Virus record (IMG/VR): IMGVR_UViG_3300020477_000021
Length of the DNA: 64,000 nucleotides
Reading direction: 5' to 3' (one strand)
Source: an uncultured virus (IMG/VR IMGVR_UViG_3300020477_000021)
Lineage: Duplodnaviria > Heunggongvirae > Uroviricota > Caudoviricetes
This document shows, piece by piece, positions 1 through 64,000 of this stretch. Each line of letters starts with the position of its first letter. The stretch's first letter is position 1. Made by a program: the position numbers and the translations under genes. Under the pieces are notes generated by a model that worked only from the letters and a program-made list of their open reading frames with translations, was not told the DNA's origin and searched no databases.

Positions 1-1325
1 CTATTACAGCTGCATTGATTGACGACCAAGCAATCACAAATGCTGCGATCAATAACTCTGCTGCAATCGCAGTTTCTAAATTAGCTGCAAGCACCATTTC
101 TGGTGTAACATTGGGTAGTAATCTTGCTACATTAACAATCGGAACAGGAATGGCAGCTACCACTTATACTGGTGCTTCTGCTGCAACTGTTGCTGTTGAT
201 GGTGTATTGGAAGATTTGGATACATTAGGTGCAGCTTCTACTGATGGGGAATTTATTGTTGCAACTGGTGCTGGTGCTTTTGCATACGAATCTGGAAATA
301 CAGCAAGAACATCTCTTGGACTGGGAACAGGAAATACACCAACATTTAATGGTGCTGCAATGGGTAGTGCTAAGATTACTGGTGTTGCTGATCCTACAAA
401 TGCACAAGACGCAGCTACGAAAGCATATGTTGATGCAACTAAAACGGGTCTGGATGTAAAAGGTTCAGTTCGAGCTGCAACGACTGCTAATATCACAATA
501 GCAACTGCTCTAAATAATAATGATACACTTGATGGTATAACATTAGCAACAAATGATCGTGTATTGGTAAAAAACCAAAGCACTGCATCTGAAAATGGAA
601 TTTATGTTGTAGGTGCATCTCCTGCAAGAGCATCTGATTTTGATGCTGACGCAGAAGTAACACCAGGTGCATTTACATTTGTTGAAGAAGGAACAGCTAA
701 TGCAGATTCAGGTTGGGTATTGACTACAGATGGTTCTATTACAGTAGGAACAACTGGGTTGGCATTTACTCAATTCTCTGGTGCTGGTCAAGTAACGGCC
801 GGTGCTGGTATGACTAAATCTGGTAATACGTTGAACGTAATCGGAACAGCAGATAAAATTACGGTTTCTGCTGATGCTGTTACAATCGCAACAACGTATA
901 TTGGTCAAAATTCTATTACCACATTGGGAACGATTACAACTGGTACATGGAATGCGACTGCAATTAGTGCCGCAAAAGGTGGAACAGGACTTGATACTTC
1001 TGGTTTGACTACTGGTGTTCCAAGCATTTCGTCTGGAACATGGTCTGTAGCTGCACGATTAACAGCAGCTCTAGGTGGAACAGCAATTGATACTTCTAGT
1101 TCTACTGGTGTTCCAAGCATTTCGTCTGGAACATGGTCTGTCGGTGCAACTCTCGGAGTAGCACTTGGTGGAACAGCAATTGCATCTTATACAGCTGGTG
1201 ATCTTCTTTATGCTAGTGGTGGAACGACACTCACCAAATTAGCTAAAGGAACTGCTGGCATGGTATTACAACAAGGTGGAAGTAATGCTCCAGTATGGGG
1301 TGTTATTGATGGTGGAACATTCTAA
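1..1325 (+). CDS. Tail fibre-like / virion structural protein, 5'-truncated by the window edge
   Basis: Frame open back to position 3 (att aca gct gca ttg...); Gly/Thr/Ala-rich; DAATKAYVD and VRAATT...DRVLVKNQ...ENGIY motifs typical of phage fibre proteins; ends IDGGTF. Confidence 0.7.
   Translation, partial: ITAALIDDQAITNAAINNSAAIAVSKLAASTISGVTLGSNLATLTIGTGMAATTYTGASAATVAVDGVLEDLDTLGAASTDGEFIVATGAGAFAYESGNTARTSLGLGTGNTPTFNGAAMGSAKITGVADPTNAQDAATKAYVDATKTGLDVKGSVRAATTANITIATALNNNDTLDGITLATNDRVLVKNQSTASENGIYVVGASPARASDFDADAEVTPGAFTFVEEGTANADSGWVLTTDGSITVGTTGLAFTQFSGAGQVTAGAGMTKSGNTLNVIGTADKITVSADAVTIATTYIGQNSITTLGTITTGTWNATAISAAKGGTGLDTSGLTTGVPSISSGTWSVAARLTAALGGTAIDTSSSTGVPSISSGTWSVGATLGVALGGTAIASYTAGDLLYASGGTTLTKLAKGTAGMVLQQGGSNAPVWGVIDGGTF
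1009..1141 (+). repeat. Exact 40-nt direct repeat (1009-1048, 1102-1141), period 93 nt, inside the fibre gene
   Basis: ctactggtgttccaagcatttcgtctggaacatggtctgt occurs twice; encodes TGVPSISSGTWSV. Confidence 0.9.
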
Positions 1326-1336
1326 TATATTTTATA

Positions 1337-1370
1337 GTGGGGGAGAATATATTCTCCCCCACGCATTTTT
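1337..1370 (+). terminator. Intrinsic terminator-like hairpin
   Basis: gtgggggagaat-at-attctcccccac followed by gcattttt. Confidence 0.7.
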
Positions 1371-1384
1371 CGTAAGGAGTAACA

Positions 1385-1606
1385 ATGAGTGAATTTAAAG
1401 AAGGAAATGATAATCAAGAAGAACAACAAAAATATGTTCAAAATTTAGTTAATATTTTGCAAAAGAATTGTAATGAATATTTTGCACAGAATATCCAGTT
1501 AGAAGCTAAAGTTAAATTATTAGAAGAACAGATTGAAACTTTAACAAAAGAAAATGTTAAATTAAAATCTAAAGAAATTACTCGAAAGAAAAAAGAGGAT
1601 AAGTAA
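1385..1606 (+). CDS. Hypothetical coiled-coil protein
   Basis: ORF with AAGGAG RBS; heptad-like Leu/Glu/Lys pattern. Confidence 0.7.
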   Translation: MSEFKEGNDNQEEQQKYVQNLVNILQKNCNEYFAQNIQLEAKVKLLEEQIETLTKENVKLKSKEITRKKKEDK

Positions 1607-1842
1607 TGGCACAAGTAATTAAATTTAAAAGAAGTGAAACAGCATCTGCTGTTCCCGGAGCAAGTGATTTAGAAGTTGGTGAAGTTTGTATGAATATTGC
1701 AGATAAAAAATTATATACTAAAGATACTAATGGTAATATAATTGAAATTGCTAATCAAAGTACTGCTGGTGCTGCAGACGCAGGTGAATTAATGATGACG
1801 GCCAATGCTTCTACTGCAACAATGATTGCTGCTGGTTGGTAA
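1606..1842 (+). CDS. Small fibre-associated protein (Mtd-N-like fibre N-terminal motif)
   Basis: IKFKRS...P...LEVGEVCMNIADKKLY pattern found at fibre N-termini; TAATG coupling. Confidence 0.55.
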   Translation: MAQVIKFKRSETASAVPGASDLEVGEVCMNIADKKLYTKDTNGNIIEIANQSTAGAADAGELMMTANASTATMIAAGW

Positions 1843-1865
1843 ACATAATTTAATAGGAAAACTCT

Positions 1866-2606
1866 ATGGCTGCTATCACTTCAAGAAGCGGATTAAAAGA
1901 ATATTGTTTGCGTCGTCTAGGAAAACCTGTTATTGAAATTAATATTGATGAACAACAATGTGAAGATAGATTAGACGAAGCAATTGATTATTTTCGCCAA
2001 TACCATTTCGATGGTTCAGAAAAAGTATATACAACTCACACAATCACCCAGACAGATATTGACAACGAATATATTACTGCTGGTGACCCAATTCAATCTG
2101 TTATTCGCGTTCTTCCCCAATCAAGTTTATATTCAGCTAGTTTCGCAAACCAAAAATATCAATTAGTATTAAATGACCTAGACACGTTTACTGGGACATC
2201 TATGATAAACTATGCTATGAAGATGTCACATTTTGAAATGTTAGATAATCTTCTTAGTAATGAATATACTTTCATGTTTAATAAAACACAAAACAGATTA
2301 TATATCGAAGAAAAATGGTCGGAAGAATTTAATGTTGGTGATAAGTTAGTAATGGAATGTTATCGTGTATTGGACCCAGAAACATATACAGAAATCTATG
2401 ATAGTATTTTTATTAAAAAATATACAACAGCACTATTCAAAAAACAATGGGGAAATAATCTAAAGAAGTTTGAAGGAGTACAACTACCAGGTGGTATAAC
2501 TCTCAACGGACAAAATATCTATCAAGAGGCACTAGATGAATTAACAAAGATTGAAGAAGAAATGAATCTTGCCTGGGAATTGCCTCCTGATGGATTAATA
2601 GGATAA
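1866..2606 (+). CDS. gp13: Neck protein gp13
   Basis: LKEYCLRRLGKPVIEIN and KKQWGNNLKKF.GVQLPGG motifs; T4 synteny. Confidence 0.92.
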   Translation: MAAITSRSGLKEYCLRRLGKPVIEINIDEQQCEDRLDEAIDYFRQYHFDGSEKVYTTHTITQTDIDNEYITAGDPIQSVIRVLPQSSLYSASFANQKYQLVLNDLDTFTGTSMINYAMKMSHFEMLDNLLSNEYTFMFNKTQNRLYIEEKWSEEFNVGDKLVMECYRVLDPETYTEIYDSIFIKKYTTALFKKQWGNNLKKFEGVQLPGGITLNGQNIYQEALDELTKIEEEMNLAWELPPDGLIG

Positions 2607-2609
2607 TAC

Positions 2610-3452
2610 ATGGGAACCAATCTTTACATAAATAATTTTGGTGCTTCATCGGAGCAAGATTTAATAAATGACCTCACGGCCGAGGTTATTTCTTTTTATG
2701 GAGTAGATACCATCTACATCCCACGAACTCTTGTAGATGAAGATGCACTCTTTGGAGAAGATACGCTCAGTGCTTTTAATTCTGGTTATGAAGTTGATAT
2801 GTTAATAGAAACAACTGATGCGTTTGGTGGAGAGGGAGATTTAATTTCTAAATTTGGATATGAAGTTAAAGATGAAATTACGTTTGCTGTTAGTCGAACA
2901 ACATTTGAAATTTCAACTGGCATTGAAGCACCATTAGCTGGTGATTTAATTCATTTTCCATTGAGTAATGGATTATTTGAAATTAAATTTGTTGAAGATG
3001 AAAATCCGTTCTATCAGGCAGGGAAACTTTATCAATTTAAACTTCAATGTCAACTCTTTGAGTATTCACATGAAGATATTGCAACAGGTGTTGGTCCTGT
3101 TGATGCAGTTCAAGCTGAACAAGCATATGCTGTCGATTTAACAGTTGGAACTCCTGGGTCTGGTAATTTTGCAATTAATGAAATTGTTTATCAAGGTGCG
3201 TCACTTGCAACTGCAACAGCACAAGCAAAAGTTGCATCTTGGAATGCTACTACAAATGTATTAAGAATTACAAATATTGTTGGAACTTTTACTAATGCTG
3301 TAACAATTACTGGTGATACAAGTGCAGCTGCTTGGACTTTATCTGCTGAATCCAAGTTTGCAACTGATATATACGAAGATAATAAAGTAATAGAAACAGA
3401 AGCAGATAGTATTTTAGATTTTACAGAATCTAATCCGTTTGGAGAAGTCTAA
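2610..3452 (+). CDS. gp14: Neck protein gp14
   Basis: YIPR...D.LFGED, GDLIHFP, FEIKFVE.E.PFYQ.G, C-terminal DFTESNPFG. Confidence 0.92.
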   Translation: MGTNLYINNFGASSEQDLINDLTAEVISFYGVDTIYIPRTLVDEDALFGEDTLSAFNSGYEVDMLIETTDAFGGEGDLISKFGYEVKDEITFAVSRTTFEISTGIEAPLAGDLIHFPLSNGLFEIKFVEDENPFYQAGKLYQFKLQCQLFEYSHEDIATGVGPVDAVQAEQAYAVDLTVGTPGSGNFAINEIVYQGASLATATAQAKVASWNATTNVLRITNIVGTFTNAVTITGDTSAAAWTLSAESKFATDIYEDNKVIETEADSILDFTESNPFGEV

Positions 3453-4990
3453 TGATTGGTACATATTTCTATAATAAAAATATTAGAAATATGGTATCAA
3501 CATTTGGTACTATATTTAATAATATTAACGTAAAACGATTTACTTCTGCTGGAGTAATTAAAAAAGAAATTGGTGTTCCCTTAGCATATGGACCTAAAGA
3601 AAAGTTTTTAGTTAGATTGAATCAAATAGGAAAAGATACAACAGGTGCAGCCACTCAAATTACACTTCCTAGAATGAGTTTTGAGTTTACATCAATGGAA
3701 TATGATCCTGCAAGACAATTACAGAAAACACGAAAATTATTTGATGCAACAAATAGACCAACAAATGATGGAACAGCTGCAGGTGGAAAATCTAAGATGT
3801 TATTAGAAAATAGTGCAATGTTAAATGGAGTTGATCGTAATGGATTTCTTTTAGAACGATTAAAAGACCAATATATAATTGCAGAAGATGGAACAGCTCT
3901 CGGTGGAGATGCAGGACTAGCTGCAGGATCAAGATACTCTGTATGGAATCCAGTTCCATTTAATTTTAATGTGAATTTAAATATTATGGTTCAATATTTT
4001 GAAGATGGTACACAAATACTCGAACAAATTCTTCCATACTTTACTCCTGAATTTAATGTTACATTAAAAGAAATGAGTGGTATGAAGTTTACAAGAGATA
4101 TTCCTGTTATTTTTACTGGACTAACAACTGAAGATAGTTATGAAGGAGATTTTTTAAGTAGAAGAGCTATTATTCATACTCTTACTTTTATTATGAAAGG
4201 ATTTATCTACGGAGAAAAGAAATCTACTAAACTTGTTAAAACAGTTAAAGTTAATACGTTTGATATTAATAATACCAGTAGACAAATAACAAATTCTGCT
4301 GTTGTTGGTTCGATTAAAAATATTTCATTAACAAACGTAGGACAAAATTATCTTAAATCAACAACAGTAACATTTAGTGGAAAAAATGGAAGTGGTTCTG
4401 GTGCTACTGCAAAAGTTGATACAACTGGTGGACCTATAACATCTATTACAATTTCTAATCCAGGTATTAATTATCAAGTAGGAGATGATATTATTTTTAC
4501 AGCAACAGATGGAGTTGGTGGTGGCGCTGTTGCAGAAGTTACAGAAGTTGATCCTACACTTAATAATAAAATATTAACAATTTCTCTTACTGATGGTGGT
4601 AGTGGATATATAACAGAACCAACATTGAGTGTTCAAACTGAAGAATATTATATTACACATGAAGATGGTGGTAAAATTTTATTAGAAGATGGTACTGGAG
4701 CTATTATTCTTCCTCCGTCAGTTGGAACTGGTGCAGTTTTACTTGCAAATGGTTGGGGACAATTAACAGATTTACTTCTAACAAATGCAGGAACTGGATA
4801 TATAAATCCAGTAACAGTTTCATTTGAAAATCAAGGAGCAAGAGCGATAAATGGAACTGCAACAGCTACGGCTTATATTACAGAACCAACAGGAGCAGAT
4901 GTTGAACAAACAGTCACTCCGGATCCCACAACAGCTGATGCTACAGATACATTTGGATTTACTGAAACTATAAGTGAGAATAACAGATGA
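3452..4990 (+). CDS. gp15: Tail sheath stabiliser/terminator gp15 with large insertions
   Basis: FGTIFNNI, VPLAYGPKEKFL, LPRMSFE, QILEQILPYFTP; 512 aa with extra repeat domains. Confidence 0.85.
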   Translation: MIGTYFYNKNIRNMVSTFGTIFNNINVKRFTSAGVIKKEIGVPLAYGPKEKFLVRLNQIGKDTTGAATQITLPRMSFEFTSMEYDPARQLQKTRKLFDATNRPTNDGTAAGGKSKMLLENSAMLNGVDRNGFLLERLKDQYIIAEDGTALGGDAGLAAGSRYSVWNPVPFNFNVNLNIMVQYFEDGTQILEQILPYFTPEFNVTLKEMSGMKFTRDIPVIFTGLTTEDSYEGDFLSRRAIIHTLTFIMKGFIYGEKKSTKLVKTVKVNTFDINNTSRQITNSAVVGSIKNISLTNVGQNYLKSTTVTFSGKNGSGSGATAKVDTTGGPITSITISNPGINYQVGDDIIFTATDGVGGGAVAEVTEVDPTLNNKILTISLTDGGSGYITEPTLSVQTEEYYITHEDGGKILLEDGTGAIILPPSVGTGAVLLANGWGQLTDLLLTNAGTGYINPVTVSFENQGARAINGTATATAYITEPTGADVEQTVTPDPTTADATDTFGFTETISENNR

Positions 4991-5424
4991 GCAAAGAATA
5001 TAGAGAAATAAAAATGAATGAATCATTGGAAATAATTGATTCACTTGATAATATTGCAGAACCAGTTAATCAAATAATAACTCGGCGTTCTGTTGAAAAA
5101 GTTTCTGTTAAAAAAACTGATGACGATTTAGAAAATGTAAGAGAAAATTATTATGAGTTAATGGATAGTGGAAAAACTGCAATAGGTGAAATGTTAAATA
5201 TTGCTGGTGAGAGTGAAGCTCCACGAGCCTATGAAGTTGTTGGACAGTTGATTAAAGTAACAGGAGATGTTGCTGATAAACTTAGAGATTTAAAATTAGA
5301 AAAAGAAAAAATAGAAGTAATAAAACAAAAAGCTGAATCACCAAATAATGTAACCAATAATGCAATATTTTTAGGGAGTACAAAAGAACTTCAGGATTTA
5401 ATGAAAAAAAATAAAGGGGATTAA
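4987..5424 (+). CDS. gp16: Terminase small subunit gp16
   Basis: PRAYEVVGQLIK and NNAIFLGSTKELQ motifs. Confidence 0.9.
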   Translation: MSKEYREIKMNESLEIIDSLDNIAEPVNQIITRRSVEKVSVKKTDDDLENVRENYYELMDSGKTAIGEMLNIAGESEAPRAYEVVGQLIKVTGDVADKLRDLKLEKEKIEVIKQKAESPNNVTNNAIFLGSTKELQDLMKKNKGD

Positions 5425-5425
5425 T

Positions 5426-5827
5426 ATGCCTGGCCTTGAAGAACTATCAATGGAGTTGACGGATATATTATTGCCTTGGATGGGAGTTTTAATTTCGATT
5501 ATAATTGCAATATGGTTTAAAGATGTTGCAACTAAGTTTGCAAAGGGGTTGGCATTTCAACTGAATAAACATTTTAATGAGGGTGATAAGGTTATTTTAG
5601 ATGGTGAACGTGCATTAATAATTAAAATAGGATTGTCAGAAACTGTATTTGGAATTATAAAAGATGGTGGACAATGGGATGGAGACTATGTTTGGAGATA
5701 TGTTCCAAATGAACGTATCCCAACTTTACGGTTAGAGAAAGTTGTGTATGATAATACACCAAAAAATAATGCTCTAGCTATTAATGAAAATAAGAAAACA
5801 TTAAAAAAATTGAAGCATAAAAAATGA
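5426..5827 (+). CDS. Hypothetical membrane protein, MscS-like fragment
   Basis: One TM helix, then F.EGDKVILDG and YVPN resembling the MscS beta domain; inserted between gp16 and gp17. Confidence 0.5.
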   Translation: MPGLEELSMELTDILLPWMGVLISIIIAIWFKDVATKFAKGLAFQLNKHFNEGDKVILDGERALIIKIGLSETVFGIIKDGGQWDGDYVWRYVPNERIPTLRLEKVVYDNTPKNNALAINENKKTLKKLKHKK

Positions 5828-7479
5828 ATGAAGATATTAAAACATATTTAAGAAATCCAAATCTTAAAGCTAGTAATGTAAAAGTTAGTTTTACGCAAGA
5901 ACAAGTTGAAGAATATATTAAATGTGCTAAAGACCCAACATATTTCATTGAGAAATATATTCAAATTGTTTCTTTAGATAAAGGATTAGTTCCATTTAAT
6001 CTTTGGGATTTCCAAAGAAAGATGGTAGATACATTTCATAATAATCGTTTTACGATTTGTAAACTACCTAGACAGAGTGGAAAGTCTACAACAATTCTTG
6101 CGTATCTTTTACATTATCTTTTATTTAATCAAAATGTAAGTATTGCAATATTGGCAAATAAAGGAGCACTAGCAAGAGAGTTACTTGGAAGATTGCAACT
6201 AGCATATGAACATATGCCAGTATGGTTGCAACAGGGAATTAAAGTTTGGAATAAAGGTAATATTGAATTAGAGAATGGTTCAAAGATATTAGCAGCTGCA
6301 ACAAGTTCAAGTGCAGTTCGTGGTGGAAGTTATAATATTATTTTTCTTGATGAGTTTGCACACGTTCCACCTCACTTTGCTCATTCATTTTTCAATTCAG
6401 TATATCCTACAATTTCATCTGGTAAAGAAACTAAAGTTTTAATTGTATCTACTCCAAATGGAATGAATTTGTTTTATAAGATGTGGGTGGATGCACATGA
6501 AAAAAGAAGTAAGTATAAACCAATAGAAATTCATTGGAGTGATGTTCCAGGTAGAACAAAAGAATGGAAATCTGATACGATATCAAATACGTCGGTTGAA
6601 CAGTTTGAGCAAGAATTTGAATGTATATTTTTAGGGTCTGCAAATACTCTAATCAATCCTGCAAAACTGAAAACATTGGCTCATATTAATCCAGTTCATC
6701 AACAAGACGGATTTGATGTATTTGAATTTCCAGATAAACAAAAAATATATGCAATGTGTGTAGATGTTGCACACGGAAAAAAATTAGATTATTCTGCATT
6801 TGTTGTGGTAGATATTTCCCAGTTACCCTATAAAGTTGTTGCAAAATATAAGAATAATACAATCACTCCACTTGCATTACCAGCTTTTATTTACAAAGTT
6901 GGACAACAATATAATGATGCAACAATATTAATAGAAGTTAATGATATTGGACAACAGGTTGCAGATGCGTTAAATTTTGATTATGAATATGAGAATCTAT
7001 TTGTAAGTTCAGTAAAGGGACGACAGGGACAGATATTAGGTGGAGGTCATTCAAAAAATATTCAGTTGGGAGTAAGAACAACCAAAACAGTAAAGCGGAT
7101 GGGTTGTTCAACATTAAAATCATTAATTGAAGATGATAAATTGATAGTAAATGATTTTGATATTATTTCTGAATTATCATCTTTTATACAATATGGAAGT
7201 ACATATCGGGGAGAAGATGGAGTACATGATGATTTAGTAATGTGTCTGGTATTGTTTGGATGGTTGATTGACCAAAGATATTTTAAAGAGATTACAGATC
7301 AGGACATACGAAAAACATTAGAGGCCCAAAGGATGCAATATATTGAAGATAATATGACTCCTTTTGGTGAGATTGATGATGGGATTCAGTATGACCAAGA
7401 CGAGGTATTTAACGAAGGTGGAGATGTTTGGACGACAGACAAAGATAGATCAATTATGTCAGCGTATCCAGAAGATTAA
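5824..7479 (+). CDS. gp17: Terminase large subunit gp17
   Basis: Walker A PRQSGKST, Walker B IFLDEFAH, STPNG, nuclease HDDLVM; no intein. Confidence 0.97.
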   Translation: MNEDIKTYLRNPNLKASNVKVSFTQEQVEEYIKCAKDPTYFIEKYIQIVSLDKGLVPFNLWDFQRKMVDTFHNNRFTICKLPRQSGKSTTILAYLLHYLLFNQNVSIAILANKGALARELLGRLQLAYEHMPVWLQQGIKVWNKGNIELENGSKILAAATSSSAVRGGSYNIIFLDEFAHVPPHFAHSFFNSVYPTISSGKETKVLIVSTPNGMNLFYKMWVDAHEKRSKYKPIEIHWSDVPGRTKEWKSDTISNTSVEQFEQEFECIFLGSANTLINPAKLKTLAHINPVHQQDGFDVFEFPDKQKIYAMCVDVAHGKKLDYSAFVVVDISQLPYKVVAKYKNNTITPLALPAFIYKVGQQYNDATILIEVNDIGQQVADALNFDYEYENLFVSSVKGRQGQILGGGHSKNIQLGVRTTKTVKRMGCSTLKSLIEDDKLIVNDFDIISELSSFIQYGSTYRGEDGVHDDLVMCLVLFGWLIDQRYFKEITDQDIRKTLEAQRMQYIEDNMTPFGEIDDGIQYDQDEVFNEGGDVWTTDKDRSIMSAYPED

Positions 7480-7484
7480 GAAAT

Positions 7485-7492
7485 TATAAATA
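7485..7492 (+). promoter_or_regulatory. T4-type late promoter TATAAATA upstream of gp18
   Basis: Exact consensus in an intergenic region; gp55 is encoded in the window. Confidence 0.8.
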
Positions 7493-7611
7493 TTATATAC
7501 TACACTTGGTTAAGGTAAGTGGTGACACAGGACCTTCTAAAGTAGTAAGAAAATAGAAGAGGAACTTCCTCGGAAATGAATGGTAATTCATAAAACAAGG
7601 AGTAACAAGTT

Positions 7612-9288
7612 ATGGCATTTCAGGTATCACCGGGAGTATTAACTACCGAAAAAGATTTAACTACTATTGTCCCTAATGTATCGACAACGGTTGGTGGAAT
7701 GGTAGGACCATTTCAATGGGGACCAGTATTGGAAAGAGTACAAGTAGCAACAGAAAATGAAATGAAAGACCGATTTGGTGAGCCTAATGATGACATTTTT
7801 GAAGATTGGTTGAGTGCTTCTGCATTTCTCGCATATTCTAATAATTTGCATATTGTTAGAACTATTGGAGCTAATGCAAAAAATGCTGTAGTTGGTGGAG
7901 CTGCTGCTGGAACAGCAGTATTAGTAAAAACAGAAGATCACCATGGCAGTATTACTTTTACCGACCAATTAGTTATTGCAAAGTATCCGGGCACACTTGG
8001 AAATAGTCTTAAAGTAGAAATGTGTGATTCAAATGATTTTAGTGGATGGGCTAATAAAGCACATTTTGATGCAGCTCCGGGAACATCTAGTTATGTTACT
8101 GCTCGGGGTGGGTCAAATGATGAACTACATATTCTTATTATTGATGAAGATGGACTATGGACAGGAACACCAGGAGAAGTATTAGAAAAATGGGCATTTG
8201 TATCTCGAGCTCGAGACGCAAAGACAGACCAAGGTGGATCAAATTATTGGATAGATGTTCTTAATAATCAATCTAAGTATGTTTGGGCAGGAATCAATGG
8301 AGAATTAGGTGGTGGTGCAGGTGGAGATTCTACTGGCACATATGGTAATGTAGTAGGAATTAGAGGTGGAAGTTTAGCTGGTGGAGTTGACGATAATACA
8401 TCAACAGGTGGTGGTTCTAATGCTAACCGCCAAACTGGATGGGCAGAATTTCAAAATGCTGAAGAAATTGATGTAAGTATTCTGTTCACAGGTGGAGGAA
8501 CAACAACTGTTGGTGCATGGGTAAAATCTAATGTTGCTGAAACACGAAAAGATTGTGTTGTTTGTGTTTCTCCGAATAGAGCTTCTGTTGTAAATAATTC
8601 TGGCAGTGAAGTAACTGATCTTGGTACTGATAAAACAACGATTGGCTCTTCTTCATATGCTATCATGGATAGTGCATGGAAATATACATTAGATCGTTAT
8701 AATGATAAATTTCGTTGGGTTCCAATGAACGGAGATATTGCTGGATTGATGGCACGAACTGACATTACAGATGATCCGTGGTTCTCTCCTGCAGGATACA
8801 ATCGTGGTGGAATTAAAAATGCAATTAAACTTTCATGGTCACAATCTAAAGCAAATCGTGACTCTATCTATCAAACAGGTGTTAATCCAATCGTTAATTT
8901 CCCATCACAGGGTATTACGTTATTTGGAGATAAAACTTGTTTGACGAAACCTTCTGCATTTGATCGTATTAATGTTCGTCGGTTATTTATCGTACTAGAG
9001 AAAGCAATTGCTCGTGCAGCTAAGTTTTCGTTGTTTGAACTCAATGATGAGTTTACACGTTCTCAGTTTAAAGCACTAGTAGAACCTTTCTTGAGAACTG
9101 TCCAAGGCCGAAGAGGTGTTACAGACTTTAAAGTTGTTTGTGACGATTCTAACAATACTGGTGATATTATTGATAGAAATGAATTTATTGCAGATATTTA
9201 TGTTAAACCTGCACGTTCTATTAACTATATTCAGTTAAATTTTATTGCTACTCGAACAGATGTATCGTTTGAAGAAGTTGGTGGTTAA
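7612..9288 (+). CDS. gp18: Tail sheath protein gp18
   Basis: MAFQVSPGV, PWFSPAG..RG, FDRINVRRLF, KPARSINYIQLNF. Confidence 0.97.
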   Translation: MAFQVSPGVLTTEKDLTTIVPNVSTTVGGMVGPFQWGPVLERVQVATENEMKDRFGEPNDDIFEDWLSASAFLAYSNNLHIVRTIGANAKNAVVGGAAAGTAVLVKTEDHHGSITFTDQLVIAKYPGTLGNSLKVEMCDSNDFSGWANKAHFDAAPGTSSYVTARGGSNDELHILIIDEDGLWTGTPGEVLEKWAFVSRARDAKTDQGGSNYWIDVLNNQSKYVWAGINGELGGGAGGDSTGTYGNVVGIRGGSLAGGVDDNTSTGGGSNANRQTGWAEFQNAEEIDVSILFTGGGTTTVGAWVKSNVAETRKDCVVCVSPNRASVVNNSGSEVTDLGTDKTTIGSSSYAIMDSAWKYTLDRYNDKFRWVPMNGDIAGLMARTDITDDPWFSPAGYNRGGIKNAIKLSWSQSKANRDSIYQTGVNPIVNFPSQGITLFGDKTCLTKPSAFDRINVRRLFIVLEKAIARAAKFSLFELNDEFTRSQFKALVEPFLRTVQGRRGVTDFKVVCDDSNNTGDIIDRNEFIADIYVKPARSINYIQLNFIATRTDVSFEEVGG

Positions 9289-9297
9289 TTCCTAGCG

Positions 9298-9305
9298 TAT
9301 AAATA
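9298..9305 (+). promoter_or_regulatory. Late promoter TATAAATA upstream of gp19
   Basis: Exact consensus, intergenic. Confidence 0.8.
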
Positions 9306-9327
9306 ATAAGTAAAGGAGAATAGGAAT

Positions 9328-9840
9328 ATGGCAAGCATTAGTACATTTAAAACACAGTTTGGATTAGGTGTACGTCCAAATCTGTTTCAAGTAACATTAC
9401 ATTATCCTAATTCAGTTAATCAAGGTCGAAGCACCCACTTCTTAGCAAAAGCAGCTCAGTTACCTGCGTCTACGATTGGACAAATTGATGTTCCTTATCG
9501 TGGTCGAGTTATTAAAGTTCCAGGTGACCGAACATTTGCAGAGTGGACAGTAACGATTTTGAATGATGAGGGATTTACAAATCGAAATGCGATTGAAGTA
9601 TGGATGAATGGAATTAATCAACATCAAGCAAATATTCAAGGTGCCGGAATTGAAATTTATGGTTCCGCAGATGTTAAACAGTTAAATCGTTCAGGTGGAG
9701 TTATTAAATCTTATGAGTTTAGAGATATTTTTCCAACTGAAGTAGCAGCAATGGATTTAGCTTTTGATTCTAATGATGCAGTACAAGAATATACTGTAAC
9801 ATTTCAACTTCAATATTGGGAAGCAAATACAACTAGTTAA
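9328..9840 (+). CDS. gp19: Tail tube protein gp19
   Basis: RPNLFQV, GRVIKVPGDRTFAEWTVT. Confidence 0.95.
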   Translation: MASISTFKTQFGLGVRPNLFQVTLHYPNSVNQGRSTHFLAKAAQLPASTIGQIDVPYRGRVIKVPGDRTFAEWTVTILNDEGFTNRNAIEVWMNGINQHQANIQGAGIEIYGSADVKQLNRSGGVIKSYEFRDIFPTEVAAMDLAFDSNDAVQEYTVTFQLQYWEANTTS

Positions 9841-9844
9841 TTTC

Positions 9845-9877
9845 GGATGGGGAGAGGCAACTCTCCCCTCCTTTTTT
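9845..9877 (+). terminator. Intrinsic terminator
   Basis: ggggagag-gcaa-ctctcccc (GNRA loop) followed by a T-tract. Confidence 0.85.
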
Positions 9878-9891
9878 AAAGGTATACACAC

Positions 9892-11487
9892 ATGGCATTT
9901 GAATTATTTGGTTTTGAAATTGGAAAGAAGAAAAAGAAAGAAGCCGATTCTTTTGTAATACCAGAATCAGAAGATGGTTCTATTACATTAGAAGGTGCAG
10001 GTGGTTCTATCGCTTTTGGAATGACGTTTGATGCTGAAGCCAAAAATGAACATGATTTAATTAATCATTATAGAGAAATGGCAAGTCAACCTGAGGTTGA
10101 TTATGCTATTGATGATATACTTAATGAGGCCATTGTTACAGATGAAAGTAAACCAGCGGTAACAATTCGTTTAGATAATTTAGATACAACTGTTGGGATC
10201 AAAAATAAAATTAGAGCAGAATTTGAAAATGTTTTACAGTTATTGGATTTTCAAAATAGTGGATATGAAATTTTTAGAAAATGGTATGTAGATGGTAGAT
10301 TATATTATCATATGATGGTAGACGAAACTCGAGGAAAAAACGGAATACAAGAATTAAGATGGATTGACCCGACAACTATTAAAAAAGTAAAACAACTAGG
10401 TAAAAAGAAAAAGAAAAATATTGATATTGTAAAAACAGATGATGAGTTTTTTATATATCGTCCAAAGATGAGAATGCCGGGACAAGTTGCAAGTGCTCCA
10501 TATATGCCAGCATCATCAACAACACAAATTAAAGTACATAAAGATTCTATTGTATATGTAACGTCTGGTATTCTTAATCAATCACGGTCATTAGTATTAA
10601 GTAATTTACATAAGTCTATCAAACCAATGAATCAATTACGAATGATAGAAGATGCAGTTGTAATATACAGATTATCCCGAGCTCCAGAACGTAGAGTTTT
10701 TTATATTGATGTTGGTAATCTTCCAAAAATGAAAGCAGAACAATATCTTAAAAATATTATGACGAAATATAAAAATAAACTTACCTATAATGCAACAACA
10801 GGTGAAGTTCAAGATTCAAAAAATCATATGTCAATGTTGGAAGATTATTGGTTGCCACGGAGAGAAGGTGGAAGAGGAACAGAAATTACAACACTTCCAG
10901 GTGGTCAATCATTAGGAGAAATTGAAGATATTCAATACTTCAGACGAAAATTATATAAATCATTAAATGTTCCTATTTCAAGATTGGAAACTGATGGAAA
11001 TAATTTTAATCTTGGTCGAACAGCTGAAATAACAAGAGATGAATTAAAATTTTCAAAGTTTGTTGCACGTCTACGAACACGATTTAGTACATTATTTGAT
11101 GAGGTATTAAAAACACAATTAGTATTAAAGAAAGTTATTACAGTTGATGATTGGGAAGATTTTAAAGAAGATATTAATTATGATTTTCTCAGAGATTCAC
11201 ATTTTGCTGAATTAAAAGATTCTGAACTAATGAAAGATAGATTAGAGAATTTACAGCAAATTGATGATGCTGGTGAGTATATGGGTAAATACTTTTCAAA
11301 GGAATGGGTGCGTAAAAATGTTCTTAGAATGGATGAGTTCGATATTAAAAATATGGACAAACAAATTGAAAAAGAAAAAGCAGCTGAAGATGATGAGATG
11401 GGAGGAGAGTTTGATACCGATGCTGGTGATGAACCAACCGACCAGGAACCAGATGCTGAGGAAGAAAAGATTAGACGTATTCTATAA
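9892..11487 (+). CDS. gp20: Portal protein gp20
   Basis: RAPERRVFYIDVGNLPK.KAEQY, EDYWLPRREGGRGTEI. Confidence 0.97.
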   Translation: MAFELFGFEIGKKKKKEADSFVIPESEDGSITLEGAGGSIAFGMTFDAEAKNEHDLINHYREMASQPEVDYAIDDILNEAIVTDESKPAVTIRLDNLDTTVGIKNKIRAEFENVLQLLDFQNSGYEIFRKWYVDGRLYYHMMVDETRGKNGIQELRWIDPTTIKKVKQLGKKKKKNIDIVKTDDEFFIYRPKMRMPGQVASAPYMPASSTTQIKVHKDSIVYVTSGILNQSRSLVLSNLHKSIKPMNQLRMIEDAVVIYRLSRAPERRVFYIDVGNLPKMKAEQYLKNIMTKYKNKLTYNATTGEVQDSKNHMSMLEDYWLPRREGGRGTEITTLPGGQSLGEIEDIQYFRRKLYKSLNVPISRLETDGNNFNLGRTAEITRDELKFSKFVARLRTRFSTLFDEVLKTQLVLKKVITVDDWEDFKEDINYDFLRDSHFAELKDSELMKDRLENLQQIDDAGEYMGKYFSKEWVRKNVLRMDEFDIKNMDKQIEKEKAAEDDEMGGEFDTDAGDEPTDQEPDAEEEKIRRIL

Positions 11488-11504
11488 CAAAAGGAGAAGA
11501 TATT

Positions 11505-12089
11505 ATGACTGAATTTGTTGATTTCATACAACAAGGCAAAGTAAGTAAAGTTAAAGATGAGTTAGAAACTCAACTACAACATAAACTTAATGCTAAAATT
11601 GAATTAAAGAAAAAGGATATAGCCGCCAGTATGTTTACTGGAAGTCCTCAGCCTATGGAATCTGAAGAAGTTAATGAAAGTATTCCAGAAGTTTTTAATG
11701 AAGCAAATAAAATGACAGATATTGTAAAAGATATTTTAGATGATTGGGAAAAAACTAGAGGAACAGAAAAAGAATTAAAAAAACTAATTAAGACTTATGC
11801 AAAGAAGAATCGTCTAAAAGAAAAAGATTTAGAAAAAGCAGTGGAAACTGGACAAGTTGAAAGTGTTGATATAATTAATAAGTTAAAAAATATTACAGAT
11901 TCTACTTATATAACATTTAAAGACAATAGTAAATTGAAAATTGATAATGAAACTGCGTCAGTTATTTTAAATGTATATGAAAATTTAAATGATGAAAATA
12001 AAAATAAATTAGAAAAAACTTTAGAACAAAATCAAACTACATTTTTAAAAATGACGGATTTTGCTTTTAGTTGTTTAGAGGATAAGTAA
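11505..12089 (+). CDS. Putative prohead core protein (gp67/gp68 position)
   Basis: Synteny between gp20 and gp21; AAGGAG RBS; charged helical sequence. Confidence 0.55.
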   Translation: MTEFVDFIQQGKVSKVKDELETQLQHKLNAKIELKKKDIAASMFTGSPQPMESEEVNESIPEVFNEANKMTDIVKDILDDWEKTRGTEKELKKLIKTYAKKNRLKEKDLEKAVETGQVESVDIINKLKNITDSTYITFKDNSKLKIDNETASVILNVYENLNDENKNKLEKTLEQNQTTFLKMTDFAFSCLEDK

Positions 12090-12505
12090 TGGATATTTTT
12101 CATTCTCTGTTTTTAACAAAAGTTCAAGCATCTATTGATGAAAAGAAATTAGCAATGGCAAAGGCCTTTGCTGAAGTTTTATCAAAAAGTGCAAGACTTA
12201 AAAAAGCAGCATTAATGAAAAGACTTGCACCGAAAATGGCAAAGAAACGTGCAATAAAAGCTAAACGTGCAAAAACAGGAAAAGAATTAAAAGTAAAAGC
12301 ACAAAAAGCAGCAGTTAATATAATAAAAACAAAATTGACTAAAGGTAAAGCACTTGCAGGATTATCTGTAAGTGAAAAAGAACGATTAGAAAAAATGGTT
12401 AAGAAAAAATCTGCTGTTATTAAAAAGATAGCTAAGAAATTAATACCCAAGATTAAAACTAAAGAAAAAGAACGATTAGCAAAACTCCGTGGAGGAACAA
12501 AATGA
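12089..12505 (+). CDS. Highly basic protein, putative prohead core component
   Basis: Very Lys/Ala-rich; lies immediately before gp21. Confidence 0.5.
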   Translation: MDIFHSLFLTKVQASIDEKKLAMAKAFAEVLSKSARLKKAALMKRLAPKMAKKRAIKAKRAKTGKELKVKAQKAAVNIIKTKLTKGKALAGLSVSEKERLEKMVKKKSAVIKKIAKKLIPKIKTKEKERLAKLRGGTK

Positions 12506-13134
12506 AATTAATTACAGAGTTTAATGAGAATATTACTATAACAGAAGGTGCTAAAAAAGAGTTATACATTGAAGGCATCTTCTTACAAGGTGATATTAAA
12601 AATCAAAATGGTAGAAAATATCCTGTAGAAGTATTAGACAAAGAAGTTCGTCGGTATACTAAAGAGTATGTAGATAAAGGTCGTGCTCTTGGTGAACTTG
12701 GTCACCCTGCAGGTCCCGTTATAAATCTTGATCGTACTTCACATCTGATTACTGAACTTTTTCGTGAAGGTAATAACTTTCAAGGTAAAGCTAAAGTAAT
12801 GGGAACACCTTATGGAAACATAGTTAAAAATCTCATTAAAGAAGGTGCCAACCTTGGTGTTTCTTCTCGGGGTATGGGTAGTGTTAAAAAAGTAAATGGT
12901 ATTGATGAAGTACAAAAAGATTTTGTTTTGGCAACTGTGGATATTGTTGCTGATCCTTCTGCTCCAGACGCCTTTGTTAATGGAATCATGGAAGGAAAAG
13001 AGTGGGTATGGGAGAATGGTGTTATTAAAGAAAGAATTATTCAAGACTATAAACAGGTTATCTCTAAGACAAACCGAAATTACTTGGATAAAACTAAAAT
13101 TAAAGTTTTTGAAGATTTCATGTCCAAGTTATGA
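12502..13134 (+). CDS. gp21: Prohead protease gp21
   Basis: ALGELGHP, GVSSRGMGS, DIVADPSAPDAFV. Confidence 0.96.
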   Translation: MKLITEFNENITITEGAKKELYIEGIFLQGDIKNQNGRKYPVEVLDKEVRRYTKEYVDKGRALGELGHPAGPVINLDRTSHLITELFREGNNFQGKAKVMGTPYGNIVKNLIKEGANLGVSSRGMGSVKKVNGIDEVQKDFVLATVDIVADPSAPDAFVNGIMEGKEWVWENGVIKERIIQDYKQVISKTNRNYLDKTKIKVFEDFMSKL

Positions 13135-13210
13135 CACTTGAGACTTCAAAAATAATAAATAATATAGACATATAGTTTATATTTCCATTAGATAAAGGAG
13201 ATTCAGAAAG

Positions 13211-14302
13211 ATGGCTGAAAAATCATTAGAACAAATTATTAAGGAAAAGATGGATAAAATTTCCTCTAAAGCCGAAGTAAATGAAGAAGTAGTTGATGAA
13301 GAAGAAACCGAAGAACTAATTGAAACGGCAAAAGAAGAAATGAAGAAGGATCTTGAAGAAAAGAAAGTAAAAGAAGATGACCATGAAGAAGATGATGAAG
13401 AAGATGATGACGAAGAAATGGAATCTAAATCTAAGAAAGAAAATAAAAAAGTAAAAGAAGATGAAGATGAAGAAGATGATGATGACGAAGAAATGGAATC
13501 TAAATCTAAGAAAGAAAATAAAAATAAGAAAGAAACTAAAGAAGAACCTAAGAAAGAATCCAAATCTTATGAAGATATCGAAATTGATGTTAAAGATGAC
13601 GTAGAAGCTCTAACATCTGGTGACGATATGTCCGATGAATTTAAAAAGAAAGCTGCGACCATTTTTGAAGCTGCAGTAAAAGCAAAGGTTATTGACGTTG
13701 TTAAAGCAATGGAAAAAGACCTTGAAGAAAAGTATTCCAAACAGGCCGAAACAGATAAACAAGAGATTGTTGACAATGTTGACAAATATCTTGATTACGT
13801 TTCTGAGCAATGGATGAAAGAAAATGAGTTGGCAGTAGAAGTTGGTCTTAAAGAAGAAATTACAAATAACTTTATGACCGGATTAAAGAACTTGTTTGAA
13901 GAGCATTATATTGATATTCCTGATGAGAAGATTGACCTCATTAGTGAACTTCAATCTAAGGTAGAAGAACAAGAAGAAGCTCTTAATAAAGAAATCAACG
14001 AAAGTATTGAAACCAAGAAGGAACTGGTCGAATATAAGAAGAAAGACATATTCAATCAGATAACCACGGATCTTGTCGATACTGAGATTGAGAAGCTGAA
14101 GAAACTCTCTGATACAGTTGAGTTTGAAGATAGTGAAAACTATAAAGAAAAACTTAATACAATCAAAGAGAATTACTTCAAAAAATCAACAAGTGAAACA
14201 ACTGATAGTAAAGAAACTGCTGGAACGAATAAGGAAATACAAGATAATAAAACGTCTGTAGATTCTTATGTCCAGGCTATCACTAAGAGTATTAAAAAAT
14301 AA
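13211..14302 (+). CDS. gp22: Prohead scaffold protein gp22
   Basis: FKKKAATIFEAAV, YLDYV.EQW..EN..A; acidic N-terminus. Confidence 0.92.
   Translation: MAEKSLEQIIKEKMDKISSKAEVNEEVVDEEETEELIETAKEEMKKDLEEKKVKEDDHEEDDEEDDDEEMESKSKKENKKVKEDEDEEDDDDEEMESKSKKENKNKKETKEEPKKESKSYEDIEIDVKDDVEALTSGDDMSDEFKKKAATIFEAAVKAKVIDVVKAMEKDLEEKYSKQAETDKQEIVDNVDKYLDYVSEQWMKENELAVEVGLKEEITNNFMTGLKNLFEEHYIDIPDEKIDLISELQSKVEEQEEALNKEINESIETKKELVEYKKKDIFNQITTDLVDTEIEKLKKLSDTVEFEDSENYKEKLNTIKENYFKKSTSETTDSKETAGTNKEIQDNKTSVDSYVQAITKSIKK
13403..13524 (+). repeat. Exact 47-nt direct repeat (13403-13449, 13478-13524) in gp22
   Basis: gatgatgacgaagaaatggaatctaaatctaagaaagaaaataaaaa occurs twice, period 75 nt. Confidence 0.9.
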
Positions 14303-14330
14303 ATAACTTAATCCCAAAGGAGTAGTAAAA

Positions 14331-15530
14331 ATGTATTTAGCAGAAAATTATAAAGATAAATGGGATAAAGTAATTAATCATCCTGACCTTGAAGAAATCA
14401 AGGATCCGTATAAACGTGACGTTACAACACGTTTGTTGGAGAATCAAGAGAACTTCTTACAAGAAGCTGCTCCTGGCAACTCCACAGCCGATGTTGATAA
14501 CTGGGATCCAATTCTAATTTCTTTGGTTCGACGCGCAATGCCTCATATGATGGCATATGACGTTTGTGGTGTTCAACCAATGACAGGTCCTACAGGGTTG
14601 ATTTTTGCTTTGAAATCTCATTACGAAGTTGGTGGTACACCTGAAGCATTGTTTAACGAAGCTGACACAGATTTCGCTGGAACTGGTACTCATGTTGCAA
14701 CAGATGGAACGAATAATCCGTTTGCTGGAACATGGACAGCTGGTACTGGTAATACAACGGCAGCTGGTGAAGCTCTTGGAGATGCTTCTGGTAACTATTG
14801 GCCCGAAATGTCTTTCTCGATTGCAAAGACATCTGTAACGGCAAAAACTCGTGCTCTCAAAGCTGAGTACACCACAGAACTCTCTCAAGACTTGAAAGCA
14901 ATTCATGGTCTTGATGCAGAAACTGAGTTGTCTAATATCTTGTCTACGGAAATTCTCGCAGAAATTAATCGTGAAGTTATCCGTACAATTTATACAGCAG
15001 CTTCTGCTGGTGCTCAGAATGATACCACAACCGCTGGTACTTTTGACCTTAATACAGACTCGAATGGTCGTTGGTCTGTTGAAAAGTTCAAAGGATTGAT
15101 GTTCAACATCGAGCGTGATGCTCATGAGATTGCCAAGGCAACTCGCCGAGGAAAAGGTAATATTCTTATTACTTCTTCTGACGTTGCATCCGCACTCGCA
15201 ATGGCTGGTGACTTGAACACAGTCGTTGACGAAACTCAAAGCACTTATGTTGGTAACTGGGGTTCGATGAAGATTTACGTTGATCCTTATTACACATCGG
15301 CAGCTGGTAACTACTATGTAGTTGGATACAAAGGTGGTTCTCCGTATGATGCTGGTCTGTTCTACTGTCCGTACGTTCCTCTCCAAATGGTTCGTGCAGT
15401 TGGTGAGCAAACTTTTCAACCGAAAATCGGTTTCAAGACACGATACGGAATTGTGTCCAATCCGATGACGGCTATCACCTCTGGTGCTAACACATATTAC
15501 AGAAAAGTTAAAGTAAATAACTTGATGTAA
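14331..15530 (+). CDS. gp23: Major capsid protein gp23
   Basis: GVQPMTGPTGLIFA, RALKAEYT.EL.QDLKAIHGLDAE, FQPKIGFKTRYG. Confidence 0.98.
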   Translation: MYLAENYKDKWDKVINHPDLEEIKDPYKRDVTTRLLENQENFLQEAAPGNSTADVDNWDPILISLVRRAMPHMMAYDVCGVQPMTGPTGLIFALKSHYEVGGTPEALFNEADTDFAGTGTHVATDGTNNPFAGTWTAGTGNTTAAGEALGDASGNYWPEMSFSIAKTSVTAKTRALKAEYTTELSQDLKAIHGLDAETELSNILSTEILAEINREVIRTIYTAASAGAQNDTTTAGTFDLNTDSNGRWSVEKFKGLMFNIERDAHEIAKATRRGKGNILITSSDVASALAMAGDLNTVVDETQSTYVGNWGSMKIYVDPYYTSAAGNYYVVGYKGGSPYDAGLFYCPYVPLQMVRAVGEQTFQPKIGFKTRYGIVSNPMTAITSGANTYYRKVKVNNLM

Positions 15531-15626
15531 TTATAGCAGTGTCCATGAGATTCTATAGGTCTCATGTTATCAGACGAAACTAAGGGAACCCTTTGGAAAG
15601 GCAGCCTACCAAATTCGTCTATATAG

Positions 15627-15658
15627 GGAGACCGGCAGTATTGTCGGTCTCCTTTTTT
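15627..15658 (+). terminator. Intrinsic terminator after gp23
   Basis: ggagaccggca-gtat-tgtcggtctcc + TTTTTT. Confidence 0.9.
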
Positions 15659-15671
15659 ATTTTTCTGGATG

Positions 15672-15679
15672 TATAAATA
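15672..15679 (+). promoter_or_regulatory. Late promoter TATAAATA
   Basis: Exact consensus upstream of the 15708 ORF and gp3. Confidence 0.75.
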
Positions 15680-15707
15680 CTAATGAAAGGAGGGCATTTT
15701 CTTAACT

Positions 15708-15941
15708 ATGACCAAAAAAAGATTACCAACCCCAAATAACTTCAAAAGTAGATTTTGTAAAAAATGCAATGCAAGATATAGATACGAATGTACTTGTTCA
15801 AATAATAAGTCTATGGCATGGCAAATGAAAAATGTATTTCATAGTGGAAAACGATATAAAGGTAAACTCGCATATAATGTTACCCAAATGAATGATGAAG
15901 AATATGCAGAATATTATCGAAAGAAAAAAGAAAAGGAATAA
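15708..15941 (+). CDS. Small Cys-containing hypothetical protein
   Basis: CKKC...CTC; AGGAGG RBS. Confidence 0.6.
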   Translation: MTKKRLPTPNNFKSRFCKKCNARYRYECTCSNNKSMAWQMKNVFHSGKRYKGKLAYNVTQMNDEEYAEYYRKKKEKE

Positions 15942-15944
15942 AGT

Positions 15945-16517
15945 ATGGCTAGCACTGCAAGTAATTTAGACAATTTAGGTGAATCCCCGATTAATTCTGG
16001 TGTGATGTTCAGACAACCAGAAAATTTAAATTCTCTTAAAACAAATGCGTTTAGGCTTGTATTTGCTCGAATGCCAGAGGTCGAATATACTTGTCAAACA
16101 GTAAATGTACCAGGATTGATTTTGGGTGGGCCAGTATTAGTTCCTACACCATTATCTGATACACCAAATCCAGGTGATAAAGTTACGTTTGATAATTTAA
16201 CTGTTAATTTTATTGTTGATGAAGATTTACGAAATTATAGAGAAGTATATGATTGGGTAGTAGGTTTGGGTTTTCCTGATAGTTTTTCTCAATTTGAAGC
16301 ATTAGATGAATTAACAAGTGATATTACTATAATGGCATTAACAAATAATATGCAACCTAATGTAGAATTTAAATTTAAAGATTGTTTTCCAGTATCGTTA
16401 GGAGCTATTAATTTTAATACATCTGATACTGGAATTGAACCAATTACTTGTGATGCAAGTTTTTCATTTGCTGGTGTATTTGATGTTAAAAAACTTAGTG
16501 ACCCCACTACTACATAA
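15945..16517 (+). CDS. gp3: Tail completion protein gp3
   Basis: F.VDEDLRNYREVYDW..GLGFP, FKDCFPVSLG. Confidence 0.9.
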   Translation: MASTASNLDNLGESPINSGVMFRQPENLNSLKTNAFRLVFARMPEVEYTCQTVNVPGLILGGPVLVPTPLSDTPNPGDKVTFDNLTVNFIVDEDLRNYREVYDWVVGLGFPDSFSQFEALDELTSDITIMALTNNMQPNVEFKFKDCFPVSLGAINFNTSDTGIEPITCDASFSFAGVFDVKKLSDPTTT

Positions 16518-16791
16518 AATTAGAAATTTCATAAAGAATGATTGGAAATCTAATCGAATTAGATTGATTGGAGAATGTGTCGCGATGATTTGTAATATAG
16601 CTTCTGCAATAACTCTCGCTGTTACTATCCACAATCCAAATATGTATATGGTCTACGGACTATTTCTTATAGCTTCACTAATACTAATATTTTGTGCATA
16701 CTCCAGAAAATCTTTTGGTTTTATGGCACTATATATTATGTTCGTCTTAATTGATGGAACAGGATTAACAAGATTATTACTTAACTTATGA
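16435..16791 (+). CDS. Hypothetical membrane protein (true start probably downstream of 16435)
   Basis: Three hydrophobic helices. Confidence 0.6.
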   Translation: MNQLLVMQVFHLLVYLMLKNLVTPLLHKIRNFIKNDWKSNRIRLIGECVAMICNIASAITLAVTIHNPNMYMVYGLFLIASLILIFCAYSRKSFGFMALYIMFVLIDGTGLTRLLLNL

Positions 16792-16799
16792 GGTGAATA

Positions 16800-17231
16800 A
16801 TGACACTTGAAGAACTAGATTTGATGATAGAGAAAGATTTACAACTCGATAAATCCGAACTAGCTCGCGAACAGCTACGAACTCCCTCACTCCATAACAA
16901 ATACAATAAAATCCTAATAGATCAAAAATATCAACTCAGAAAACGTCAAACCGAGTATGATGAACAATATCTTAAAAGATGGCAATTCTATCGTGGTAAA
17001 GCTCCGCTTCTGGATTATCAAAATCAAGAATTTGAACGTGGAACTAAAGTCCTAGAAAAAGACGTTCCAATGTATCTTAATGCAGATCCTATTCTCAAAC
17101 CATATAAAGATAGATTGTATGACCAGAAAGAATTAATATCATTTCTTGAAAGAACTCTTAAAGAAATTAATCAAAGAGGCTGGGCAATCAAGAATATCAT
17201 AGAAAGTAATAAATTTGACCAAGGAATGTAA
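16800..17231 (+). CDS. uvsY: Recombination mediator UvsY
   Basis: P.LH.KY, YL.AD, I..RGW.IKN.I; adjacent to uvsW. Confidence 0.85.
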   Translation: MTLEELDLMIEKDLQLDKSELAREQLRTPSLHNKYNKILIDQKYQLRKRQTEYDEQYLKRWQFYRGKAPLLDYQNQEFERGTKVLEKDVPMYLNADPILKPYKDRLYDQKELISFLERTLKEINQRGWAIKNIIESNKFDQGM

Positions 17232-18757
17232 TGGATACTATCACGATTGCAAAGAAAAATGATGTTTTTTTATGGGTGTCATGTGAACGCGGAATATCAC
17301 AGGAATTATCGTCATATTTCTCATTTTTCGTGCCAAATTATCGTTTTCATCCGTCATTTAAAGCAAAATTATGGGATGGAAAAATAAGGCTGTTTAATTT
17401 GCAAAAAAGTGAATTATACGTTGGATTACTCCACTATCTTAAAATATTCGCAGAAAAATACGGTTATCGCCTAGAAATAGAAACTGGCCTTGAGGCAAAC
17501 GAAGATATATCACTTGAAACGATTTCAGATTATGTAAGGAAAACACTACAGCCCAGAGTACGAAAAAAACCAATTACTCCAAGAGAGTATCAATTATATG
17601 CAATTCATCATGCAATAAGAGAAAAAAGAACATTATTACTTTCTCCTACATCAAGTGGAAAGAGTTTAATAATTTATTCTATTCTTAGATGGTATCAACA
17701 AATATTAGACCCAAGTGAAAAAATGTTGATTATTGTTCCTACTACAAATTTAGTTGAACAAATGAATAGTGATTTTGGAGATTATTCTTCACATGACCCA
17801 ACATGGAATAGTGATGATAATCTTCATTTAATTTATTCTGGAAAAGAAAAAAGAACATCCAAACAAATAGTAATCTCGACTTGGCAATCATTATACAAGC
17901 TTCCAACATCAATGTTTCTTAAATATAGAGTTGTGGTAGGAGATGAATGTCATTTATTCAAAGCTAAATCATTAACAACTTTACTTACAAAATTTACAGA
18001 ATGCCCATACAGGATAGGAACAACTGGTACATTGGATGGAACTCAAACACATAAACTTGTATTGGAAGGATTATTTGGAAAAATAAACACAGTTACAACA
18101 TCAAAAGAATTGATGGATAAGAAATATATATCTTCACTTAATATTAAATGTTTGGTATTAAAATATGATGATGAATTACGACAATTAATGAAACGAGCCA
18201 AGTATCAACAAGAAATTGATTTTCTTGTAGAAAATAAAGATCGAAATAATTTTATTAAAAATTTAATCGTAACTTTAGAAGGAAACTCTTTACTTTTATT
18301 TAACTATATTGATAAGCATGGAAAAAAACTATTCGAGATGATTAAAAACTCGAAACACGCAAAAGGAAAACATATATATTTTGTAAGTGGTGAGGTAAAA
18401 ACGGAACAACGAGAGAAAGTAAGACATTTGGCCGAGAAACATAATAATGCAATTATCTTAGCTTCTGTCGGTGTTCTTTCAACAGGAACAAATATTAAAA
18501 ATCTTCAAAACTTAATATTTGCACATCCAAGTAAAGGTAAAATAAGAAATCTTCAAAGTATAGGACGGGTGCTTCGTTTGGATGATAAAGAGAATAAAGC
18601 TACTCTCTATGATATTGCAGATGATTTGTCATGGAAGAAACATCAAAACTTTGCATTAAAGCATTTCTTAATTAGATTAAAACTATATAATCAACAACAA
18701 TTTGATTATAAAACATATGAAATTGAGGTAGGAAATGAGAAACAGAAAATGTCCTAA
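17231..18757 (+). CDS. uvsW: DNA/RNA helicase UvsW
   Basis: WDGKIRLF, SPTSSGKS, DECH, QSIGRVLR. Confidence 0.95.
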   Translation: MDTITIAKKNDVFLWVSCERGISQELSSYFSFFVPNYRFHPSFKAKLWDGKIRLFNLQKSELYVGLLHYLKIFAEKYGYRLEIETGLEANEDISLETISDYVRKTLQPRVRKKPITPREYQLYAIHHAIREKRTLLLSPTSSGKSLIIYSILRWYQQILDPSEKMLIIVPTTNLVEQMNSDFGDYSSHDPTWNSDDNLHLIYSGKEKRTSKQIVISTWQSLYKLPTSMFLKYRVVVGDECHLFKAKSLTTLLTKFTECPYRIGTTGTLDGTQTHKLVLEGLFGKINTVTTSKELMDKKYISSLNIKCLVLKYDDELRQLMKRAKYQQEIDFLVENKDRNNFIKNLIVTLEGNSLLLFNYIDKHGKKLFEMIKNSKHAKGKHIYFVSGEVKTEQREKVRHLAEKHNNAIILASVGVLSTGTNIKNLQNLIFAHPSKGKIRNLQSIGRVLRLDDKENKATLYDIADDLSWKKHQNFALKHFLIRLKLYNQQQFDYKTYEIEVGNEKQKMS

Positions 18758-18956
18758 ATGTAAAACAAATACAGCTGAACAAACACAAGGTGGAATTACT
18801 GGTGGAATTTGGTATCAGAAATTTGAATGTACTAAATGTGAAAATGAAATTGAAATAGAATTTAAAAAATGGAAACATCTTGGTTTATTTAAAACTGAAT
18901 TTAGTCATCTTAATACAATTAATACCCCATTCAGTATCCCAATAACACTAGAATAA
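18735..18956 (+). CDS. Small zinc-ribbon-like protein
   Basis: CPKC...CTKC; GAGG RBS. Confidence 0.55.
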   Translation: MRNRKCPKCKTNTAEQTQGGITGGIWYQKFECTKCENEIEIEFKKWKHLGLFKTEFSHLNTINTPFSIPITLE

Positions 18957-18991
18957 TTAATTCTTTTTATATGTGAACCAACCACACCTTA

Positions 18992-19021
18992 ATAGTATCA
19001 AATGAAACACGCATTTGTCAA
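18992..19021 (-). promoter_or_regulatory. Minus-strand sigma70-like promoter
   Basis: Reverse complement reads TTGACA-18 nt-TACTAT with TGn extended -10. Confidence 0.5.
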
Positions 19022-19084
19022 ATAATTTTTTTAACAGATGGGTAAAGTATTGATTTTACAGGGTTTTATTTTATGTAAATACAT

Positions 19085-19113
19085 TTGACAAAAGGCTTCT
19101 CATTTTGTATAAT
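19085..19113 (+). promoter_or_regulatory. Sigma70-type (early) promoter upstream of dUTPase
   Basis: TTGACA-17-TATAAT. Confidence 0.85.
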
Positions 19114-19152
19114 GTTAATAAAATATGAATTTTTGATATGGAGATTTGACTG

Positions 19153-19776
19153 ATGAAAAATTTGATTTTTTTGCTAGTTTTCACCCTTCCAATAAATGCG
19201 TTCGCAAATAGTTGGAATGATATGATGGTTGAACAAAAAGCTTTGAGAAAAGGAGATATTATTGTGGAACGAATTGATGCACCCGTGCAAGTAGTAATTA
19301 AAAATACAAGTAGTAATCCACTTCCAAAATACGAATCAACTGGAGCCTCAGGTCTTGACATTCGCGCAGCTGAGGATGTCCAACTTCCAGCCTTCTCAGC
19401 AAGACTTGTGCCTACGGGAATATATGTAAAGATTCCTAAAGGTTTTGAGATTCAGATTCGTCCAAGATCAGGCCTTGCAATTAAACATTCAATTTCAGTT
19501 TTAAATACACCAGGAACGATTGATTCTGATTATCGTGGTGAGATAAAGATTATATTAATGAATTATTCTAGCACTATGTATTCTGTATATAAAGGTGACC
19601 GTGTAGCACAAATGGTTTTGACTCCAGTTGAAAAAGTTGTATGGAAACCTCATACTGGAAATAATTTTGAAGATACAGACCGTGGAGCTGGTGGGTTTGG
19701 TAGTACTGGTATTTTTGAACAAAGGGCAGAACATGAACGAAGGAATGATTTAGAAAAACAGATTGGACAGAGATAA
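19153..19776 (+). CDS. dut: Trimeric dUTPase with signal-peptide-like N-terminal extension
   Basis: All five motifs: SGLDI, RPRSGLA, GTIDSDYRGE, GDRVAQ, RGAGGFGSTG. Confidence 0.93.
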   Translation: MKNLIFLLVFTLPINAFANSWNDMMVEQKALRKGDIIVERIDAPVQVVIKNTSSNPLPKYESTGASGLDIRAAEDVQLPAFSARLVPTGIYVKIPKGFEIQIRPRSGLAIKHSISVLNTPGTIDSDYRGEIKIILMNYSSTMYSVYKGDRVAQMVLTPVEKVVWKPHTGNNFEDTDRGAGGFGSTGIFEQRAEHERRNDLEKQIGQR

Positions 19777-20234
19777 TGCCTAATTATGTTGACAATGAAA
19801 AATTCTTAGAAGCTATTCTGCATTATAAACAGGAAGTCGCTTATGCTTTTACAAAAAAACAAGAGAAGCCTATGATTCCTGATTATATTGCAGAGTGCTT
19901 CTTAAAGATAGCAGAACATCTATCGTTTAGACCTAATTTTATTAATTATACATTTAAAGATGATCTTATAAGTGACGGTGTAGAAAATTGTTTGTTATAT
20001 GCTCATAAGTTTGATGAAACAAAATCAAAAAATCCATTTGCATATTTTACTCAAATAATTTATTACGCATTTGTTAGACGTATAGTTAAAGAAAAGAAAC
20101 AAACTAAAATAAGGTATCGAATGCTGGATGTTTATTTTAAAGATGAACATGATATTAAAACTATGTTGCCTGAAGATAAATACCAAATGTATCTAAAGAT
20201 GGTAGCTCCTGACCCAAAGAAAAAGAAGAAATGA
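19776..20234 (+). CDS. gp55: Late-transcription sigma factor gp55
   Basis: YVDNEKFL, LS.RPNF.NY, NPFAYFTQI.Y.AF.RRI.KEKKQ. Confidence 0.95.
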   Translation: MPNYVDNEKFLEAILHYKQEVAYAFTKKQEKPMIPDYIAECFLKIAEHLSFRPNFINYTFKDDLISDGVENCLLYAHKFDETKSKNPFAYFTQIIYYAFVRRIVKEKKQTKIRYRMLDVYFKDEHDIKTMLPEDKYQMYLKMVAPDPKKKKK

Positions 20235-21277
20235 AAATAGCTGTTATCAATGATACACATTTTGGAATACGGTCTGATTCAGTTTCTTTTCATAGATATT
20301 TTGAGTATTTCTATGAGAAGGAATTTTTCCCGTATTTAGAGAAACATAAAATCAAACATATCATTCATCAAGGAGATATAGTCGAGCGACGGAAGTTTAT
20401 TAATTATCTTTCCCTTGATGTTTTTAATAAAGTATTTGTTGTTCCATGTATTGAACGTGGTATCACGGTTGATTTGATTATTGGAAACCATGACACATAT
20501 TATAAGAATACAAACGAAACAAATTGTGCAAACCTTCTTATATTCCATGAGAATTTTAATGTGTATACAAAACCTGTTGATAAAAGTTTTAATGGCATTA
20601 CGGTTGGTTTTGTGCCGTGGATTTGTCCAGATAATTATGATGAAAGCTTGAAATATCTTAAAACTACAAAATCTCAAATATTATTTGGACATTTTGAAAT
20701 TTCAGGTTTTAAGATGTATAAGAATCATAAAGCAGATGAGGGTTTAAGTAAATCTATATTTGATCGTTTTGATATGGTATGTTCTGGTCATTTTCATCAT
20801 CGCTCAGATAATGGTACAATATTTTATCTCGGAGCTCCAATGGAATATAATTGGAATGATTGTGATGATGAAAGAGGGTTTCATATCTTTGATACTAAAA
20901 CTCGGAAGTTAAAATATATTAAAACAAAATTTAAAATGTTTCATAAGATATATTATGATGATACTGAAATTGATTATACTAATTATAATGTAAAACCACT
21001 CAAAAACAAAATGGTGAAACTCTATGTTACAGGTAAAAAGAATTTCAAAATGTTTGATGCGTTGGTTGATAAGATTGAACATCAAAATCCAATCGAATTT
21101 AATATTATTGAAGATTTATCGGATTTCCATTCTGAGGAAGATGAAAATGGTGTGGAGATAGAAAATACTCTTGATTTTTTAATCAATCATATTTCAGGTA
21201 TGGAATTGGATGAAAATGAAAAAAATACATTGTCTAAGTATATGCGTGAGTTATATGTTGAGGCTGTGAATGAGTAA
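20231..21277 (+). CDS. gp47: Recombination nuclease gp47 (Mre11/SbcD-like)
   Basis: DTHFG, GD, GNHD, GHFE, SGHFH. Confidence 0.95.
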   Translation: MKIAVINDTHFGIRSDSVSFHRYFEYFYEKEFFPYLEKHKIKHIIHQGDIVERRKFINYLSLDVFNKVFVVPCIERGITVDLIIGNHDTYYKNTNETNCANLLIFHENFNVYTKPVDKSFNGITVGFVPWICPDNYDESLKYLKTTKSQILFGHFEISGFKMYKNHKADEGLSKSIFDRFDMVCSGHFHHRSDNGTIFYLGAPMEYNWNDCDDERGFHIFDTKTRKLKYIKTKFKMFHKIYYDDTEIDYTNYNVKPLKNKMVKLYVTGKKNFKMFDALVDKIEHQNPIEFNIIEDLSDFHSEEDENGVEIENTLDFLINHISGMELDENEKNTLSKYMRELYVEAVNE

Positions 21278-21971
21278 ACGTAAGTTTACACTAGAAGAAA
21301 AGGTAATTGCTGAAATTTATAATCCTTGTTGTTTTCCAGATGGTGATGAGTTTGGTAGGGAACCAGCTATTATTGATACAAGTAGTATGCCTTGTCCTTA
21401 TTCTAAGATCACGGAAGATTGTGAAGTTTATATTGGCGATTCTTCTTATGAACAAAATTATAAAAGAGAAATTTTATATTGGGCATCAGTAAAAGGTAGA
21501 CAAGGAACTGGAGCAACGTGTGGTAAACGATGGGGAACGACTTTGTATTATGATATACCTTTTAATAAAGAAATAGAATTTCAAAAGATTCAAAATGATT
21601 TTTGTGATTTTGGTGAAGCAAAAATTTTACCTGATATTCCAAAAGTTCCAGTAGTTGAAAAATTGTTTCATTTGTTTTTTACTAATATTGATAAATTAAA
21701 TAAACCTGTTGCACATTCGTTAGCTGATTTAGAAACAGTTAAAAGAGAACATTTAGTTATTTTATATTTTGAATCTGCATTATATGATTTATATAAAAAT
21801 AGAAATTTGAAAAGAGATTCTGGATTATATTATCATACAGAAGAATATATACAGGCTTGTTTAAAACCTTATATTAAGGAAATATTATTTAAATATAAAC
21901 ACCGTGTTCGTGATGATACTTTTGTTTTGAGAGACCGTTTATATTCACAATATTATGTGTTATTGGTATGA
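21270..21971 (+). CDS. Hypothetical protein inserted between gp47 and gp46
   Basis: 233-aa ORF overlapping both neighbours; no motif recognised. Confidence 0.7.
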   Translation: MSKRKFTLEEKVIAEIYNPCCFPDGDEFGREPAIIDTSSMPCPYSKITEDCEVYIGDSSYEQNYKREILYWASVKGRQGTGATCGKRWGTTLYYDIPFNKEIEFQKIQNDFCDFGEAKILPDIPKVPVVEKLFHLFFTNIDKLNKPVAHSLADLETVKREHLVILYFESALYDLYKNRNLKRDSGLYYHTEEYIQACLKPYIKEILFKYKHRVRDDTFVLRDRLYSQYYVLLV

Positions 21972-23680
21972 TTGTTTTAAATAAATTAAAATGGAAAAAC
22001 TTTCTTAGTACTGGAGATCAATATAACGAACTGGAGCTAGATGCTAGTCCCATGTCAATCGTTGTTGGTATGAATGGTGCAGGAAAGTCAACTGTAATTG
22101 ATGCCCTTACATACGGATTGTTTGGTAAGTCTTTCAAGAAATTAAATACCAATCAACTCATCAATTCTGTTAATGAAAAAGATATGGTAGTTGAGGTTTT
22201 CTTTACTATAGGAAAACGTAAGTATCATATTAAACGTGGTCTTAAGCCAAGATTATTTGAAATCTATTGTGGTGGTGAATTATTAGACCAAGATGCAGCT
22301 GCAAGAGATTATCAAAAATATCTTGAAACCAATATTCTTAAATTAAATTATAAATCATTTACTCAAATTGTTGTATTGGGAAGTGCATTGTTTGTTCCTT
22401 TCATGCAACTTAGTTCTTCAGATAGAAGAATTATTATTGAAGATATTTTGGACATTCAGGTATTTTCAGTAATGAGAAATCTTGTTAAAGAAAAATTAAC
22501 AGAAACAAATGTTGCTAATGATTCTAATAAACAAGAACGTGGTAATACTGATAGTCAGATTATATTACATGAAAAATATATTAATGACCTTTCTTCTTCA
22601 AAAGAAGCTATCATTGATGAATTAAAAATTGAATTATCTGGTTTAGATATATTGGTTGGTCAAAAACAAAAAGAAATTCAAAAGTGTGAAGATGATATTG
22701 CTGAGTTGCAATTTCAAATGAAGAATGGGGGTTTATATGGTAAGGTTAGAGAATTAGAAAAACTTGATATTCAAATTGAATCAACTTTACAAAAAGCAGT
22801 TTCAGCATATACTTTTTTAAAGAGTACAACAAAATGTCCAACTTGTGAACAAGATATTTCTGCTGATTTCAAGGCCTCGACTTTAAAAAAGAAAGAAGAA
22901 AAAATAGATGAGTATAAATTTGCATTAATAGATTTAGCTAAACAAAAGGATAAAATAGATGTAGATGTAAAATTTAATGAGGATATTGAAACGAAGGTAT
23001 CAAAAATTGAAAATCAAGTTATTCACCTCAAGAGTGAAATAAACCTCCATCAAAGGTCAAAAGAGGACTTATCCTCCAAAATTGAGGATAAATCTTCAAA
23101 AAATCAAAATTTGGAGGAAGAGAGAAACCTGTTGGCTAGTCTTCGTGCAAAACTTGAAGAGCTGGAGCAAAAAAGATTTGACATTAGTGAGAAAATTTGT
23201 TATTATGGGAGAATAAGCAATTTGCTACAAGATGGTGGAGTTAAGACTAAAATTATTAAACAGTATTTGCCCGTGATTAATAACCGAGTAAATCATTATC
23301 TTAAAGAGATGGATTTCTTTGTGAATTTTTACTTGGATGAAAATTTCAACGAAACAATTAAATCAAGATTTAGAGATGTATTTTCATATTCTTCTTTTTC
23401 GGAAGGAGAAAAACAAAGAATTGACATTGCATTATTATTGACATGGAGAGATATTGCAGCCATGAGAAATTCAGTAAATGTTAATCTATTAATAATGGAT
23501 GAAATTTTTGATTCATCATTAGATCAAAATGGGATAGATGATGTATTGAAATTATTTAATAATTTAGATAATACAAACTTATTTGTTGTATCGCATCGGG
23601 GTGATGTGCTAGAAGATAAGTTTCCATCTAAGATTTATGTAGAGAAGAAGCAAAACTTTTCAACCTTTGAGAGGGAATGA
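21968..23680 (+). CDS. gp46: Recombination ATPase gp46 (Rad50/SbcC-like)
   Basis: GMNGAGKST, CPTC zinc hook, FSEGEKQRID, MDEIFDSSLD. Confidence 0.96.
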   Translation: MIVLNKLKWKNFLSTGDQYNELELDASPMSIVVGMNGAGKSTVIDALTYGLFGKSFKKLNTNQLINSVNEKDMVVEVFFTIGKRKYHIKRGLKPRLFEIYCGGELLDQDAAARDYQKYLETNILKLNYKSFTQIVVLGSALFVPFMQLSSSDRRIIIEDILDIQVFSVMRNLVKEKLTETNVANDSNKQERGNTDSQIILHEKYINDLSSSKEAIIDELKIELSGLDILVGQKQKEIQKCEDDIAELQFQMKNGGLYGKVRELEKLDIQIESTLQKAVSAYTFLKSTTKCPTCEQDISADFKASTLKKKEEKIDEYKFALIDLAKQKDKIDVDVKFNEDIETKVSKIENQVIHLKSEINLHQRSKEDLSSKIEDKSSKNQNLEEERNLLASLRAKLEELEQKRFDISEKICYYGRISNLLQDGGVKTKIIKQYLPVINNRVNHYLKEMDFFVNFYLDENFNETIKSRFRDVFSYSSFSEGEKQRIDIALLLTWRDIAAMRNSVNVNLLIMDEIFDSSLDQNGIDDVLKLFNNLDNTNLFVVSHRGDVLEDKFPSKIYVEKKQNFSTFERE

Positions 23681-24348
23681 TTATGAACATTAGTAGTGAG
23701 ACTTTAGATATTTTAAAGAATTTCTCGGAGATTAATAATTCAATTCTTATTAATCCGGGTAACGAATTGAAAACAATGTCACCATTGAAAAATGTATTGG
23801 CAAGAGTTAAGCTGAAAGATAAGTTTCCAAAGCAGTGTGGCATCTATAACTTGAGTGAGTTCATCGGTGTTGTTTCAGCTATGGAATCGCCGAGTTTGGA
23901 TTTCAATGAAGTTGCAGTTAAGCTTAAATCTTCAAAGGGAACATTGAAGTATTTTTATTCTGATCCTTCAACTATTGTATATCCAGAAAAAGATATTGAG
24001 ATGCCAGACGCTGATATTGAGTTTGAAGTAACAGCCGATGATTACGCAAGTATTATGAAGATGGCATTGACATTGAATCTTAGTGACATTATGGTTAAGG
24101 GGTGTTCTAAAAGCAAAAAGATTTATTTGTGTACGTTAGATAGAAAGAGTGATACATCAAATGATTTTTCTGTTGAAGTTGGTGATACAGAGAAAGATTT
24201 TAATTTGTATTTTAAAGCAGAAAACTTTAAGATGGTAAAGGGAGATTATAAAGTTAGAGTAACATCTAAAGGTATTGCTCACTTTACACATGAGTCTGAT
24301 GATTTGGAGTATTGGGTAGCTTTGGAGCCTGATAGTAAATATGAATAA
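23677..24348 (+). CDS. gp45: Sliding clamp gp45
   Basis: TLDILKNFS.IN.SI, GIYNL.EF, C-terminal YWVALE. Confidence 0.93.
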   Translation: MIMNISSETLDILKNFSEINNSILINPGNELKTMSPLKNVLARVKLKDKFPKQCGIYNLSEFIGVVSAMESPSLDFNEVAVKLKSSKGTLKYFYSDPSTIVYPEKDIEMPDADIEFEVTADDYASIMKMALTLNLSDIMVKGCSKSKKIYLCTLDRKSDTSNDFSVEVGDTEKDFNLYFKAENFKMVKGDYKVRVTSKGIAHFTHESDDLEYWVALEPDSKYE

Positions 24349-25186
24349 GTTAAAATATTCAGAGATGTTTTATTCTGTGCAGGGAGAGGGACGGTACGTT
24401 GGAGTACCGTCCGTATTTCTCCGTGTGTTTGGATGTAATTTTGAATGTACTGGTTTTGGTCAATCCAGAGATAAGTCTGAATGGCTTCCAGAGGAAGAAA
24501 TGGCACACGCACAAGAATATCCACACGCAAAAACTTTGGCAGATTTACCAGTTCCAGAGGTTGGGTGTGATAGTTCTTTTTCATGGGCAAGTAAGTTTGG
24601 TGATCTTGCATCTAAAGATGATGCAAATGCTTTAATTGAAAAATTAAATAATCATTTAAAACCTGGGGCTCATCTGGTTATAACTGGAGGAGAACCCTTG
24701 TTAAAGGGATTCCATCCAATGATGTTAGAACTATTGATGAGTCCTGCCTTACATACGAATCATGTTACTTTTGAAACTAATGGAACGCAAGCATTTCCAT
24801 ATTATAGTCATTTTACACATCGGTTTTATTTGTTTAATAGAGAAATTACATGGGCAGTTTCACCAAAACTTTCTATTAGTGGTGAAAAATGGGAAGATGC
24901 AATAGTTCCAAATGCACTTTTATCATATTGCCAATGGCCACATTCTCATTTGTTTTTGAAGTTTGTAATTAGAGATGAAAGAGATATTGAAGAAGTTCAA
25001 GCAGCAGTAGCACTTTATAAAAAGAAATTTGTTACAATAGATGGTATATATTTGATGCCAGAAGGTGGTACAGCTGATGGATTGAGTTTAACTGAAACAA
25101 AAGTTGCAGAGTTATGTATGGAACATGGTTATAACTTTAGTCCACGTTTACAAATACATTTATTTGGTAATAAGTGGGGAACGTAA
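24341..25186 (+). CDS. queE: 7-carboxy-7-deazaguanine synthase QueE (radical SAM)
   Basis: EMFYSVQGEG..VG.PSVFLR.FGCNFEC...GCDS, ITGGEP, FETNGT, SPRLQI.LFG. Confidence 0.92.
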   Translation: MNKLKYSEMFYSVQGEGRYVGVPSVFLRVFGCNFECTGFGQSRDKSEWLPEEEMAHAQEYPHAKTLADLPVPEVGCDSSFSWASKFGDLASKDDANALIEKLNNHLKPGAHLVITGGEPLLKGFHPMMLELLMSPALHTNHVTFETNGTQAFPYYSHFTHRFYLFNREITWAVSPKLSISGEKWEDAIVPNALLSYCQWPHSHLFLKFVIRDERDIEEVQAAVALYKKKFVTIDGIYLMPEGGTADGLSLTETKVAELCMEHGYNFSPRLQIHLFGNKWGT

Positions 25187-25638
25187 TGATAGTATTTCCT
25201 GAACCATTGAAATATAATTATACATATGAACAATATTGGGAAGATATTAAATTACTTAAAGCAAAGTTTGAGAAATTAAAGTCACCTAATATTGTTGGAA
25301 TATATCGAGGTTCGTTGTCTATTGCAGCTCATCTTTCTAATATATTAAATTGTGGAATGAGTATTGTTAGATTTCAAAGTAGAGATGGAAAAGATAAAGA
25401 AGCATCTTTTATTTTGGATAGTTCAACGTCGGATAGTGATATTGTTGTTGTAGATGATATTTATGATAGTGGAAAAACTATACAAGCAGTTCATTCATTG
25501 TATTTTAATCATCCACATAAGTCTATTCAATATTTTACATTATATGGAAAAATGAATACTGATGGTGTTGAATTTTTTCATTATAACAATGAAAGATGGA
25601 TTGTGTTTCCGTGGGAACGTAGTGAAGGAGAAATGTAA
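25186..25638 (+). CDS. Type I phosphoribosyltransferase (Gpt-like)
   Basis: PRPP-binding motif VVVDDIYDSGKT, GIYRG, C-terminal WIVFPWE; TAATG coupling to queE. Confidence 0.85.
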   Translation: MIVFPEPLKYNYTYEQYWEDIKLLKAKFEKLKSPNIVGIYRGSLSIAAHLSNILNCGMSIVRFQSRDGKDKEASFILDSSTSDSDIVVVDDIYDSGKTIQAVHSLYFNHPHKSIQYFTLYGKMNTDGVEFFHYNNERWIVFPWERSEGEM

Positions 25639-25640
25639 AC

Positions 25641-25835
25641 ATGCCACCAAAACAATCTTATTTTAAAATTAGTGGTACACTTAAATATAAAGAAGATAAT
25701 CCTGATGATGATTTTTCTATATTTATGAAGGCCTTGTCTGATAATAATGCAGTAATGTTAGTGCGAGAGCATCTTAGAAATCATGCTCCAGAAGGACAAT
25801 CTATCATTACTAAGATTGAACAAAGGAGAGAGTGA
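25641..25835 (+). CDS. Small hypothetical protein
   Basis: 64-aa ORF in operon order. Confidence 0.6.
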   Translation: MPPKQSYFKISGTLKYKEDNPDDDFSIFMKALSDNNAVMLVREHLRNHAPEGQSIITKIEQRRE

Positions 25836-26290
25836 TGATATATAAAAGTCAAAAGACTTATGGTAATGACCGAGGTTTTAGTTGTGCATTTAGACAACAT
25901 AAAGCTACTCATAGTCATTGTTCGTTGATTCATGGGTATAGTTTGGGTTTTAGTTTTACTTTTGAAGCAACTGAATTAGATGAAAATAATTGGGTGTATG
26001 ATTTTGGTGGTTGCAAGTGGATTAAAGAATACTTGGAAGAAATGTTTGACCATACATTAGTAATTGATTTTCTTGATCCTCATTATGAGTCACTTGTGCA
26101 TTTACAGCATCTTGGTATAGCCAGAGTTGTAAAAGTAAAAGGAATAGGTTGTGAGAAATTTGCCGAGCATGTTTTTAATTATGTTGCTCCTATTGTTAGT
26201 AAAGAAACAGAGGGTAGAGTTCAATTAACTAAAGTTAAAGTTTTTGAACATGGCAGTAATAGCGCAGCTGTGAAAATGGAGAAAGAATAA
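25832..26290 (+). CDS. queD: 6-carboxy-tetrahydropterin synthase QueD
   Basis: HCSLIHGY, DFG, FDH, CEKFA, VFEH..N.A. Confidence 0.9.
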   Translation: MMIYKSQKTYGNDRGFSCAFRQHKATHSHCSLIHGYSLGFSFTFEATELDENNWVYDFGGCKWIKEYLEEMFDHTLVIDFLDPHYESLVHLQHLGIARVVKVKGIGCEKFAEHVFNYVAPIVSKETEGRVQLTKVKVFEHGSNSAAVKMEKE

Positions 26291-26928
26291 TGGCTATAGA
26301 ATTTCCAGATGAAACATTTTTTGCAAATGCTAATATTGGTGATTGTAACCAAGAGGAGATTTTAGAAAATGTTACTACGGCGTTTCAAGGTGTTTTGGAG
26401 GCTCTCCGGATTGACACCGAGAATGACCATAACACACAAGAAACAGCAAAACGAGTTGCAAAAATGTATGTCCAAGAATTATTCAAAGGACGATATACCC
26501 CCAGACCAGATTGCACTTCGTTCCCCAATGCACGATTATATGACCAAATTTATATAACGGGTCCGATTACGGTTAATTCTACTTGTGCTCATCATTTTCA
26601 ACCGATTGATGGTAGATGTTGGGTTGGAATATTTCCAGGTAGAAAAGTAATTGGGTTATCAAAGTTTAACCGTGTGGTTGATTGGGTTGCATCTCGACCT
26701 CAGATTCAAGAAGAATTGACTGAGCAGATAGCAGATGAAATTGAAGATGTAACAGAAGCAAAGGGAGTAGCTGTTGTATTAAAAGCAAAACATTTTTGTA
26801 TGTCAGCACGAGGAGTTAAAGAGCATGCTAGTGAAATGTTGACTTCAGTTGTTCGTGGTGTGTTTAGAGAGCGGATGGCAATTAAGAATGAATTTTTCTC
26901 ATTAATGCAAAATATGAAAGGATATTAA
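26290..26928 (+). CDS. folE: GTP cyclohydrolase I FolE
   Basis: ETAKRVAKMY, STCAHH, GLSKFNR, RPQIQE, HFCMSARGV. Confidence 0.95.
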   Translation: MAIEFPDETFFANANIGDCNQEEILENVTTAFQGVLEALRIDTENDHNTQETAKRVAKMYVQELFKGRYTPRPDCTSFPNARLYDQIYITGPITVNSTCAHHFQPIDGRCWVGIFPGRKVIGLSKFNRVVDWVASRPQIQEELTEQIADEIEDVTEAKGVAVVLKAKHFCMSARGVKEHASEMLTSVVRGVFRERMAIKNEFFSLMQNMKGY

Positions 26929-27111
26929 ATGTGTAGTAGAGGAGGAGGTGGAATGAGTGACCGAGACCCAAATAGACGTAGAAGAAAAATGCAAGATATG
27001 TTGAATAAGCATTATAAAAAACGTGGGTTGATTCCTCCAAAGATAAAACCTAAAATAGATTGGGATAAAGAATTAAGTAAGTTGCCAAGAAGAATTATAG
27101 GAGAAGAATAA
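26929..27111 (+). CDS. Small basic hypothetical protein
   Basis: ORF; second ATG at 26953 follows GGAGG. Confidence 0.55.
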   Translation: MCSRGGGGMSDRDPNRRRRKMQDMLNKHYKKRGLIPPKIKPKIDWDKELSKLPRRIIGEE

Positions 27112-27800
27112 TGAAAAAAGTGATAAGTCTTTCGGGTGGACTTGATAGCACAGTTTTGTGTTATTGGTTAGTCGATAAGTATGGAGCTGAAAATATTTTA
27201 CCTATTACTTTTAATTATGGTCAAAAGAATAGTGTTGAAACTAGTAAAGCAAAACGTACTTGTTGGGACCTGGGACTCACATATAATCTTCAAGATATAA
27301 CTTTTCTTGGTGAAATTTGTAAAGGGGTAAGTTCATTGTCTGCTTCGTCTGATATAGAAGTTCCGGAGGCAGATGATAATAAAACTCCTTCTACATACAT
27401 TCCATATAGAAATATGATAATGATGAGTATTGCATTATCGTTTGCAGAATCTAATGAAGCAGATACAGTTTATATTTCTTCACAGAAAAAAGATATTCAT
27501 TGGGATTCTCAAGAATCTTTTATGACAGCAATTAATAACGTATCTGTTTTAAATACGACAGCTTCAGTAAAAATAGAAGCCCCATTTATTAATTTAACGA
27601 AAGCAGAAGAAATAGAAGAAGGAATTTCATTAGGTGTTCCTTTTGAACATTGTTGGAGTTGTTATGATCCTAAGTTTGTTCAAGTTCCAAGGTCAGCGAT
27701 AGCTTGTGGTTATTGTAGTGCTTGTGTTAAACGAAAAGAGGCATTTGATGAAGTGGGTATTGATGACCCATTACCAACAATAAAGGGGGATTTAAAATGA
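27111..27800 (+). CDS. queC: 7-cyano-7-deazaguanine (preQ0) synthase QueC
   Basis: SLSGGLDS, YGQK, YIPYRN, WSCY, CGYCSAC. Confidence 0.93.
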   Translation: MKKVISLSGGLDSTVLCYWLVDKYGAENILPITFNYGQKNSVETSKAKRTCWDLGLTYNLQDITFLGEICKGVSSLSASSDIEVPEADDNKTPSTYIPYRNMIMMSIALSFAESNEADTVYISSQKKDIHWDSQESFMTAINNVSVLNTTASVKIEAPFINLTKAEEIEEGISLGVPFEHCWSCYDPKFVQVPRSAIACGYCSACVKRKEAFDEVGIDDPLPTIKGDLK

Positions 27801-29164
27801 GTATATTAGAAGTTCCGAATGAAGAAAATGCAATAATGATACCTGCATATAGTGATGGTCTTACAAAGTTATTTTATAATAAAACAGATAAAGACGTTGC
27901 TGGGTATGAATTAGAAGATTTTGGAGAAAAGAAATCTTTACGCATTTTTAATCCAGATGCAAATCCTTATTTTGAAAATCCGTGGATGTTGATTTCAGCT
28001 GGTATCTGTTATGATAAAAAAGATACCAGAAAAAAGATTGGTGCAGAGAAAGCAAAAGTCTTTATTGATAGTGGTGGTTTTCAGTTAGCAATGGGAACAG
28101 TTAATCCAAAGAAATTTGACGATAAGGTTGCACTTGAATGGTCAGAACAAAACGGAGATATATTTCCAATATTGGATAGACCTGTAAGGGGAATAGGGAA
28201 AACATTTAAAAACTATGAGGAGTGTTTAACAAAGACGATAGGTTCTGCAAGATATTATACTGAGAATAGAACTAGAAAAGATGCAGTTGTTTTAAATGTT
28301 TTACAGGGTGGAACATTTGAGGAAATGGAAAAGTGGTATCAATCAGTAAAAGATTTTAAATTTGAAGGATGGGGAATTGGTGGTACAGCTGGTAGTCCTC
28401 AGAAAGTTTTAACTGCGTTATTGGTCCTCATAAATAATAGAGAATTTGAAAATGAAAGAAAGTTGGTGCATATCTTTGGTGTAACATCATCTTCAGCTAT
28501 GGTATTTCTCCGTTGGATGCAAGTTTGTTTAAATAAACAAAAAATCAATGTTCAATTAACTTATGATAGCACCTATTGGAATCGCACTACTGTTTTTGGT
28601 GGATATTTTATGACACCACGGTGGAAAGGTGATCCGGGTATGCAACAAATTAGTGTTACTAATCGACAACTAGTTCCAGATAAAAACGGTGATATTGAAA
28701 TAGACGGAGAAATGTATCGAGGCATTCCTCAAGATTATACAAACATGAGCAAAGAGTTCAAATTGCCGTGTGTATTAGATTGTCCTGTATGTAGTGATTT
28801 GAAAGATACTTATAAGTTTTATAATAACTATAATGAAAAAACAGGATCATTACAAATGCACAAGTTTAACATCGCAATGGCATTTCATAATCTGTATATG
28901 CAAATGGTATGGGATGAGCAAGTAAATAAATTCTTTCATTTTCAAAATGGTAAGCTTGAAGATGTTGGAGCTCTTGAATGTGAGAAAGGAGTACAAAATC
29001 TTGTAAGAGAAGTTGTTGGTGAAAAAGTGTATGCTCAACTAAAAGAAATAGAGGATACGATTAATAATCCAAAGAAATCTTCTAATGTTGCAAAGTTGTA
29101 TCATGGTTTTAAACATAAAGTAGATAAAACAAGTAAAGCACCTAGTTTAATGGAGATTGGTTAA
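27797..29164 (+). CDS. TGT-fold transglycosylase, probable DpdA-like DNA 7-deazaguanine inserting enzyme
   Basis: DSGGFQ, ILD, VLQG, GIGG, HIFGV, YDS and C..DCPVC...H in TGT order; follows queC. Confidence 0.8.
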   Translation: MSILEVPNEENAIMIPAYSDGLTKLFYNKTDKDVAGYELEDFGEKKSLRIFNPDANPYFENPWMLISAGICYDKKDTRKKIGAEKAKVFIDSGGFQLAMGTVNPKKFDDKVALEWSEQNGDIFPILDRPVRGIGKTFKNYEECLTKTIGSARYYTENRTRKDAVVLNVLQGGTFEEMEKWYQSVKDFKFEGWGIGGTAGSPQKVLTALLVLINNREFENERKLVHIFGVTSSSAMVFLRWMQVCLNKQKINVQLTYDSTYWNRTTVFGGYFMTPRWKGDPGMQQISVTNRQLVPDKNGDIEIDGEMYRGIPQDYTNMSKEFKLPCVLDCPVCSDLKDTYKFYNNYNEKTGSLQMHKFNIAMAFHNLYMQMVWDEQVNKFFHFQNGKLEDVGALECEKGVQNLVREVVGEKVYAQLKEIEDTINNPKKSSNVAKLYHGFKHKVDKTSKAPSLMEIG

Positions 29165-29562
29165 TGAGAAATCCTATAAACAAAAGTGGTACAAGTCTTG
29201 AAAAAAGATTAGAAGTTTATCTTATTGAAAATAAGATTCAATATAAAAAACACAAATCTGGAAAACATGAAATAGATTTTATTATTCAACAACCTGATGC
29301 GCCATGGTATGTAGAATGTACGAATCAAAATAGTAGTGGTAGTGTATATGAGAAACTGCCACAGAAGCAACGAAAATATCATAGACTATATGGGTTTAAA
29401 AAGGTTTATAATGTTATTGGTAAGTATAAGATACCTAATGAAGTTATAATTACTATGGATGAAGATGCTAAAACTCATGGATATGAATATACTTTAGATA
29501 CATTTGACGAATTTGTAAGTCGTTTGGATGGGTCATATAATTATAGTCCTTTAGGAATATAA
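29164..29562 (+). CDS. PD-(D/E)xK nuclease-like protein
   Basis: G..LE...E, IDFII, YVECTNQNSSGS..EK resembling restriction-fold nucleases. Confidence 0.6.
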   Translation: MRNPINKSGTSLEKRLEVYLIENKIQYKKHKSGKHEIDFIIQQPDAPWYVECTNQNSSGSVYEKLPQKQRKYHRLYGFKKVYNVIGKYKIPNEVIITMDEDAKTHGYEYTLDTFDEFVSRLDGSYNYSPLGI

Positions 29563-29642
29563 TGAAATTAAACTTTGAAATAAAAGTGGTAAAAAAACTT
29601 GACTTTGAGTGGTATTTTTGTTATAATATATATAATAATTAA
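29562..29642 (+). pseudogene. Possible 5' remnant of a mom-like gene (26 codons)
   Basis: MKLNFEIKVVKK aligns with MKFNYKIKILPK of the 30965 gene, then runs into a promoter and stops. Confidence 0.4.
29599..29627 (+). promoter_or_regulatory. Sigma70-type promoter for the ParB-like/tRNA-Gly/mom unit
   Basis: TTGACT-17-TATAAT with TG extended -10. Confidence 0.8.
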
Positions 29643-29705
29643 TCAATCAGATTAATTATATTTTTAACTTTCAATGTCAGAAAAGTTTGACAGAAAGGAT
29701 TTACA

Positions 29706-30860
29706 ATGCAACCTTTAATAGATGTAAAAAAATCACAACAATCCTGTCCAGTAGAAAGTCTTTTTGGTGGTTCAACCGATCCAAAATACAAAAAAGAGGG
29801 CCCCAATGGTTTGCCATGGACAGGTAACAATTTCGTAATTTGGAAACGTAGGTGTATCAAACCTTTAAAAGAAACGGAATCTCTTGAGAGTGAACAAATC
29901 CGCGACGTTCATCAAGAACCTAAAAATGTTGATGACCTCATTTCTAGCTTTCAAGTAAAAGGCTGGGATTATAAGGAGCCTCCTCTTACCTTTACTAGAC
30001 TTCCTAACACTACGATAGATACTATAAAATCTGGTGAAAACAGAAAAGCAGCTGCTGAACAACTTGGATGGGATTCCTTGATTTTTGATGAAGTTGTGTT
30101 CAAAGATCGTTCCTCTAAAAGAATTGCAGCTGTTCAATTCAATAACACTAATCCATCAGTTAAAAACAATATTGAAACTATGGCAAAGAATCTTCATGCA
30201 GCTGAGCGTGATCACGAGTTGGGTCAAAATCCAACTAATAGTGAAAAGAGAAATTATGTTCGATTATTATATGGAACTGGTGATGAAATAAATACCAATG
30301 TTCCAGAGAGTACAATTACGAAAGTCATAAATCGTGCTAAAAACTTTGGTATTCATGGTGTATTAAATCGCAAATATAATAATCCTGCTTTGAATAAGCT
30401 TTGTGATGAAAATGGTATTTATTATGGTGGAGATAGAGATGCTGAAGGGAGATTTTCGTTTGTCATTAAAGAGGATGGGATGCGTTTATTTTGTAACCAG
30501 TTAATGAAAATGGTAAATGACTCACAAGCTAATATGGTTCTTTCTGATGATGAAAAAGGTAAGAATATCAAATTTGCAATTCATGGGTGTATTGATAAAC
30601 CAGACCAAAATATTTCCAATATGAAAAAGAAACGAGAGGCTTGGTTTAAAATTCTTGATGCAGAAGTGTTGTCTCATTTGGATAATTTTATTTTAAACAT
30701 TACTGGAAAAAAACATGATCCTTTTGATATTAAGATGCGTGGATTCATAGCACAAAATGGTGGTGCAAATTCAAAACAGCAGGTAATTGAACCAGTAGGT
30801 ACACTTGTATTTGAAGAATATATGAAACCTATTTGTGAAAACTTGAATTTGAAGTTTTAA
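29706..30860 (+). CDS. ParB/Srx-like N-terminal domain protein
   Basis: VDDLISSF..KGW....PP...IKSGENRKAAAEQLG pattern of ParB-N domains; AAGGA RBS. Confidence 0.55.
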   Translation: MQPLIDVKKSQQSCPVESLFGGSTDPKYKKEGPNGLPWTGNNFVIWKRRCIKPLKETESLESEQIRDVHQEPKNVDDLISSFQVKGWDYKEPPLTFTRLPNTTIDTIKSGENRKAAAEQLGWDSLIFDEVVFKDRSSKRIAAVQFNNTNPSVKNNIETMAKNLHAAERDHELGQNPTNSEKRNYVRLLYGTGDEINTNVPESTITKVINRAKNFGIHGVLNRKYNNPALNKLCDENGIYYGGDRDAEGRFSFVIKEDGMRLFCNQLMKMVNDSQANMVLSDDEKGKNIKFAIHGCIDKPDQNISNMKKKREAWFKILDAEVLSHLDNFILNITGKKHDPFDIKMRGFIAQNGGANSKQQVIEPVGTLVFEEYMKPICENLNLKF

Positions 30861-30874
30861 TATAACAAATGTTT

Positions 30875-30948
30875 GCGGGCATGGTATAATGATATTACAT
30901 TGGATTACCAATTCAAAGATAGAGGTTTGATTCCTCTTGTCCGCTCCA
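30875..30948 (+). tRNA. Non-canonical tRNA-Gly, anticodon ACC
   Basis: Cloverleaf: acceptor GCGGGCA/TGTCCGC, U73, encoded CCA; anticodon stem TTGGA/TTCAA, loop TT-ACC-AA; T stem AGAGG/CCTCT, loop TTTGATT. Confidence 0.85.
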
Positions 30949-30964
30949 TTTATTTTGGTGAGAT

Positions 30965-31840
30965 ATGAAATTTAATTATAAAATAAAAATTTTACCTAAA
31001 GATATAGCTACAATCTTTGTGCAAAAATATCATTATTCACCTGTGATGCCTTCAGTTACTAAATATTATCTTGGTTATTATCTTGATAAAAAGTTAGTTG
31101 GAGTTTTAACATTAGGTTGGGGTACTCGCCCAAGACACACTTTTAATAAAATGTTTCCAAAAGTAAATATTTTAGAAAAAGAATATAATAAATTTGTTAA
31201 TGATATAAATGATTGGTATTATGAAATTGGGAAAATGTGTTTAACACCAGAATTTAATAATACAAAGGGAGCTGGTAGTCAGATGGTTTCTGCAACAATT
31301 CGTTGGTTAAAAGAAAATACGAATTGTTTATTTCTTTATACAATGGCTGATGGAATTATGGGTAAATGTGGTTATGTTTATCAAGCATCTAATTTTTATT
31401 ATGGAGAAAAATATTGGACACAAGTTTATCTGATGGATAATGGAGAAAAATTACATCCACGTTCTTCCAATACATTGTGTAAAGAAAATGCAAAGTTTTT
31501 AGTAGAAAAGCATGGAAAAGGATATTTAGAGAAGAAATATAGTGCAGATAGAAATGGAGACAGGTATCCTAGATATTTTACAACAGATTTTATGTTAGAA
31601 AGAGGTATAACAAAAATTGATGGGTTAATGTTTCGTTATATATATCCATTAACTAAAAAAGCAAAGAAAATGTTAAAAGATTCTTCTATGAATTGGACAA
31701 GAGAATATCCAAAAGATAAAGATCTTGAATGGAAAGATATAACAGATAAGAAAAATACAAAGATTATTGGTAAGCCTGCATTTACTTATGACTATGCAAA
31801 ATACAATGCAAAATACAAGGTAGCTGTTTTACCTATTTAA
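30965..31840 (+). CDS. Mom-family GNAT-fold DNA adenine modification enzyme
   Basis: FVQKYHYS, LVGV..LG, EIGKMCL, SQMVS..IRWLK, LYTMAD...G..GYVYQASNF: motif series of the phage Mu Mom family. Confidence 0.8.
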   Translation: MKFNYKIKILPKDIATIFVQKYHYSPVMPSVTKYYLGYYLDKKLVGVLTLGWGTRPRHTFNKMFPKVNILEKEYNKFVNDINDWYYEIGKMCLTPEFNNTKGAGSQMVSATIRWLKENTNCLFLYTMADGIMGKCGYVYQASNFYYGEKYWTQVYLMDNGEKLHPRSSNTLCKENAKFLVEKHGKGYLEKKYSADRNGDRYPRYFTTDFMLERGITKIDGLMFRYIYPLTKKAKKMLKDSSMNWTREYPKDKDLEWKDITDKKNTKIIGKPAFTYDYAKYNAKYKVAVLPI

Positions 31841-31858
31841 TTTAATGGAGATAGGATA

Positions 31859-32128
31859 ATGTTTGAAGATTTAAGTTTTTGGTCAAAATTTAAAGATAAA
31901 GAAAAAATTATAAAAATAATTAAAAATAATTTTTATGGATTTTGCAAACTCTCGGCCTCCCTTGGTTTAATTTATGAAGAAAAATCACAACGATTTAGAG
32001 ATATGAGTAATGGACAACTTTTAACGATTGAACAAATAGCAGACTTATTTGTTCTTTTTAATAAAAAAATAGATTCTTTAAAGACACAATATTTTGAGGG
32101 TCCTTATATTGTGACCAGTTTAAATTAG
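31859..32128 (+). CDS. Hypothetical protein
   Basis: ORF with GGAG/AGGA RBS. Confidence 0.6.
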   Translation: MFEDLSFWSKFKDKEKIIKIIKNNFYGFCKLSASLGLIYEEKSQRFRDMSNGQLLTIEQIADLFVLFNKKIDSLKTQYFEGPYIVTSLN

Positions 32129-32485
32129 ATGGAAAAAATTACAAAATATTTACAATCAGGGTTATTAAGTATTATTTTAATGAGTACGGTAATAGCTTTA
32201 GGACTTGAAATAAAAACAATGTGGATAAATCAGGTTGTAGCATTGGCAGATTTATTATTATTGTTTTTATATTTAGAAGTAGTTGCTATGGTACGAGTTT
32301 TTTGGCAAGAACAATCTATTAGTATTCATTTACCTCTTTTGATTGCAATAACTGCTCTTGCACGATTTATTATTCTGCAAGGAAAGGAAATGAATCCTTC
32401 TGCGTTAGTATATGAATCACTATCAATCGTTCTTATTTCTTTTGCAATCATAATTCTTAATTTAAAATTTAAACAAAAAACGTAA
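32129..32485 (+). CDS. psiE: PsiE-like phosphate-starvation-inducible membrane protein
   Basis: Four TM helices; ADLLLLFLYLEV and PLLIAITALAR.II. Confidence 0.75.
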   Translation: MEKITKYLQSGLLSIILMSTVIALGLEIKTMWINQVVALADLLLLFLYLEVVAMVRVFWQEQSISIHLPLLIAITALARFIILQGKEMNPSALVYESLSIVLISFAIIILNLKFKQKT

Positions 32486-32502
32486 GAGAAAGGTTCTCTA
32501 TT

Positions 32503-33471
32503 GTGGAATTAACTTTGATGATGTTGTTAGGTTTTATGTTTTCGGCCTATGCAGTAACCGCAAATGATAGTATTCAAACTTTAGGAACATATATTTCATC
32601 TAACCATGATGTAAAATGGTATTGGCAGTATTTGTTCATGGGTTCAATTTTTGTATCAACTGTTTATTATGGATTTAATGTAGTCGGTGATCCCGCATTT
32701 GGTCGATTGTCCAAATTCGTACATCAAAAAATTCATTGGTATCATGCCCTAGCACCAGCTATTCTTTTATTACTCACTAGATTAAAAATTCCAGTATCAA
32801 CTACCTTTTTAGTTTTATCAGTATTTGCAACAAATTTTATTTTAGAAAAGATGCTCGTAAAGAGTTTTCTTGGTTATGGAGTATCTTTTTTATTTTCAGC
32901 TTTTGCTTGGTATATTATATCAAAGTATTTTCTTGATGAGTCAAAGAAGTTTCCAGATAGTCATAATATGTATTGGAGAATTGGACAATGGGTAACAACG
33001 GGTTGGTTATGGTCAACCTGGTTGAAGCACGATTTAGCAAATATTATGGTATTTCTTCCCCGATATCATCCACCTTCACATGGTATAATATATCAGAGTT
33101 TGGTATATGGAATTATGTTATTAGGTTTGGGATATATGTTTTATGAACGTGGAGGAAGGATTCAAGAGATTGTATTATCGAAAACGAATACACGATATGT
33201 GAGGTCTGCAACTCTTATTGATTTTGTTTATTGTTTTGTATTATATTTCTTTAAAGAGTTGAATGATATTCCGATGTCAACTACTTTTGTTTTTATGGGA
33301 ATGTTGGCCGGAAGAGAAATGGCAATTAATGTAGCACAAGGTCATAGATTAACTTATACGAAAGAACACAGACATGGCGTATTTCCAATGTTATACTTTG
33401 ATTTTTTTCGATTATTATTCGGAATGGCAATTAGTGTAGCACTTGCATATGGAGTTCAGTATTTAAATTAA
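32503..33471 (+). CDS. Multi-pass membrane protein, PiT/PHO4-like phosphate transporter
   Basis: ANDSIQTLG and HDLAN repeats, PVSTT and PMSTT, as in PiT repeat signatures; ~9-10 TM helices. Confidence 0.65.
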   Translation: MELTLMMLLGFMFSAYAVTANDSIQTLGTYISSNHDVKWYWQYLFMGSIFVSTVYYGFNVVGDPAFGRLSKFVHQKIHWYHALAPAILLLLTRLKIPVSTTFLVLSVFATNFILEKMLVKSFLGYGVSFLFSAFAWYIISKYFLDESKKFPDSHNMYWRIGQWVTTGWLWSTWLKHDLANIMVFLPRYHPPSHGIIYQSLVYGIMLLGLGYMFYERGGRIQEIVLSKTNTRYVRSATLIDFVYCFVLYFFKELNDIPMSTTFVFMGMLAGREMAINVAQGHRLTYTKEHRHGVFPMLYFDFFRLLFGMAISVALAYGVQYLN

Positions 33472-33480
33472 AGGAGGATA

Positions 33481-34668
33481 ATGAAAAAGATATTTTTAAC
33501 ATTAGTTTTTATGATGATTGGATTTCCTGCATGGGCATCTAATTTTCATTTTGAATCAGAAGATGGAAAGTTCTCGACAAATTTAGGATGGCGAGCTCAA
33601 TTAAGATTTGCAAATCCTGGTGATGAAGATTTACGAACACCATCTCATTTTAGTGATGATGAAACAAGTAATTTTGAATTGCGTCGTATGCGAATGAAAA
33701 TTGGTGGTCATGGCTACAAGCCATGGATTAAATATTATTTTGAATTAGATTTACAACCATCAAGACGTTCAAATCAAGATGAAACAAATTCAACTGCTAG
33801 ACTTATTGATTGGAGAATTGATATTCAACCGTATGAAGTTTTAGCTTTTCGCGTTGGTCAATGGAAAATTAATTATAATAGAGAACGGGTTGATTCATCT
33901 GGTAAGCAACAATTTGTTGAACGGTCTATTGTTAATCGTGTATTTAATATTGACCGACAAGTTGGTGTACTGATGCAAGGACGTTTAGATAAAGGTGGTG
34001 CATTGGACACACGATATTATTTAGGTGTGTTTAATGGTGAAGGACGTTCTATTGATAATACAAATGAAAATATGATGACAATGGCAAGACTTCAATGGAA
34101 TTTGGAAGGAAAGGAATTGGCATGGAGTCAATCAGATGTTGAACGTCATAAAACACCCCATATGCAAATTGCAGTAGCCTGGGTTGGTAATAAAGGAGAA
34201 TGTACGAGGTGGAGTTCTTCCGGTTGTGGTAGTCTGGATGGACTTACACAAGGAACATCCAATCAATATGCTATTGAACAATTTGTCGAGGAAGTAGCTT
34301 ACAAGTATAATGGAATGTCAGTTCAACATGAATATCATTGGAAAGAAGTAATAGATAATAATACAAACATTACTTATAATTATGATGGTAGTTATTCGCA
34401 GATTGGATATTTTCTTGACCATTTTATCGAGACTGCACCGAAAGAATTAGAAATAGCTTTTCGTTATGCTTTTGTGAATGAACCAGACCCAAGTAATATG
34501 ACTTTAGAAAATAATAGAAAAGAATATACACTTGGAATGAATTGGTTTGTTGCAGGACATAATAATAAAATTACAATGGATTATTCTCATTTAATTTTGA
34601 ATGATGCTTCAGATGCACGTTCTTATAATGATAATAGAGTTCGTTTGCAATGGGATGTTTCATTTTAA
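33481..34668 (+). CDS. Outer-membrane porin, OprO/OprP-like (phosphate-selective)
   Basis: Signal peptide (AWA), FELRRMR, RVGQWK, QFVERS, beta-strand pattern, C-terminal RLQWDVSF. Confidence 0.8.
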   Translation: MKKIFLTLVFMMIGFPAWASNFHFESEDGKFSTNLGWRAQLRFANPGDEDLRTPSHFSDDETSNFELRRMRMKIGGHGYKPWIKYYFELDLQPSRRSNQDETNSTARLIDWRIDIQPYEVLAFRVGQWKINYNRERVDSSGKQQFVERSIVNRVFNIDRQVGVLMQGRLDKGGALDTRYYLGVFNGEGRSIDNTNENMMTMARLQWNLEGKELAWSQSDVERHKTPHMQIAVAWVGNKGECTRWSSSGCGSLDGLTQGTSNQYAIEQFVEEVAYKYNGMSVQHEYHWKEVIDNNTNITYNYDGSYSQIGYFLDHFIETAPKELEIAFRYAFVNEPDPSNMTLENNRKEYTLGMNWFVAGHNNKITMDYSHLILNDASDARSYNDNRVRLQWDVSF

Positions 34669-34671
34669 TAA

Positions 34672-34679
34672 TATAAATA
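34672..34679 (+). promoter_or_regulatory. Late promoter TATAAATA
   Basis: Exact consensus, intergenic. Confidence 0.7.
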
Positions 34680-34709
34680 CATATGGAGGAATGTTAATGG
34701 AAAAGATGT

Positions 34710-35003
34710 ATGAAGGGAAAGCATCTGATTTATAATCACATTCATGTAATAGGGGAAACTATGAAACCTACAGTTCGCCAACTTTATGACGAAAATTTAG
34801 ATCGTACATTTGACTTGTATATACGAAATGTGTTCAAACAAGACCCTGAACATATTTTTAGTTTTATGTTAGAACATTTTCTTAAAGACTTTTATACGGG
34901 TCAAGAGTTTCTTATTCATTATTGCAATCTTAAACCAGAACTTATTGATAAAGTAATGGAACGGTGGAAAGAACAACTTTTAGGCAAGGGAACGATAAAC
35001 TAA
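34710..35003 (+). CDS. Hypothetical protein
   Basis: ORF; start uncertain. Confidence 0.55.
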   Translation: MKGKHLIYNHIHVIGETMKPTVRQLYDENLDRTFDLYIRNVFKQDPEHIFSFMLEHFLKDFYTGQEFLIHYCNLKPELIDKVMERWKEQLLGKGTIN

Positions 35004-35392
35004 TGTATGAGTATAAAATTTCAAATATAGATATAATTGATGGTGATACAGTTGACGCAGATATTGATTTGGGTTTTGGGTTAAAACTAAGAGAACGTAT
35101 TAGATTATTTGGAATTGATACACCGGAAACAAGGACTCGGGATTTAGAAGAAAAGAAACGCGGCCTTGCAGCTAAAGATAGATTGAGAGAACTCATTCGA
35201 GAAACAAAAGCACCAATAACTATTGAAACTAAATTTGATAGTCGAGGAAAGTTTGGGAGAGTACTCGGAACTTTACATTCGTATATTCAACATCCGGAAG
35301 ATAGTTTTTTCGATAGAAAATCTGCCGTGAAAGTAGATATTAACAAACAATTAGTATCAGAAGGCCACGCAGACGTATATATGTCTAAGTAA
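35003..35392 (+). CDS. Thermonuclease (SNase)-like nuclease
   Basis: IIDGDTVD..IDLGF...RIRLFGIDTPE.R, GKFGRVLG, INKQLV.EG.A; ATG at 35003 coupled by TAATG. Confidence 0.88.
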   Translation: MYEYKISNIDIIDGDTVDADIDLGFGLKLRERIRLFGIDTPETRTRDLEEKKRGLAAKDRLRELIRETKAPITIETKFDSRGKFGRVLGTLHSYIQHPEDSFFDRKSAVKVDINKQLVSEGHADVYMSK

Positions 35393-35498
35393 ACCCTTAT
35401 TCTATAAGGAGTTATACCACCCCCGTTGTAACGCTTTATTTTATAAGGGTTTACGCTTTTGTTTATAACGCTTTATAAAACAATGATTTAGAAATCCC
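35390..35498. repeat. Three 25-bp palindromic boxes; 35429-35498 is ~84% identical to 53397-53466
   Basis: taaacccttattctataaggagtta, taacgctttattttataagggttta, taacgctttataaaacaatgattta; 11 mismatches in 70 nt by manual alignment. Confidence 0.8.
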
Positions 35499-35506
35499 CT
35501 TTTTAT

Positions 35507-35535
35507 TTGACTTGACGCCTTGATTTTGCTATAAT
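35507..35535 (+). promoter_or_regulatory. Sigma70-type promoter
   Basis: TTGACT-17-TATAAT with TG extended -10. Confidence 0.85.
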
Positions 35536-35563
35536 ATAAGTAGAAAATTGATATTAGGAGATT

Positions 35564-37852
35564 ATGATGAAATTGAAAGTTGTAAATAAAGAAACGAAAA
35601 ATCAGTTAGCAAAATTATTAGCAAGTGAAAATCTTACCGTAGAACACAAGAAAGTATCTACTGCTTCTTTTGATACTAAAAATCGTGTTCTTACACTACC
35701 AATCTGGAAAGATACTTCCAGCGACTTGTATGATCTTTTAATCGGTCACGAAGTTGGTCACGCACTTTTTACTCCAAAAACTTATGGTGATACAGTAAAA
35801 GAAAATTGTATGGGAAAGCGGAAAAAGTTTCCGCGTGGTTATTTGAATATTGTTGAAGATGCAAGAATTGAGAAAATGGTAAAGAATAAATTTCCAGGAT
35901 TGAAATTTAATTTTTACAAAGGTTACACAGAATTAAAAGAGAAAGATTTTTTCAAGTTGGCATCAACTAATATTGAAAAGTTGAAACTGATTGACAAGAT
36001 TAATCTTTATTGTAAACTTGGTTCTTTAATTAATCTTCCATTTACGGAAGAGGAAACTAAGTTTGTTAAAATGGTTGAAAATGTCAAATCGTTTGATGAT
36101 GTTATCGCCACGTCTAAAAAGATTTTCAAATATACCAAAGACCATCAAAAAGATGAAGAGCCGGATACGGATTTGATGGATGAATTAAAAAATGATATGT
36201 TCGGTGATGGTGATGATTTTGAAATAGAAGATTCTGATAGTGAAATGGATAAAGAAGGTGAAAATGGTGAAGCTGGTGAATGTGGTAATGATGAGTTTGA
36301 TGAGTTTGATAATTTTGACCCAGATGAACCAATTACTCAGGAGAATTTTGATGAATCTTTAAAGAAGTTATTGGAAGATAAAGATAGTCAGGAACGTGTA
36401 TATGTTACAATTCCGGATGTTAAACTTGAGAATATAATTGTTCCAGCCTCTTTTATGGAAGCTGCGTTTGATGGATGGTTTTCACAACCGTATAAAGATA
36501 GTTCTGGTTATACACTTTCTTATAAAAATAAAGCAAACCATAAGGTTGAAAGTGATGCTTTATATTTAAAATTAAAAAGAAATTCTACTTCTATTGTTAA
36601 TCATATGGTGAAAGAATTTCAAATGAAAAAGAAAGCAGATGAATATAAAAGAATACGAACTGCTAAAACTGGTGTGGTTGATACTCAAAAGTTATTCTCA
36701 TATCGTTATAATGAGGACATCTTCAAACAGTTATCAGTTACTCCAGACGCTCAGAATCATGGTCTTGTTATGTTTTTAGATTGGTCTGGTTCTATGCAGG
36801 ATAATATTGCAGGAACATTTGACCAGTTATTAAACTTGGTTTGGTTTTGTAAGAAAGTGAATATGCCATTCCGAGTTTATATTTTTTCAGACCATAGTTG
36901 TGAGTTGTTTAATAACTTTGAAACACATGATAAAGCAAATTATAAACTTAATGATATTCATATTCCATCTTATTTAAAGTTAATAGATGTTTGTAACTCT
37001 GAAATGAATGCTAAGAAATTAGAGAAAATTTTAAAGTATTATTATTTTGTTGCTAAGAGTTTTGATTATTCAATTTCAGGTATTGAACGTCCGAAGTGGA
37101 TGGAATTAAATGGCACACCATTAAATGCAGCTATTTTGTGTGCAGGAAAAGTTATTAATAATTTTAAGAAACATTATAAGTTGCAATTTGTTAATACTGT
37201 CTTTTTAAGTGATGGTGAATCTCATGGAATAAGGCAGTATATTAGTAATGACCATTTGAATGATGAAAAAGACATAGAACGTATTAAAGAAAGAGATTTA
37301 TACAAGTATGAAAATAAGGAAGAAATTATTGAATCTTTAAAAACGCATGACCCGAAGATTTTTGAACAGTATGGTTTGAGTTTTAGTAGTTATGGATGCT
37401 CTGGTCATTATCATAAAGATGTACGGTTGAAGGGATTCGGTGGTAGAGTGGATGACCGTGGTATAGGTCAAACTACTACTTTGTTGAAAGCCTTAAAAGA
37501 AATTACAAATACGAATATAGTTTGTTTCTTTATTCTTCCAGATCGTGACCGTAGATTTTGGCATAGTCGTTTAATCCATGATTTGTTCCCTCATAATCTT
37601 TATAATTGGGAAGCAAAACAAGCTCAACGTAAAGGATTTAAAAAGCTTGGTTATCTTTCTGTTAAAGATACTTGTGGATATGATGAGTTTTATTTGATTA
37701 AGGGAGGCCGTAGTATGAAGATTGAGGAAGAGGAATTAGAGATTGATTCTTCCAAGTCTGCAACGGCAATTAAGAATATGTTTATGAAACATACGAAAGG
37801 AACGAAAGAAAAACGTGTTATTTTGAGTAAATTTATCGAAATAATCGCATAA
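35564..37852 (+). CDS. Metallopeptidase-like + VWA domain protein (CobT-like partner of MoxR ATPase)
   Basis: HEVGH, NIVEDARIE, acidic linker, MIDAS DWSGSM...GTPL...LSDGE. Confidence 0.85.
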   Translation: MMKLKVVNKETKNQLAKLLASENLTVEHKKVSTASFDTKNRVLTLPIWKDTSSDLYDLLIGHEVGHALFTPKTYGDTVKENCMGKRKKFPRGYLNIVEDARIEKMVKNKFPGLKFNFYKGYTELKEKDFFKLASTNIEKLKLIDKINLYCKLGSLINLPFTEEETKFVKMVENVKSFDDVIATSKKIFKYTKDHQKDEEPDTDLMDELKNDMFGDGDDFEIEDSDSEMDKEGENGEAGECGNDEFDEFDNFDPDEPITQENFDESLKKLLEDKDSQERVYVTIPDVKLENIIVPASFMEAAFDGWFSQPYKDSSGYTLSYKNKANHKVESDALYLKLKRNSTSIVNHMVKEFQMKKKADEYKRIRTAKTGVVDTQKLFSYRYNEDIFKQLSVTPDAQNHGLVMFLDWSGSMQDNIAGTFDQLLNLVWFCKKVNMPFRVYIFSDHSCELFNNFETHDKANYKLNDIHIPSYLKLIDVCNSEMNAKKLEKILKYYYFVAKSFDYSISGIERPKWMELNGTPLNAAILCAGKVINNFKKHYKLQFVNTVFLSDGESHGIRQYISNDHLNDEKDIERIKERDLYKYENKEEIIESLKTHDPKIFEQYGLSFSSYGCSGHYHKDVRLKGFGGRVDDRGIGQTTTLLKALKEITNTNIVCFFILPDRDRRFWHSRLIHDLFPHNLYNWEAKQAQRKGFKKLGYLSVKDTCGYDEFYLIKGGRSMKIEEEELEIDSSKSATAIKNMFMKHTKGTKEKRVILSKFIEIIA

Positions 37853-37890
37853 ATTCTTTAAAAATAAGGGTTTATGGACGCTGAATTTAT

Positions 37891-37919
37891 TTGACAAATG
37901 CACCTTATTTTGCTATAAT
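37891..37919 (+). promoter_or_regulatory. Sigma70-type promoter with upstream palindromic box (37850-37874)
   Basis: TTGACA-17-TATAAT with TG extended -10. Confidence 0.85.
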
Positions 37920-37968
37920 ATAGGTAGATAATTGAGAAGTTTATAACTTTATATTGGAGATTTTTGTA

Positions 37969-39222
37969 ATGACAAAACGTGAAATATTTAAAAATGCAAT
38001 TATTAAAAAGTATGGCAACAAGCAGTTTACTAAAGAACAAGCTCAAGAAGTTTGTTCTAAGAACGGATTAAGTGATTCGGATTTTCGTTCTATTTCATCT
38101 CATGTATTGAGAAAAATCAAAGTTGAAAAGGGTGTATTTTCTTTTCCCTCTGAACATTCTTTTGGTGGCAACAATAAATCTTCTAAAGTTGTTACCAAGA
38201 AAACTCCAAAAGTTGTTACACCAAAAAAGACTAAGGAAGTGCCAGTCGAGGAATTCATCAAAGATATTCCAGAAACGGTTTCAACAACGGTTCCTAATAT
38301 TCCAGTTGTTTCAAGTAGTGTAGTTGACCTTAAACCTGAAGCACATGAGGGTTATGTTACTCATGGCAATCATAAAGATGTTAAGTTGGTTATTAAGTCT
38401 AAGATGTTTTACCCAATCTTTATTACTGGATTGTCTGGTAATGGTAAAACTCTTTTGGTTCATCAAATTTGTCACGAACTTAAGCGTGATATGATTCGTG
38501 TAAATATTACGGTTGAAACGGATGAAGATGATTTGTTGGGTGGTTTTCGTTTGGTAGATGGTGAAACCGTTTGGCATGATGGTCCTGTTGTTACCGCGAT
38601 GGAAAATGGTTCCGTACTTCTATTGGATGAAATTGACTTGGCATCACATAAAGTTATGTGCTTACAGCCTGTATTGGAAGGCAAACCAATTTACTTGAAA
38701 AAAGTAAATCGTTATGTATATCCAAAGGCTGGTTTTACGGTTGTGGCAACTGCCAATACTAAGGGTAAGGGTTCTGATGATGGACGTTTCATGGGAACTA
38801 ATATTCTTAATGAGGCATTTCTTGACCGTTTTCCAGTTACTCTATATCAAGATTATCCTACAGCTTCAGTTGAGCAAAAGATACTTTCAAAGATATTTGA
38901 AAAGCATGATACAGAAGCTGATACTGATTTTGTTGAAAAGCTTTGTAAGTGGTCGGACGTTATTCGCAAGACGTTTGCGGACGGTGGTTGTGATGAGGTC
39001 ATTACAACGCGAAGATTGGTAAATGTTATTGAAGCGTTTCTAATCTTCAAGAACAAAGTGAAGGCGATTGAAATGTGCGTTGAGCGTTTTGATGACGATA
39101 CGAAATTGTCTTTCACGGATCTTTATAAAAAGATTGATGGCGGCATTGATCCTCTAGCAGAAACTTCTAGTGAAGAAGAAACTGAAATTAGAATTGAAGA
39201 AGAAACTGAGGTGCCATTCTAA
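37969..39222 (+). CDS. CobS/MoxR-like AAA+ ATPase
   Basis: GLSGNGKT, ETDEDDLLGG, LLDEID, ATANTKGKG, NEAFLDRF; ATG 37969 follows GGAG. Confidence 0.92.
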   Translation: MTKREIFKNAIIKKYGNKQFTKEQAQEVCSKNGLSDSDFRSISSHVLRKIKVEKGVFSFPSEHSFGGNNKSSKVVTKKTPKVVTPKKTKEVPVEEFIKDIPETVSTTVPNIPVVSSSVVDLKPEAHEGYVTHGNHKDVKLVIKSKMFYPIFITGLSGNGKTLLVHQICHELKRDMIRVNITVETDEDDLLGGFRLVDGETVWHDGPVVTAMENGSVLLLDEIDLASHKVMCLQPVLEGKPIYLKKVNRYVYPKAGFTVVATANTKGKGSDDGRFMGTNILNEAFLDRFPVTLYQDYPTASVEQKILSKIFEKHDTEADTDFVEKLCKWSDVIRKTFADGGCDEVITTRRLVNVIEAFLIFKNKVKAIEMCVERFDDDTKLSFTDLYKKIDGGIDPLAETSSEEETEIRIEEETEVPF

Positions 39223-39237
39223 AACGGAGGTAGCATA

Positions 39238-39609
39238 GTGAATCAACAACAATTATTATTTACAAAAGGAAAGGAAATATTAAAGGAGGGTGATGTAAGT
39301 GAAAATGCTTATATCATCCTCGAGGGAGAAGTAGAAGTAAAAAAGAGAATGCCAGATGGAAAGGAAAAACTTTTAGCAACATTAAGTGAAAATGAATTGT
39401 TTGGTGAATGTGGTTTAGTAGATTCACTTCCTAGAACAGCCACTTGTATTGCTAAGACTGATGTTTATGTAGCAACTGTTACGAAAGAGAATTACGCAGA
39501 GTTATTAAAAGATAAACCACAAGCTTTAATTCCAATTTTACGGATTGTTATTGATAGACTGCGTGGAACTATGAAGTTTGTCGAAGATATTTACGGAGCA
39601 ACAAGGTGA
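39238..39609 (+). CDS. Stand-alone cyclic-nucleotide-binding domain protein
   Basis: KG..I.KEGD....AYIILEGEVEV, LFGECGL....PRTAT: Crp-type cNMP fold with no HTH; GGAGG RBS, GTG start. Confidence 0.88.
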   Translation: MNQQQLLFTKGKEILKEGDVSENAYIILEGEVEVKKRMPDGKEKLLATLSENELFGECGLVDSLPRTATCIAKTDVYVATVTKENYAELLKDKPQALIPILRIVIDRLRGTMKFVEDIYGATR

Positions 39610-40544
39610 ATAATTTGTTATTTGTTGAAAAGTATAGACCGAAGGAAGTTGACGATTGTATTTTACCAGAGCGTCTCAAGAAAATCTTTAAAGAGATTGA
39701 GACCTCTGGTGAAATACCCAACTTACTTTTATCTGGTTCAAGTGGGGTTGGTAAAACCACGATTGCAAAAGTTTTATGTGATAAGATGAACTGCGATTGG
39801 ATAATGATTAACGGAAGCGAAGAAGGTCGAAAAATTGACACTCTGCGATATGAAGTGAAAAACTTTGCTTCCACCGTATCTTTATCCGGAGGTAAAAAAG
39901 TTGTTATTCTGGATGAAGCAGATTACTTAAATCCAGAATCAGTCCAACCAGCTCTCCGTGGTTTCATGGAAGAATTTTCGGAGAACTGTCGGTTTATATT
40001 TACTTGTAATTTTAAGAATAGAATTTTACCAGCACTTCATTCCAGGTGTTCTGTTGTTGATTTTACTATTCACAATGGTCAAAAGAAGGAGATGGCAGAG
40101 GCATTTTTCAAGAGATGTCAAACTATTCTTAAAAAAGAAAAGATAAAACATGATAATAAAGTTTTATCTCAATTAATTATAAAGTACTTTCCAGATTTTC
40201 GGAGAGTATTAAACGAACTCCAAAAGTATGGTGCTTCTGGGGAGATTGATGTTGGGATACTATCTGCATTAAGTGAGTTTTCTTTTGATGGTTTGGTTAA
40301 ACTTTTAAAGGAGAAAAAGTTTACTGAAATGAGAAAATGGGTTGTTGACAATCTTGACAATGACCCCTCAGCTGTGTTAAGGAAACTATATGATAATATG
40401 TTATCACATTTAAAACCAGATAGTATCCCACACGCAGTTTTGATTATTGCAAACTATCAATATAAGTCTGCGTTTGTTGCAGATCAAGAAATTAACTTGG
40501 TGGCTTGTTTAACTGAAATGATGGCAGAACTTGAATTTAAATAA
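39606..40544 (+). CDS. gp44: Clamp loader large subunit gp44
   Basis: VEKYRP, GSSGVGKTT, ILDEADYL, SRC. Confidence 0.96.
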   Translation: MNNLLFVEKYRPKEVDDCILPERLKKIFKEIETSGEIPNLLLSGSSGVGKTTIAKVLCDKMNCDWIMINGSEEGRKIDTLRYEVKNFASTVSLSGGKKVVILDEADYLNPESVQPALRGFMEEFSENCRFIFTCNFKNRILPALHSRCSVVDFTIHNGQKKEMAEAFFKRCQTILKKEKIKHDNKVLSQLIIKYFPDFRRVLNELQKYGASGEIDVGILSALSEFSFDGLVKLLKEKKFTEMRKWVVDNLDNDPSAVLRKLYDNMLSHLKPDSIPHAVLIIANYQYKSAFVADQEINLVACLTEMMAELEFK

Positions 40545-40556
40545 GGAGTTTATATT

Positions 40557-40784
40557 ATGAATTGGTTGCTTTATGTTATGGTTGTTATTACAGTTGGTGG
40601 TGAACCACCGTTTGAATCAAATTTTACTATTCCATTAAAGACGGAAGGTGCGTGTCATAAGATGGAAGAAAAGATTGAAGCTGACGCAACTTTAAGTTGG
40701 ACTGAAAGTATATCTGTTAAAGTTGAATCACGTTGTTTTGAGCGAACTTCTATAAAAGAAGTTAGCAATACTTTTGAAGATTAA
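40557..40784 (+). CDS. Small hypothetical, possibly exported, protein
   Basis: Hydrophobic N-terminus, two Cys; AAGGAG RBS. Confidence 0.6.
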   Translation: MNWLLYVMVVITVGGEPPFESNFTIPLKTEGACHKMEEKIEADATLSWTESISVKVESRCFERTSIKEVSNTFED

Positions 40785-40788
40785 ATCT

Positions 40789-40796
40789 TATAAATA
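40789..40796 (+). promoter_or_regulatory. Late promoter TATAAATA
   Basis: Exact consensus, intergenic. Confidence 0.7.
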
Positions 40797-40816
40797 TATG
40801 ATGGGAGGATTCTAAA

Positions 40817-41152
40817 ATGGAAAATAATTTTAAATTAGGTGTAGGAGATAGTGCTGTTGTTATTCGTGAAGATGGTACTATTGAAATCGCAGTTGTTAAT
40901 GGTGAAGAAGAAATGGAAGAAGGTCATCTTGCAGAAACGTGTCCGAGTATGCACCTTGCATTATCGTTGGCTTCAGCAACTAGTGATGAGTCTTTAATGG
41001 AATTAATCCATGAACATTTTGAAGAATTAATGGAACGTATTAATAAAGATAAGGGAGTTAATTGGAAGAAACTTTCAGATCAGAGTATTCCTTCAAAGAA
41101 AATAGTGGTTGATTGGGATGCTGAATTAAAGAAGTTAAATAAAAATAACTGA
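40817..41152 (+). CDS. Hypothetical protein
   Basis: GGAGG RBS; 111 aa. Confidence 0.7.
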   Translation: MENNFKLGVGDSAVVIREDGTIEIAVVNGEEEMEEGHLAETCPSMHLALSLASATSDESLMELIHEHFEELMERINKDKGVNWKKLSDQSIPSKKIVVDWDAELKKLNKNN

Positions 41153-41190
41153 ATTGATAATGATTGATTTGATGTGAAAGGAGGTGCTCT

Positions 41191-41775
41191 ATGGTAATTA
41201 AAAATGACGAGGAAAAATATAAATTTTTGAAAGATATAATTTCTATTGCTCATGGTAAAGTAAATATTTCTGGCGGTAAGGTGTTTCAACATGAAATATT
41301 TTTAGTAATCAAAAATAGTGGTAAGCATGATGAGGTACATGAGGAATATAAAATTCCTTTAGTTGATGGTGGTAAACGTAAGTATCATCAGGTGGATATA
41401 CTTATAGTTGATAAAGATAAAGTTATCGCTATTAACTCAAAAGGTAAATCATTTAATTCTACTGATACTGAAGATGCTAGGTTGAATGATGTTAAACTTT
41501 TTACTAAATCAATAAAAAAGGAATTTCCGAATAAGAAGGTAGTATATCAATTCCTTAAAGATGAATATGGAACTACAAAAATATCTCAATATGAGTATTT
41601 TGAAAAAAAAGGTGTTCCTGTGTATAATACAGAGAAGTATTTGGTTGAGCATTATAATATTGACTTTGATGCTTTAGAGAAACGTAGACAAAAAGAATGC
41701 GTCAGAAGGGCTGAGGAGGCAATAAAAGCTTCGGGTGTGGTTGATCTGAAGGCTTTATATGCAGCTGCCAGATAA
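41191..41775 (+). CDS. Restriction-endonuclease-like protein
   Basis: HQVDILI...IAINSKG resembles a degenerate PD-(D/E)xK core; adjacent to an MTase. Confidence 0.45.
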   Translation: MVIKNDEEKYKFLKDIISIAHGKVNISGGKVFQHEIFLVIKNSGKHDEVHEEYKIPLVDGGKRKYHQVDILIVDKDKVIAINSKGKSFNSTDTEDARLNDVKLFTKSIKKEFPNKKVVYQFLKDEYGTTKISQYEYFEKKGVPVYNTEKYLVEHYNIDFDALEKRRQKECVRRAEEAIKASGVVDLKALYAAAR

Positions 41776-41809
41776 AAACAATTTGAGAACTTCTTGTATA
41801 AGGTATTAA

Positions 41810-42562
41810 GTGATGGAAAAATTAAGCAAATTTATGGATTGTGATATAGATATAAAGAATATTGATGCTATAGAATTACTTAAATCAATAGAGAGTAATA
41901 GTATTGATTTAATTGTAACGGACCCTCCCTATCCTGTAATTGGTGGTGGGTCAAATGTTAATAATGAAAAAGGTAGACCAAAAGGAATTCTTAAAAAGAA
42001 TGATGGTAAAATATTTGAACATAATGATATTCATATTACTAAGTGGATATACGAATTTTATCGTATATTAAAAGAAGATACTCATTTATATATTATGATT
42101 AATTTTTTAAATCTTGAGAATTATATGCAAGAAATAAGAAAGGCAGGATTTGATATTCATTCACTTTTGGTATGGCAAAAAAACAATGCAACACCTTCAA
42201 GATGGTATATGAAAAATGGTGAATATGTTATTTTTGCAAGAAAGGGGTCTGCCAAAGCAATTAAGAAACCTGGTTCTAAAATGATTCATAAGTTTAACAA
42301 TCCTACGAGTCCAAAACGACATGAAACAGAAAAGCCAATTGATTTAATACAGATGTATATAGAAAATTCTTCAAATATAGGTGATACAATCTTTGATCCA
42401 TTTATGGGTAGTGGGAGTTGTCCAGTAGCTTGTATTCGGTCCCATAGAAAGTTTATTGGTTCGGAGATAGATACGAAACATTATGCTACTATTCAAACTA
42501 GAATAAACGAAGAATTAGAATTGCAAAAAAATAGTTTGTTGTTAATGGGTGGTTTTCATTAA
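41810..42562 (+). CDS. DNA amino-methyltransferase (N6-A/N4-C, beta class)
   Basis: TDPPY before H.TEKP and DPFMGSGS. Confidence 0.92.
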   Translation: MMEKLSKFMDCDIDIKNIDAIELLKSIESNSIDLIVTDPPYPVIGGGSNVNNEKGRPKGILKKNDGKIFEHNDIHITKWIYEFYRILKEDTHLYIMINFLNLENYMQEIRKAGFDIHSLLVWQKNNATPSRWYMKNGEYVIFARKGSAKAIKKPGSKMIHKFNNPTSPKRHETEKPIDLIQMYIENSSNIGDTIFDPFMGSGSCPVACIRSHRKFIGSEIDTKHYATIQTRINEELELQKNSLLLMGGFH

Positions 42563-42577
42563 AGGAGAAATTTTATA

Positions 42578-43036
42578 ATGATAAATGAATTGTCAAGTAA
42601 AACTGTTGTTGAATATGAGGAAGTAGAAAAACTGAAGCGTGACCCGTGGAAGTTTATTTCAGATATTTCTGATAAAAAACAATATATATTTGATGCTTCC
42701 GATATTCAACTTGAAAAGGAATATGATCCGTTTCTTACTAATAGAAACTTTTCTCATTTTCCAGATACAGTTTTATTTGCAAATGAGATAAATAGTTCTT
42801 ATAATTTGCATCCAAAAATGCAATATGATTATTATTTTTATTCTATTAAGAAACGCTTTAGACGCTCTAGTTGGTATAAACAAACTAAAGATGATGATAT
42901 AAAAGTAATAATGAAGAAATACAAGTATAATCGAAAACGGGCGGAGGAAGTATTACCAATGTTGAGTAAAGAGCAGCTCAATGAACTCAAACAGTCACTT
43001 TTCATCGGAGGCATGAAGAAAAGTTATAACTTTTGA
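42578..43036 (+). CDS. gp62: Clamp loader small subunit gp62
   Basis: Y.PFL.NR.FS.F.DTVLFANE.N, MQYDYY. Confidence 0.88.
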   Translation: MINELSSKTVVEYEEVEKLKRDPWKFISDISDKKQYIFDASDIQLEKEYDPFLTNRNFSHFPDTVLFANEINSSYNLHPKMQYDYYFYSIKKRFRRSSWYKQTKDDDIKVIMKKYKYNRKRAEEVLPMLSKEQLNELKQSLFIGGMKKSYNF

Positions 43037-43040
43037 AAAG

Positions 43041-43090
43041 TATAAATAATAATGACACCAATCACTTTTGGTCGGTGCATTATTATTTTT
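43041..43090 (+). promoter_or_regulatory. Late promoter TATAAATA (43041-43048) overlapping a terminator-like hairpin upstream of regA
   Basis: aataataatg-a-cacc ... ggtg-cattattatt followed by ttt. Confidence 0.65.
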
Positions 43091-43112
43091 AGAATAAAGA
43101 GAGGATCTTATT

Positions 43113-43532
43113 ATGGATGCGGAAATTGTAAAAATTGGTGTGGATGATATGCTAGAAGTTACTCTCCAAGAACGTGATGATTTCTTGAAAGTTAAAGAAA
43201 CTTTGACCCGAATTGGTGTTGCTTCTAAAAAAGAAAAGAAATTATATCAATCGTGCCACATACTACATAAACAAGGTAAATATTACATAGTACATTTTAA
43301 AGAGCTATTTGCACTTGATGGTAAACCAACTAATCTAAGTGAGAATGATATAGCAAGACGTAATACGATAGCAATGTTATTAGAAGAATGGGAATTGATT
43401 GATATTGTTAATCAAGATCAAACTGAACCAAATGTTCCTGTTCGTCAGCTCAAGATTTTAAATTTTAAAGAGAAAGATGAGTGGGAATTACTTGCCAAGT
43501 ATAATATAGGCAATAGTAGTTATGAAAAATAG
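43113..43532 (+). CDS. regA: Translational repressor RegA
   Basis: DDFLKVKETLTRIG, LYQSCHILHKQGKYYIVHFKELF.LDG. Confidence 0.97.
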   Translation: MDAEIVKIGVDDMLEVTLQERDDFLKVKETLTRIGVASKKEKKLYQSCHILHKQGKYYIVHFKELFALDGKPTNLSENDIARRNTIAMLLEEWELIDIVNQDQTEPNVPVRQLKILNFKEKDEWELLAKYNIGNSSYEK

Positions 43533-43543
43533 AAAGGAGTAAA

Positions 43544-43816
43544 GTGATGAGATTTATTTTTATATTATGTTTTCTTTTCATGGCTGGTTGTGGTGGATTA
43601 TCATTAGGAACAGCATTGATAGCAAATACAGGTGGAACGATTGCTGGAAACGCAGCTTGGCATAAAATTAAAGAAAAATATCCGGAACATTTTCCAGATA
43701 AAGTTGAAGAAATTTCAAAAAGTGAAAAAGAAGAATTGTTGAAAAAAATGTCAGACATGAATGATAAGTATTTAAAATTAATTGAAGAAATGGAGAATGA
43801 ACAAGAAGGAAATTAA
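43544..43816 (+). CDS. Putative lipoprotein
   Basis: Lipobox-like FMAGC after a hydrophobic stretch. Confidence 0.6.
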   Translation: MMRFIFILCFLFMAGCGGLSLGTALIANTGGTIAGNAAWHKIKEKYPEHFPDKVEEISKSEKEELLKKMSDMNDKYLKLIEEMENEQEGN

Positions 43817-43819
43817 ATT

Positions 43820-46249
43820 ATGTTTTATACTAATTGTGACATTGGACTTGATGGTAAGATTTTATATCGTGGAATTGATAGTAACGGTGAACGTGTAACG
43901 TATCGAGATAATTTTAATCCTACCTTATTTTTAAAAACAGATACGCCAGATTCAAAATATAAACTTTTGGATGGCACTTTAGTCTCACCGATGGAATTTT
44001 CCGATATTCCTGATGCTAGAGATTTTGTGAAGAAATATAAAGATGTAGATAACTTTGACATATTTGGAATGACTCGGTATCAGTATCAATACATTTCAAA
44101 TAAATTCAAAAACGAAATAAACTGGGATTTTAATCAACTTAAAATCTTTGTATTGGATATAGAAATAGATGCACGGGATGGTTTTCCAAACTTGGAAACG
44201 GTTCCCGCTTTTGTCACTTCTATTGCAATCAAAGATATGAACAAAGGGGATTATTATATTTGGGGCTATGGTGATTATGATACCTCGAATGAAAAAGTTC
44301 ATTATACAAAAGTAGAGGATGAAGAAGAACTCTTTGAATCATTTATAGATTTTTGGTCGAGTGACCATCCAGATATTATTACTGGGTGGAATATATCGTT
44401 TTTTGATATTCCATATTTGATTAGACGAGCAAGAGCTCTTGGTATTAAAGAAAAAGTTATTCGCAAGTTGTCACCGTGGAACCGGTATGATGAAATTAAA
44501 ATACCATTACAAGGAAGAGTAGAAACGAAATATCAGTTTAGGGGAATTACAACTTTAGATTATATGGATTTGTATAAGAAGTTTTCATATACGGCCAGAG
44601 AATCTTATGCACTTAACTATATTGCAAAAGTTGAAATTGGTAAACAGAAAACAGACGAAGGAAAACATACGGGTTTTAATTTATTTCAAACAGATCATCA
44701 GCAGTTTATTAATTATAATATTGGTGATGTTGATTTGGTTGGTGAATTAGATAATAAGTTAAAACTAATTAAATTGATTTGTACGATGGCATATAGTGCG
44801 AAGTGTAATTATGATGATGTATTTTCTCAAGTAAGAACCTGGGATTGTATTATCTATAATTATTTGTTGGAACATGATATTGTTATTCCATTTACGAAAA
44901 AAGAAGAAAAGAAGTCATCATATGCAGGTGCCTATGTTAAAGATGTTAGTCCTGGATTATATGAGCATGTAGTATCATTTGATATTGCATCTCTGTATCC
45001 CAATATTATTAGAACATTAAATATAGGTCCTGAAACATTTGTTACGAAATTAAATAATGTGGATGTTAATTTTCAATTAAAGAAAAAAGATTTTGGAGTA
45101 ACAGGAAAGGCCGTTGGGGCTAATGGTGCAGTTTATCGAACTGATGAACAAAGTATTTTTTCACAGTTAGTAGAAAAAATTTATAATAGGAGAGTTTCCT
45201 TACGAACTGAAATGATGAAGTTGAAGAAAGCTAAATCAACTGATACTGAAAAGATTTCTAATTTGGATGTTGAACAATACGCATTAAAGATTCAACTTAA
45301 TTCTTTATACGGTGCGATTGGAAATCAGTATTTTCGATATTTTGATGTTAGACACGCAGAAGCAATTACATTAACTGGTCAAACGGTTATTCAATGGGTG
45401 GAACGAGCAGTTAATAAAGAACTTCAAGGAAAGTATGGAAAAGTATTTTATTGTGATACAGATTCAATATTTGTTACAATGAAAAAATTGATTGATGAAG
45501 TCAAACCGCCAGATTCAATTAATTATTTAGATAAATTTTGTAAGAAAGTCCTGGAACCTTGTATTGAAAAATCATTTAATGAATATTGTGATTATGTAAG
45601 TGCGTATAAAAATCATTTAGTGATGAAACGTGAGGCTATTGGCGACAAGGGTATCTGGACAGCAAAGAAACGATATATGTTGAATATTCACGATAATGAA
45701 GGAATTCGATATGATACTCCTGAATTAAAAATTATGGGAATTGAATCTGTACGAAGTTCAACTCCAGAATGTTGTCGAGATAAATTAAAAGAAACGATTG
45801 CATTAATTTTGAATGAGGACCAATCAACTGTTCAGAATTTTATTAAAGAGTTTAAAGATAAGTTTAAAACTTTAGGTGCAGATGCAGTTGCATTTCCTCG
45901 GTCTATTAATGGTGTCCAGAAGTATGAAGATAAAAAGACTTTATATAAAAAGTCAACACCAATTCATGTTCGAGGAAGTTTGTTATATAATAAATTACTG
46001 AAAAAGGCAAAATTGGAGAAACGAAACGAACCAATTAAGAATGGTGATAAAATCAAGTTTTGTTATTTAAAACCAAATCGAACTATGGAAAATGTAATTT
46101 CTTTTAAAGACGAGCTTCCAAAAGAGTTAGAAATGGATAAATATATAGACTATGATTTACAGTTTGCGAAAGCATTCGAGGAACCACTTACTTCCATATT
46201 AAATGCACGAAAATGGCAGTTAGAGCAAACTGGAGTATTACCAATTTAA
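43820..46249 (+). CDS. gp43: DNA polymerase family B gp43
   Basis: Exonuclease DIE and GWN..FD; polymerase SFDIASLYP, KIQLNSLYG, YCDTDS, KKRY. Confidence 0.97.
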   Translation: MFYTNCDIGLDGKILYRGIDSNGERVTYRDNFNPTLFLKTDTPDSKYKLLDGTLVSPMEFSDIPDARDFVKKYKDVDNFDIFGMTRYQYQYISNKFKNEINWDFNQLKIFVLDIEIDARDGFPNLETVPAFVTSIAIKDMNKGDYYIWGYGDYDTSNEKVHYTKVEDEEELFESFIDFWSSDHPDIITGWNISFFDIPYLIRRARALGIKEKVIRKLSPWNRYDEIKIPLQGRVETKYQFRGITTLDYMDLYKKFSYTARESYALNYIAKVEIGKQKTDEGKHTGFNLFQTDHQQFINYNIGDVDLVGELDNKLKLIKLICTMAYSAKCNYDDVFSQVRTWDCIIYNYLLEHDIVIPFTKKEEKKSSYAGAYVKDVSPGLYEHVVSFDIASLYPNIIRTLNIGPETFVTKLNNVDVNFQLKKKDFGVTGKAVGANGAVYRTDEQSIFSQLVEKIYNRRVSLRTEMMKLKKAKSTDTEKISNLDVEQYALKIQLNSLYGAIGNQYFRYFDVRHAEAITLTGQTVIQWVERAVNKELQGKYGKVFYCDTDSIFVTMKKLIDEVKPPDSINYLDKFCKKVLEPCIEKSFNEYCDYVSAYKNHLVMKREAIGDKGIWTAKKRYMLNIHDNEGIRYDTPELKIMGIESVRSSTPECCRDKLKETIALILNEDQSTVQNFIKEFKDKFKTLGADAVAFPRSINGVQKYEDKKTLYKKSTPIHVRGSLLYNKLLKKAKLEKRNEPIKNGDKIKFCYLKPNRTMENVISFKDELPKELEMDKYIDYDLQFAKAFEEPLTSILNARKWQLEQTGVLPI

Positions 46250-46261
46250 GGAGGTCACGAT

Positions 46262-46714
46262 ATGGCCAAGTCAACCGATTATGAATCTGATTTTGGATTT
46301 GAGAATTATGAAGATTTTGATTTTGGAATTTCATCCGTAAGTCAAGAGGAATACGAATCTGCGAAAGAAGATGTAACAACAGCTGTTGGTGCATCTACTG
46401 CAAATTTGGAAAATAAGATTGATGATTTGATGAATGTTCTTAAAGGTGAAATTTCTCAACATGACCATGAACCAAAATTAGATGAAATAATTGCAATGCA
46501 AAAAGAAATGAAAGAAAATTTAGATACTACAGCATTGCAAGAACAAGCAGTAGAAAAAGTTAATGGTAAATTGAAAGAAGTAGAAAGATTGATTATGCCG
46601 TTGATGTTTAATTTAATGAAAAACCCAGAAAATCAGTATATCAAATGGCCCGGAAGAAAACCGGTTATTGAGAAGCAAATTAAGAAGATATTAGAAGTAA
46701 CCAGAGGTGGGTAA
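46262..46714 (+). CDS. Hypothetical protein
   Basis: AAGGAGG RBS; DFDFG and I.PL..NL.KNP...YI.WP.R patterns. Confidence 0.75.
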   Translation: MAKSTDYESDFGFENYEDFDFGISSVSQEEYESAKEDVTTAVGASTANLENKIDDLMNVLKGEISQHDHEPKLDEIIAMQKEMKENLDTTALQEQAVEKVNGKLKEVERLIMPLMFNLMKNPENQYIKWPGRKPVIEKQIKKILEVTRGG

Positions 46715-46884
46715 TGTCTCGGCGTATATGTCACGAAATTGCGTGGATTGTGTTGAGAATAAAAATTAAATTGACACATAGGCTATATCATGCAAAAGTA
46801 AGAGATGGTCATAATTATTATGATACTTGTTTTGAGAAAATTATTAACAAAACATGGATTAAAATATTAAAACTTCTTATTTGA
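46714..46884 (+). CDS. Small ORF (56 aa) missing from the ORF track
   Basis: TAATG-coupled; MSRRICHEIAW...KILKLLI; GAGG RBS. Confidence 0.5.
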   Translation: MSRRICHEIAWIVLRIKIKLTHRLYHAKVRDGHNYYDTCFEKIINKTWIKILKLLI

Positions 46885-46893
46885 GGTGACTTA

Positions 46894-48384
46894 ATGAGTG
46901 TTGAGTATAAAAATTATATAAACGGTGAATGGTCAACGGCTGGGACCCGAAGAACTTTTGAAAATCATAATCCAGCAGATAATGCACAACTGATTGGTAC
47001 GTTTCAAAATTCTGGACGAGGAGATGTTAATTATGCAGCTACATCTGCAAGGTTAGCACAACGGGGTTGGGCAGATACACCTGCACCGAAACGTGCAGAA
47101 CTTATTTATGAAATTGGAAATGAGTTGATTCAACAAAAAGAACATATTGCTGAAATTATGACAAGAGAAATGGGCAAAGTTCTTGCAGAAACACGAGGAG
47201 ATGTTCAAGAAGCGATTGACATGGCATTTTATGCAGCTGGTGAAGGTCGTAGATTGTTTGGTCATACTACCACATCCGAAAGTCCTAATAAATGGGCAAT
47301 GTCAAAACGTGTTCCAGTTGGTGTAATTGGTTGTATTACACCGTGGAATTTTCCACTTGCAATTCCGTCCTGGAAAATATTTCCCGCACTAGTGGCAGGT
47401 AATACTGTTGTTATTAAACCAGCAGAAGACACGCCCCACACAGTAATGAAGTTTGCAGAGATTTGTGCGGGATTTTTGCCTCCAGGTGTTTTGAATTTTG
47501 TTACTGGTTACGGACTTGATGCTGGAGAACCATTAGTAAATCATCCATTAATTGATTTTATTTCTTTTACAGGCTCAACTGCAACTGGAACTGAAATTGC
47601 AAAAAGTTGTGCAGCTCAAGGAAAACCATATTCACTTGAGATGGGTGGAAAGAATGTTGCAATTATTATGGATGATGCAGATTTAGATTTAGCAGTTAAT
47701 GGAGTTATATGGGGAGCATTTGGAACTACTGGCCAGAGATGTACTGCAACAAGTCGTACTATTGTCCATGAAAAGATTTATGATAAGTTTGAACAAAAAT
47801 TAGTTGACACAGCTCAGAAATTAAAAGTTGGTGACGGACTTATTTCAGAAATTGATATGGGTCCTTTGATTAATGCAAAAGCATTAACTAAAGTTGATTC
47901 TTATGTAATGGCAGGCAATGCGGAAGGTGCAGATATGTTATGTGGTGGAAAGTATATACCATCAAAAGAAGATCCTTTGTTTCTTGAGAGAGGTCATTTT
48001 TATCTTCCAACAGTATTTGCAAATTGTAATAGAAAAATGTCAATTATTCAAGAAGAAATATTTGGACCTGTTGTTGGTCTTATGAAAGTAAAAGATTTAG
48101 ACGAAGCTCTAGTATTTGCAAATGAATGTGATTATGGTTTATCATCTGCAATATTTACCCAAGATGTAAACAAAGCATTTAGGTTTGTTGAACATACAAA
48201 TACTGGTATGGCTTATGTCAATGCAGGAACGATTGGCGCAGAAGTTCATTTGCCATTCGGAGGAGTAAAAGGAACTGGTAATGGTCATAGAGAGGCTGGT
48301 CAAACTATGTTAGATAATGTGACAGAGTGGAAATCAATTTTCTTTGATTATTCTGGTAAAATTCAAAAAGCTCAAATAGATTAG
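46894..48384 (+). CDS. NAD(P)-dependent aldehyde dehydrogenase
   Basis: [38 protein letters not shown]. Confidence 0.95.
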
Positions 48385-48732
<348 letters not shown>

Positions 48733-48769
48733 GAGGAGATTATGATGTATTTTAATCGAGGAGGTTCTT

Positions 48770-48907
48770 ATGACGAACCTCCGCAACAACATAGAAAGAC
48801 TATTACAAACCAAATCTGGTAGAATAATGTTAAAACTTTATATTGCGTGGAGTATTGTCGCAGACCTTACATTATTAGGAGGATTAGGTTGGTTGATTTT
48901 CTGGTAA
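48770..48907 (+). CDS. 45-aa single-TM micro-protein missing from the ORF track
   Basis: GAGGAGG RBS; MTNLRNNIERLLQTKSGRIMLKLYIAWSIVADLTLLGGLGWLIFW. Confidence 0.55.
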   Translation: MTNLRNNIERLLQTKSGRIMLKLYIAWSIVADLTLLGGLGWLIFW

Positions 48908-49206
48908 CAAAACAAAGAAAGAGAAAACCAAAAATATTAGCGGTTATTAATGACGCTTGTACTGGTTGTAGTGGAGCTCCAATTTGTGTTACAGAATGTC
49001 CTATTGATGCTTGTATGTATCTAGTAAAAAATCCAGATGCTCCATTTTTTCACCGTATAGAAGTTGATGCACTAAAATGTATTGGTTGCAAAAAATGTAT
49101 TTCTAAGGGCCCAATGAATACTTATTTAGAAGGATGTCCGTGGGATGCGATTGATATGGTCCCATTGGCAGATTGGGAATCAGAATATGGGGTTCTTGAA
49201 TATTAA
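48889..49206 (+). CDS. 2[4Fe-4S] ferredoxin with inserted loops
   Basis: CTGCSGAPIC...CP and CIGCKKC...GCPWDAI; TTG start after AGGAGG. Confidence 0.88.
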   Translation: MVDFLVTKQRKRKPKILAVINDACTGCSGAPICVTECPIDACMYLVKNPDAPFFHRIEVDALKCIGCKKCISKGPMNTYLEGCPWDAIDMVPLADWESEYGVLEY

Positions 49207-49214
49207 TATAAAAC

Positions 49215-49243
49215 TTGACATATGGCATTTCAGATGTTATAAT
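49215..49243 (+). promoter_or_regulatory. Sigma70-type promoter of hsp20
   Basis: TTGACA-17-TATAAT with TG extended -10. Confidence 0.85.
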
Positions 49244-49310
49244 AATAGTATAGAGTTGCACAATAACGTGGACTCTTTATCAACGCCTAGCTTACTATAA
49301 GGAGGCAATC

Positions 49311-49775
49311 ATGGTAACACTTAGCACAAGAAACTTGCACGATTTTTTAAATGATCCTTTCTTTCAACACGGTTCCATTGGATTCGATAGAATCTTTGAG
49401 ATGTTTGAAAGAAACGCACCACAAGGTAATTATCCACCTTACAATATTAAGAAGTTGGATAAACATAAATTTGTGGTGGAACTCGCACTTGCAGGTTTTA
49501 GTGAAGATGAACTCAATGTTGAGTTTGAAAAAAATATGTTGAGTGTAGAAGGTAATTCTGCTAAAGAGGGTGATTATATTCACCAAGGAATTGCAAATCG
49601 AAAATTCAAACGGTCTTGGACTCTTGCAGATCATGTAGAAGTTAAAGGCTGTACATTTGAAAATGGAATGTTAAATATCTTCCTCGAGGAAGTCATTCCA
49701 GAAGATGAGAAACCACGAAAAATAGAAATCGGTGGTTCGTTTAATAATTTTACGAAAAAGTTTCTTGCTGGTTGA
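49311..49775 (+). CDS. hsp20: Small heat-shock protein Hsp20 (IbpA-like)
   Basis: NYPPYNI, ELALAGF, HQGIANRKF, NGML.I, IPE..KPR.I.I. Confidence 0.95.
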   Translation: MVTLSTRNLHDFLNDPFFQHGSIGFDRIFEMFERNAPQGNYPPYNIKKLDKHKFVVELALAGFSEDELNVEFEKNMLSVEGNSAKEGDYIHQGIANRKFKRSWTLADHVEVKGCTFENGMLNIFLEEVIPEDEKPRKIEIGGSFNNFTKKFLAG

Positions 49776-49798
49776 CCCGAACAGCTAGTAAGAAACCC

Positions 49799-49830
49799 GT
49801 CTCGGCCCCGAAACGGGGTCGAGACATTTT
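49799..49830 (+). terminator. Intrinsic terminator-like hairpin
   Basis: gtctcggccccg-aaa-cggggtcgagac + atttt. Confidence 0.75.
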
Positions 49831-49844
49831 CATTTGGAGGTGAG

Positions 49845-50876
49845 ATGGCAAATCATTTAAGTAAATTATTGAAGGTAACAGATAATGAATACGCGTCTGT
49901 TGTCGAGGATGGAATTGCTGGTAGTAATACGTCTGTATTTGATACTGGAAGTTATATGTTGAATGCTTTATGTTCTGGTTCATTGTTCGGTGGTATTACT
50001 TCTAAGATTACAGTAATGGCGGGAGAAGAAGCTGTTGGTAAAACTTTCATTGCATTAAATATTGCAAAGAAGTTTCTTGACCATAATAAAAAGAATATAG
50101 TATTATATTTTGAAAGTGAATCTGCAATTACGGAGGAAATGTTAAAAGACCGTGGATTTGATACAACACGTTTCGGTGTAATTCCAGTTGCAACGATTGA
50201 AGAATTTAGAACCCAGGTAGCAAGAGTATTAAAAGATATTGAAGAAAATGATACTCGGAAAAAAGATAAGTATGAGATAATGGTTTTCCTTGATTCATTA
50301 GGAGGATTATCTACACAAAAAGAAATTGAAGATATTACAGAGGGTAATGCTAAAAGAGATATGACCCGAGCTCAGTTGGTTCGTGGTGCATTTCGAGCAT
50401 TGACTTTAAAGTTGGGCAAACTTGATGTTCCCTTAGTGGTGACGAATCATGTTTATGATGTTGTTGGTTCTTATTTTCCTTCCAAAGAGTTGGCTGGTGG
50501 TGGAGGACTTAAATACGCAGCATCTACTATTATTACATTCCGAAAGAAAAAAGATAAAGACGGTACAGACCAAGTAGGAATTGTAATCCCATCAAAAGTA
50601 ATCAAGAGTAGATTCACAAAAGAAAATCAAGAAATCGAATTACGATTGAATTTTACAACTGGACTTGATCCCTATTATGGGTTACTTGAACTCGCAGAGG
50701 AGTATGAAATAATCAAGAAGTCTGGCAATCGTTATGAGTTGGCAGATGGAACAAAAGTTTTTGGAAAGCAGATTAATGCGGAACCCAAAAAATATTTTGA
50801 TAAGAAAATGCTAGAGAAACTGGAAAAATGTGCAAAAACAAAATTCTCTTATGGGTCAACTAATAATGGACACTAA
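49845..50876 (+). CDS. uvsX: RecA-like recombinase UvsX
   Basis: DTGSY.LN, AGE..VGKT, DSLG.L, DMTRAQ, GG.GLKYAAS. Confidence 0.93.
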   Translation: MANHLSKLLKVTDNEYASVVEDGIAGSNTSVFDTGSYMLNALCSGSLFGGITSKITVMAGEEAVGKTFIALNIAKKFLDHNKKNIVLYFESESAITEEMLKDRGFDTTRFGVIPVATIEEFRTQVARVLKDIEENDTRKKDKYEIMVFLDSLGGLSTQKEIEDITEGNAKRDMTRAQLVRGAFRALTLKLGKLDVPLVVTNHVYDVVGSYFPSKELAGGGGLKYAASTIITFRKKKDKDGTDQVGIVIPSKVIKSRFTKENQEIELRLNFTTGLDPYYGLLELAEEYEIIKKSGNRYELADGTKVFGKQINAEPKKYFDKKMLEKLEKCAKTKFSYGSTNNGH

Positions 50877-50961
50877 ACCTCCAAATTTAAAAGACGTAAT
50901 ATTAGGTATATTGGGAATGATAGGTCTCATTTATTTAATGGGTCTGGCCGCACAAATATGA
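50866..50961 (+). CDS. 31-aa hydrophobic micro-ORF
   Basis: MDTKPPNLKDVILGILGMIGLIYLMGLAAQI; ATGA overlap with the next ORF. Confidence 0.45.
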   Translation: MDTKPPNLKDVILGILGMIGLIYLMGLAAQI

Positions 50962-51035
50962 AAGATTTAATAATACGTTTGTGTTTTGCGCTTTGTTGTT
51001 CTGGAATCTTACTTTGGATAGCTATTCATTTATGA
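50958..51035 (+). CDS. 25-aa hydrophobic micro-ORF
   Basis: MKDLIIRLCFALCCSGILLWIAIHL; ATGA overlaps on both sides. Confidence 0.45.
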   Translation: MKDLIIRLCFALCCSGILLWIAIHL

Positions 51036-52381
51036 GTTTTGAAAAAATAATATTAGAGAATTTTTTATATAATGACGATTATGCAAGGAAGATCCTCGCT
51101 TTTTTAAAATCAGATTATTTTTCTGAACTTTCAGAAAAAGTAGTATTCCAAGAACTCCAAAAATATATTATAGAATATAATTCCAGACCAACGAAGGAAG
51201 CTTTAAAAATTTGTTTGGATGATGTCGATAATTTAAATGAAGAGGTATTTAAACATTCTCTTGATTTGATTGACAGTCTAAATGAATCTTCCGAAGAATT
51301 TGATTGGTTAGTTAATAAGACTGAGGAGTGGGCAAAAGAAAAATCTATTCATAATGCAATCCTGGAATCTATTTCTATTCTTGATGGAAAATCAAAACAA
51401 GATAAAGGAGCAATACCAGAGTTATTAAGTGAAGCTCTTGGTGTATCTTTAGATACAAATATTGGACATGATTATATTAATGATTATGTAGAACGATTTG
51501 AATTTTATCATAAAGAAGAAACAAAGATTCCATTTGATTTAAAATATTTTAATACAATTACTGGTGGTGGAATACCAAATAAATCTTTGACAGTATTTCT
51601 TGCAGGAACGGGTGGATATAAAACTCTTACGAAATGTCATATTGCAGCTTCCTTATTGGAACGAGGACATAATGTTCTTTATATAACATTAGAGATGGCA
51701 GAAGAAAAGATTGCAGAAAGGATTGATGCAAACTTATTAAATATCAATTTAGATGATTTGAAGGCAATGGATGAAATCTATTTTCAACGTGGAATGGAAA
51801 AGTTGAAAAAACAAAATATTGGTAAGTTGATAATTAAAGAATATCCAACAGCAACAGCTCATGCAGGAAATTTTAGATTTTTGTTAAGAGAATTAAAACT
51901 TAAAAAATCATTTGTACCAGAAATTATTATTATTGATTATTTGAATATATGTGCATCTTCCAGATTGAAAGCAGCTGCAATGATTCAAAGTTATAATTAT
52001 GTCAAAGCAATTGCAGAGGAGATACGGGGACTGGCAGTAGAATACAATGTTCCTATTATTACATCATCTCAATTAAATCGTGCGGGTTTTGCATCATCTG
52101 ATCCGGGACTTGAAAATACTTCAGAAAGTTTTGGATTACCAGCAACAGCTGATTTGATGTTGTCAATTATTTCATCTGAGGAGTTAGATACTTTAGGACA
52201 AGTTATGATTAAACAATTAAAAAATAGATTTGGAGATGATAACAAATATAAAAAATTTGTAATTGGGATAGACAAGGCAAAAATGAAATTATTTGATGTA
52301 GAACAATCAGCACAGCCTAATGGTAATGGTCATACACCACAGGTAAATACTAAAACTAAATTTAAAGGATTTGAGATATGA
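51032..52381 (+). CDS. gp41: Replicative helicase gp41 (DnaB-like)
   Basis: YITLEMAEEKIAERIDAN, IKEYPT, IDYLNIC, SESFGLPATAD, KQLKNR; start set at ATG 51032. Confidence 0.95.
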   Translation: MSFEKIILENFLYNDDYARKILAFLKSDYFSELSEKVVFQELQKYIIEYNSRPTKEALKICLDDVDNLNEEVFKHSLDLIDSLNESSEEFDWLVNKTEEWAKEKSIHNAILESISILDGKSKQDKGAIPELLSEALGVSLDTNIGHDYINDYVERFEFYHKEETKIPFDLKYFNTITGGGIPNKSLTVFLAGTGGYKTLTKCHIAASLLERGHNVLYITLEMAEEKIAERIDANLLNINLDDLKAMDEIYFQRGMEKLKKQNIGKLIIKEYPTATAHAGNFRFLLRELKLKKSFVPEIIIIDYLNICASSRLKAAAMIQSYNYVKAIAEEIRGLAVEYNVPIITSSQLNRAGFASSDPGLENTSESFGLPATADLMLSIISSEELDTLGQVMIKQLKNRFGDDNKYKKFVIGIDKAKMKLFDVEQSAQPNGNGHTPQVNTKTKFKGFEI

Positions 52382-53013
52382 AAGAATTGACAGATTATAT
52401 CTGGTATAAAGAAGATATACTTGATCCGAAGCTTTGCGATAGACTTGTCAGTAAATGGGATAAAGATGCAAAGAATCAAGTTGAATCTGGACTTGGGAGT
52501 GAGAGTAATCAAGATGTTAATAATCATTTGCGACACGGAAAGGAAATGAATATTTCCAGAATTGTAAATGGTGAAAAATCTGCATCAACACCAATTTGGA
52601 AAAAGGACCATAAATTATTGGTAGATCGAACAGCAGAAGTTTTAAGAGATTATGGGCAAGAATTGAATCTTGATGCAAGATTAATTCCAGAAAAATATGG
52701 ATTTGAAGAATTTAGAATGAAACGATATGATAATAATGGTACAGATGAATTTGGTCCTCATGTTGATGTGATTGATTATAATTCAGCACGAAGATTTATT
52801 GTTTGTTTTTATTATTTGAATGATGTTGAAGAAGGAGGTGAAACTGCGTTTCCACATTTAGATGTTGATTTTAAACCAAAGAAAGGAGCTTGTTTAGTTT
52901 TCCCTCCATTGTGGTTATATCTTCACGAAGGAAGGAAACCAATATCCGGTCCGAAGTATATTCTTGGGACATATTTACATTATATAACAGCACAAGATTT
53001 TAGAAAGGAATAA
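52378..53013 (+). CDS. 2OG-Fe(II) oxygenase (prolyl-hydroxylase-like)
   Basis: HVD, YLNDVEEGGETAF, FPP.W...H.G......KY. Confidence 0.9.
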   Translation: MKELTDYIWYKEDILDPKLCDRLVSKWDKDAKNQVESGLGSESNQDVNNHLRHGKEMNISRIVNGEKSASTPIWKKDHKLLVDRTAEVLRDYGQELNLDARLIPEKYGFEEFRMKRYDNNGTDEFGPHVDVIDYNSARRFIVCFYYLNDVEEGGETAFPHLDVDFKPKKGACLVFPPLWLYLHEGRKPISGPKYILGTYLHYITAQDFRKE

Positions 53014-53016
53014 ATT

Positions 53017-53325
53017 ATGATACAACATGAAACAACAACTGAAACCGATTTTCGTAATGAATTGATTGACCAATTACAAAATCATATTTGTGAAGCCATC
53101 TTTACGAAGAAAGACGGAACCGAGCGTGTTATGAATTGCACTTTAATGTCCGAGAAATTACCAGAAGCTCAAAAAGAAAATGACGGTAATTCTAAGAAAG
53201 AAAATAAAGATATTTTAGTGGTTTGGGACTTGGATAAGAATGCGTGGCGTTCATTTCGTATTGATAGTCTATTAAAGTTTGCGGTAATGACCAATAGACC
53301 CCCTCAGAACGTCCCTATTCTCTGA
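53017..53325 (+). CDS. SH3/WYL-like beta-barrel protein
   Basis: FTKKDGTER.M.CTL, VWDLDK.AWRSFR. Confidence 0.75.
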   Translation: MIQHETTTETDFRNELIDQLQNHICEAIFTKKDGTERVMNCTLMSEKLPEAQKENDGNSKKENKDILVVWDLDKNAWRSFRIDSLLKFAVMTNRPPQNVPIL

Positions 53326-53396
53326 TTTGGGCGTAAGTAATGGTCAAATATCAGTATTTTAAAAGACGGTCTCCTGGGTCCTCTCAGGGGGTCGTC

Positions 53397-53504
53397 TAAA
53401 CCCTTATTTTACAAGGGTTTACGCTTTTCTTTATAATCCCTTATAAAACAATGACTTAGAGAACCCGATTTATATTGACATTTGAGCGTATTTCATGCTA
53501 TAAT
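53397..53504 (+). promoter_or_regulatory. Two palindromic boxes (53397-53421, 53434-53458) plus sigma70 promoter (53475-53504)
   Basis: taaaccctt-attttac-aagggttta; TTGACA-18-TATAAT with TG extended -10. Confidence 0.85.
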
Positions 53505-53551
53505 AAGGGTATGATAATGAGAAATAACAATTTAAATTATGAGGTTCAAAA

Positions 53552-53788
53552 ATGAAATTAAAACCACTAAGTCCTCAAGCAACTCAATTAACTTTTAATA
53601 ATGGTGTCGAAGTTCTTTTTAGTTATGAAACCCCTGTAGTGGTCCGTGACCAACAGGGTAAATTATTTCAAACGAAAACGAAACATTCTAATACTACTAT
53701 GAGGCATATTACTAAGTTTAAAAAAGATGAATTTGCGTTTTTGATTGACCAAAAATATATTGATATGTTAGTTATTGAAACTCAATAA
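53552..53788 (+). CDS. Early hypothetical protein
   Basis: GAGG RBS; VLFSYETPV...S.TT.RHI. Confidence 0.7.
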   Translation: MKLKPLSPQATQLTFNNGVEVLFSYETPVVVRDQQGKLFQTKTKHSNTTMRHITKFKKDEFAFLIDQKYIDMLVIETQ

Positions 53789-53819
53789 GAATATAGTAAT
53801 GAATAAAGGAATTTATATT

Positions 53820-54038
53820 ATGAAAATGAACTTACACGAAAAAAGAAAATGGGTCAAAGCAGACCCAGATGAGTATGTCGTAACACCAGATAAAACTTGG
53901 TTCTGGCGTCGGTCAAATGTTGTTGTAGTAAAGTGGGCCGAGTGCGTTCACCCCGACCCGTATGAAACTTGGACTTATCCAAGTTGGAAACAAGCTCAAA
54001 AAGGAATGAGCGATTTTCTGGATTTATATAATGAATAA
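53820..54038 (+). CDS. Early Trp-rich hypothetical protein (paralog A)
   Basis: AAGGA RBS; similar to 54055-54330. Confidence 0.65.
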   Translation: MKMNLHEKRKWVKADPDEYVVTPDKTWFWRRSNVVVVKWAECVHPDPYETWTYPSWKQAQKGMSDFLDLYNE

Positions 54039-54054
54039 TAAAGGAGATTATATA

Positions 54055-54330
54055 ATGTTTATGACAAACAATACAAAAGCATTAGAGAATGTTAAAGGTA
54101 GGATTGAATTAGAGAATGGTTTAACTCCATTGCGACGCAATCATTATTTTGAATTGATGAAAAATTGTGAGCAATATACTGTAAAGCCTAATGGTGATCA
54201 ACATTGGTTGTCTGGCAATTGGGTTCTTACTCAATGGAAAAAAGTTGAGCATCCGAATCCTTTTGAAAGTTGGAATTGTCGTAGTGCAGAAATTGCACGG
54301 GAAGTTTTTGAAAATCATATTGATTATTAA
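54055..54330 (+). CDS. Early Trp-rich hypothetical protein (paralog B)
   Basis: AAGGAG RBS; similar to 53820-54038. Confidence 0.65.
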   Translation: MFMTNNTKALENVKGRIELENGLTPLRRNHYFELMKNCEQYTVKPNGDQHWLSGNWVLTQWKKVEHPNPFESWNCRSAEIAREVFENHIDY

Positions 54331-54352
54331 TTATTATTAAGGAGATTATATT

Positions 54353-54538
54353 ATGAATACTTTTGAAGAATATTGTGATAATGTTGGTTACATTCAAATT
54401 TCAGATGAGCATTATGAAGGTCCAGATAAAAAAATCTATTCCTTCGAGCATGTTGAAAGTGAATGGATTGAAACCCGAGCAGAGTATAACGATTGGTTAT
54501 ATGAGCAAGCTCGGGAAGATGAATTTTTCGGAGCTTGA
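54353..54538 (+). CDS. Small acidic hypothetical protein
   Basis: AAGGAG RBS; Asp/Glu-rich. Confidence 0.65.
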   Translation: MNTFEEYCDNVGYIQISDEHYEGPDKKIYSFEHVESEWIETRAEYNDWLYEQAREDEFFGA

Positions 54539-55839
54539 ATATGATTTTAAAAATTATTAAAAAATTAAGAGATGATAATTCCCGTCTCGGGAAGATTGAT
54601 ATTTTAGAAAAAAATATAAATAACAATCTTCTCCGGGACGTTTTTCATTCAACGTATAATCCATATATCCAATATTATATTAGAAAAATTCCAGAGTATA
54701 AAGCTCGGGGTGGTTCTTCTTTGGATATTGCATTAAAAAATCTTAATGTTTTAAGCGAACGCAAAAAAACAGGTAACGCTGGTATTGCACATTTAAAATC
54801 TATGTTGGAATCATTATCGAAGGGTGATGCTGAAATTTTAGAATGTATTATTCAACGTGATTTGAAATGTGGTGTTACCACTAAAACTATTAATAAAGTT
54901 TGGAATGGCCTGGTTCCCGAATATCCAGTAATGTTATGTGAACCGATGAATGAGAAAAACATCAAGAAAATGTCTTGGCCAGCAATCGTGCAAACGAAAA
55001 TGGATGGGTTACGGGCAAATGTTATTGTTTCTAAATGGAAAAAAACTATTCGAGTCGAAGTACGTTCCCGAAATGGAAAGTTAATAGATATTGATGATGA
55101 TTTTAAAAATCAATTTGAAGATTGTGATGAAGGTGTCTATGACGGTGAACTTCTTTGTAAAGATAAATATAAGATAATGAGTAGAAAAGTGGGTAATGGA
55201 ATCATAAACAAGGCAGTCAAGGGAACTATTACCAAAAAAGAATCTAAAATGATTACTATGACTGTTTGGGATTATATTCCATTAGATGACTTTTATCGTG
55301 GTTATTGTGAGATGCCTTATTCTGAACGGATGAAATATATTGATAATAATTTAAAAGTTGGAAGAGGTTTGAAAGTAGAGTATAAAATGCGTTGTTATTT
55401 TCTTAAAAATCATAAAGTTCAAAATTTGAATTGTGCAAATAAACTTTTTCAAAAAGAATTAGATGCAGGAAATGAGGGAATTATTCTCAAAGACCCAAAT
55501 GGTGTTTGGGAAAATAAACGAGCAAAACATCAGTTAAAATTTAAAGCTGAAAATGAAGTGGATTTAAAAATTGTAGATACTGTTGAAGGAACTGGTAAGA
55601 TAACTGATATGCTTGGGGCATTGGTTTGTGAATCTCGCGATGGCAAACTGAAAGTGAATGTAGGTTCTGGTTTTTCTGAAGACCAGAGGAAGGAGTATTG
55701 GAATGAGAATTTAGTGGGAAAGATTGTTTCAGTAAAGTATAACGAAGTAATTAATAAGAAAACAGATTCAGTAAAGAGTTTATTTTTACCAGTTTTTGTA
55801 GAGATTAGAGAAGATAAAACTCTTGCTGACAAAATTTAA
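54535..55839 (+). CDS. gp30: ATP-dependent DNA ligase gp30
   Basis: QTKMDGLR, SRNGK, YDGEL, EGIILK, KFK, VGSGF, SLFLPVF. Confidence 0.95.
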   Translation: MNMILKIIKKLRDDNSRLGKIDILEKNINNNLLRDVFHSTYNPYIQYYIRKIPEYKARGGSSLDIALKNLNVLSERKKTGNAGIAHLKSMLESLSKGDAEILECIIQRDLKCGVTTKTINKVWNGLVPEYPVMLCEPMNEKNIKKMSWPAIVQTKMDGLRANVIVSKWKKTIRVEVRSRNGKLIDIDDDFKNQFEDCDEGVYDGELLCKDKYKIMSRKVGNGIINKAVKGTITKKESKMITMTVWDYIPLDDFYRGYCEMPYSERMKYIDNNLKVGRGLKVEYKMRCYFLKNHKVQNLNCANKLFQKELDAGNEGIILKDPNGVWENKRAKHQLKFKAENEVDLKIVDTVEGTGKITDMLGALVCESRDGKLKVNVGSGFSEDQRKEYWNENLVGKIVSVKYNEVINKKTDSVKSLFLPVFVEIREDKTLADKI

Positions 55840-55853
55840 TTGGAGGTAGCAAG

Positions 55854-56060
55854 ATGTATAGTGAAAATTTATATTATAAAGCATTGGAGTCTAAGTATCA
55901 TGCAGAAATCGCAGAGTCAAAGGCTGTCTTAAAAACTTTCTTTGAAAAGGATGTTGGAGTTGCTGACCATGCAGAATTTTTAAAAGTGTTTGATGACTAT
56001 GTTTCTAAGATTGCATCTGCTGAAGAAAATCTTAGAGCTTTGCAAGAACATTTTGGTTGA
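55854..56060 (+). CDS. Small hypothetical protein
   Basis: GGAGG RBS; VGVADH motif. Confidence 0.7.
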   Translation: MYSENLYYKALESKYHAEIAESKAVLKTFFEKDVGVADHAEFLKVFDDYVSKIASAEENLRALQEHFG

Positions 56061-56389
56061 TAATGAAAGTAGAAGTTACTACAAGATATAGACCCGGTGT
56101 AAAGGATATCCAAGGTATGACTGTTTCTCGCGTATTAAGCGAAGACCTTGGATTTCCTGAAGTCAAAGATGTTTGGATTGGTCAACTTTATCATTTGGAA
56201 TATCCAGACGAAAAAGGTATTGAATATGCCAAAGAGATGTGCGAAAGGCAATTAGTAAATACTGTCTTGTATGATTATAAAATAAGAGTAGTAGAGGAGT
56301 TTGGTGAAGGAATGGCTTATCGAGCTGAGAGTAATGAGCATAAGTCAATGTATGAAATAAGTGAAGAAAAATTAAAAATCTATGAGTAA
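56057..56389 (+). CDS. purS: PurS-like FGAM synthase subunit
   Basis: GVKDIQG, LGF..V.DV..G, EMC...LVN.V...Y.I resembles PurS (DPQG...LANPVIE). Confidence 0.7.
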   Translation: MIMKVEVTTRYRPGVKDIQGMTVSRVLSEDLGFPEVKDVWIGQLYHLEYPDEKGIEYAKEMCERQLVNTVLYDYKIRVVEEFGEGMAYRAESNEHKSMYEISEEKLKIYE

Positions 56390-56390
56390 T

Positions 56391-56466
56391 GCTGGTGTAG
56401 CTCAGTTGGTAGAGCAGGACATTTGTAATGTTCAGGTCGCGGGTTCGACCCCTGCCACCAGCTCCA
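56391..56466 (+). tRNA. tRNA-Thr (TGT)
   Basis: Canonical cloverleaf: GCTGGTG/CACCAGC, D arm AGCTCAGTTGGTAGAGC, anticodon loop TT-TGT-AA, GGTTCGA, encoded CCA. Confidence 0.95.
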
Positions 56467-56485
56467 TTTTGATTGGGAGGTTGTT

Positions 56486-56689
56486 ATGAGTTTAGTATTT
56501 GATTTTATGTTTTGGATGTTTAGAATTTTTGTTATTGTTATTTTACTTTGTGGTTCTTATTATTATGGTTATGATCGTGCTGAGTCTGGGTATACTATGA
56601 TTCCTGATGTTAGTGCAATTATTACCAAAGAAGAACTTTATGAAAAATTTGATGTACTACAAAGGAGATTGTATGAATCACAGCCGTGA
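56486..56689 (+). CDS. Small membrane protein
   Basis: GGAGG RBS; N-terminal TM helix. Confidence 0.65.
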   Translation: MSLVFDFMFWMFRIFVIVILLCGSYYYGYDRAESGYTMIPDVSAIITKEELYEKFDVLQRRLYESQP

Positions 56690-56879
56690 TGTAAAAGAGT
56701 TTTTGGCAAAGGGAGGCAAGATTAAACGTCTCCCTGATGCCATCACTAGAAGTTATTATGAAAATTTAGAAATATGTGGTATCTTGGAAAAAGAAAAAAA
56801 GAAGCATGGTGTAGAACGTGAACGTGTTTTCTTTGGTGGAAGTTCTATTACTAATGACGAAAGGAGTGAAAATGAGTAG
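56673..56879 (+). CDS. Small hypothetical protein
   Basis: ATG after AAGGAG; EFLAKGGKIKRL. Confidence 0.6.
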   Translation: MNHSRDVKEFLAKGGKIKRLPDAITRSYYENLEICGILEKEKKKHGVERERVFFGGSSITNDERSENE

Positions 56880-57273
56880 TAATCATGTTGCTAATTATGG
56901 AAAGATTATTAATGAGATTAAAGATTTGCACGATAAGAAGAACGCAGATTATGCAGGTTCTGAAGATTCCCTTGCAAATTTACGAATGTGTGAAAAGATG
57001 GGCTTGTCGTCTTTTATTGGTGTTGTTGTGCGACTTTCTGATAAGTTTTGTCGTCTGATGAGGTTCTGTAAAACTAAAGAACTTGCCGTCAAAGATGAAT
57101 CTATCAAAGATACTCTTAAAGATATAGTAAATTATGCAATATTTGCTATTATTTTTCTTGAGGAAGAAGAACAAAATCGTAGTTTAACTGGTAAATTAAC
57201 TCCAGTAACACATGAATTAACGGAAGATGAAATCAATGCGCTCAAAGATAAGCAACTTCAATCGTTAGTTTAA
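56872..57273 (+). CDS. Nucleotide-modification-associated, all-alpha NTP-PPase-like protein (DUF1599-like)
   Basis: KKNADYAG....AN, VRLSDK..RL, ESIKDTL.DI.NYA. Confidence 0.7.
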   Translation: MSSNHVANYGKIINEIKDLHDKKNADYAGSEDSLANLRMCEKMGLSSFIGVVVRLSDKFCRLMRFCKTKELAVKDESIKDTLKDIVNYAIFAIIFLEEEEQNRSLTGKLTPVTHELTEDEINALKDKQLQSLV

Positions 57274-57284
57274 AGATAAGAAAG

Positions 57285-57292
57285 TATAAATA
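57285..57292 (+). promoter_or_regulatory. Late promoter TATAAATA, 4 nt before the ATG
   Basis: Exact consensus; no SD between promoter and ATG. Confidence 0.7.
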
Positions 57293-57296
57293 ATAT

Positions 57297-58523
57297 ATGG
57301 ATAACTTTAAGACTTTTATATCAGAAGCTAAGAATACCCATATGGAACATCTTGAGGATGAAATTCTCAATAATGGGGTTACTGGTATAAAGACCATCAT
57401 ACAATTTTTGGTTTCACTTGGAAAATCTCTATCTGGACCTGGAATTTCAACTAAAGAAATGACAGTAAAGTGGGATGGAAAACCAGCAATTTTTGCAGGG
57501 AATGATCCTAAAACTGGAAAGTTTTTTGTTGGGACAAAATCCATTTTCAATAAGAATCCAAAATTGAATTTTACGAAAACAGATATACAAAATAATCATG
57601 GTCATGCGGCAGGACTTGCAGAGAAATTAGAGATTGCATTAACGTATTTATCAAAAGTTGGAATTCCTAAAGGTGAAGTCTGGCAGGGTGATATTATGTT
57701 TAGTAGTTCAGATAAATCTACGGAAAAAATTAATGATAAAACTTTTTTGACATTTCAACCAAACACAATAAAATATGCAGTTCAGGCTGGTAGTGATTTA
57801 TATAATAGAATTAATAAAGCGAAGTTTGGAGTTGTTTGGCATACTAAATATACGGGGTCAGATTTAGAAGATATGTCAGCTTCATATGGAGTTGATGTTT
57901 CTAAATTGAACCGTGTAAGAGATGTATGGTTTGATGATGCGAATTATCGAGATGTTACAGGAATGGCAACATTCTCTAAGACTGAAAGTAAGACATATAA
58001 TACCATTGTAAAAAATGTTATGTCTCTGCAAAAGAAAGTCGATAAGAGGTTTCTTAGGACCTTACTAAATACCAAAAAGAGCATCGGGGTATTATATAAG
58101 TCTTATGTCAACAGTCGAATAAAGAGTGGTCAGGAAGTAGTAGCATCGCCTGTTTCTTATTATGAAGGTTTTTATTCATATGTCGGTGAATACTGGCAAA
58201 AGAAAATTGATGGAGTAAAAACCGATAAAGCTAAGAAACAAAAACGCATCATTAAAGACGAGGCTTTAGATTGGATAGAAGGTAGTAAAACCAAAATAAA
58301 GAGTCTCGCGAAGTTTTATATTGAAGTAATAAAAGCAAAATTATTATTGCTTAGTGTACTAGACCGTGCATCAAATATAAAACATTTCCAGGATATAGGA
58401 AATGGATTTGAAATAACAGGGCCTGAGGGATTTGTTGCAATACAAGGTGCTAAAGCAGTCAAGTTAGTTGATCGAATGGTATTTAGTAAGGCAAATTTTC
58501 TTTTTGGGAAGTCTGCAAAATGA
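57297..58523 (+). CDS. T4-like hypothetical protein with ligase-like KxDG motif
   Basis: NTHMEHLED, TVKWDG.PAIF, QGDIMF, EGFVA, VKLVDR..FS. Confidence 0.7.
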   Translation: MDNFKTFISEAKNTHMEHLEDEILNNGVTGIKTIIQFLVSLGKSLSGPGISTKEMTVKWDGKPAIFAGNDPKTGKFFVGTKSIFNKNPKLNFTKTDIQNNHGHAAGLAEKLEIALTYLSKVGIPKGEVWQGDIMFSSSDKSTEKINDKTFLTFQPNTIKYAVQAGSDLYNRINKAKFGVVWHTKYTGSDLEDMSASYGVDVSKLNRVRDVWFDDANYRDVTGMATFSKTESKTYNTIVKNVMSLQKKVDKRFLRTLLNTKKSIGVLYKSYVNSRIKSGQEVVASPVSYYEGFYSYVGEYWQKKIDGVKTDKAKKQKRIIKDEALDWIEGSKTKIKSLAKFYIEVIKAKLLLLSVLDRASNIKHFQDIGNGFEITGPEGFVAIQGAKAVKLVDRMVFSKANFLFGKSAK

Positions 58524-59194
58524 AATTATTAAGTTTCACAGATAAGTTTTACGAGGCAAAAACAAAGACAATTACTTTTACTTTTGGTCGGTTTCAACCA
58601 CCTACAATAGGTCACGAAAAGTTATTTGATAAAGTAAAAAAAGTTGCTGGACGTAATCCATTTCGGATTTATTCTTCTCATTCGGAAGATAAGAAAAATC
58701 CATTGGATTATAAAACGAAAATACGAATGCTTCGCAAGATGTTTCCGAAATATAAACGAAACATTATGGGTGGAGCTGCAAGAACAGCATTAGAAGTTGC
58801 AAGTAATTTATATGACGAGGGATTTACTCATTTGCAATTTGTTGTAGGTAGTGACCGTGTTGATAATTTTACTACATTATTAAATAAATATAATGGAAAG
58901 AAAACTACTAGTGGGTATTATAATTTTCAAGATATAAAAGTAGTTAGTGCAGGTGAACGAGACCCAGATGCCGAGGGAGTATCTGGAATGTCTGCATCCA
59001 AAATGAGAGCGGCAGCTAGTGCAGGAGATTTTGAAGCATTCAAGTCAGGACTTCCATCCGGTTTTCGTGATGCAAAAAAGTTATATGATATACTAAGAAA
59101 CAAGATGGGTATTAAAGAAATGCTCTCTTTCAAGGATTGGAGTAACTATGAAAACGATTATCTTAACGATTATATTATGTTTATTTACGGTTAA
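58520..59194 (+). CDS. Cytidylyltransferase-like (HIGH-fold nucleotidyltransferase)
   Basis: FGRFQPPTIGHEKL, VGSDR, SAG.RDPD, MSASKMR. Confidence 0.85.
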   Translation: MKLLSFTDKFYEAKTKTITFTFGRFQPPTIGHEKLFDKVKKVAGRNPFRIYSSHSEDKKNPLDYKTKIRMLRKMFPKYKRNIMGGAARTALEVASNLYDEGFTHLQFVVGSDRVDNFTTLLNKYNGKKTTSGYYNFQDIKVVSAGERDPDAEGVSGMSASKMRAAASAGDFEAFKSGLPSGFRDAKKLYDILRNKMGIKEMLSFKDWSNYENDYLNDYIMFIYG

Positions 59195-59597
59195 CGTAGA
59201 AGCTGCACAAAGAGTATTATTGTTTTATAGTTCTCATTGTAAATATTGTCAAAACTGGGATAAAGAAATTGGTGTAGAAAATTATTCAAAAACAGATATT
59301 GGTCAAGCATTGCCTATTCAAATTATTGATGAAAAGGATGGTAGAATTGAGTGGATAGTGGAGGCAATTCAAAGTGGTAGAATGGATTATATTAGGGGTA
59401 CCCCTACTTTTGTTGTTTGGGATGATACATTGGAGATGGAATTGACTAGATTAGTTGGTTATCGTTCAAAAGAAAATTTTTATGAAAATCTAGGACTTAT
59501 TTTAAAGAATATTATTAATAGTCCTCAACTTCATCAACAACCAGAAAAGGAGTCATCTGTATCCGGTTACATGGAAAAAATGATGGTAGTGGAGTAA
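59148..59597 (+). CDS. Exported thioredoxin-fold protein (SoxS-like)
   Basis: Signal peptide, CKYC, W..EIG...Y.KT..G...P, GTPTFV, RLVGY. Confidence 0.7.
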   Translation: MKTIILTIILCLFTVNVEAAQRVLLFYSSHCKYCQNWDKEIGVENYSKTDIGQALPIQIIDEKDGRIEWIVEAIQSGRMDYIRGTPTFVVWDDTLEMELTRLVGYRSKENFYENLGLILKNIINSPQLHQQPEKESSVSGYMEKMMVVE

Positions 59598-59598
59598 T

Positions 59599-59958
59599 AT
59601 GGATGCCGGGTTCGATGAATTAATTTTTATGGAAGAAGAATTTTCAGACGAAGAAGAACATCCAGAAGAAGAAAAACCAGAAGAAACAAATCCAGAGGAT
59701 CATCAAGCTTTTGAAGAAATTTTTGGTGATGCTGTTGGTGATGAAGTTATTAGTGGCAATGAACCAATTAATTGGCGACGTGAATATTGGTATCAACGAA
59801 AACGAGCTACTGTGTATCAATGTGCGTATGATGCTTTGTTAAACAGTTTTAGTGTTCAACAAGATATTATTAATCAAATGAGAGAAGAAGCTTGGAAAGA
59901 TAAAGAAAAGATTGCTGGATTTGAACAAGCAAAGGTTACTCAAAATGTTTCAAATTAA
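59599..59958 (+). CDS. Acidic hypothetical protein
   Basis: GGAG RBS. Confidence 0.65.
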   Translation: MDAGFDELIFMEEEFSDEEEHPEEEKPEETNPEDHQAFEEIFGDAVGDEVISGNEPINWRREYWYQRKRATVYQCAYDALLNSFSVQQDIINQMREEAWKDKEKIAGFEQAKVTQNVSN

Positions 59959-59962
59959 TTAT

Positions 59963-59970
59963 TATAAATA
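59963..59970 (+). promoter_or_regulatory. Late promoter TATAAATA
   Basis: Exact consensus, intergenic. Confidence 0.75.
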
Positions 59971-59986
59971 ATAGAGAGGAATAATT

Positions 59987-60298
59987 ATGAGTTTAAAATC
60001 TGGAGTGATTAGGGGATTTGTAAAACCTAGTGGATATATTTATGCAAGTGATGACCAACATTATTATTTTAATGTAGACCAAGTAAAGGGAGCTATTGAA
60101 AACCATCAAACCGTAAAATTTTCAATAAATAATGAAGGTCATTGCGAAACTGTTTATGGACATGGTGCAGATATTCCTAAAGATACAAAACCAAAAAAAG
60201 AAGTAAAACATAAAGTTATGCGAGATGGTGTTGTTGAACCAGAGTTTTTAACTGAAGATACACACCAAGAAGCTGAACAATCGTCTAAGGAGGACTAA
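59987..60298 (+). CDS. Hypothetical protein with cold-shock/OB-like N-terminus
   Basis: G.I..F....GYI......YYF......G.....V.F. Confidence 0.5.
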   Translation: MSLKSGVIRGFVKPSGYIYASDDQHYYFNVDQVKGAIENHQTVKFSINNEGHCETVYGHGADIPKDTKPKKEVKHKVMRDGVVEPEFLTEDTHQEAEQSSKED

Positions 60299-60301
60299 CA
60301 A

Positions 60302-60892
60302 ATGGGTTCATGGGGAACGACACACGATTCAGTAGATAATAAGCCTAAATTTTTAACGGATGACGAAAAAGTGGATTGTTATGCAGATAATAGTGGTTGG
60401 ACAGTAGCGGCTGGTGGAACAGATGATGCAAGTGCTGACCGAGAAGTATTGGTCGCTATTCGTGGTCTTGCTGGTACAAGTGCAACAACTGGTTTGAGAA
60501 CGGCAACAGTTACAAGTATGAGATTTATTAAAGGAACAACCGCAAATACTGACTTAACTGCTAATGATGCAAATGCAGAAGTTCAAGTTGAAATTAGTTG
60601 GGATGAAGCTGTAACAGTTACGGGTTCACCTCAAGTTGTAATTGCTAATGGTAATCAAAGTGGGGGTGGATATGGTAATCTTACTCTAACTTATACTGCA
60701 ACTGGTTCAACTGCAAATAGCAAACGATTTATTAAAACAAGTGCTGGTATTGGTAATACAGATGTTTTAACATTGGGTGGAACAAATATTGCTCTTAATA
60801 GTGGAACACTCAAAGATACTGCTTCTGGCACGGTAAATTCATCTGTAGCTTTAAATGGTATTTCGGCGGTAGTTGTAACAGTAGGAAGTTAA
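60302..60892 (+). CDS. Probable virion structural protein
   Basis: Thr/Gly/Ala-rich; EVLVAI; W.EAV.VTGSP Ig-like pattern; late-promoter context. Confidence 0.6.
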   Translation: MGSWGTTHDSVDNKPKFLTDDEKVDCYADNSGWTVAAGGTDDASADREVLVAIRGLAGTSATTGLRTATVTSMRFIKGTTANTDLTANDANAEVQVEISWDEAVTVTGSPQVVIANGNQSGGGYGNLTLTYTATGSTANSKRFIKTSAGIGNTDVLTLGGTNIALNSGTLKDTASGTVNSSVALNGISAVVVTVGS

Positions 60893-60922
60893 GACTAAAA
60901 ATATTTAACATAGGAGTAATCA

Positions 60923-61360
60923 ATGCAAGAGGAAGCAGATACTCTTGTCTCTATGATTAATTCGTTAGGTATTGAAGTTGTTCTGGTTTTACTACTCTTA
61001 GTTTCTGGAGGATGGGCCGTTAAGTTTTTACTTGGCAAATCCATTGATCTTGCAAATGGTTTTTTAAAACAAATTGAAAAAAATATGGAAGAACTTACCG
61101 TTGAGTTGAAAGATGTCGATAAGCGATTGGTTGATGTCATTAATAGACGAAGACACGCTGACAACGAATCGTGGACAAGAGTAGAAAAGAACGTAGATAA
61201 AAAATTAAACGAGCAACAAGCAATTATTATTAAGTTAGTGGATCGAATCCGAATGTTGCAGGAAGATATGATAAGGTTCGATACTATGTTCAGAGTTAAA
61301 AGTGACTTAGAAATTGACTATGACCGTTTAGGTAAAAGTGATAGGAAAGATAAAAACTGA
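60923..61360 (+). CDS. Membrane protein with coiled coil
   Basis: One TM helix, then a heptad-rich region. Confidence 0.6.
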   Translation: MQEEADTLVSMINSLGIEVVLVLLLLVSGGWAVKFLLGKSIDLANGFLKQIEKNMEELTVELKDVDKRLVDVINRRRHADNESWTRVEKNVDKKLNEQQAIIIKLVDRIRMLQEDMIRFDTMFRVKSDLEIDYDRLGKSDRKDKN

Positions 61361-61362
61361 GG

Positions 61363-61447
61363 TAAGCAAAACTCCTATCTTGATTCAAGATTCCGAGTCC
61401 CGGAGAAGTTTTGTTTATCGTATGGTTGTGGTTGAGTCCCAATCATA
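61363..61447 (+). ncRNA. Candidate structured leader RNA with two AGUCC-loop hairpins
   Basis: 11-bp closing stem with two inner hairpins, then a second AGUCC hairpin. Confidence 0.4.
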
Positions 61448-61478
61448 TCCAATAATTTTTAAATAAAGGTATAAACTA

Positions 61479-62159
61479 ATGGCTGATAAAAAGATTACCG
61501 CATTAACCGCAGCGACATCCGCTGCGTCTGAAGATTTAATTCATGTTATTGATGATCCCTCTGGAAGTCCTGTCAATAAAAAACTTACTGTAAAGAATTT
61601 TGTTGGTGGAATTGCTCATACAACTACGGGTTCTGCAGCTGATACATTGTTGGCAGCAGTTCTTACTTGTGGTGATGGTCAAACCAATACGAATACTTTG
61701 ACTGCTGTAAGTGGTCGAGCTGTTGCTAATGATGCAACGTCTGCGACTGCTGTTAAAGATATTTACGGTGGATATTTTGAAAGTTCACTTCAATCTACGA
61801 ATAATACTGTAACGGGTAGAAACGCAGCTATTCGTGCTGTATGTGATATTTCTGATGGTGTTGCTACACTAGGCACAACTAATGTTATGTCTCTTTCTTT
61901 CAAAGAAGCTGGAACGGCACGAGGTGCAGCTCCTAATTCTTATATTGAAATTATGGAAGAAGCAACATCTGGTGCAAATCCAGCAACTTATCTGATGGAT
62001 ATTTTTCCGACAGATGGTAATGGAAATCTTACATTCCAAACCGGTGCTGACCTTGGTTTCTATGATGATGGTGGAGACAAAGCAACTGCTGGTGCGAAAG
62101 ATGGTACGTTGAAAATTCGTGTAAACGGAGAAACTAAATATATTCAATTATGGAACTAA
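61479..62159 (+). CDS. Probable virion structural/fibre protein
   Basis: MADKKITAL...D...NKK N-terminus; C-terminal LKIRVNG.TKYIQLW. Confidence 0.6.
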   Translation: MADKKITALTAATSAASEDLIHVIDDPSGSPVNKKLTVKNFVGGIAHTTTGSAADTLLAAVLTCGDGQTNTNTLTAVSGRAVANDATSATAVKDIYGGYFESSLQSTNNTVTGRNAAIRAVCDISDGVATLGTTNVMSLSFKEAGTARGAAPNSYIEIMEEATSGANPATYLMDIFPTDGNGNLTFQTGADLGFYDDGGDKATAGAKDGTLKIRVNGETKYIQLWN

Positions 62160-62176
62160 TTTAAGGAGACTTTGTT

Positions 62177-62404
62177 ATGAGCTTTACAGTCGAGGATATT
62201 CAAAAACATCAACAAGAATTAGAAACCCATTTGCAAGAATTGGTAGAGACTATGGAAAAGCAAAAAGAAAAGATTAATGCTCTTCATGGCGCCATAACAA
62301 CTTGTAAGTATTTTTCTAAATTGGTTGGTTCTGGTGGAGTTCATTCCTCCACCGGAACTAGTCCAGTTTATGAAAACCAGAAAGAAATACCTTTTGGTGA
62401 CTGA
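62177..62404 (+). CDS. Small coiled-coil hypothetical protein
   Basis: AAGGAG RBS; ALHGAI..C. Confidence 0.65.
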   Translation: MSFTVEDIQKHQQELETHLQELVETMEKQKEKINALHGAITTCKYFSKLVGSGGVHSSTGTSPVYENQKEIPFGD

Positions 62405-62484
62405 GATGATAAGAAAAGTAGAACGGACACATTTTATTGTTAAAGATAGATGGATATTATTAAATAGATTGCGAAAGAAGATAA

Positions 62485-62742
62485 ATGAGGATAACCGAAA
62501 AAAATCAAGAGATGATAAGCAAAGCTTGGGCAGTTATGTCTGGATTTGCGGAGAAGGTCGGTGACGTAGTAGAAGGAACTGTTATCTCTGTTTCGTCTGA
62601 AGAAAAACATAAACGTCTATCAATTTGTCAAGAGTGTGATAGTTTTAAACTAACGACAAAACAATGTAATGAATGTGGATGTTTTATGGAAGTTAAAGCA
62701 TCGCTTAAGGCGATGGTGTGTCCTCTTAAAAAATGGATATAA
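62485..62742 (+). CDS. Cys-rich metal-binding protein
   Basis: R..ICQEC...CNECGCFM..K......CPL.KW. Confidence 0.7.
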   Translation: MRITEKNQEMISKAWAVMSGFAEKVGDVVEGTVISVSSEEKHKRLSICQECDSFKLTTKQCNECGCFMEVKASLKAMVCPLKKWI

Positions 62743-62757
62743 TTTTTAGGAGGAAAT

Positions 62758-63300
62758 ATGAAAAAAATAATCCTAGGTATATGGATTACACTAACAGCAA
62801 TTACAAATTTAGCAGATCCGAGTTATGGATTTGATTCTAAAAAGAAATATTATTTTCATGGAAATGAATTAGATTTTTCACAGCCACCATGTGAATTTTC
62901 TAAAATATTAGAACCAGACCCAAGATACCCAATTAAGATTGTAGCTTGGATTCCAGAAGAGGTTCCACGAAATATTTCATTTTATGTAGATTTTGATGGT
63001 GATAAAAAAGCTGATATTATTTTTGCACTACCATTAATTCAAGTTTTAGATTATCAATTTTGCAATGAGATAGAAGTAAAACAAGATTTATTGAAATGTA
63101 AAATATTTCAAATTTATCCAGATTTGATTAAAGTGGTAGCATATCCAACTCCAAAAGTTTATGTAATATTAAAAGAATGGGTATTATATAGATATGTAAT
63201 AGATGGAAAAGTTGGACCGTGGTTATCTGGATTGAGGTCTACAAATATAAATTGGTTTGAAGAACATCTTAATAATTTACAGGAGTGGGGTGGCCCATAA
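62758..63300 (+). CDS. Hypothetical exported protein
   Basis: AGGAGG RBS; signal-like N-terminus; DFDGDKKAD Ca-binding-like motif. Confidence 0.6.
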   Translation: MKKIILGIWITLTAITNLADPSYGFDSKKKYYFHGNELDFSQPPCEFSKILEPDPRYPIKIVAWIPEEVPRNISFYVDFDGDKKADIIFALPLIQVLDYQFCNEIEVKQDLLKCKIFQIYPDLIKVVAYPTPKVYVILKEWVLYRYVIDGKVGPWLSGLRSTNINWFEEHLNNLQEWGGP

Positions 63301-63307
63301 ATATTAT

Positions 63308-63724
63308 ATGATGAAGTTTGACCGAATAGATAATAAAAATATTATTTTATATGCACAAACATATTATGATAATGAATTTTGTATAGATATTCAAGAGTTT
63401 TATAATGATTTAAAAAAGATAAAATATATAAAAAAGTTATTGAAGAAATATGTAGAAAAAGGAAAACTTTCTGAACGTCTTATTTTAAATCATTTAATTT
63501 CATTTTATAATGTATTTGAAACAACCGCAGCTACAAGAATGTTGTTTTATAAAATTGAGCAAGTGTATCATCCAGCGTTAAAAACTTTTTTAGTTTTTTT
63601 GAATCGTATGCCTGATCGAATTAATGGTCTTGAATGTGAAGATTTAAATACTAATTTAATTCCATTAGATCAAGATATTATTGAAGTATTAAGAAAAATT
63701 ACAAGGAAAAGTGTAGAGGAATAA
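63308..63724 (+). CDS. T4-like hypothetical protein
   Basis: YDN..C....EF..DL....YIKKL, ERLILNHLI..YNVF, LKTFL.FL. Confidence 0.75.
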   Translation: MMKFDRIDNKNIILYAQTYYDNEFCIDIQEFYNDLKKIKYIKKLLKKYVEKGKLSERLILNHLISFYNVFETTAATRMLFYKIEQVYHPALKTFLVFLNRMPDRINGLECEDLNTNLIPLDQDIIEVLRKITRKSVEE

Positions 63725-63728
63725 TAAG

Positions 63729-64000
63729 ATGTCATTAGTAAATACGTTTATAGCATATCAGTTTGTTAAAATTCTAACGACAAAGTGGGAAGATATGCCT
63801 GCTTTTGAGCATGGTATTATTGATGAAAAAGGCAAATTACTGAAAAAATATAATACCCTCAAGACACAAAAAGAAAAAAATAGCTATACTATTTTCCATA
63901 GAGTTATATGGAATTTAAAAAGAATTTTGGAAAAATTACCTTTTGGTAGGACGCGACTGGCATCTTATGCTGCTGGATTATTCTTAATTAAAGAAAAAGT
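63729..64000 (+). CDS. T4-like hypothetical protein, 3'-truncated by the window edge
   Basis: Open frame MSLVNTFIAYQFVKILTT...GIIDEKG...YTIFHR...NLKR...LASYAAGL. Confidence 0.7.
   Translation, partial: MSLVNTFIAYQFVKILTTKWEDMPAFEHGIIDEKGKLLKKYNTLKTQKEKNSYTIFHRVIWNLKRILEKLPFGRTRLASYAAGLFLIKEK

What the first reader, a model, noticed from the sequence alone, without database searches (positions are those of the whole stretch)
30875..31840. Non-canonical tRNA-Gly(ACC) directly upstream of a Mom-family enzyme: candidate dedicated glycyl donor for DNA adenine hypermodification
Seen: a 74-nt cloverleaf ends 16 nt before the ATG of a Mom-like GNAT gene. It keeps the GlyRS identity elements (G1-C72, C2-G71, G3-C70, U73, C35/C36) and an encoded CCA. 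It departs from translational tRNAs in three ways: (1) anticodon ACC; (2) D-loop GG becomes GA while T-loop TTC becomes TTT, so the G19:C56 tertiary pair is replaced by a compensatory A19:U56, which argues for selection rather than decay; (3) the T stem has A49-U65 and A51-U63. Established: A34 tRNA-Gly is essentially absent from bacteria; T-stem pairs 49-65/50-64/51-63 tune EF-Tu affinity; staphylococcal non-proteinogenic tRNA-Gly species used for peptidoglycan have altered D/T loops and weak EF-Tu binding; Mu Mom makes N6-carbamoylmethyl-adenine. From memory, to be verified: Mom-family enzymes have been reported to use Gly-tRNA(Gly) as donor. Inference: the phage encodes a tRNA that is glycylated but diverted from the ribosome to supply DNA modification. 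The other tRNA here (Thr-TGT) is fully canonical, so the oddities are specific to this one.
Basis: partly seen in the sequence, partly recalled or inferred. Interest (0 to 1): 0.92.

Follow-up and report, generated by a model that had tools for sequence, protein, structure and literature searches.

The report
Phage glycine tRNA beside Mom gene
A marine T4-like phage carries a real, slightly unusual glycine tRNA gene right in front of its gene for Mom, an enzyme type known to take glycine from charged glycine tRNA to disguise DNA, and relatives often pair Mom with their own odd glycine tRNAs, so the phage probably helps supply the enzyme's glycine carrier, although this tRNA also looks fit for ordinary protein synthesis.

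Summary
ARAGORN and Rfam call a 74-nt tRNA-Gly(ACC) at 30875-30948 (59.5 bits). It ends 16 nt before a 291-aa Pfam Mom-family gene (154.9 bits). Every listed sequence feature is present. Mu Mom's use of Gly-tRNA(Gly) is published (PMC13219725).

The tRNA is a T4-type phage tRNA-Gly (52/74 identical to T4's). Its A19:U56 body also occurs in phage tRNA-Gly(UCC) and tRNA-Thr(UGU). The ACC family mostly lies away from mom: only 2 of 7 haplotypes are mom-linked. ACC matches the commonest Gly codon (GGU, 49%).

Three results favour a link:
- The tRNA-mom pair is kept in a relative with 85% Mom identity and different flanks.
- The published T-stem model predicts EF-Tu binding as weak as for staphylococcal non-proteogenic tRNA-Gly (-9.5 kcal/mol).
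- A separate reduced-D-arm tRNA-Gly-like family has Mom beside it in 22 of 36 loci, including the window's sister clade.

Best reading (0.42): a general phage tRNA-Gly co-located and co-expressed with mom as donor supply, not a private cofactor. Chance adjacency remains a serious rival (0.30). Earlier notes of this scan report the same Mom/tRNA-Gly theme on other DNA.

The parts
29599..29627 (+). Sigma-70-like promoter match (TTGACT, 17 nt, TATAAT) upstream of the 384-aa ORF. It is a candidate start of the transcript that would carry the ORF, the tRNA and mom.
   Evidence: 11 of 12 consensus matches. No terminator-like site was found in 29400..32300. This is a consensus match only; the number of promoter-like sites in the region is not above shuffles.
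29706..30860 (+). ORF of 384 aa of unknown function, directly upstream of the tRNA.
   Evidence: It has no Pfam or PHROG family. It is absent from the relative L090, whose tRNA-mom pair has other upstream genes.
30875..30948 (+). tRNA-Gly(ACC), 74 nt, T4-type body, A19:U56, A49-U65/G50-C64/A51-U63, U73, encoded CCA.
   Evidence: ARAGORN; Rfam 59.5 bits; 52/74 identical to T4 tRNA-Gly(UCC); family covariation.
30949..30964 (+). 16-nt spacer (tttattttggtgagat) between the tRNA's CCA end and the mom start codon. It holds a purine-rich GGTGAG.
   Evidence: Read from the sequence. In relative L090 the spacer is 4 nt.
30965..31840 (+). Mom-family GNAT gene, 291 aa.
   Evidence: Pfam PF25680 at 154.9 bits; PHROG 1384; PDB 8bv8_A at E 2e-5. 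Mu residues H58, Y59, S124, D149 and Y159 are conserved as H23, Y24, S105, D129 and Y139. R111 is K90 and R151 is I131.

Best explanation
The 74-nt gene is a functional T4-type phage tRNA-Gly whose wobble base has changed from U to A.

Proposed mechanism:
1. It lies on the same strand as the Mom-family gene, 16 nt upstream with no terminator between, so the two are probably made from one transcript and the tRNA is cut out by host RNase P and 3' processing (inferred).
2. Host GlyRS charges it. All known bacterial tRNA-Gly identity elements are present in the sequence, but charging has not been shown.
3. The Mom-like enzyme takes the glycyl group from Gly-tRNA(Gly) and puts it on adenine N6 in double-stranded phage DNA, where it rearranges to N6-carbamoylmethyl-adenine. 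This is shown for Mu Mom and inferred here.
4. Placing a tRNA-Gly gene next to mom raises the donor pool when mom is expressed. T-stem pairs predicted to bind EF-Tu weakly would leave more of the charged tRNA free for Mom.

The tRNA is not a private cofactor. It keeps everything needed for decoding and most likely also reads GGU, and perhaps all four GGN codons. It is a general phage tRNA-Gly co-opted beside mom, in a lineage whose sister phages carry a more degenerate tRNA-Gly-like gene at mom's other end.
For: - Mu Mom uses Gly-tRNA(Gly). All three E. coli isoacceptors work, and Gly-tRNA(Ala) does not (PMC13219725, sections 9, 10, 14).
- In metagenome contig L090, Mom is 84.6% identical, the tRNA differs by 1 nt and ends 4 nt before the mom ATG, and both flanks differ from the window's.
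- A separate reduced-D-arm tRNA-Gly-like family was sought by its own sequence (38 loci, 2 spurious). Mom lies directly 5' in 20 of the 36 true loci (19 contigs) and one ORF away in 2 more. The genes downstream of it are diverse. Its fold is 99.3% paired, with 7 compensatory pairs.
- Searching from Mom instead, 14 of 102 loci (13 of 77 distinct proteins) have a tRNA-Gly-like gene within about 80 nt 3' of mom on the same strand.
- On the Mom tree, window+L090 sit in a 12-row clade in which 7 rows carry that element.
- In L237 such elements flank mom on both sides, one of them 13 nt 5' of mom.
- The T-stem model of PMC3239215 (Table 2) gives -9.5 kcal/mol for the window tRNA. That equals the value for staphylococcal non-proteogenic tRNA-Gly. 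The bacterial Gly means are -10.8 and -11.0, and T4 tRNA-Gly scores -11.0.
- No terminator-like site lies between the promoter-like site at 29599 and mom.
Against: - The ACC family is mostly not beside mom. Of 32 loci scanned, only L078 (identical to the window) and L090 have Mom; that is 2 of 7 haplotypes. Other members sit in tandem with tRNA-Thr(UGU) or just 3' of DNA polymerase gp43.
- 88 of 102 Mom loci have no adjacent tRNA-Gly-like gene. This includes the window's near relatives L001 and L135.
- Complete Melnitz-3, which has a Mom homologue, has no tRNA-Gly at all.
- G001 and G002 (Mom 58% identical) carry a canonical tRNA-Gly(GCC) about 22 kb from mom.
- The A19:U56 body is shared with tRNA-Gly(UCC) and tRNA-Thr(UGU).
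- The tRNA scores well above Rfam's threshold and keeps U33, U54, U55 and A58.
- ACC pairs with GGU, the commonest Gly codon: 588 of 1190.
- A third tRNA-Gly-like type seen 3' of some mom genes is anchored to the clamp gene gp45. It has Mom beside it in only 4 of 80 loci. This shows that such adjacency can arise from shared hot spots.
- Two residues important in Mu Mom differ here: R111 is K and R151 is I.
- Charging, expression and DNA modification are all untested.
Confidence: 0.42

Rival explanations
1. This is an ordinary decoding tRNA. The phage carries tRNA-Gly(ACC) to read its abundant GGU codons, or all four GGN codons with an unmodified A34. It lies next to mom only because both are small accessory genes shuffled within the hypervariable island between the clamp (gp45) and clamp-loader (gp44) genes.
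For: - Codon use: GGU 49%, GGA 40%, GGC 5%, GGG 6%. The other phage tRNA, Thr(UGU), matches ACA, the top Thr codon at 43%.
- The tRNA is a T4-type tRNA-Gly homologue with a full cloverleaf.
- H07 equals a phage tRNA-Gly(UCC) except for U34 to A.
- The unbiased body scan found only UCC and ACC anticodons for Gly, the two that fit the two abundant codons.
- The review PMC6103715 (passages) reports that a tRNA-Gly UCC-to-ACC mutant with unmodified A34 no longer discriminates among the glycine codons, and argues that A34 would suit four-fold boxes.
- Five of 7 ACC haplotypes are not beside mom.
- mom and tRNA genes both occupy the same variable slots, for example 3' of gp43.
Against: - Six of 7 ACC haplotypes have A51-U63, giving a predicted EF-Tu affinity 1.3-1.5 kcal/mol weaker than bacterial tRNA-Gly. 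T4 and the UCC relative L106 keep G51-C63.
- The tRNA-mom pair stays together while both flanks change.
- Mom genes are linked far too often to Gly-type tRNA-like genes for chance. Of 18 tRNA or tRNA-like genes found near 102 Mom genes, 14 are Gly-type; the rest are Tyr (3) and Asn (1).
Confidence: 0.3
2. One reading: a dedicated, non-ribosomal glycyl donor. The tRNA is charged but kept off EF-Tu and the ribosome, and serves Mom only. This would parallel the staphylococcal non-proteogenic tRNA-Gly species that serve FmhB, FemA and FemB.
For: - A49-U65 and A51-U63 are the pairs of the staphylococcal NP1-3 tRNAs (PMC7826273, discussion passage).
- The predicted value is -9.5 kcal/mol.
- A34 is rare in bacterial tRNAs (PMC6103715).
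- The mom-linked reduced-D-arm family shows that phages do keep non-decoding-looking tRNA-Gly genes with Mom. Nine of its 20 haplotypes have UGC in the T loop, as in the staphylococcal NP genes.
Against: - Unlike those RNAs, the window tRNA keeps G18, U54, U55, a normal 7-nt anticodon loop with U33 and a standard D arm, and scores 59.5 bits as a tRNA.
- Its family features occur in tRNA-Thr and tRNA-Gly(UCC) of the same phages.
- Most family members are not next to mom.
- The anticodon fits codon use.
- AT-rich single-copy tRNAs can look 'weak' in the model without being so. In PMC3239215, 4 of 5 tested single-copy outliers were not true outliers.
Confidence: 0.12
3. The tRNA acts mainly as an RNA-processing or cassette-border element. 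tRNA(-like) genes at the edges of accessory cassettes in T4-like phages would be cut by RNase P and 3' nucleases, setting the 5' end of the next mRNA (here a 16-nt mom leader). Or they would provide conserved sequence for recombinational exchange of cassettes. Gly identity would then be inherited, not used.
For: - tRNA-Gly-like elements sit very close to the next start codon. Type 3 lies about 10 nt before gp45 in 53 of 80 loci. Reduced-D elements lie 9-15 nt before various ORFs, including gp62.
- The window tRNA is 16 nt before mom, and 4 nt in L090.
- These elements lie at junctions of the conserved replication genes where accessory genes vary.
Against: - Processing or recombination does not need an anticodon. 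Yet U33-N34-C35-C36-A37 is kept in 20 of 20 reduced-D haplotypes and 44 of 45 type-3 haplotypes (a loose motif count), together with G1-C72, C2-G71, G3-C70, U73 and CCA. That is the GlyRS identity set.
- It does not explain why Mom in particular is the neighbour in 22 of 36 reduced-D loci.
Confidence: 0.1
4. The tRNA is a replacement tRNA that escapes a host tRNA-targeting defence (an anticodon nuclease, or a GNAT toxin acting on Gly-tRNA-Gly), with A34 as the escape change.
For: Phage tRNAs with anticodon-loop changes that evade host nucleases are described (PMC10264068; search listing and abstract only). U34-to-A34 switches arose in both the T4-type and the reduced-D families.
Against: Nothing in the window or in relatives points to a Gly-specific defence. 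This reading does not explain the link to Mom.
Confidence: 0.04

Closest known systems
Bacteriophage Mu Mom with host Gly-tRNA(Gly) (Silva et al., Nat Commun 2026, PMC13219725; PDB 8bv8)
   Same: Same Pfam family (PF25680). Five of seven proposed active-site residues are identical. The presumed chemistry is the same: glycyl transfer from Gly-tRNA(Gly) to adenine N6 in dsDNA.
   Different: Mu has no tRNA gene next to mom and relies on host tRNA. Its mom is controlled by Com. Here a phage tRNA-Gly gene precedes mom. R111 is K and R151 is I in this whole clade (17 of 17 sequences). The match to Mu Mom itself is weak (27 bits). Activity and donor are not tested for this clade.
Phage T4 tRNA-Gly(UCC)
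   Same: Clear homologue at 52/74 identical. It has the same 74-nt length, the same D arm including the U13.U22 mismatch and 7-nt D loop, U73 and an encoded CCA.
   Different: T4 has U34, G19:C56, and G49-U65/U50-A64/G51-C63 (predicted -11.0 kcal/mol). The window tRNA has A34, A19:U56, and A49-U65/G50-C64/A51-U63 (-9.5). T4's gene sits in a tRNA cluster, not beside a Mom gene.
Non-proteogenic tRNA-Gly NP1-3 of Staphylococcus aureus and S. epidermidis, donors for FmhB/FemA/FemB (PMC7826273)
   Same: Both are a tRNA-Gly beside or serving a GNAT-type aminoacyl-tRNA transferase. A49-U65 and A51-U63 are shared, as is the predicted EF-Tu affinity of -9.5.
   Different: The NP tRNAs have TGC or TGT instead of TTC in the T loop, so no pseudouridine 55. 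The window tRNA keeps U54 and U55 and changes only 19:56. NP tRNAs are measured to bind EF-Tu and ribosomes poorly; here nothing is measured.
Reduced-D-arm tRNA-Gly-like RNAs next to Mom genes in marine phage contigs (family defined here, model R1). Earlier notes of this scan describe similar RNAs on other genomes.
   Same: Gly identity set, encoded CCA, A/U at 51-63, the same strand as mom at a distance of 1-58 nt, and occasional U34-to-A34.
   Different: Those RNAs are 70-73 nt with a 3-4 bp D hairpin joined directly to the acceptor stem. Nine of the 20 haplotypes have a UGC T loop. They lie 3' of mom and fail standard tRNA finders. The window tRNA is a standard cloverleaf 5' of mom and scores only 44 bits on their model, against 74-90 bits for members.

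Membership tests
tRNA (Rfam RF00005) | Cloverleaf scoring above the curated gathering score. | tested here: met
   59.5 bits against 29. ARAGORN calls it at default settings. The family alignment is 95% paired with 11 compensatory pairs.
   All are present in the sequence. Actual glycylation cannot be tested with these tools.
T4-type phage tRNA-Gly lineage | Homology to T4 tRNA-Gly: shared D arm, length and acceptor end. | tested here: met
   52/74 identical to T4. The family member H07 is 61/74 identical. See alignments A1 and A5.
Mom family (Pfam PF25680) | Profile match above the curated cut-off. | tested here: met
   154.9 bits against 27.1, E 2.9e-45, covering residues 5-250.
Mom family (Mu Mom as the characterised enzyme) | Residues shown important in Mu: H58, Y59, R111, S124, D149, R151, Y159. 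| tested here: inconclusive
   H, Y, S, D and Y are conserved. R111 is K; the paper reports drastically reduced activity for R111K in Mu. R151 is I; R151A is inactive in Mu. Both changes hold in all 17 clade members aligned.
Mom family (Mu Mom as the characterised enzyme) | Uses Gly-tRNA(Gly) to make N6-carbamoylmethyl-adenine in dsDNA. | not testable with these tools
   Needs enzyme assays or LC-MS of virion DNA.
Non-proteogenic (EF-Tu-avoiding) tRNA-Gly of the staphylococcal kind | Weak-binding T-stem pairs at 49-65 and 51-63. | tested here: met
   A49-U65, G50-C64 and A51-U63 give a predicted -9.5 kcal/mol with Table 2 of PMC3239215. This is a prediction only.
Non-proteogenic (EF-Tu-avoiding) tRNA-Gly of the staphylococcal kind | T loop lacking the UUC triplet (TGC or TGT in the gene, so no pseudouridine 55). 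| tested here: not met
   The T loop is UUUGAUU. U54 and U55 are kept and only C56 is changed.
Non-proteogenic (EF-Tu-avoiding) tRNA-Gly of the staphylococcal kind | Measured failure to bind EF-Tu-GTP and ribosomes. | not testable with these tools
   Needs biochemical assays.
   The window tRNA scores 44.4 bits; members score 74.5-90.1. It has a standard D arm. No such element occurs elsewhere in the window.

The most novel reading that the evidence does not exclude
Marine T4-like phages repeatedly equip their Mom-family DNA glycyl-transferases with a phage-encoded tRNA-Gly. The forms range from a nearly standard decoding tRNA (this window) to shrunken, UGC-T-loop, EF-Tu-avoiding forms. The latter converge on the staphylococcal cell-wall tRNAs. 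This would be the first case of a virus encoding the aminoacyl-tRNA co-substrate of its own DNA-hypermodifying enzyme. The window would show an early stage of that recruitment.
Probability: 0.35. Interest if true: 0.85.

Novelty: new variant of a known kind. Interest (0 to 1): 0.6.

Why it matters
Mom's donor was identified only recently, and that work treats Mom as scavenging host tRNA. If phages supply their own tRNA-Gly for Mom, three things follow. tRNA genes in phage genomes gain a function beyond decoding and defence evasion. The staphylococcal split between proteogenic and non-proteogenic tRNA-Gly acquires a viral, DNA-directed counterpart. The pairing also becomes directly testable with purified Mom, GlyRS, EF-Tu and transcripts of the three tRNA types. 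For annotation, many of the mom-linked tRNA-Gly-like genes are missed by standard tRNA finders.

Tried and rejected
- No whole genome is held for the window, so genome-wide tRNA and mom content could not be read.
- blastn of the tRNA against cultured phages gave no match. blastn of 29700-32200 gave only a 57-nt match inside a Psychrobacter phage mom gene.
- No TadA-like deaminase, which could make I34, turned up among the roughly 80 ORFs of the window scanned across.
- The 384-aa ORF upstream of the tRNA and the 416-aa ORF upstream in L090 are unrelated (BLASTP E 1.7). A three-gene module was therefore dropped.
- The DruA-like ORF found 5' of some reduced-D elements shows no profile similarity to Mom (hhalign probability 0.1).
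- Whole-record searches of four small ACC-tRNA contigs for Mom found nothing. The contigs are only 5-13% complete, so this is uninformative; a fifth record was not held.
- The minimum-free-energy fold of the tRNA alone is not a cloverleaf. This is usual for AT-rich tRNAs and was not used.
- Literature: the paper search, word searches of the main text of PMC13219725 and of two of its three supplementary files (one file unreadable) found no mention of phage-encoded tRNA genes next to mom. The bioRxiv version was seen only as a listing and abstract start.
Full report
**1. The observation**

ARAGORN finds two tRNA genes in the 64-kb window: tRNA-Gly(acc) at 30875-30948 and tRNA-Thr(tgt) at 56391-56466, both on the + strand. 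Rfam's tRNA model scores them at 59.5 and 66.3 bits against a gathering score of 29.

- acceptor G1-C72, C2-G71, G3-C70, with U73 and an encoded CCA;
- D loop AAUGAUA (G18, A19);
- anticodon loop UUACCAA;
- T stem A49-U65, G50-C64, A51-U63, G52-C62, G53-C61;
- T loop UUUGAUU (U56).

Sixteen bases later starts a 291-aa ORF (30965-31840). It matches Pfam Mom (PF25680) at 154.9 bits against a cut-off of 27.1. It also matches PHROG 1384 'Mom-like DNA modification protein' and the solved Mu Mom chain 8bv8_A at E 2e-5.

**2. What is known about Mom**

Silva et al. (PMC13219725; abstract and sections 9, 10, 13, 14 read) show four things:
- Mu Mom transfers glycine from Gly-tRNA(Gly) to adenine N6 in dsDNA, followed by rearrangement to the carbamoylmethyl adduct.
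- All three E. coli isoacceptors work.
- Gly-tRNA(Ala) does not work.
- The authors see this as scavenging a host resource.

Word searches of the main text and of two of three supplementary files found no mention of phage tRNA genes beside mom (one supplement was unreadable). Library searches found no other paper on it.

Aligned to Mu Mom, the window protein keeps H58, Y59, S124, D149 and Y159. It has K for R111 and I for R151, as do all 17 clade members aligned. It is a divergent Mom subfamily whose donor and product are inferred.

**3. Setting**

The window is a T4-like myovirus with 32.6% G+C. PHROG matches include portal, major head protein, sheath, the gp45 clamp (23677-24348), the gp44 and gp62 clamp loader, RegA, gp43 polymerase, UvsX, UvsY and gp41.

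The tRNA and mom lie in an accessory island between gp45 and gp44. Just upstream is a 7-deazaguanine pathway: QueE, a phosphoribosyltransferase, QueD, FolE, QueC and a TGT/DpdA-like protein (24341-29164). Then come a PD-(D/E)XK nuclease and an unknown 384-aa ORF. Downstream are phosphate-stress genes (PsiE, a PHO4-like protein, porin O/P).

A sigma-70-like promoter match lies at 29599-29627. No terminator-like site lies between it and mom.

**4. What the tRNA is**

It belongs to a family of phage tRNA-Gly(ACC) genes. Pattern scans of viral and metagenome contigs gave 7 haplotypes that are 58-73 of 74 identical to the window's. The family is homologous to T4 tRNA-Gly(UCC), at 52/74 for the window and 61/74 for haplotype H07. 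The homology includes T4's U13.U22 mismatch and 7-nt D loop.

On an 11-sequence alignment the cloverleaf is 95% paired with 11 compensatory pairs. The 19:56 pair is A-U in 10 sequences and G-C in T4.

The oddities are not specific to it, however. A scan that fixed only the D arm and T loop returned 30 loci. The same body carried Gly(acc) in 10, Gly(tcc) in 7 and Thr(tgt) in 9, and 4 more were uncalled Thr-like copies. H07 equals one of the UCC genes except for U34 to A.

**5. Linkage of this tRNA family to mom**

Of 32 loci holding the family (duplicates between collections included), Mom is present in two:
- L078, which is identical to the window over 29706-33471;
- L090, where Mom is 84.6% identical, the tRNA differs by 1 nt, and the spacer is 4 nt.

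In L090 the upstream genes differ and a QueE-like ORF starts right after mom. The pair has therefore stayed together while both flanks changed.

The other haplotypes lie 6 nt after a tRNA-Thr(UGU) or just 3' of gp43, with no Mom in up to 3-10 kb of held sequence. Those contigs are short fragments, so mom elsewhere in those genomes is not excluded.

**6. Linkage seen from Mom**

*First sample.* This comprised 23 viral loci with Mom 39-66% identical to the window's. No tRNA was found by ARAGORN. Rfam found none on 17 of them, chosen as non-redundant. My later model also found none.

*Cultured phages.* Six records hold a homologue, and I examined three. None has a tRNA-Gly within 5 kb. Complete Melnitz-3 has only Arg, Arg, Leu and Trp tRNAs. 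Two long contigs, G001 and G002, with Mom 58% identical, carry a canonical tRNA-Gly(GCC) about 22 kb away.

*Second sample.* A profile search found 546 relatives, and the best 80 were kept (79 new). It changed the picture. At default settings ARAGORN called a tRNA-Gly(acc) 93 nt after mom in L138, plus Tyr(gta) three times and Asn once. At relaxed settings, by eye, and with a covariance model, tRNA-Gly-like genes appeared just 3' of mom on the same strand in 14 loci.

Overall, 14 of 102 Mom loci have such a neighbour. Counted by distinct protein, that is 13 of 77, with 61 having none and 3 having too little 3' sequence.

**7. Two kinds of mom-adjacent tRNA-Gly-like gene**

*(a) The reduced-D family.* These RNAs are 70-73 nt and run GCGAGUAGUU...CUCGCUCCA. 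A 3-4 bp D hairpin joins straight to the acceptor stem. The anticodon is UCC (ACC in two haplotypes). The T loop is UGC-type in 9 of 20 haplotypes. Some have their own promoter-like sequence. The fold is 99.3% paired with 7 compensatory pairs.

Sought by its own sequence, the family gave 38 loci, of which 2 were spurious:
- Mom lies directly 5' in 20 loci (19 contigs).
- Mom lies one ORF away in 2 loci.
- The remaining 14 follow DruA-like, GmrSD-like or other ORFs, or lack 5' sequence.

Its downstream genes are diverse, so Mom is its one recurrent partner. In L237, copies flank mom on both sides, one of them 13 nt 5' of mom.

*(b) Type 3.* This is a T4-type derivative with D loop AAAAGUA and T loop GGCAGUA. 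Sought by its own sequence, it occurs in at least 120 viral contigs, of which 80 were fetched:
- Mom is 5' in only 4 of the 80.
- 61 have no Mom despite at least 800 nt of 5' sequence.
- 15 have too little room to judge.
- In 53, the clamp gene gp45 starts about 10 nt later.

Type 3 is therefore anchored to gp45. Its contacts with mom look like shared use of a hot spot. Its anticodons vary at position 34 only: UCC 31, ACC 9 and CCC 4 of 45 haplotypes, by a loose motif count.

**8. Mom tree**

The tree holds 93 distinct proteins and includes loci found through the element, so frequencies must not be read from it. Window+L090 form a pair (support 100) inside a 12-row clade with 7 reduced-D carriers, two rows without any tRNA (L001, L135) and one unknown.

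Reduced-D carriers also form a distant clade next to L013-L018, which have none. A very divergent Mom (L230) has the element one ORF away. At least 7 changes between 'tRNA' and 'none' are needed.

The window's lineage thus lacks the element its sisters have at mom's 3' end, and has a T4-type tRNA-Gly at mom's 5' end instead. No reduced-D element exists elsewhere in the window.

**9. EF-Tu prediction**

Values come from Table 2 of Schrader and Uhlenbeck (PMC3239215, passages), computed.

| tRNA | Predicted value (kcal/mol) |
|---|---|
| Window tRNA | -9.5 |
| Other ACC haplotypes | -9.4 to -9.5 |
| L090 | -8.1 (nominal) |
| H07 | unreliable (T stem the authors flag as non-additive) |
| Reduced-D and type-3 RNAs | -9.1 to -9.9 |
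| T4 tRNA-Gly | -11.0 |
| Marine UCC relative L106 | -10.6 |
| Bacterial tRNA-Gly means | -10.8 and -11.0 |
| Staphylococcal non-proteogenic tRNA-Gly | -9.5 |

PMC7826273 (passages) gives A49-U65, U50-A64 and A51-U63 for those staphylococcal tRNAs. It also reports TGC or TGT in place of TTC in their T loops.

The window tRNA shares the T-stem signature but not the T-loop change. The model can mislead: 4 of 5 tested single-copy outliers in that paper were not true outliers.

**10. Decoding**

In 70 ORFs of the window, Gly codons are GGU 588, GGA 472, GGG 72 and GGC 58. Thr ACA, read by the phage's Thr(UGU), is also the top codon of its box. The review PMC6103715 (passages) notes that unmodified A34 is rare. 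It also notes that a tRNA-Gly UCC-to-ACC mutant lost discrimination among the four glycine codons. A decoding role is therefore fully plausible.

**11. Verdict**

The strict idea, a tRNA diverted from the ribosome to serve Mom, is not supported for this tRNA. The looser idea, that the phage places a tRNA-Gly gene with mom to feed it, is supported by the recurrent Mom/tRNA-Gly-like pairing, by the conserved pair in L090, and by the T-stem signature. It is weakened by the family's independence from mom and by hot-spot effects.

I put the co-opted-supply reading at 0.42, chance adjacency of a decoding tRNA at 0.30, a dedicated donor at 0.12, a processing or border role at 0.10 and defence evasion at 0.04.

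Earlier notes of this scan, seen only after my own tests, describe the same theme on other genomes with similarly mixed verdicts.

Noticed in passing
window 24341-29164: A complete 7-deazaguanine pathway sits directly upstream of the tRNA-mom pair: QueE-like, phosphoribosyltransferase, QueD, GTP cyclohydrolase I, QueC, and a 455-aa TGT/DpdA-like protein just under Pfam's cut-off. The phage therefore probably modifies G as well as A. In L090 a QueE-like ORF starts right after mom.
   Followed up: partly
window 29164-29562 and 41810-42562: A small PD-(D/E)XK nuclease follows the DpdA-like gene. An N6/N4 DNA methyltransferase lies between gp44 and gp62. These are further DNA-modification or restriction-type genes in the same replication-module islands.
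   Followed up: no
window 32129-34668: A phosphate-stress gene set lies right after mom: PsiE, a PHO4-like membrane protein (weak match) and a phosphate-selective porin O/P. A porin gene is unusual cargo for a phage.
   Followed up: no
L249-L328 (e.g. L296:1501-1574 with the clamp gene at 1577-2263): A widespread non-canonical T4-type tRNA-Gly (D loop AAAAGUA, T loop GGCAGUA) occurs in at least 120 viral contigs. In 53 of 80 fetched loci it sits about 10 nt before the sliding-clamp gene gp45. Its wobble base varies (U, A or C) while C35 and C36 stay fixed. Its function is unknown.
   Followed up: partly
L212:518-2113, L220:5-1345, L211:2620-3786: Reduced-D tRNA-Gly-like elements that lack Mom beside them instead follow either a GmrSD_N(+HNH) type IV restriction-like ORF or a 389-aa ORF matching Pfam DruA (53.8 bits). 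Both are conflict-related genes.
   Followed up: partly
L178:3829-3914; L190 and L191:4548-4632: A normal tRNA-Tyr(gta) lies about 30 nt 3' of one Mom homologue and about 800 nt 3' of two others. Not every tRNA near mom is therefore Gly.
   Followed up: no
C-termini of Mom homologues (e.g. L001, L003, L015, L018): Many Mom homologues end in ...L(E/D)EFF-type tails, whereas the window's and L090's end differently (…VAVLPI and …GLPV). An earlier scan note reads such tails as clamp-binding motifs. I did not test that.
   Followed up: no
window 39238-39609 and 46894-49206: The accessory regions also hold a cyclic-nucleotide-binding protein, a full-length aldehyde dehydrogenase (549.7 bits) and two ferredoxin-like ORFs.
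   Followed up: no
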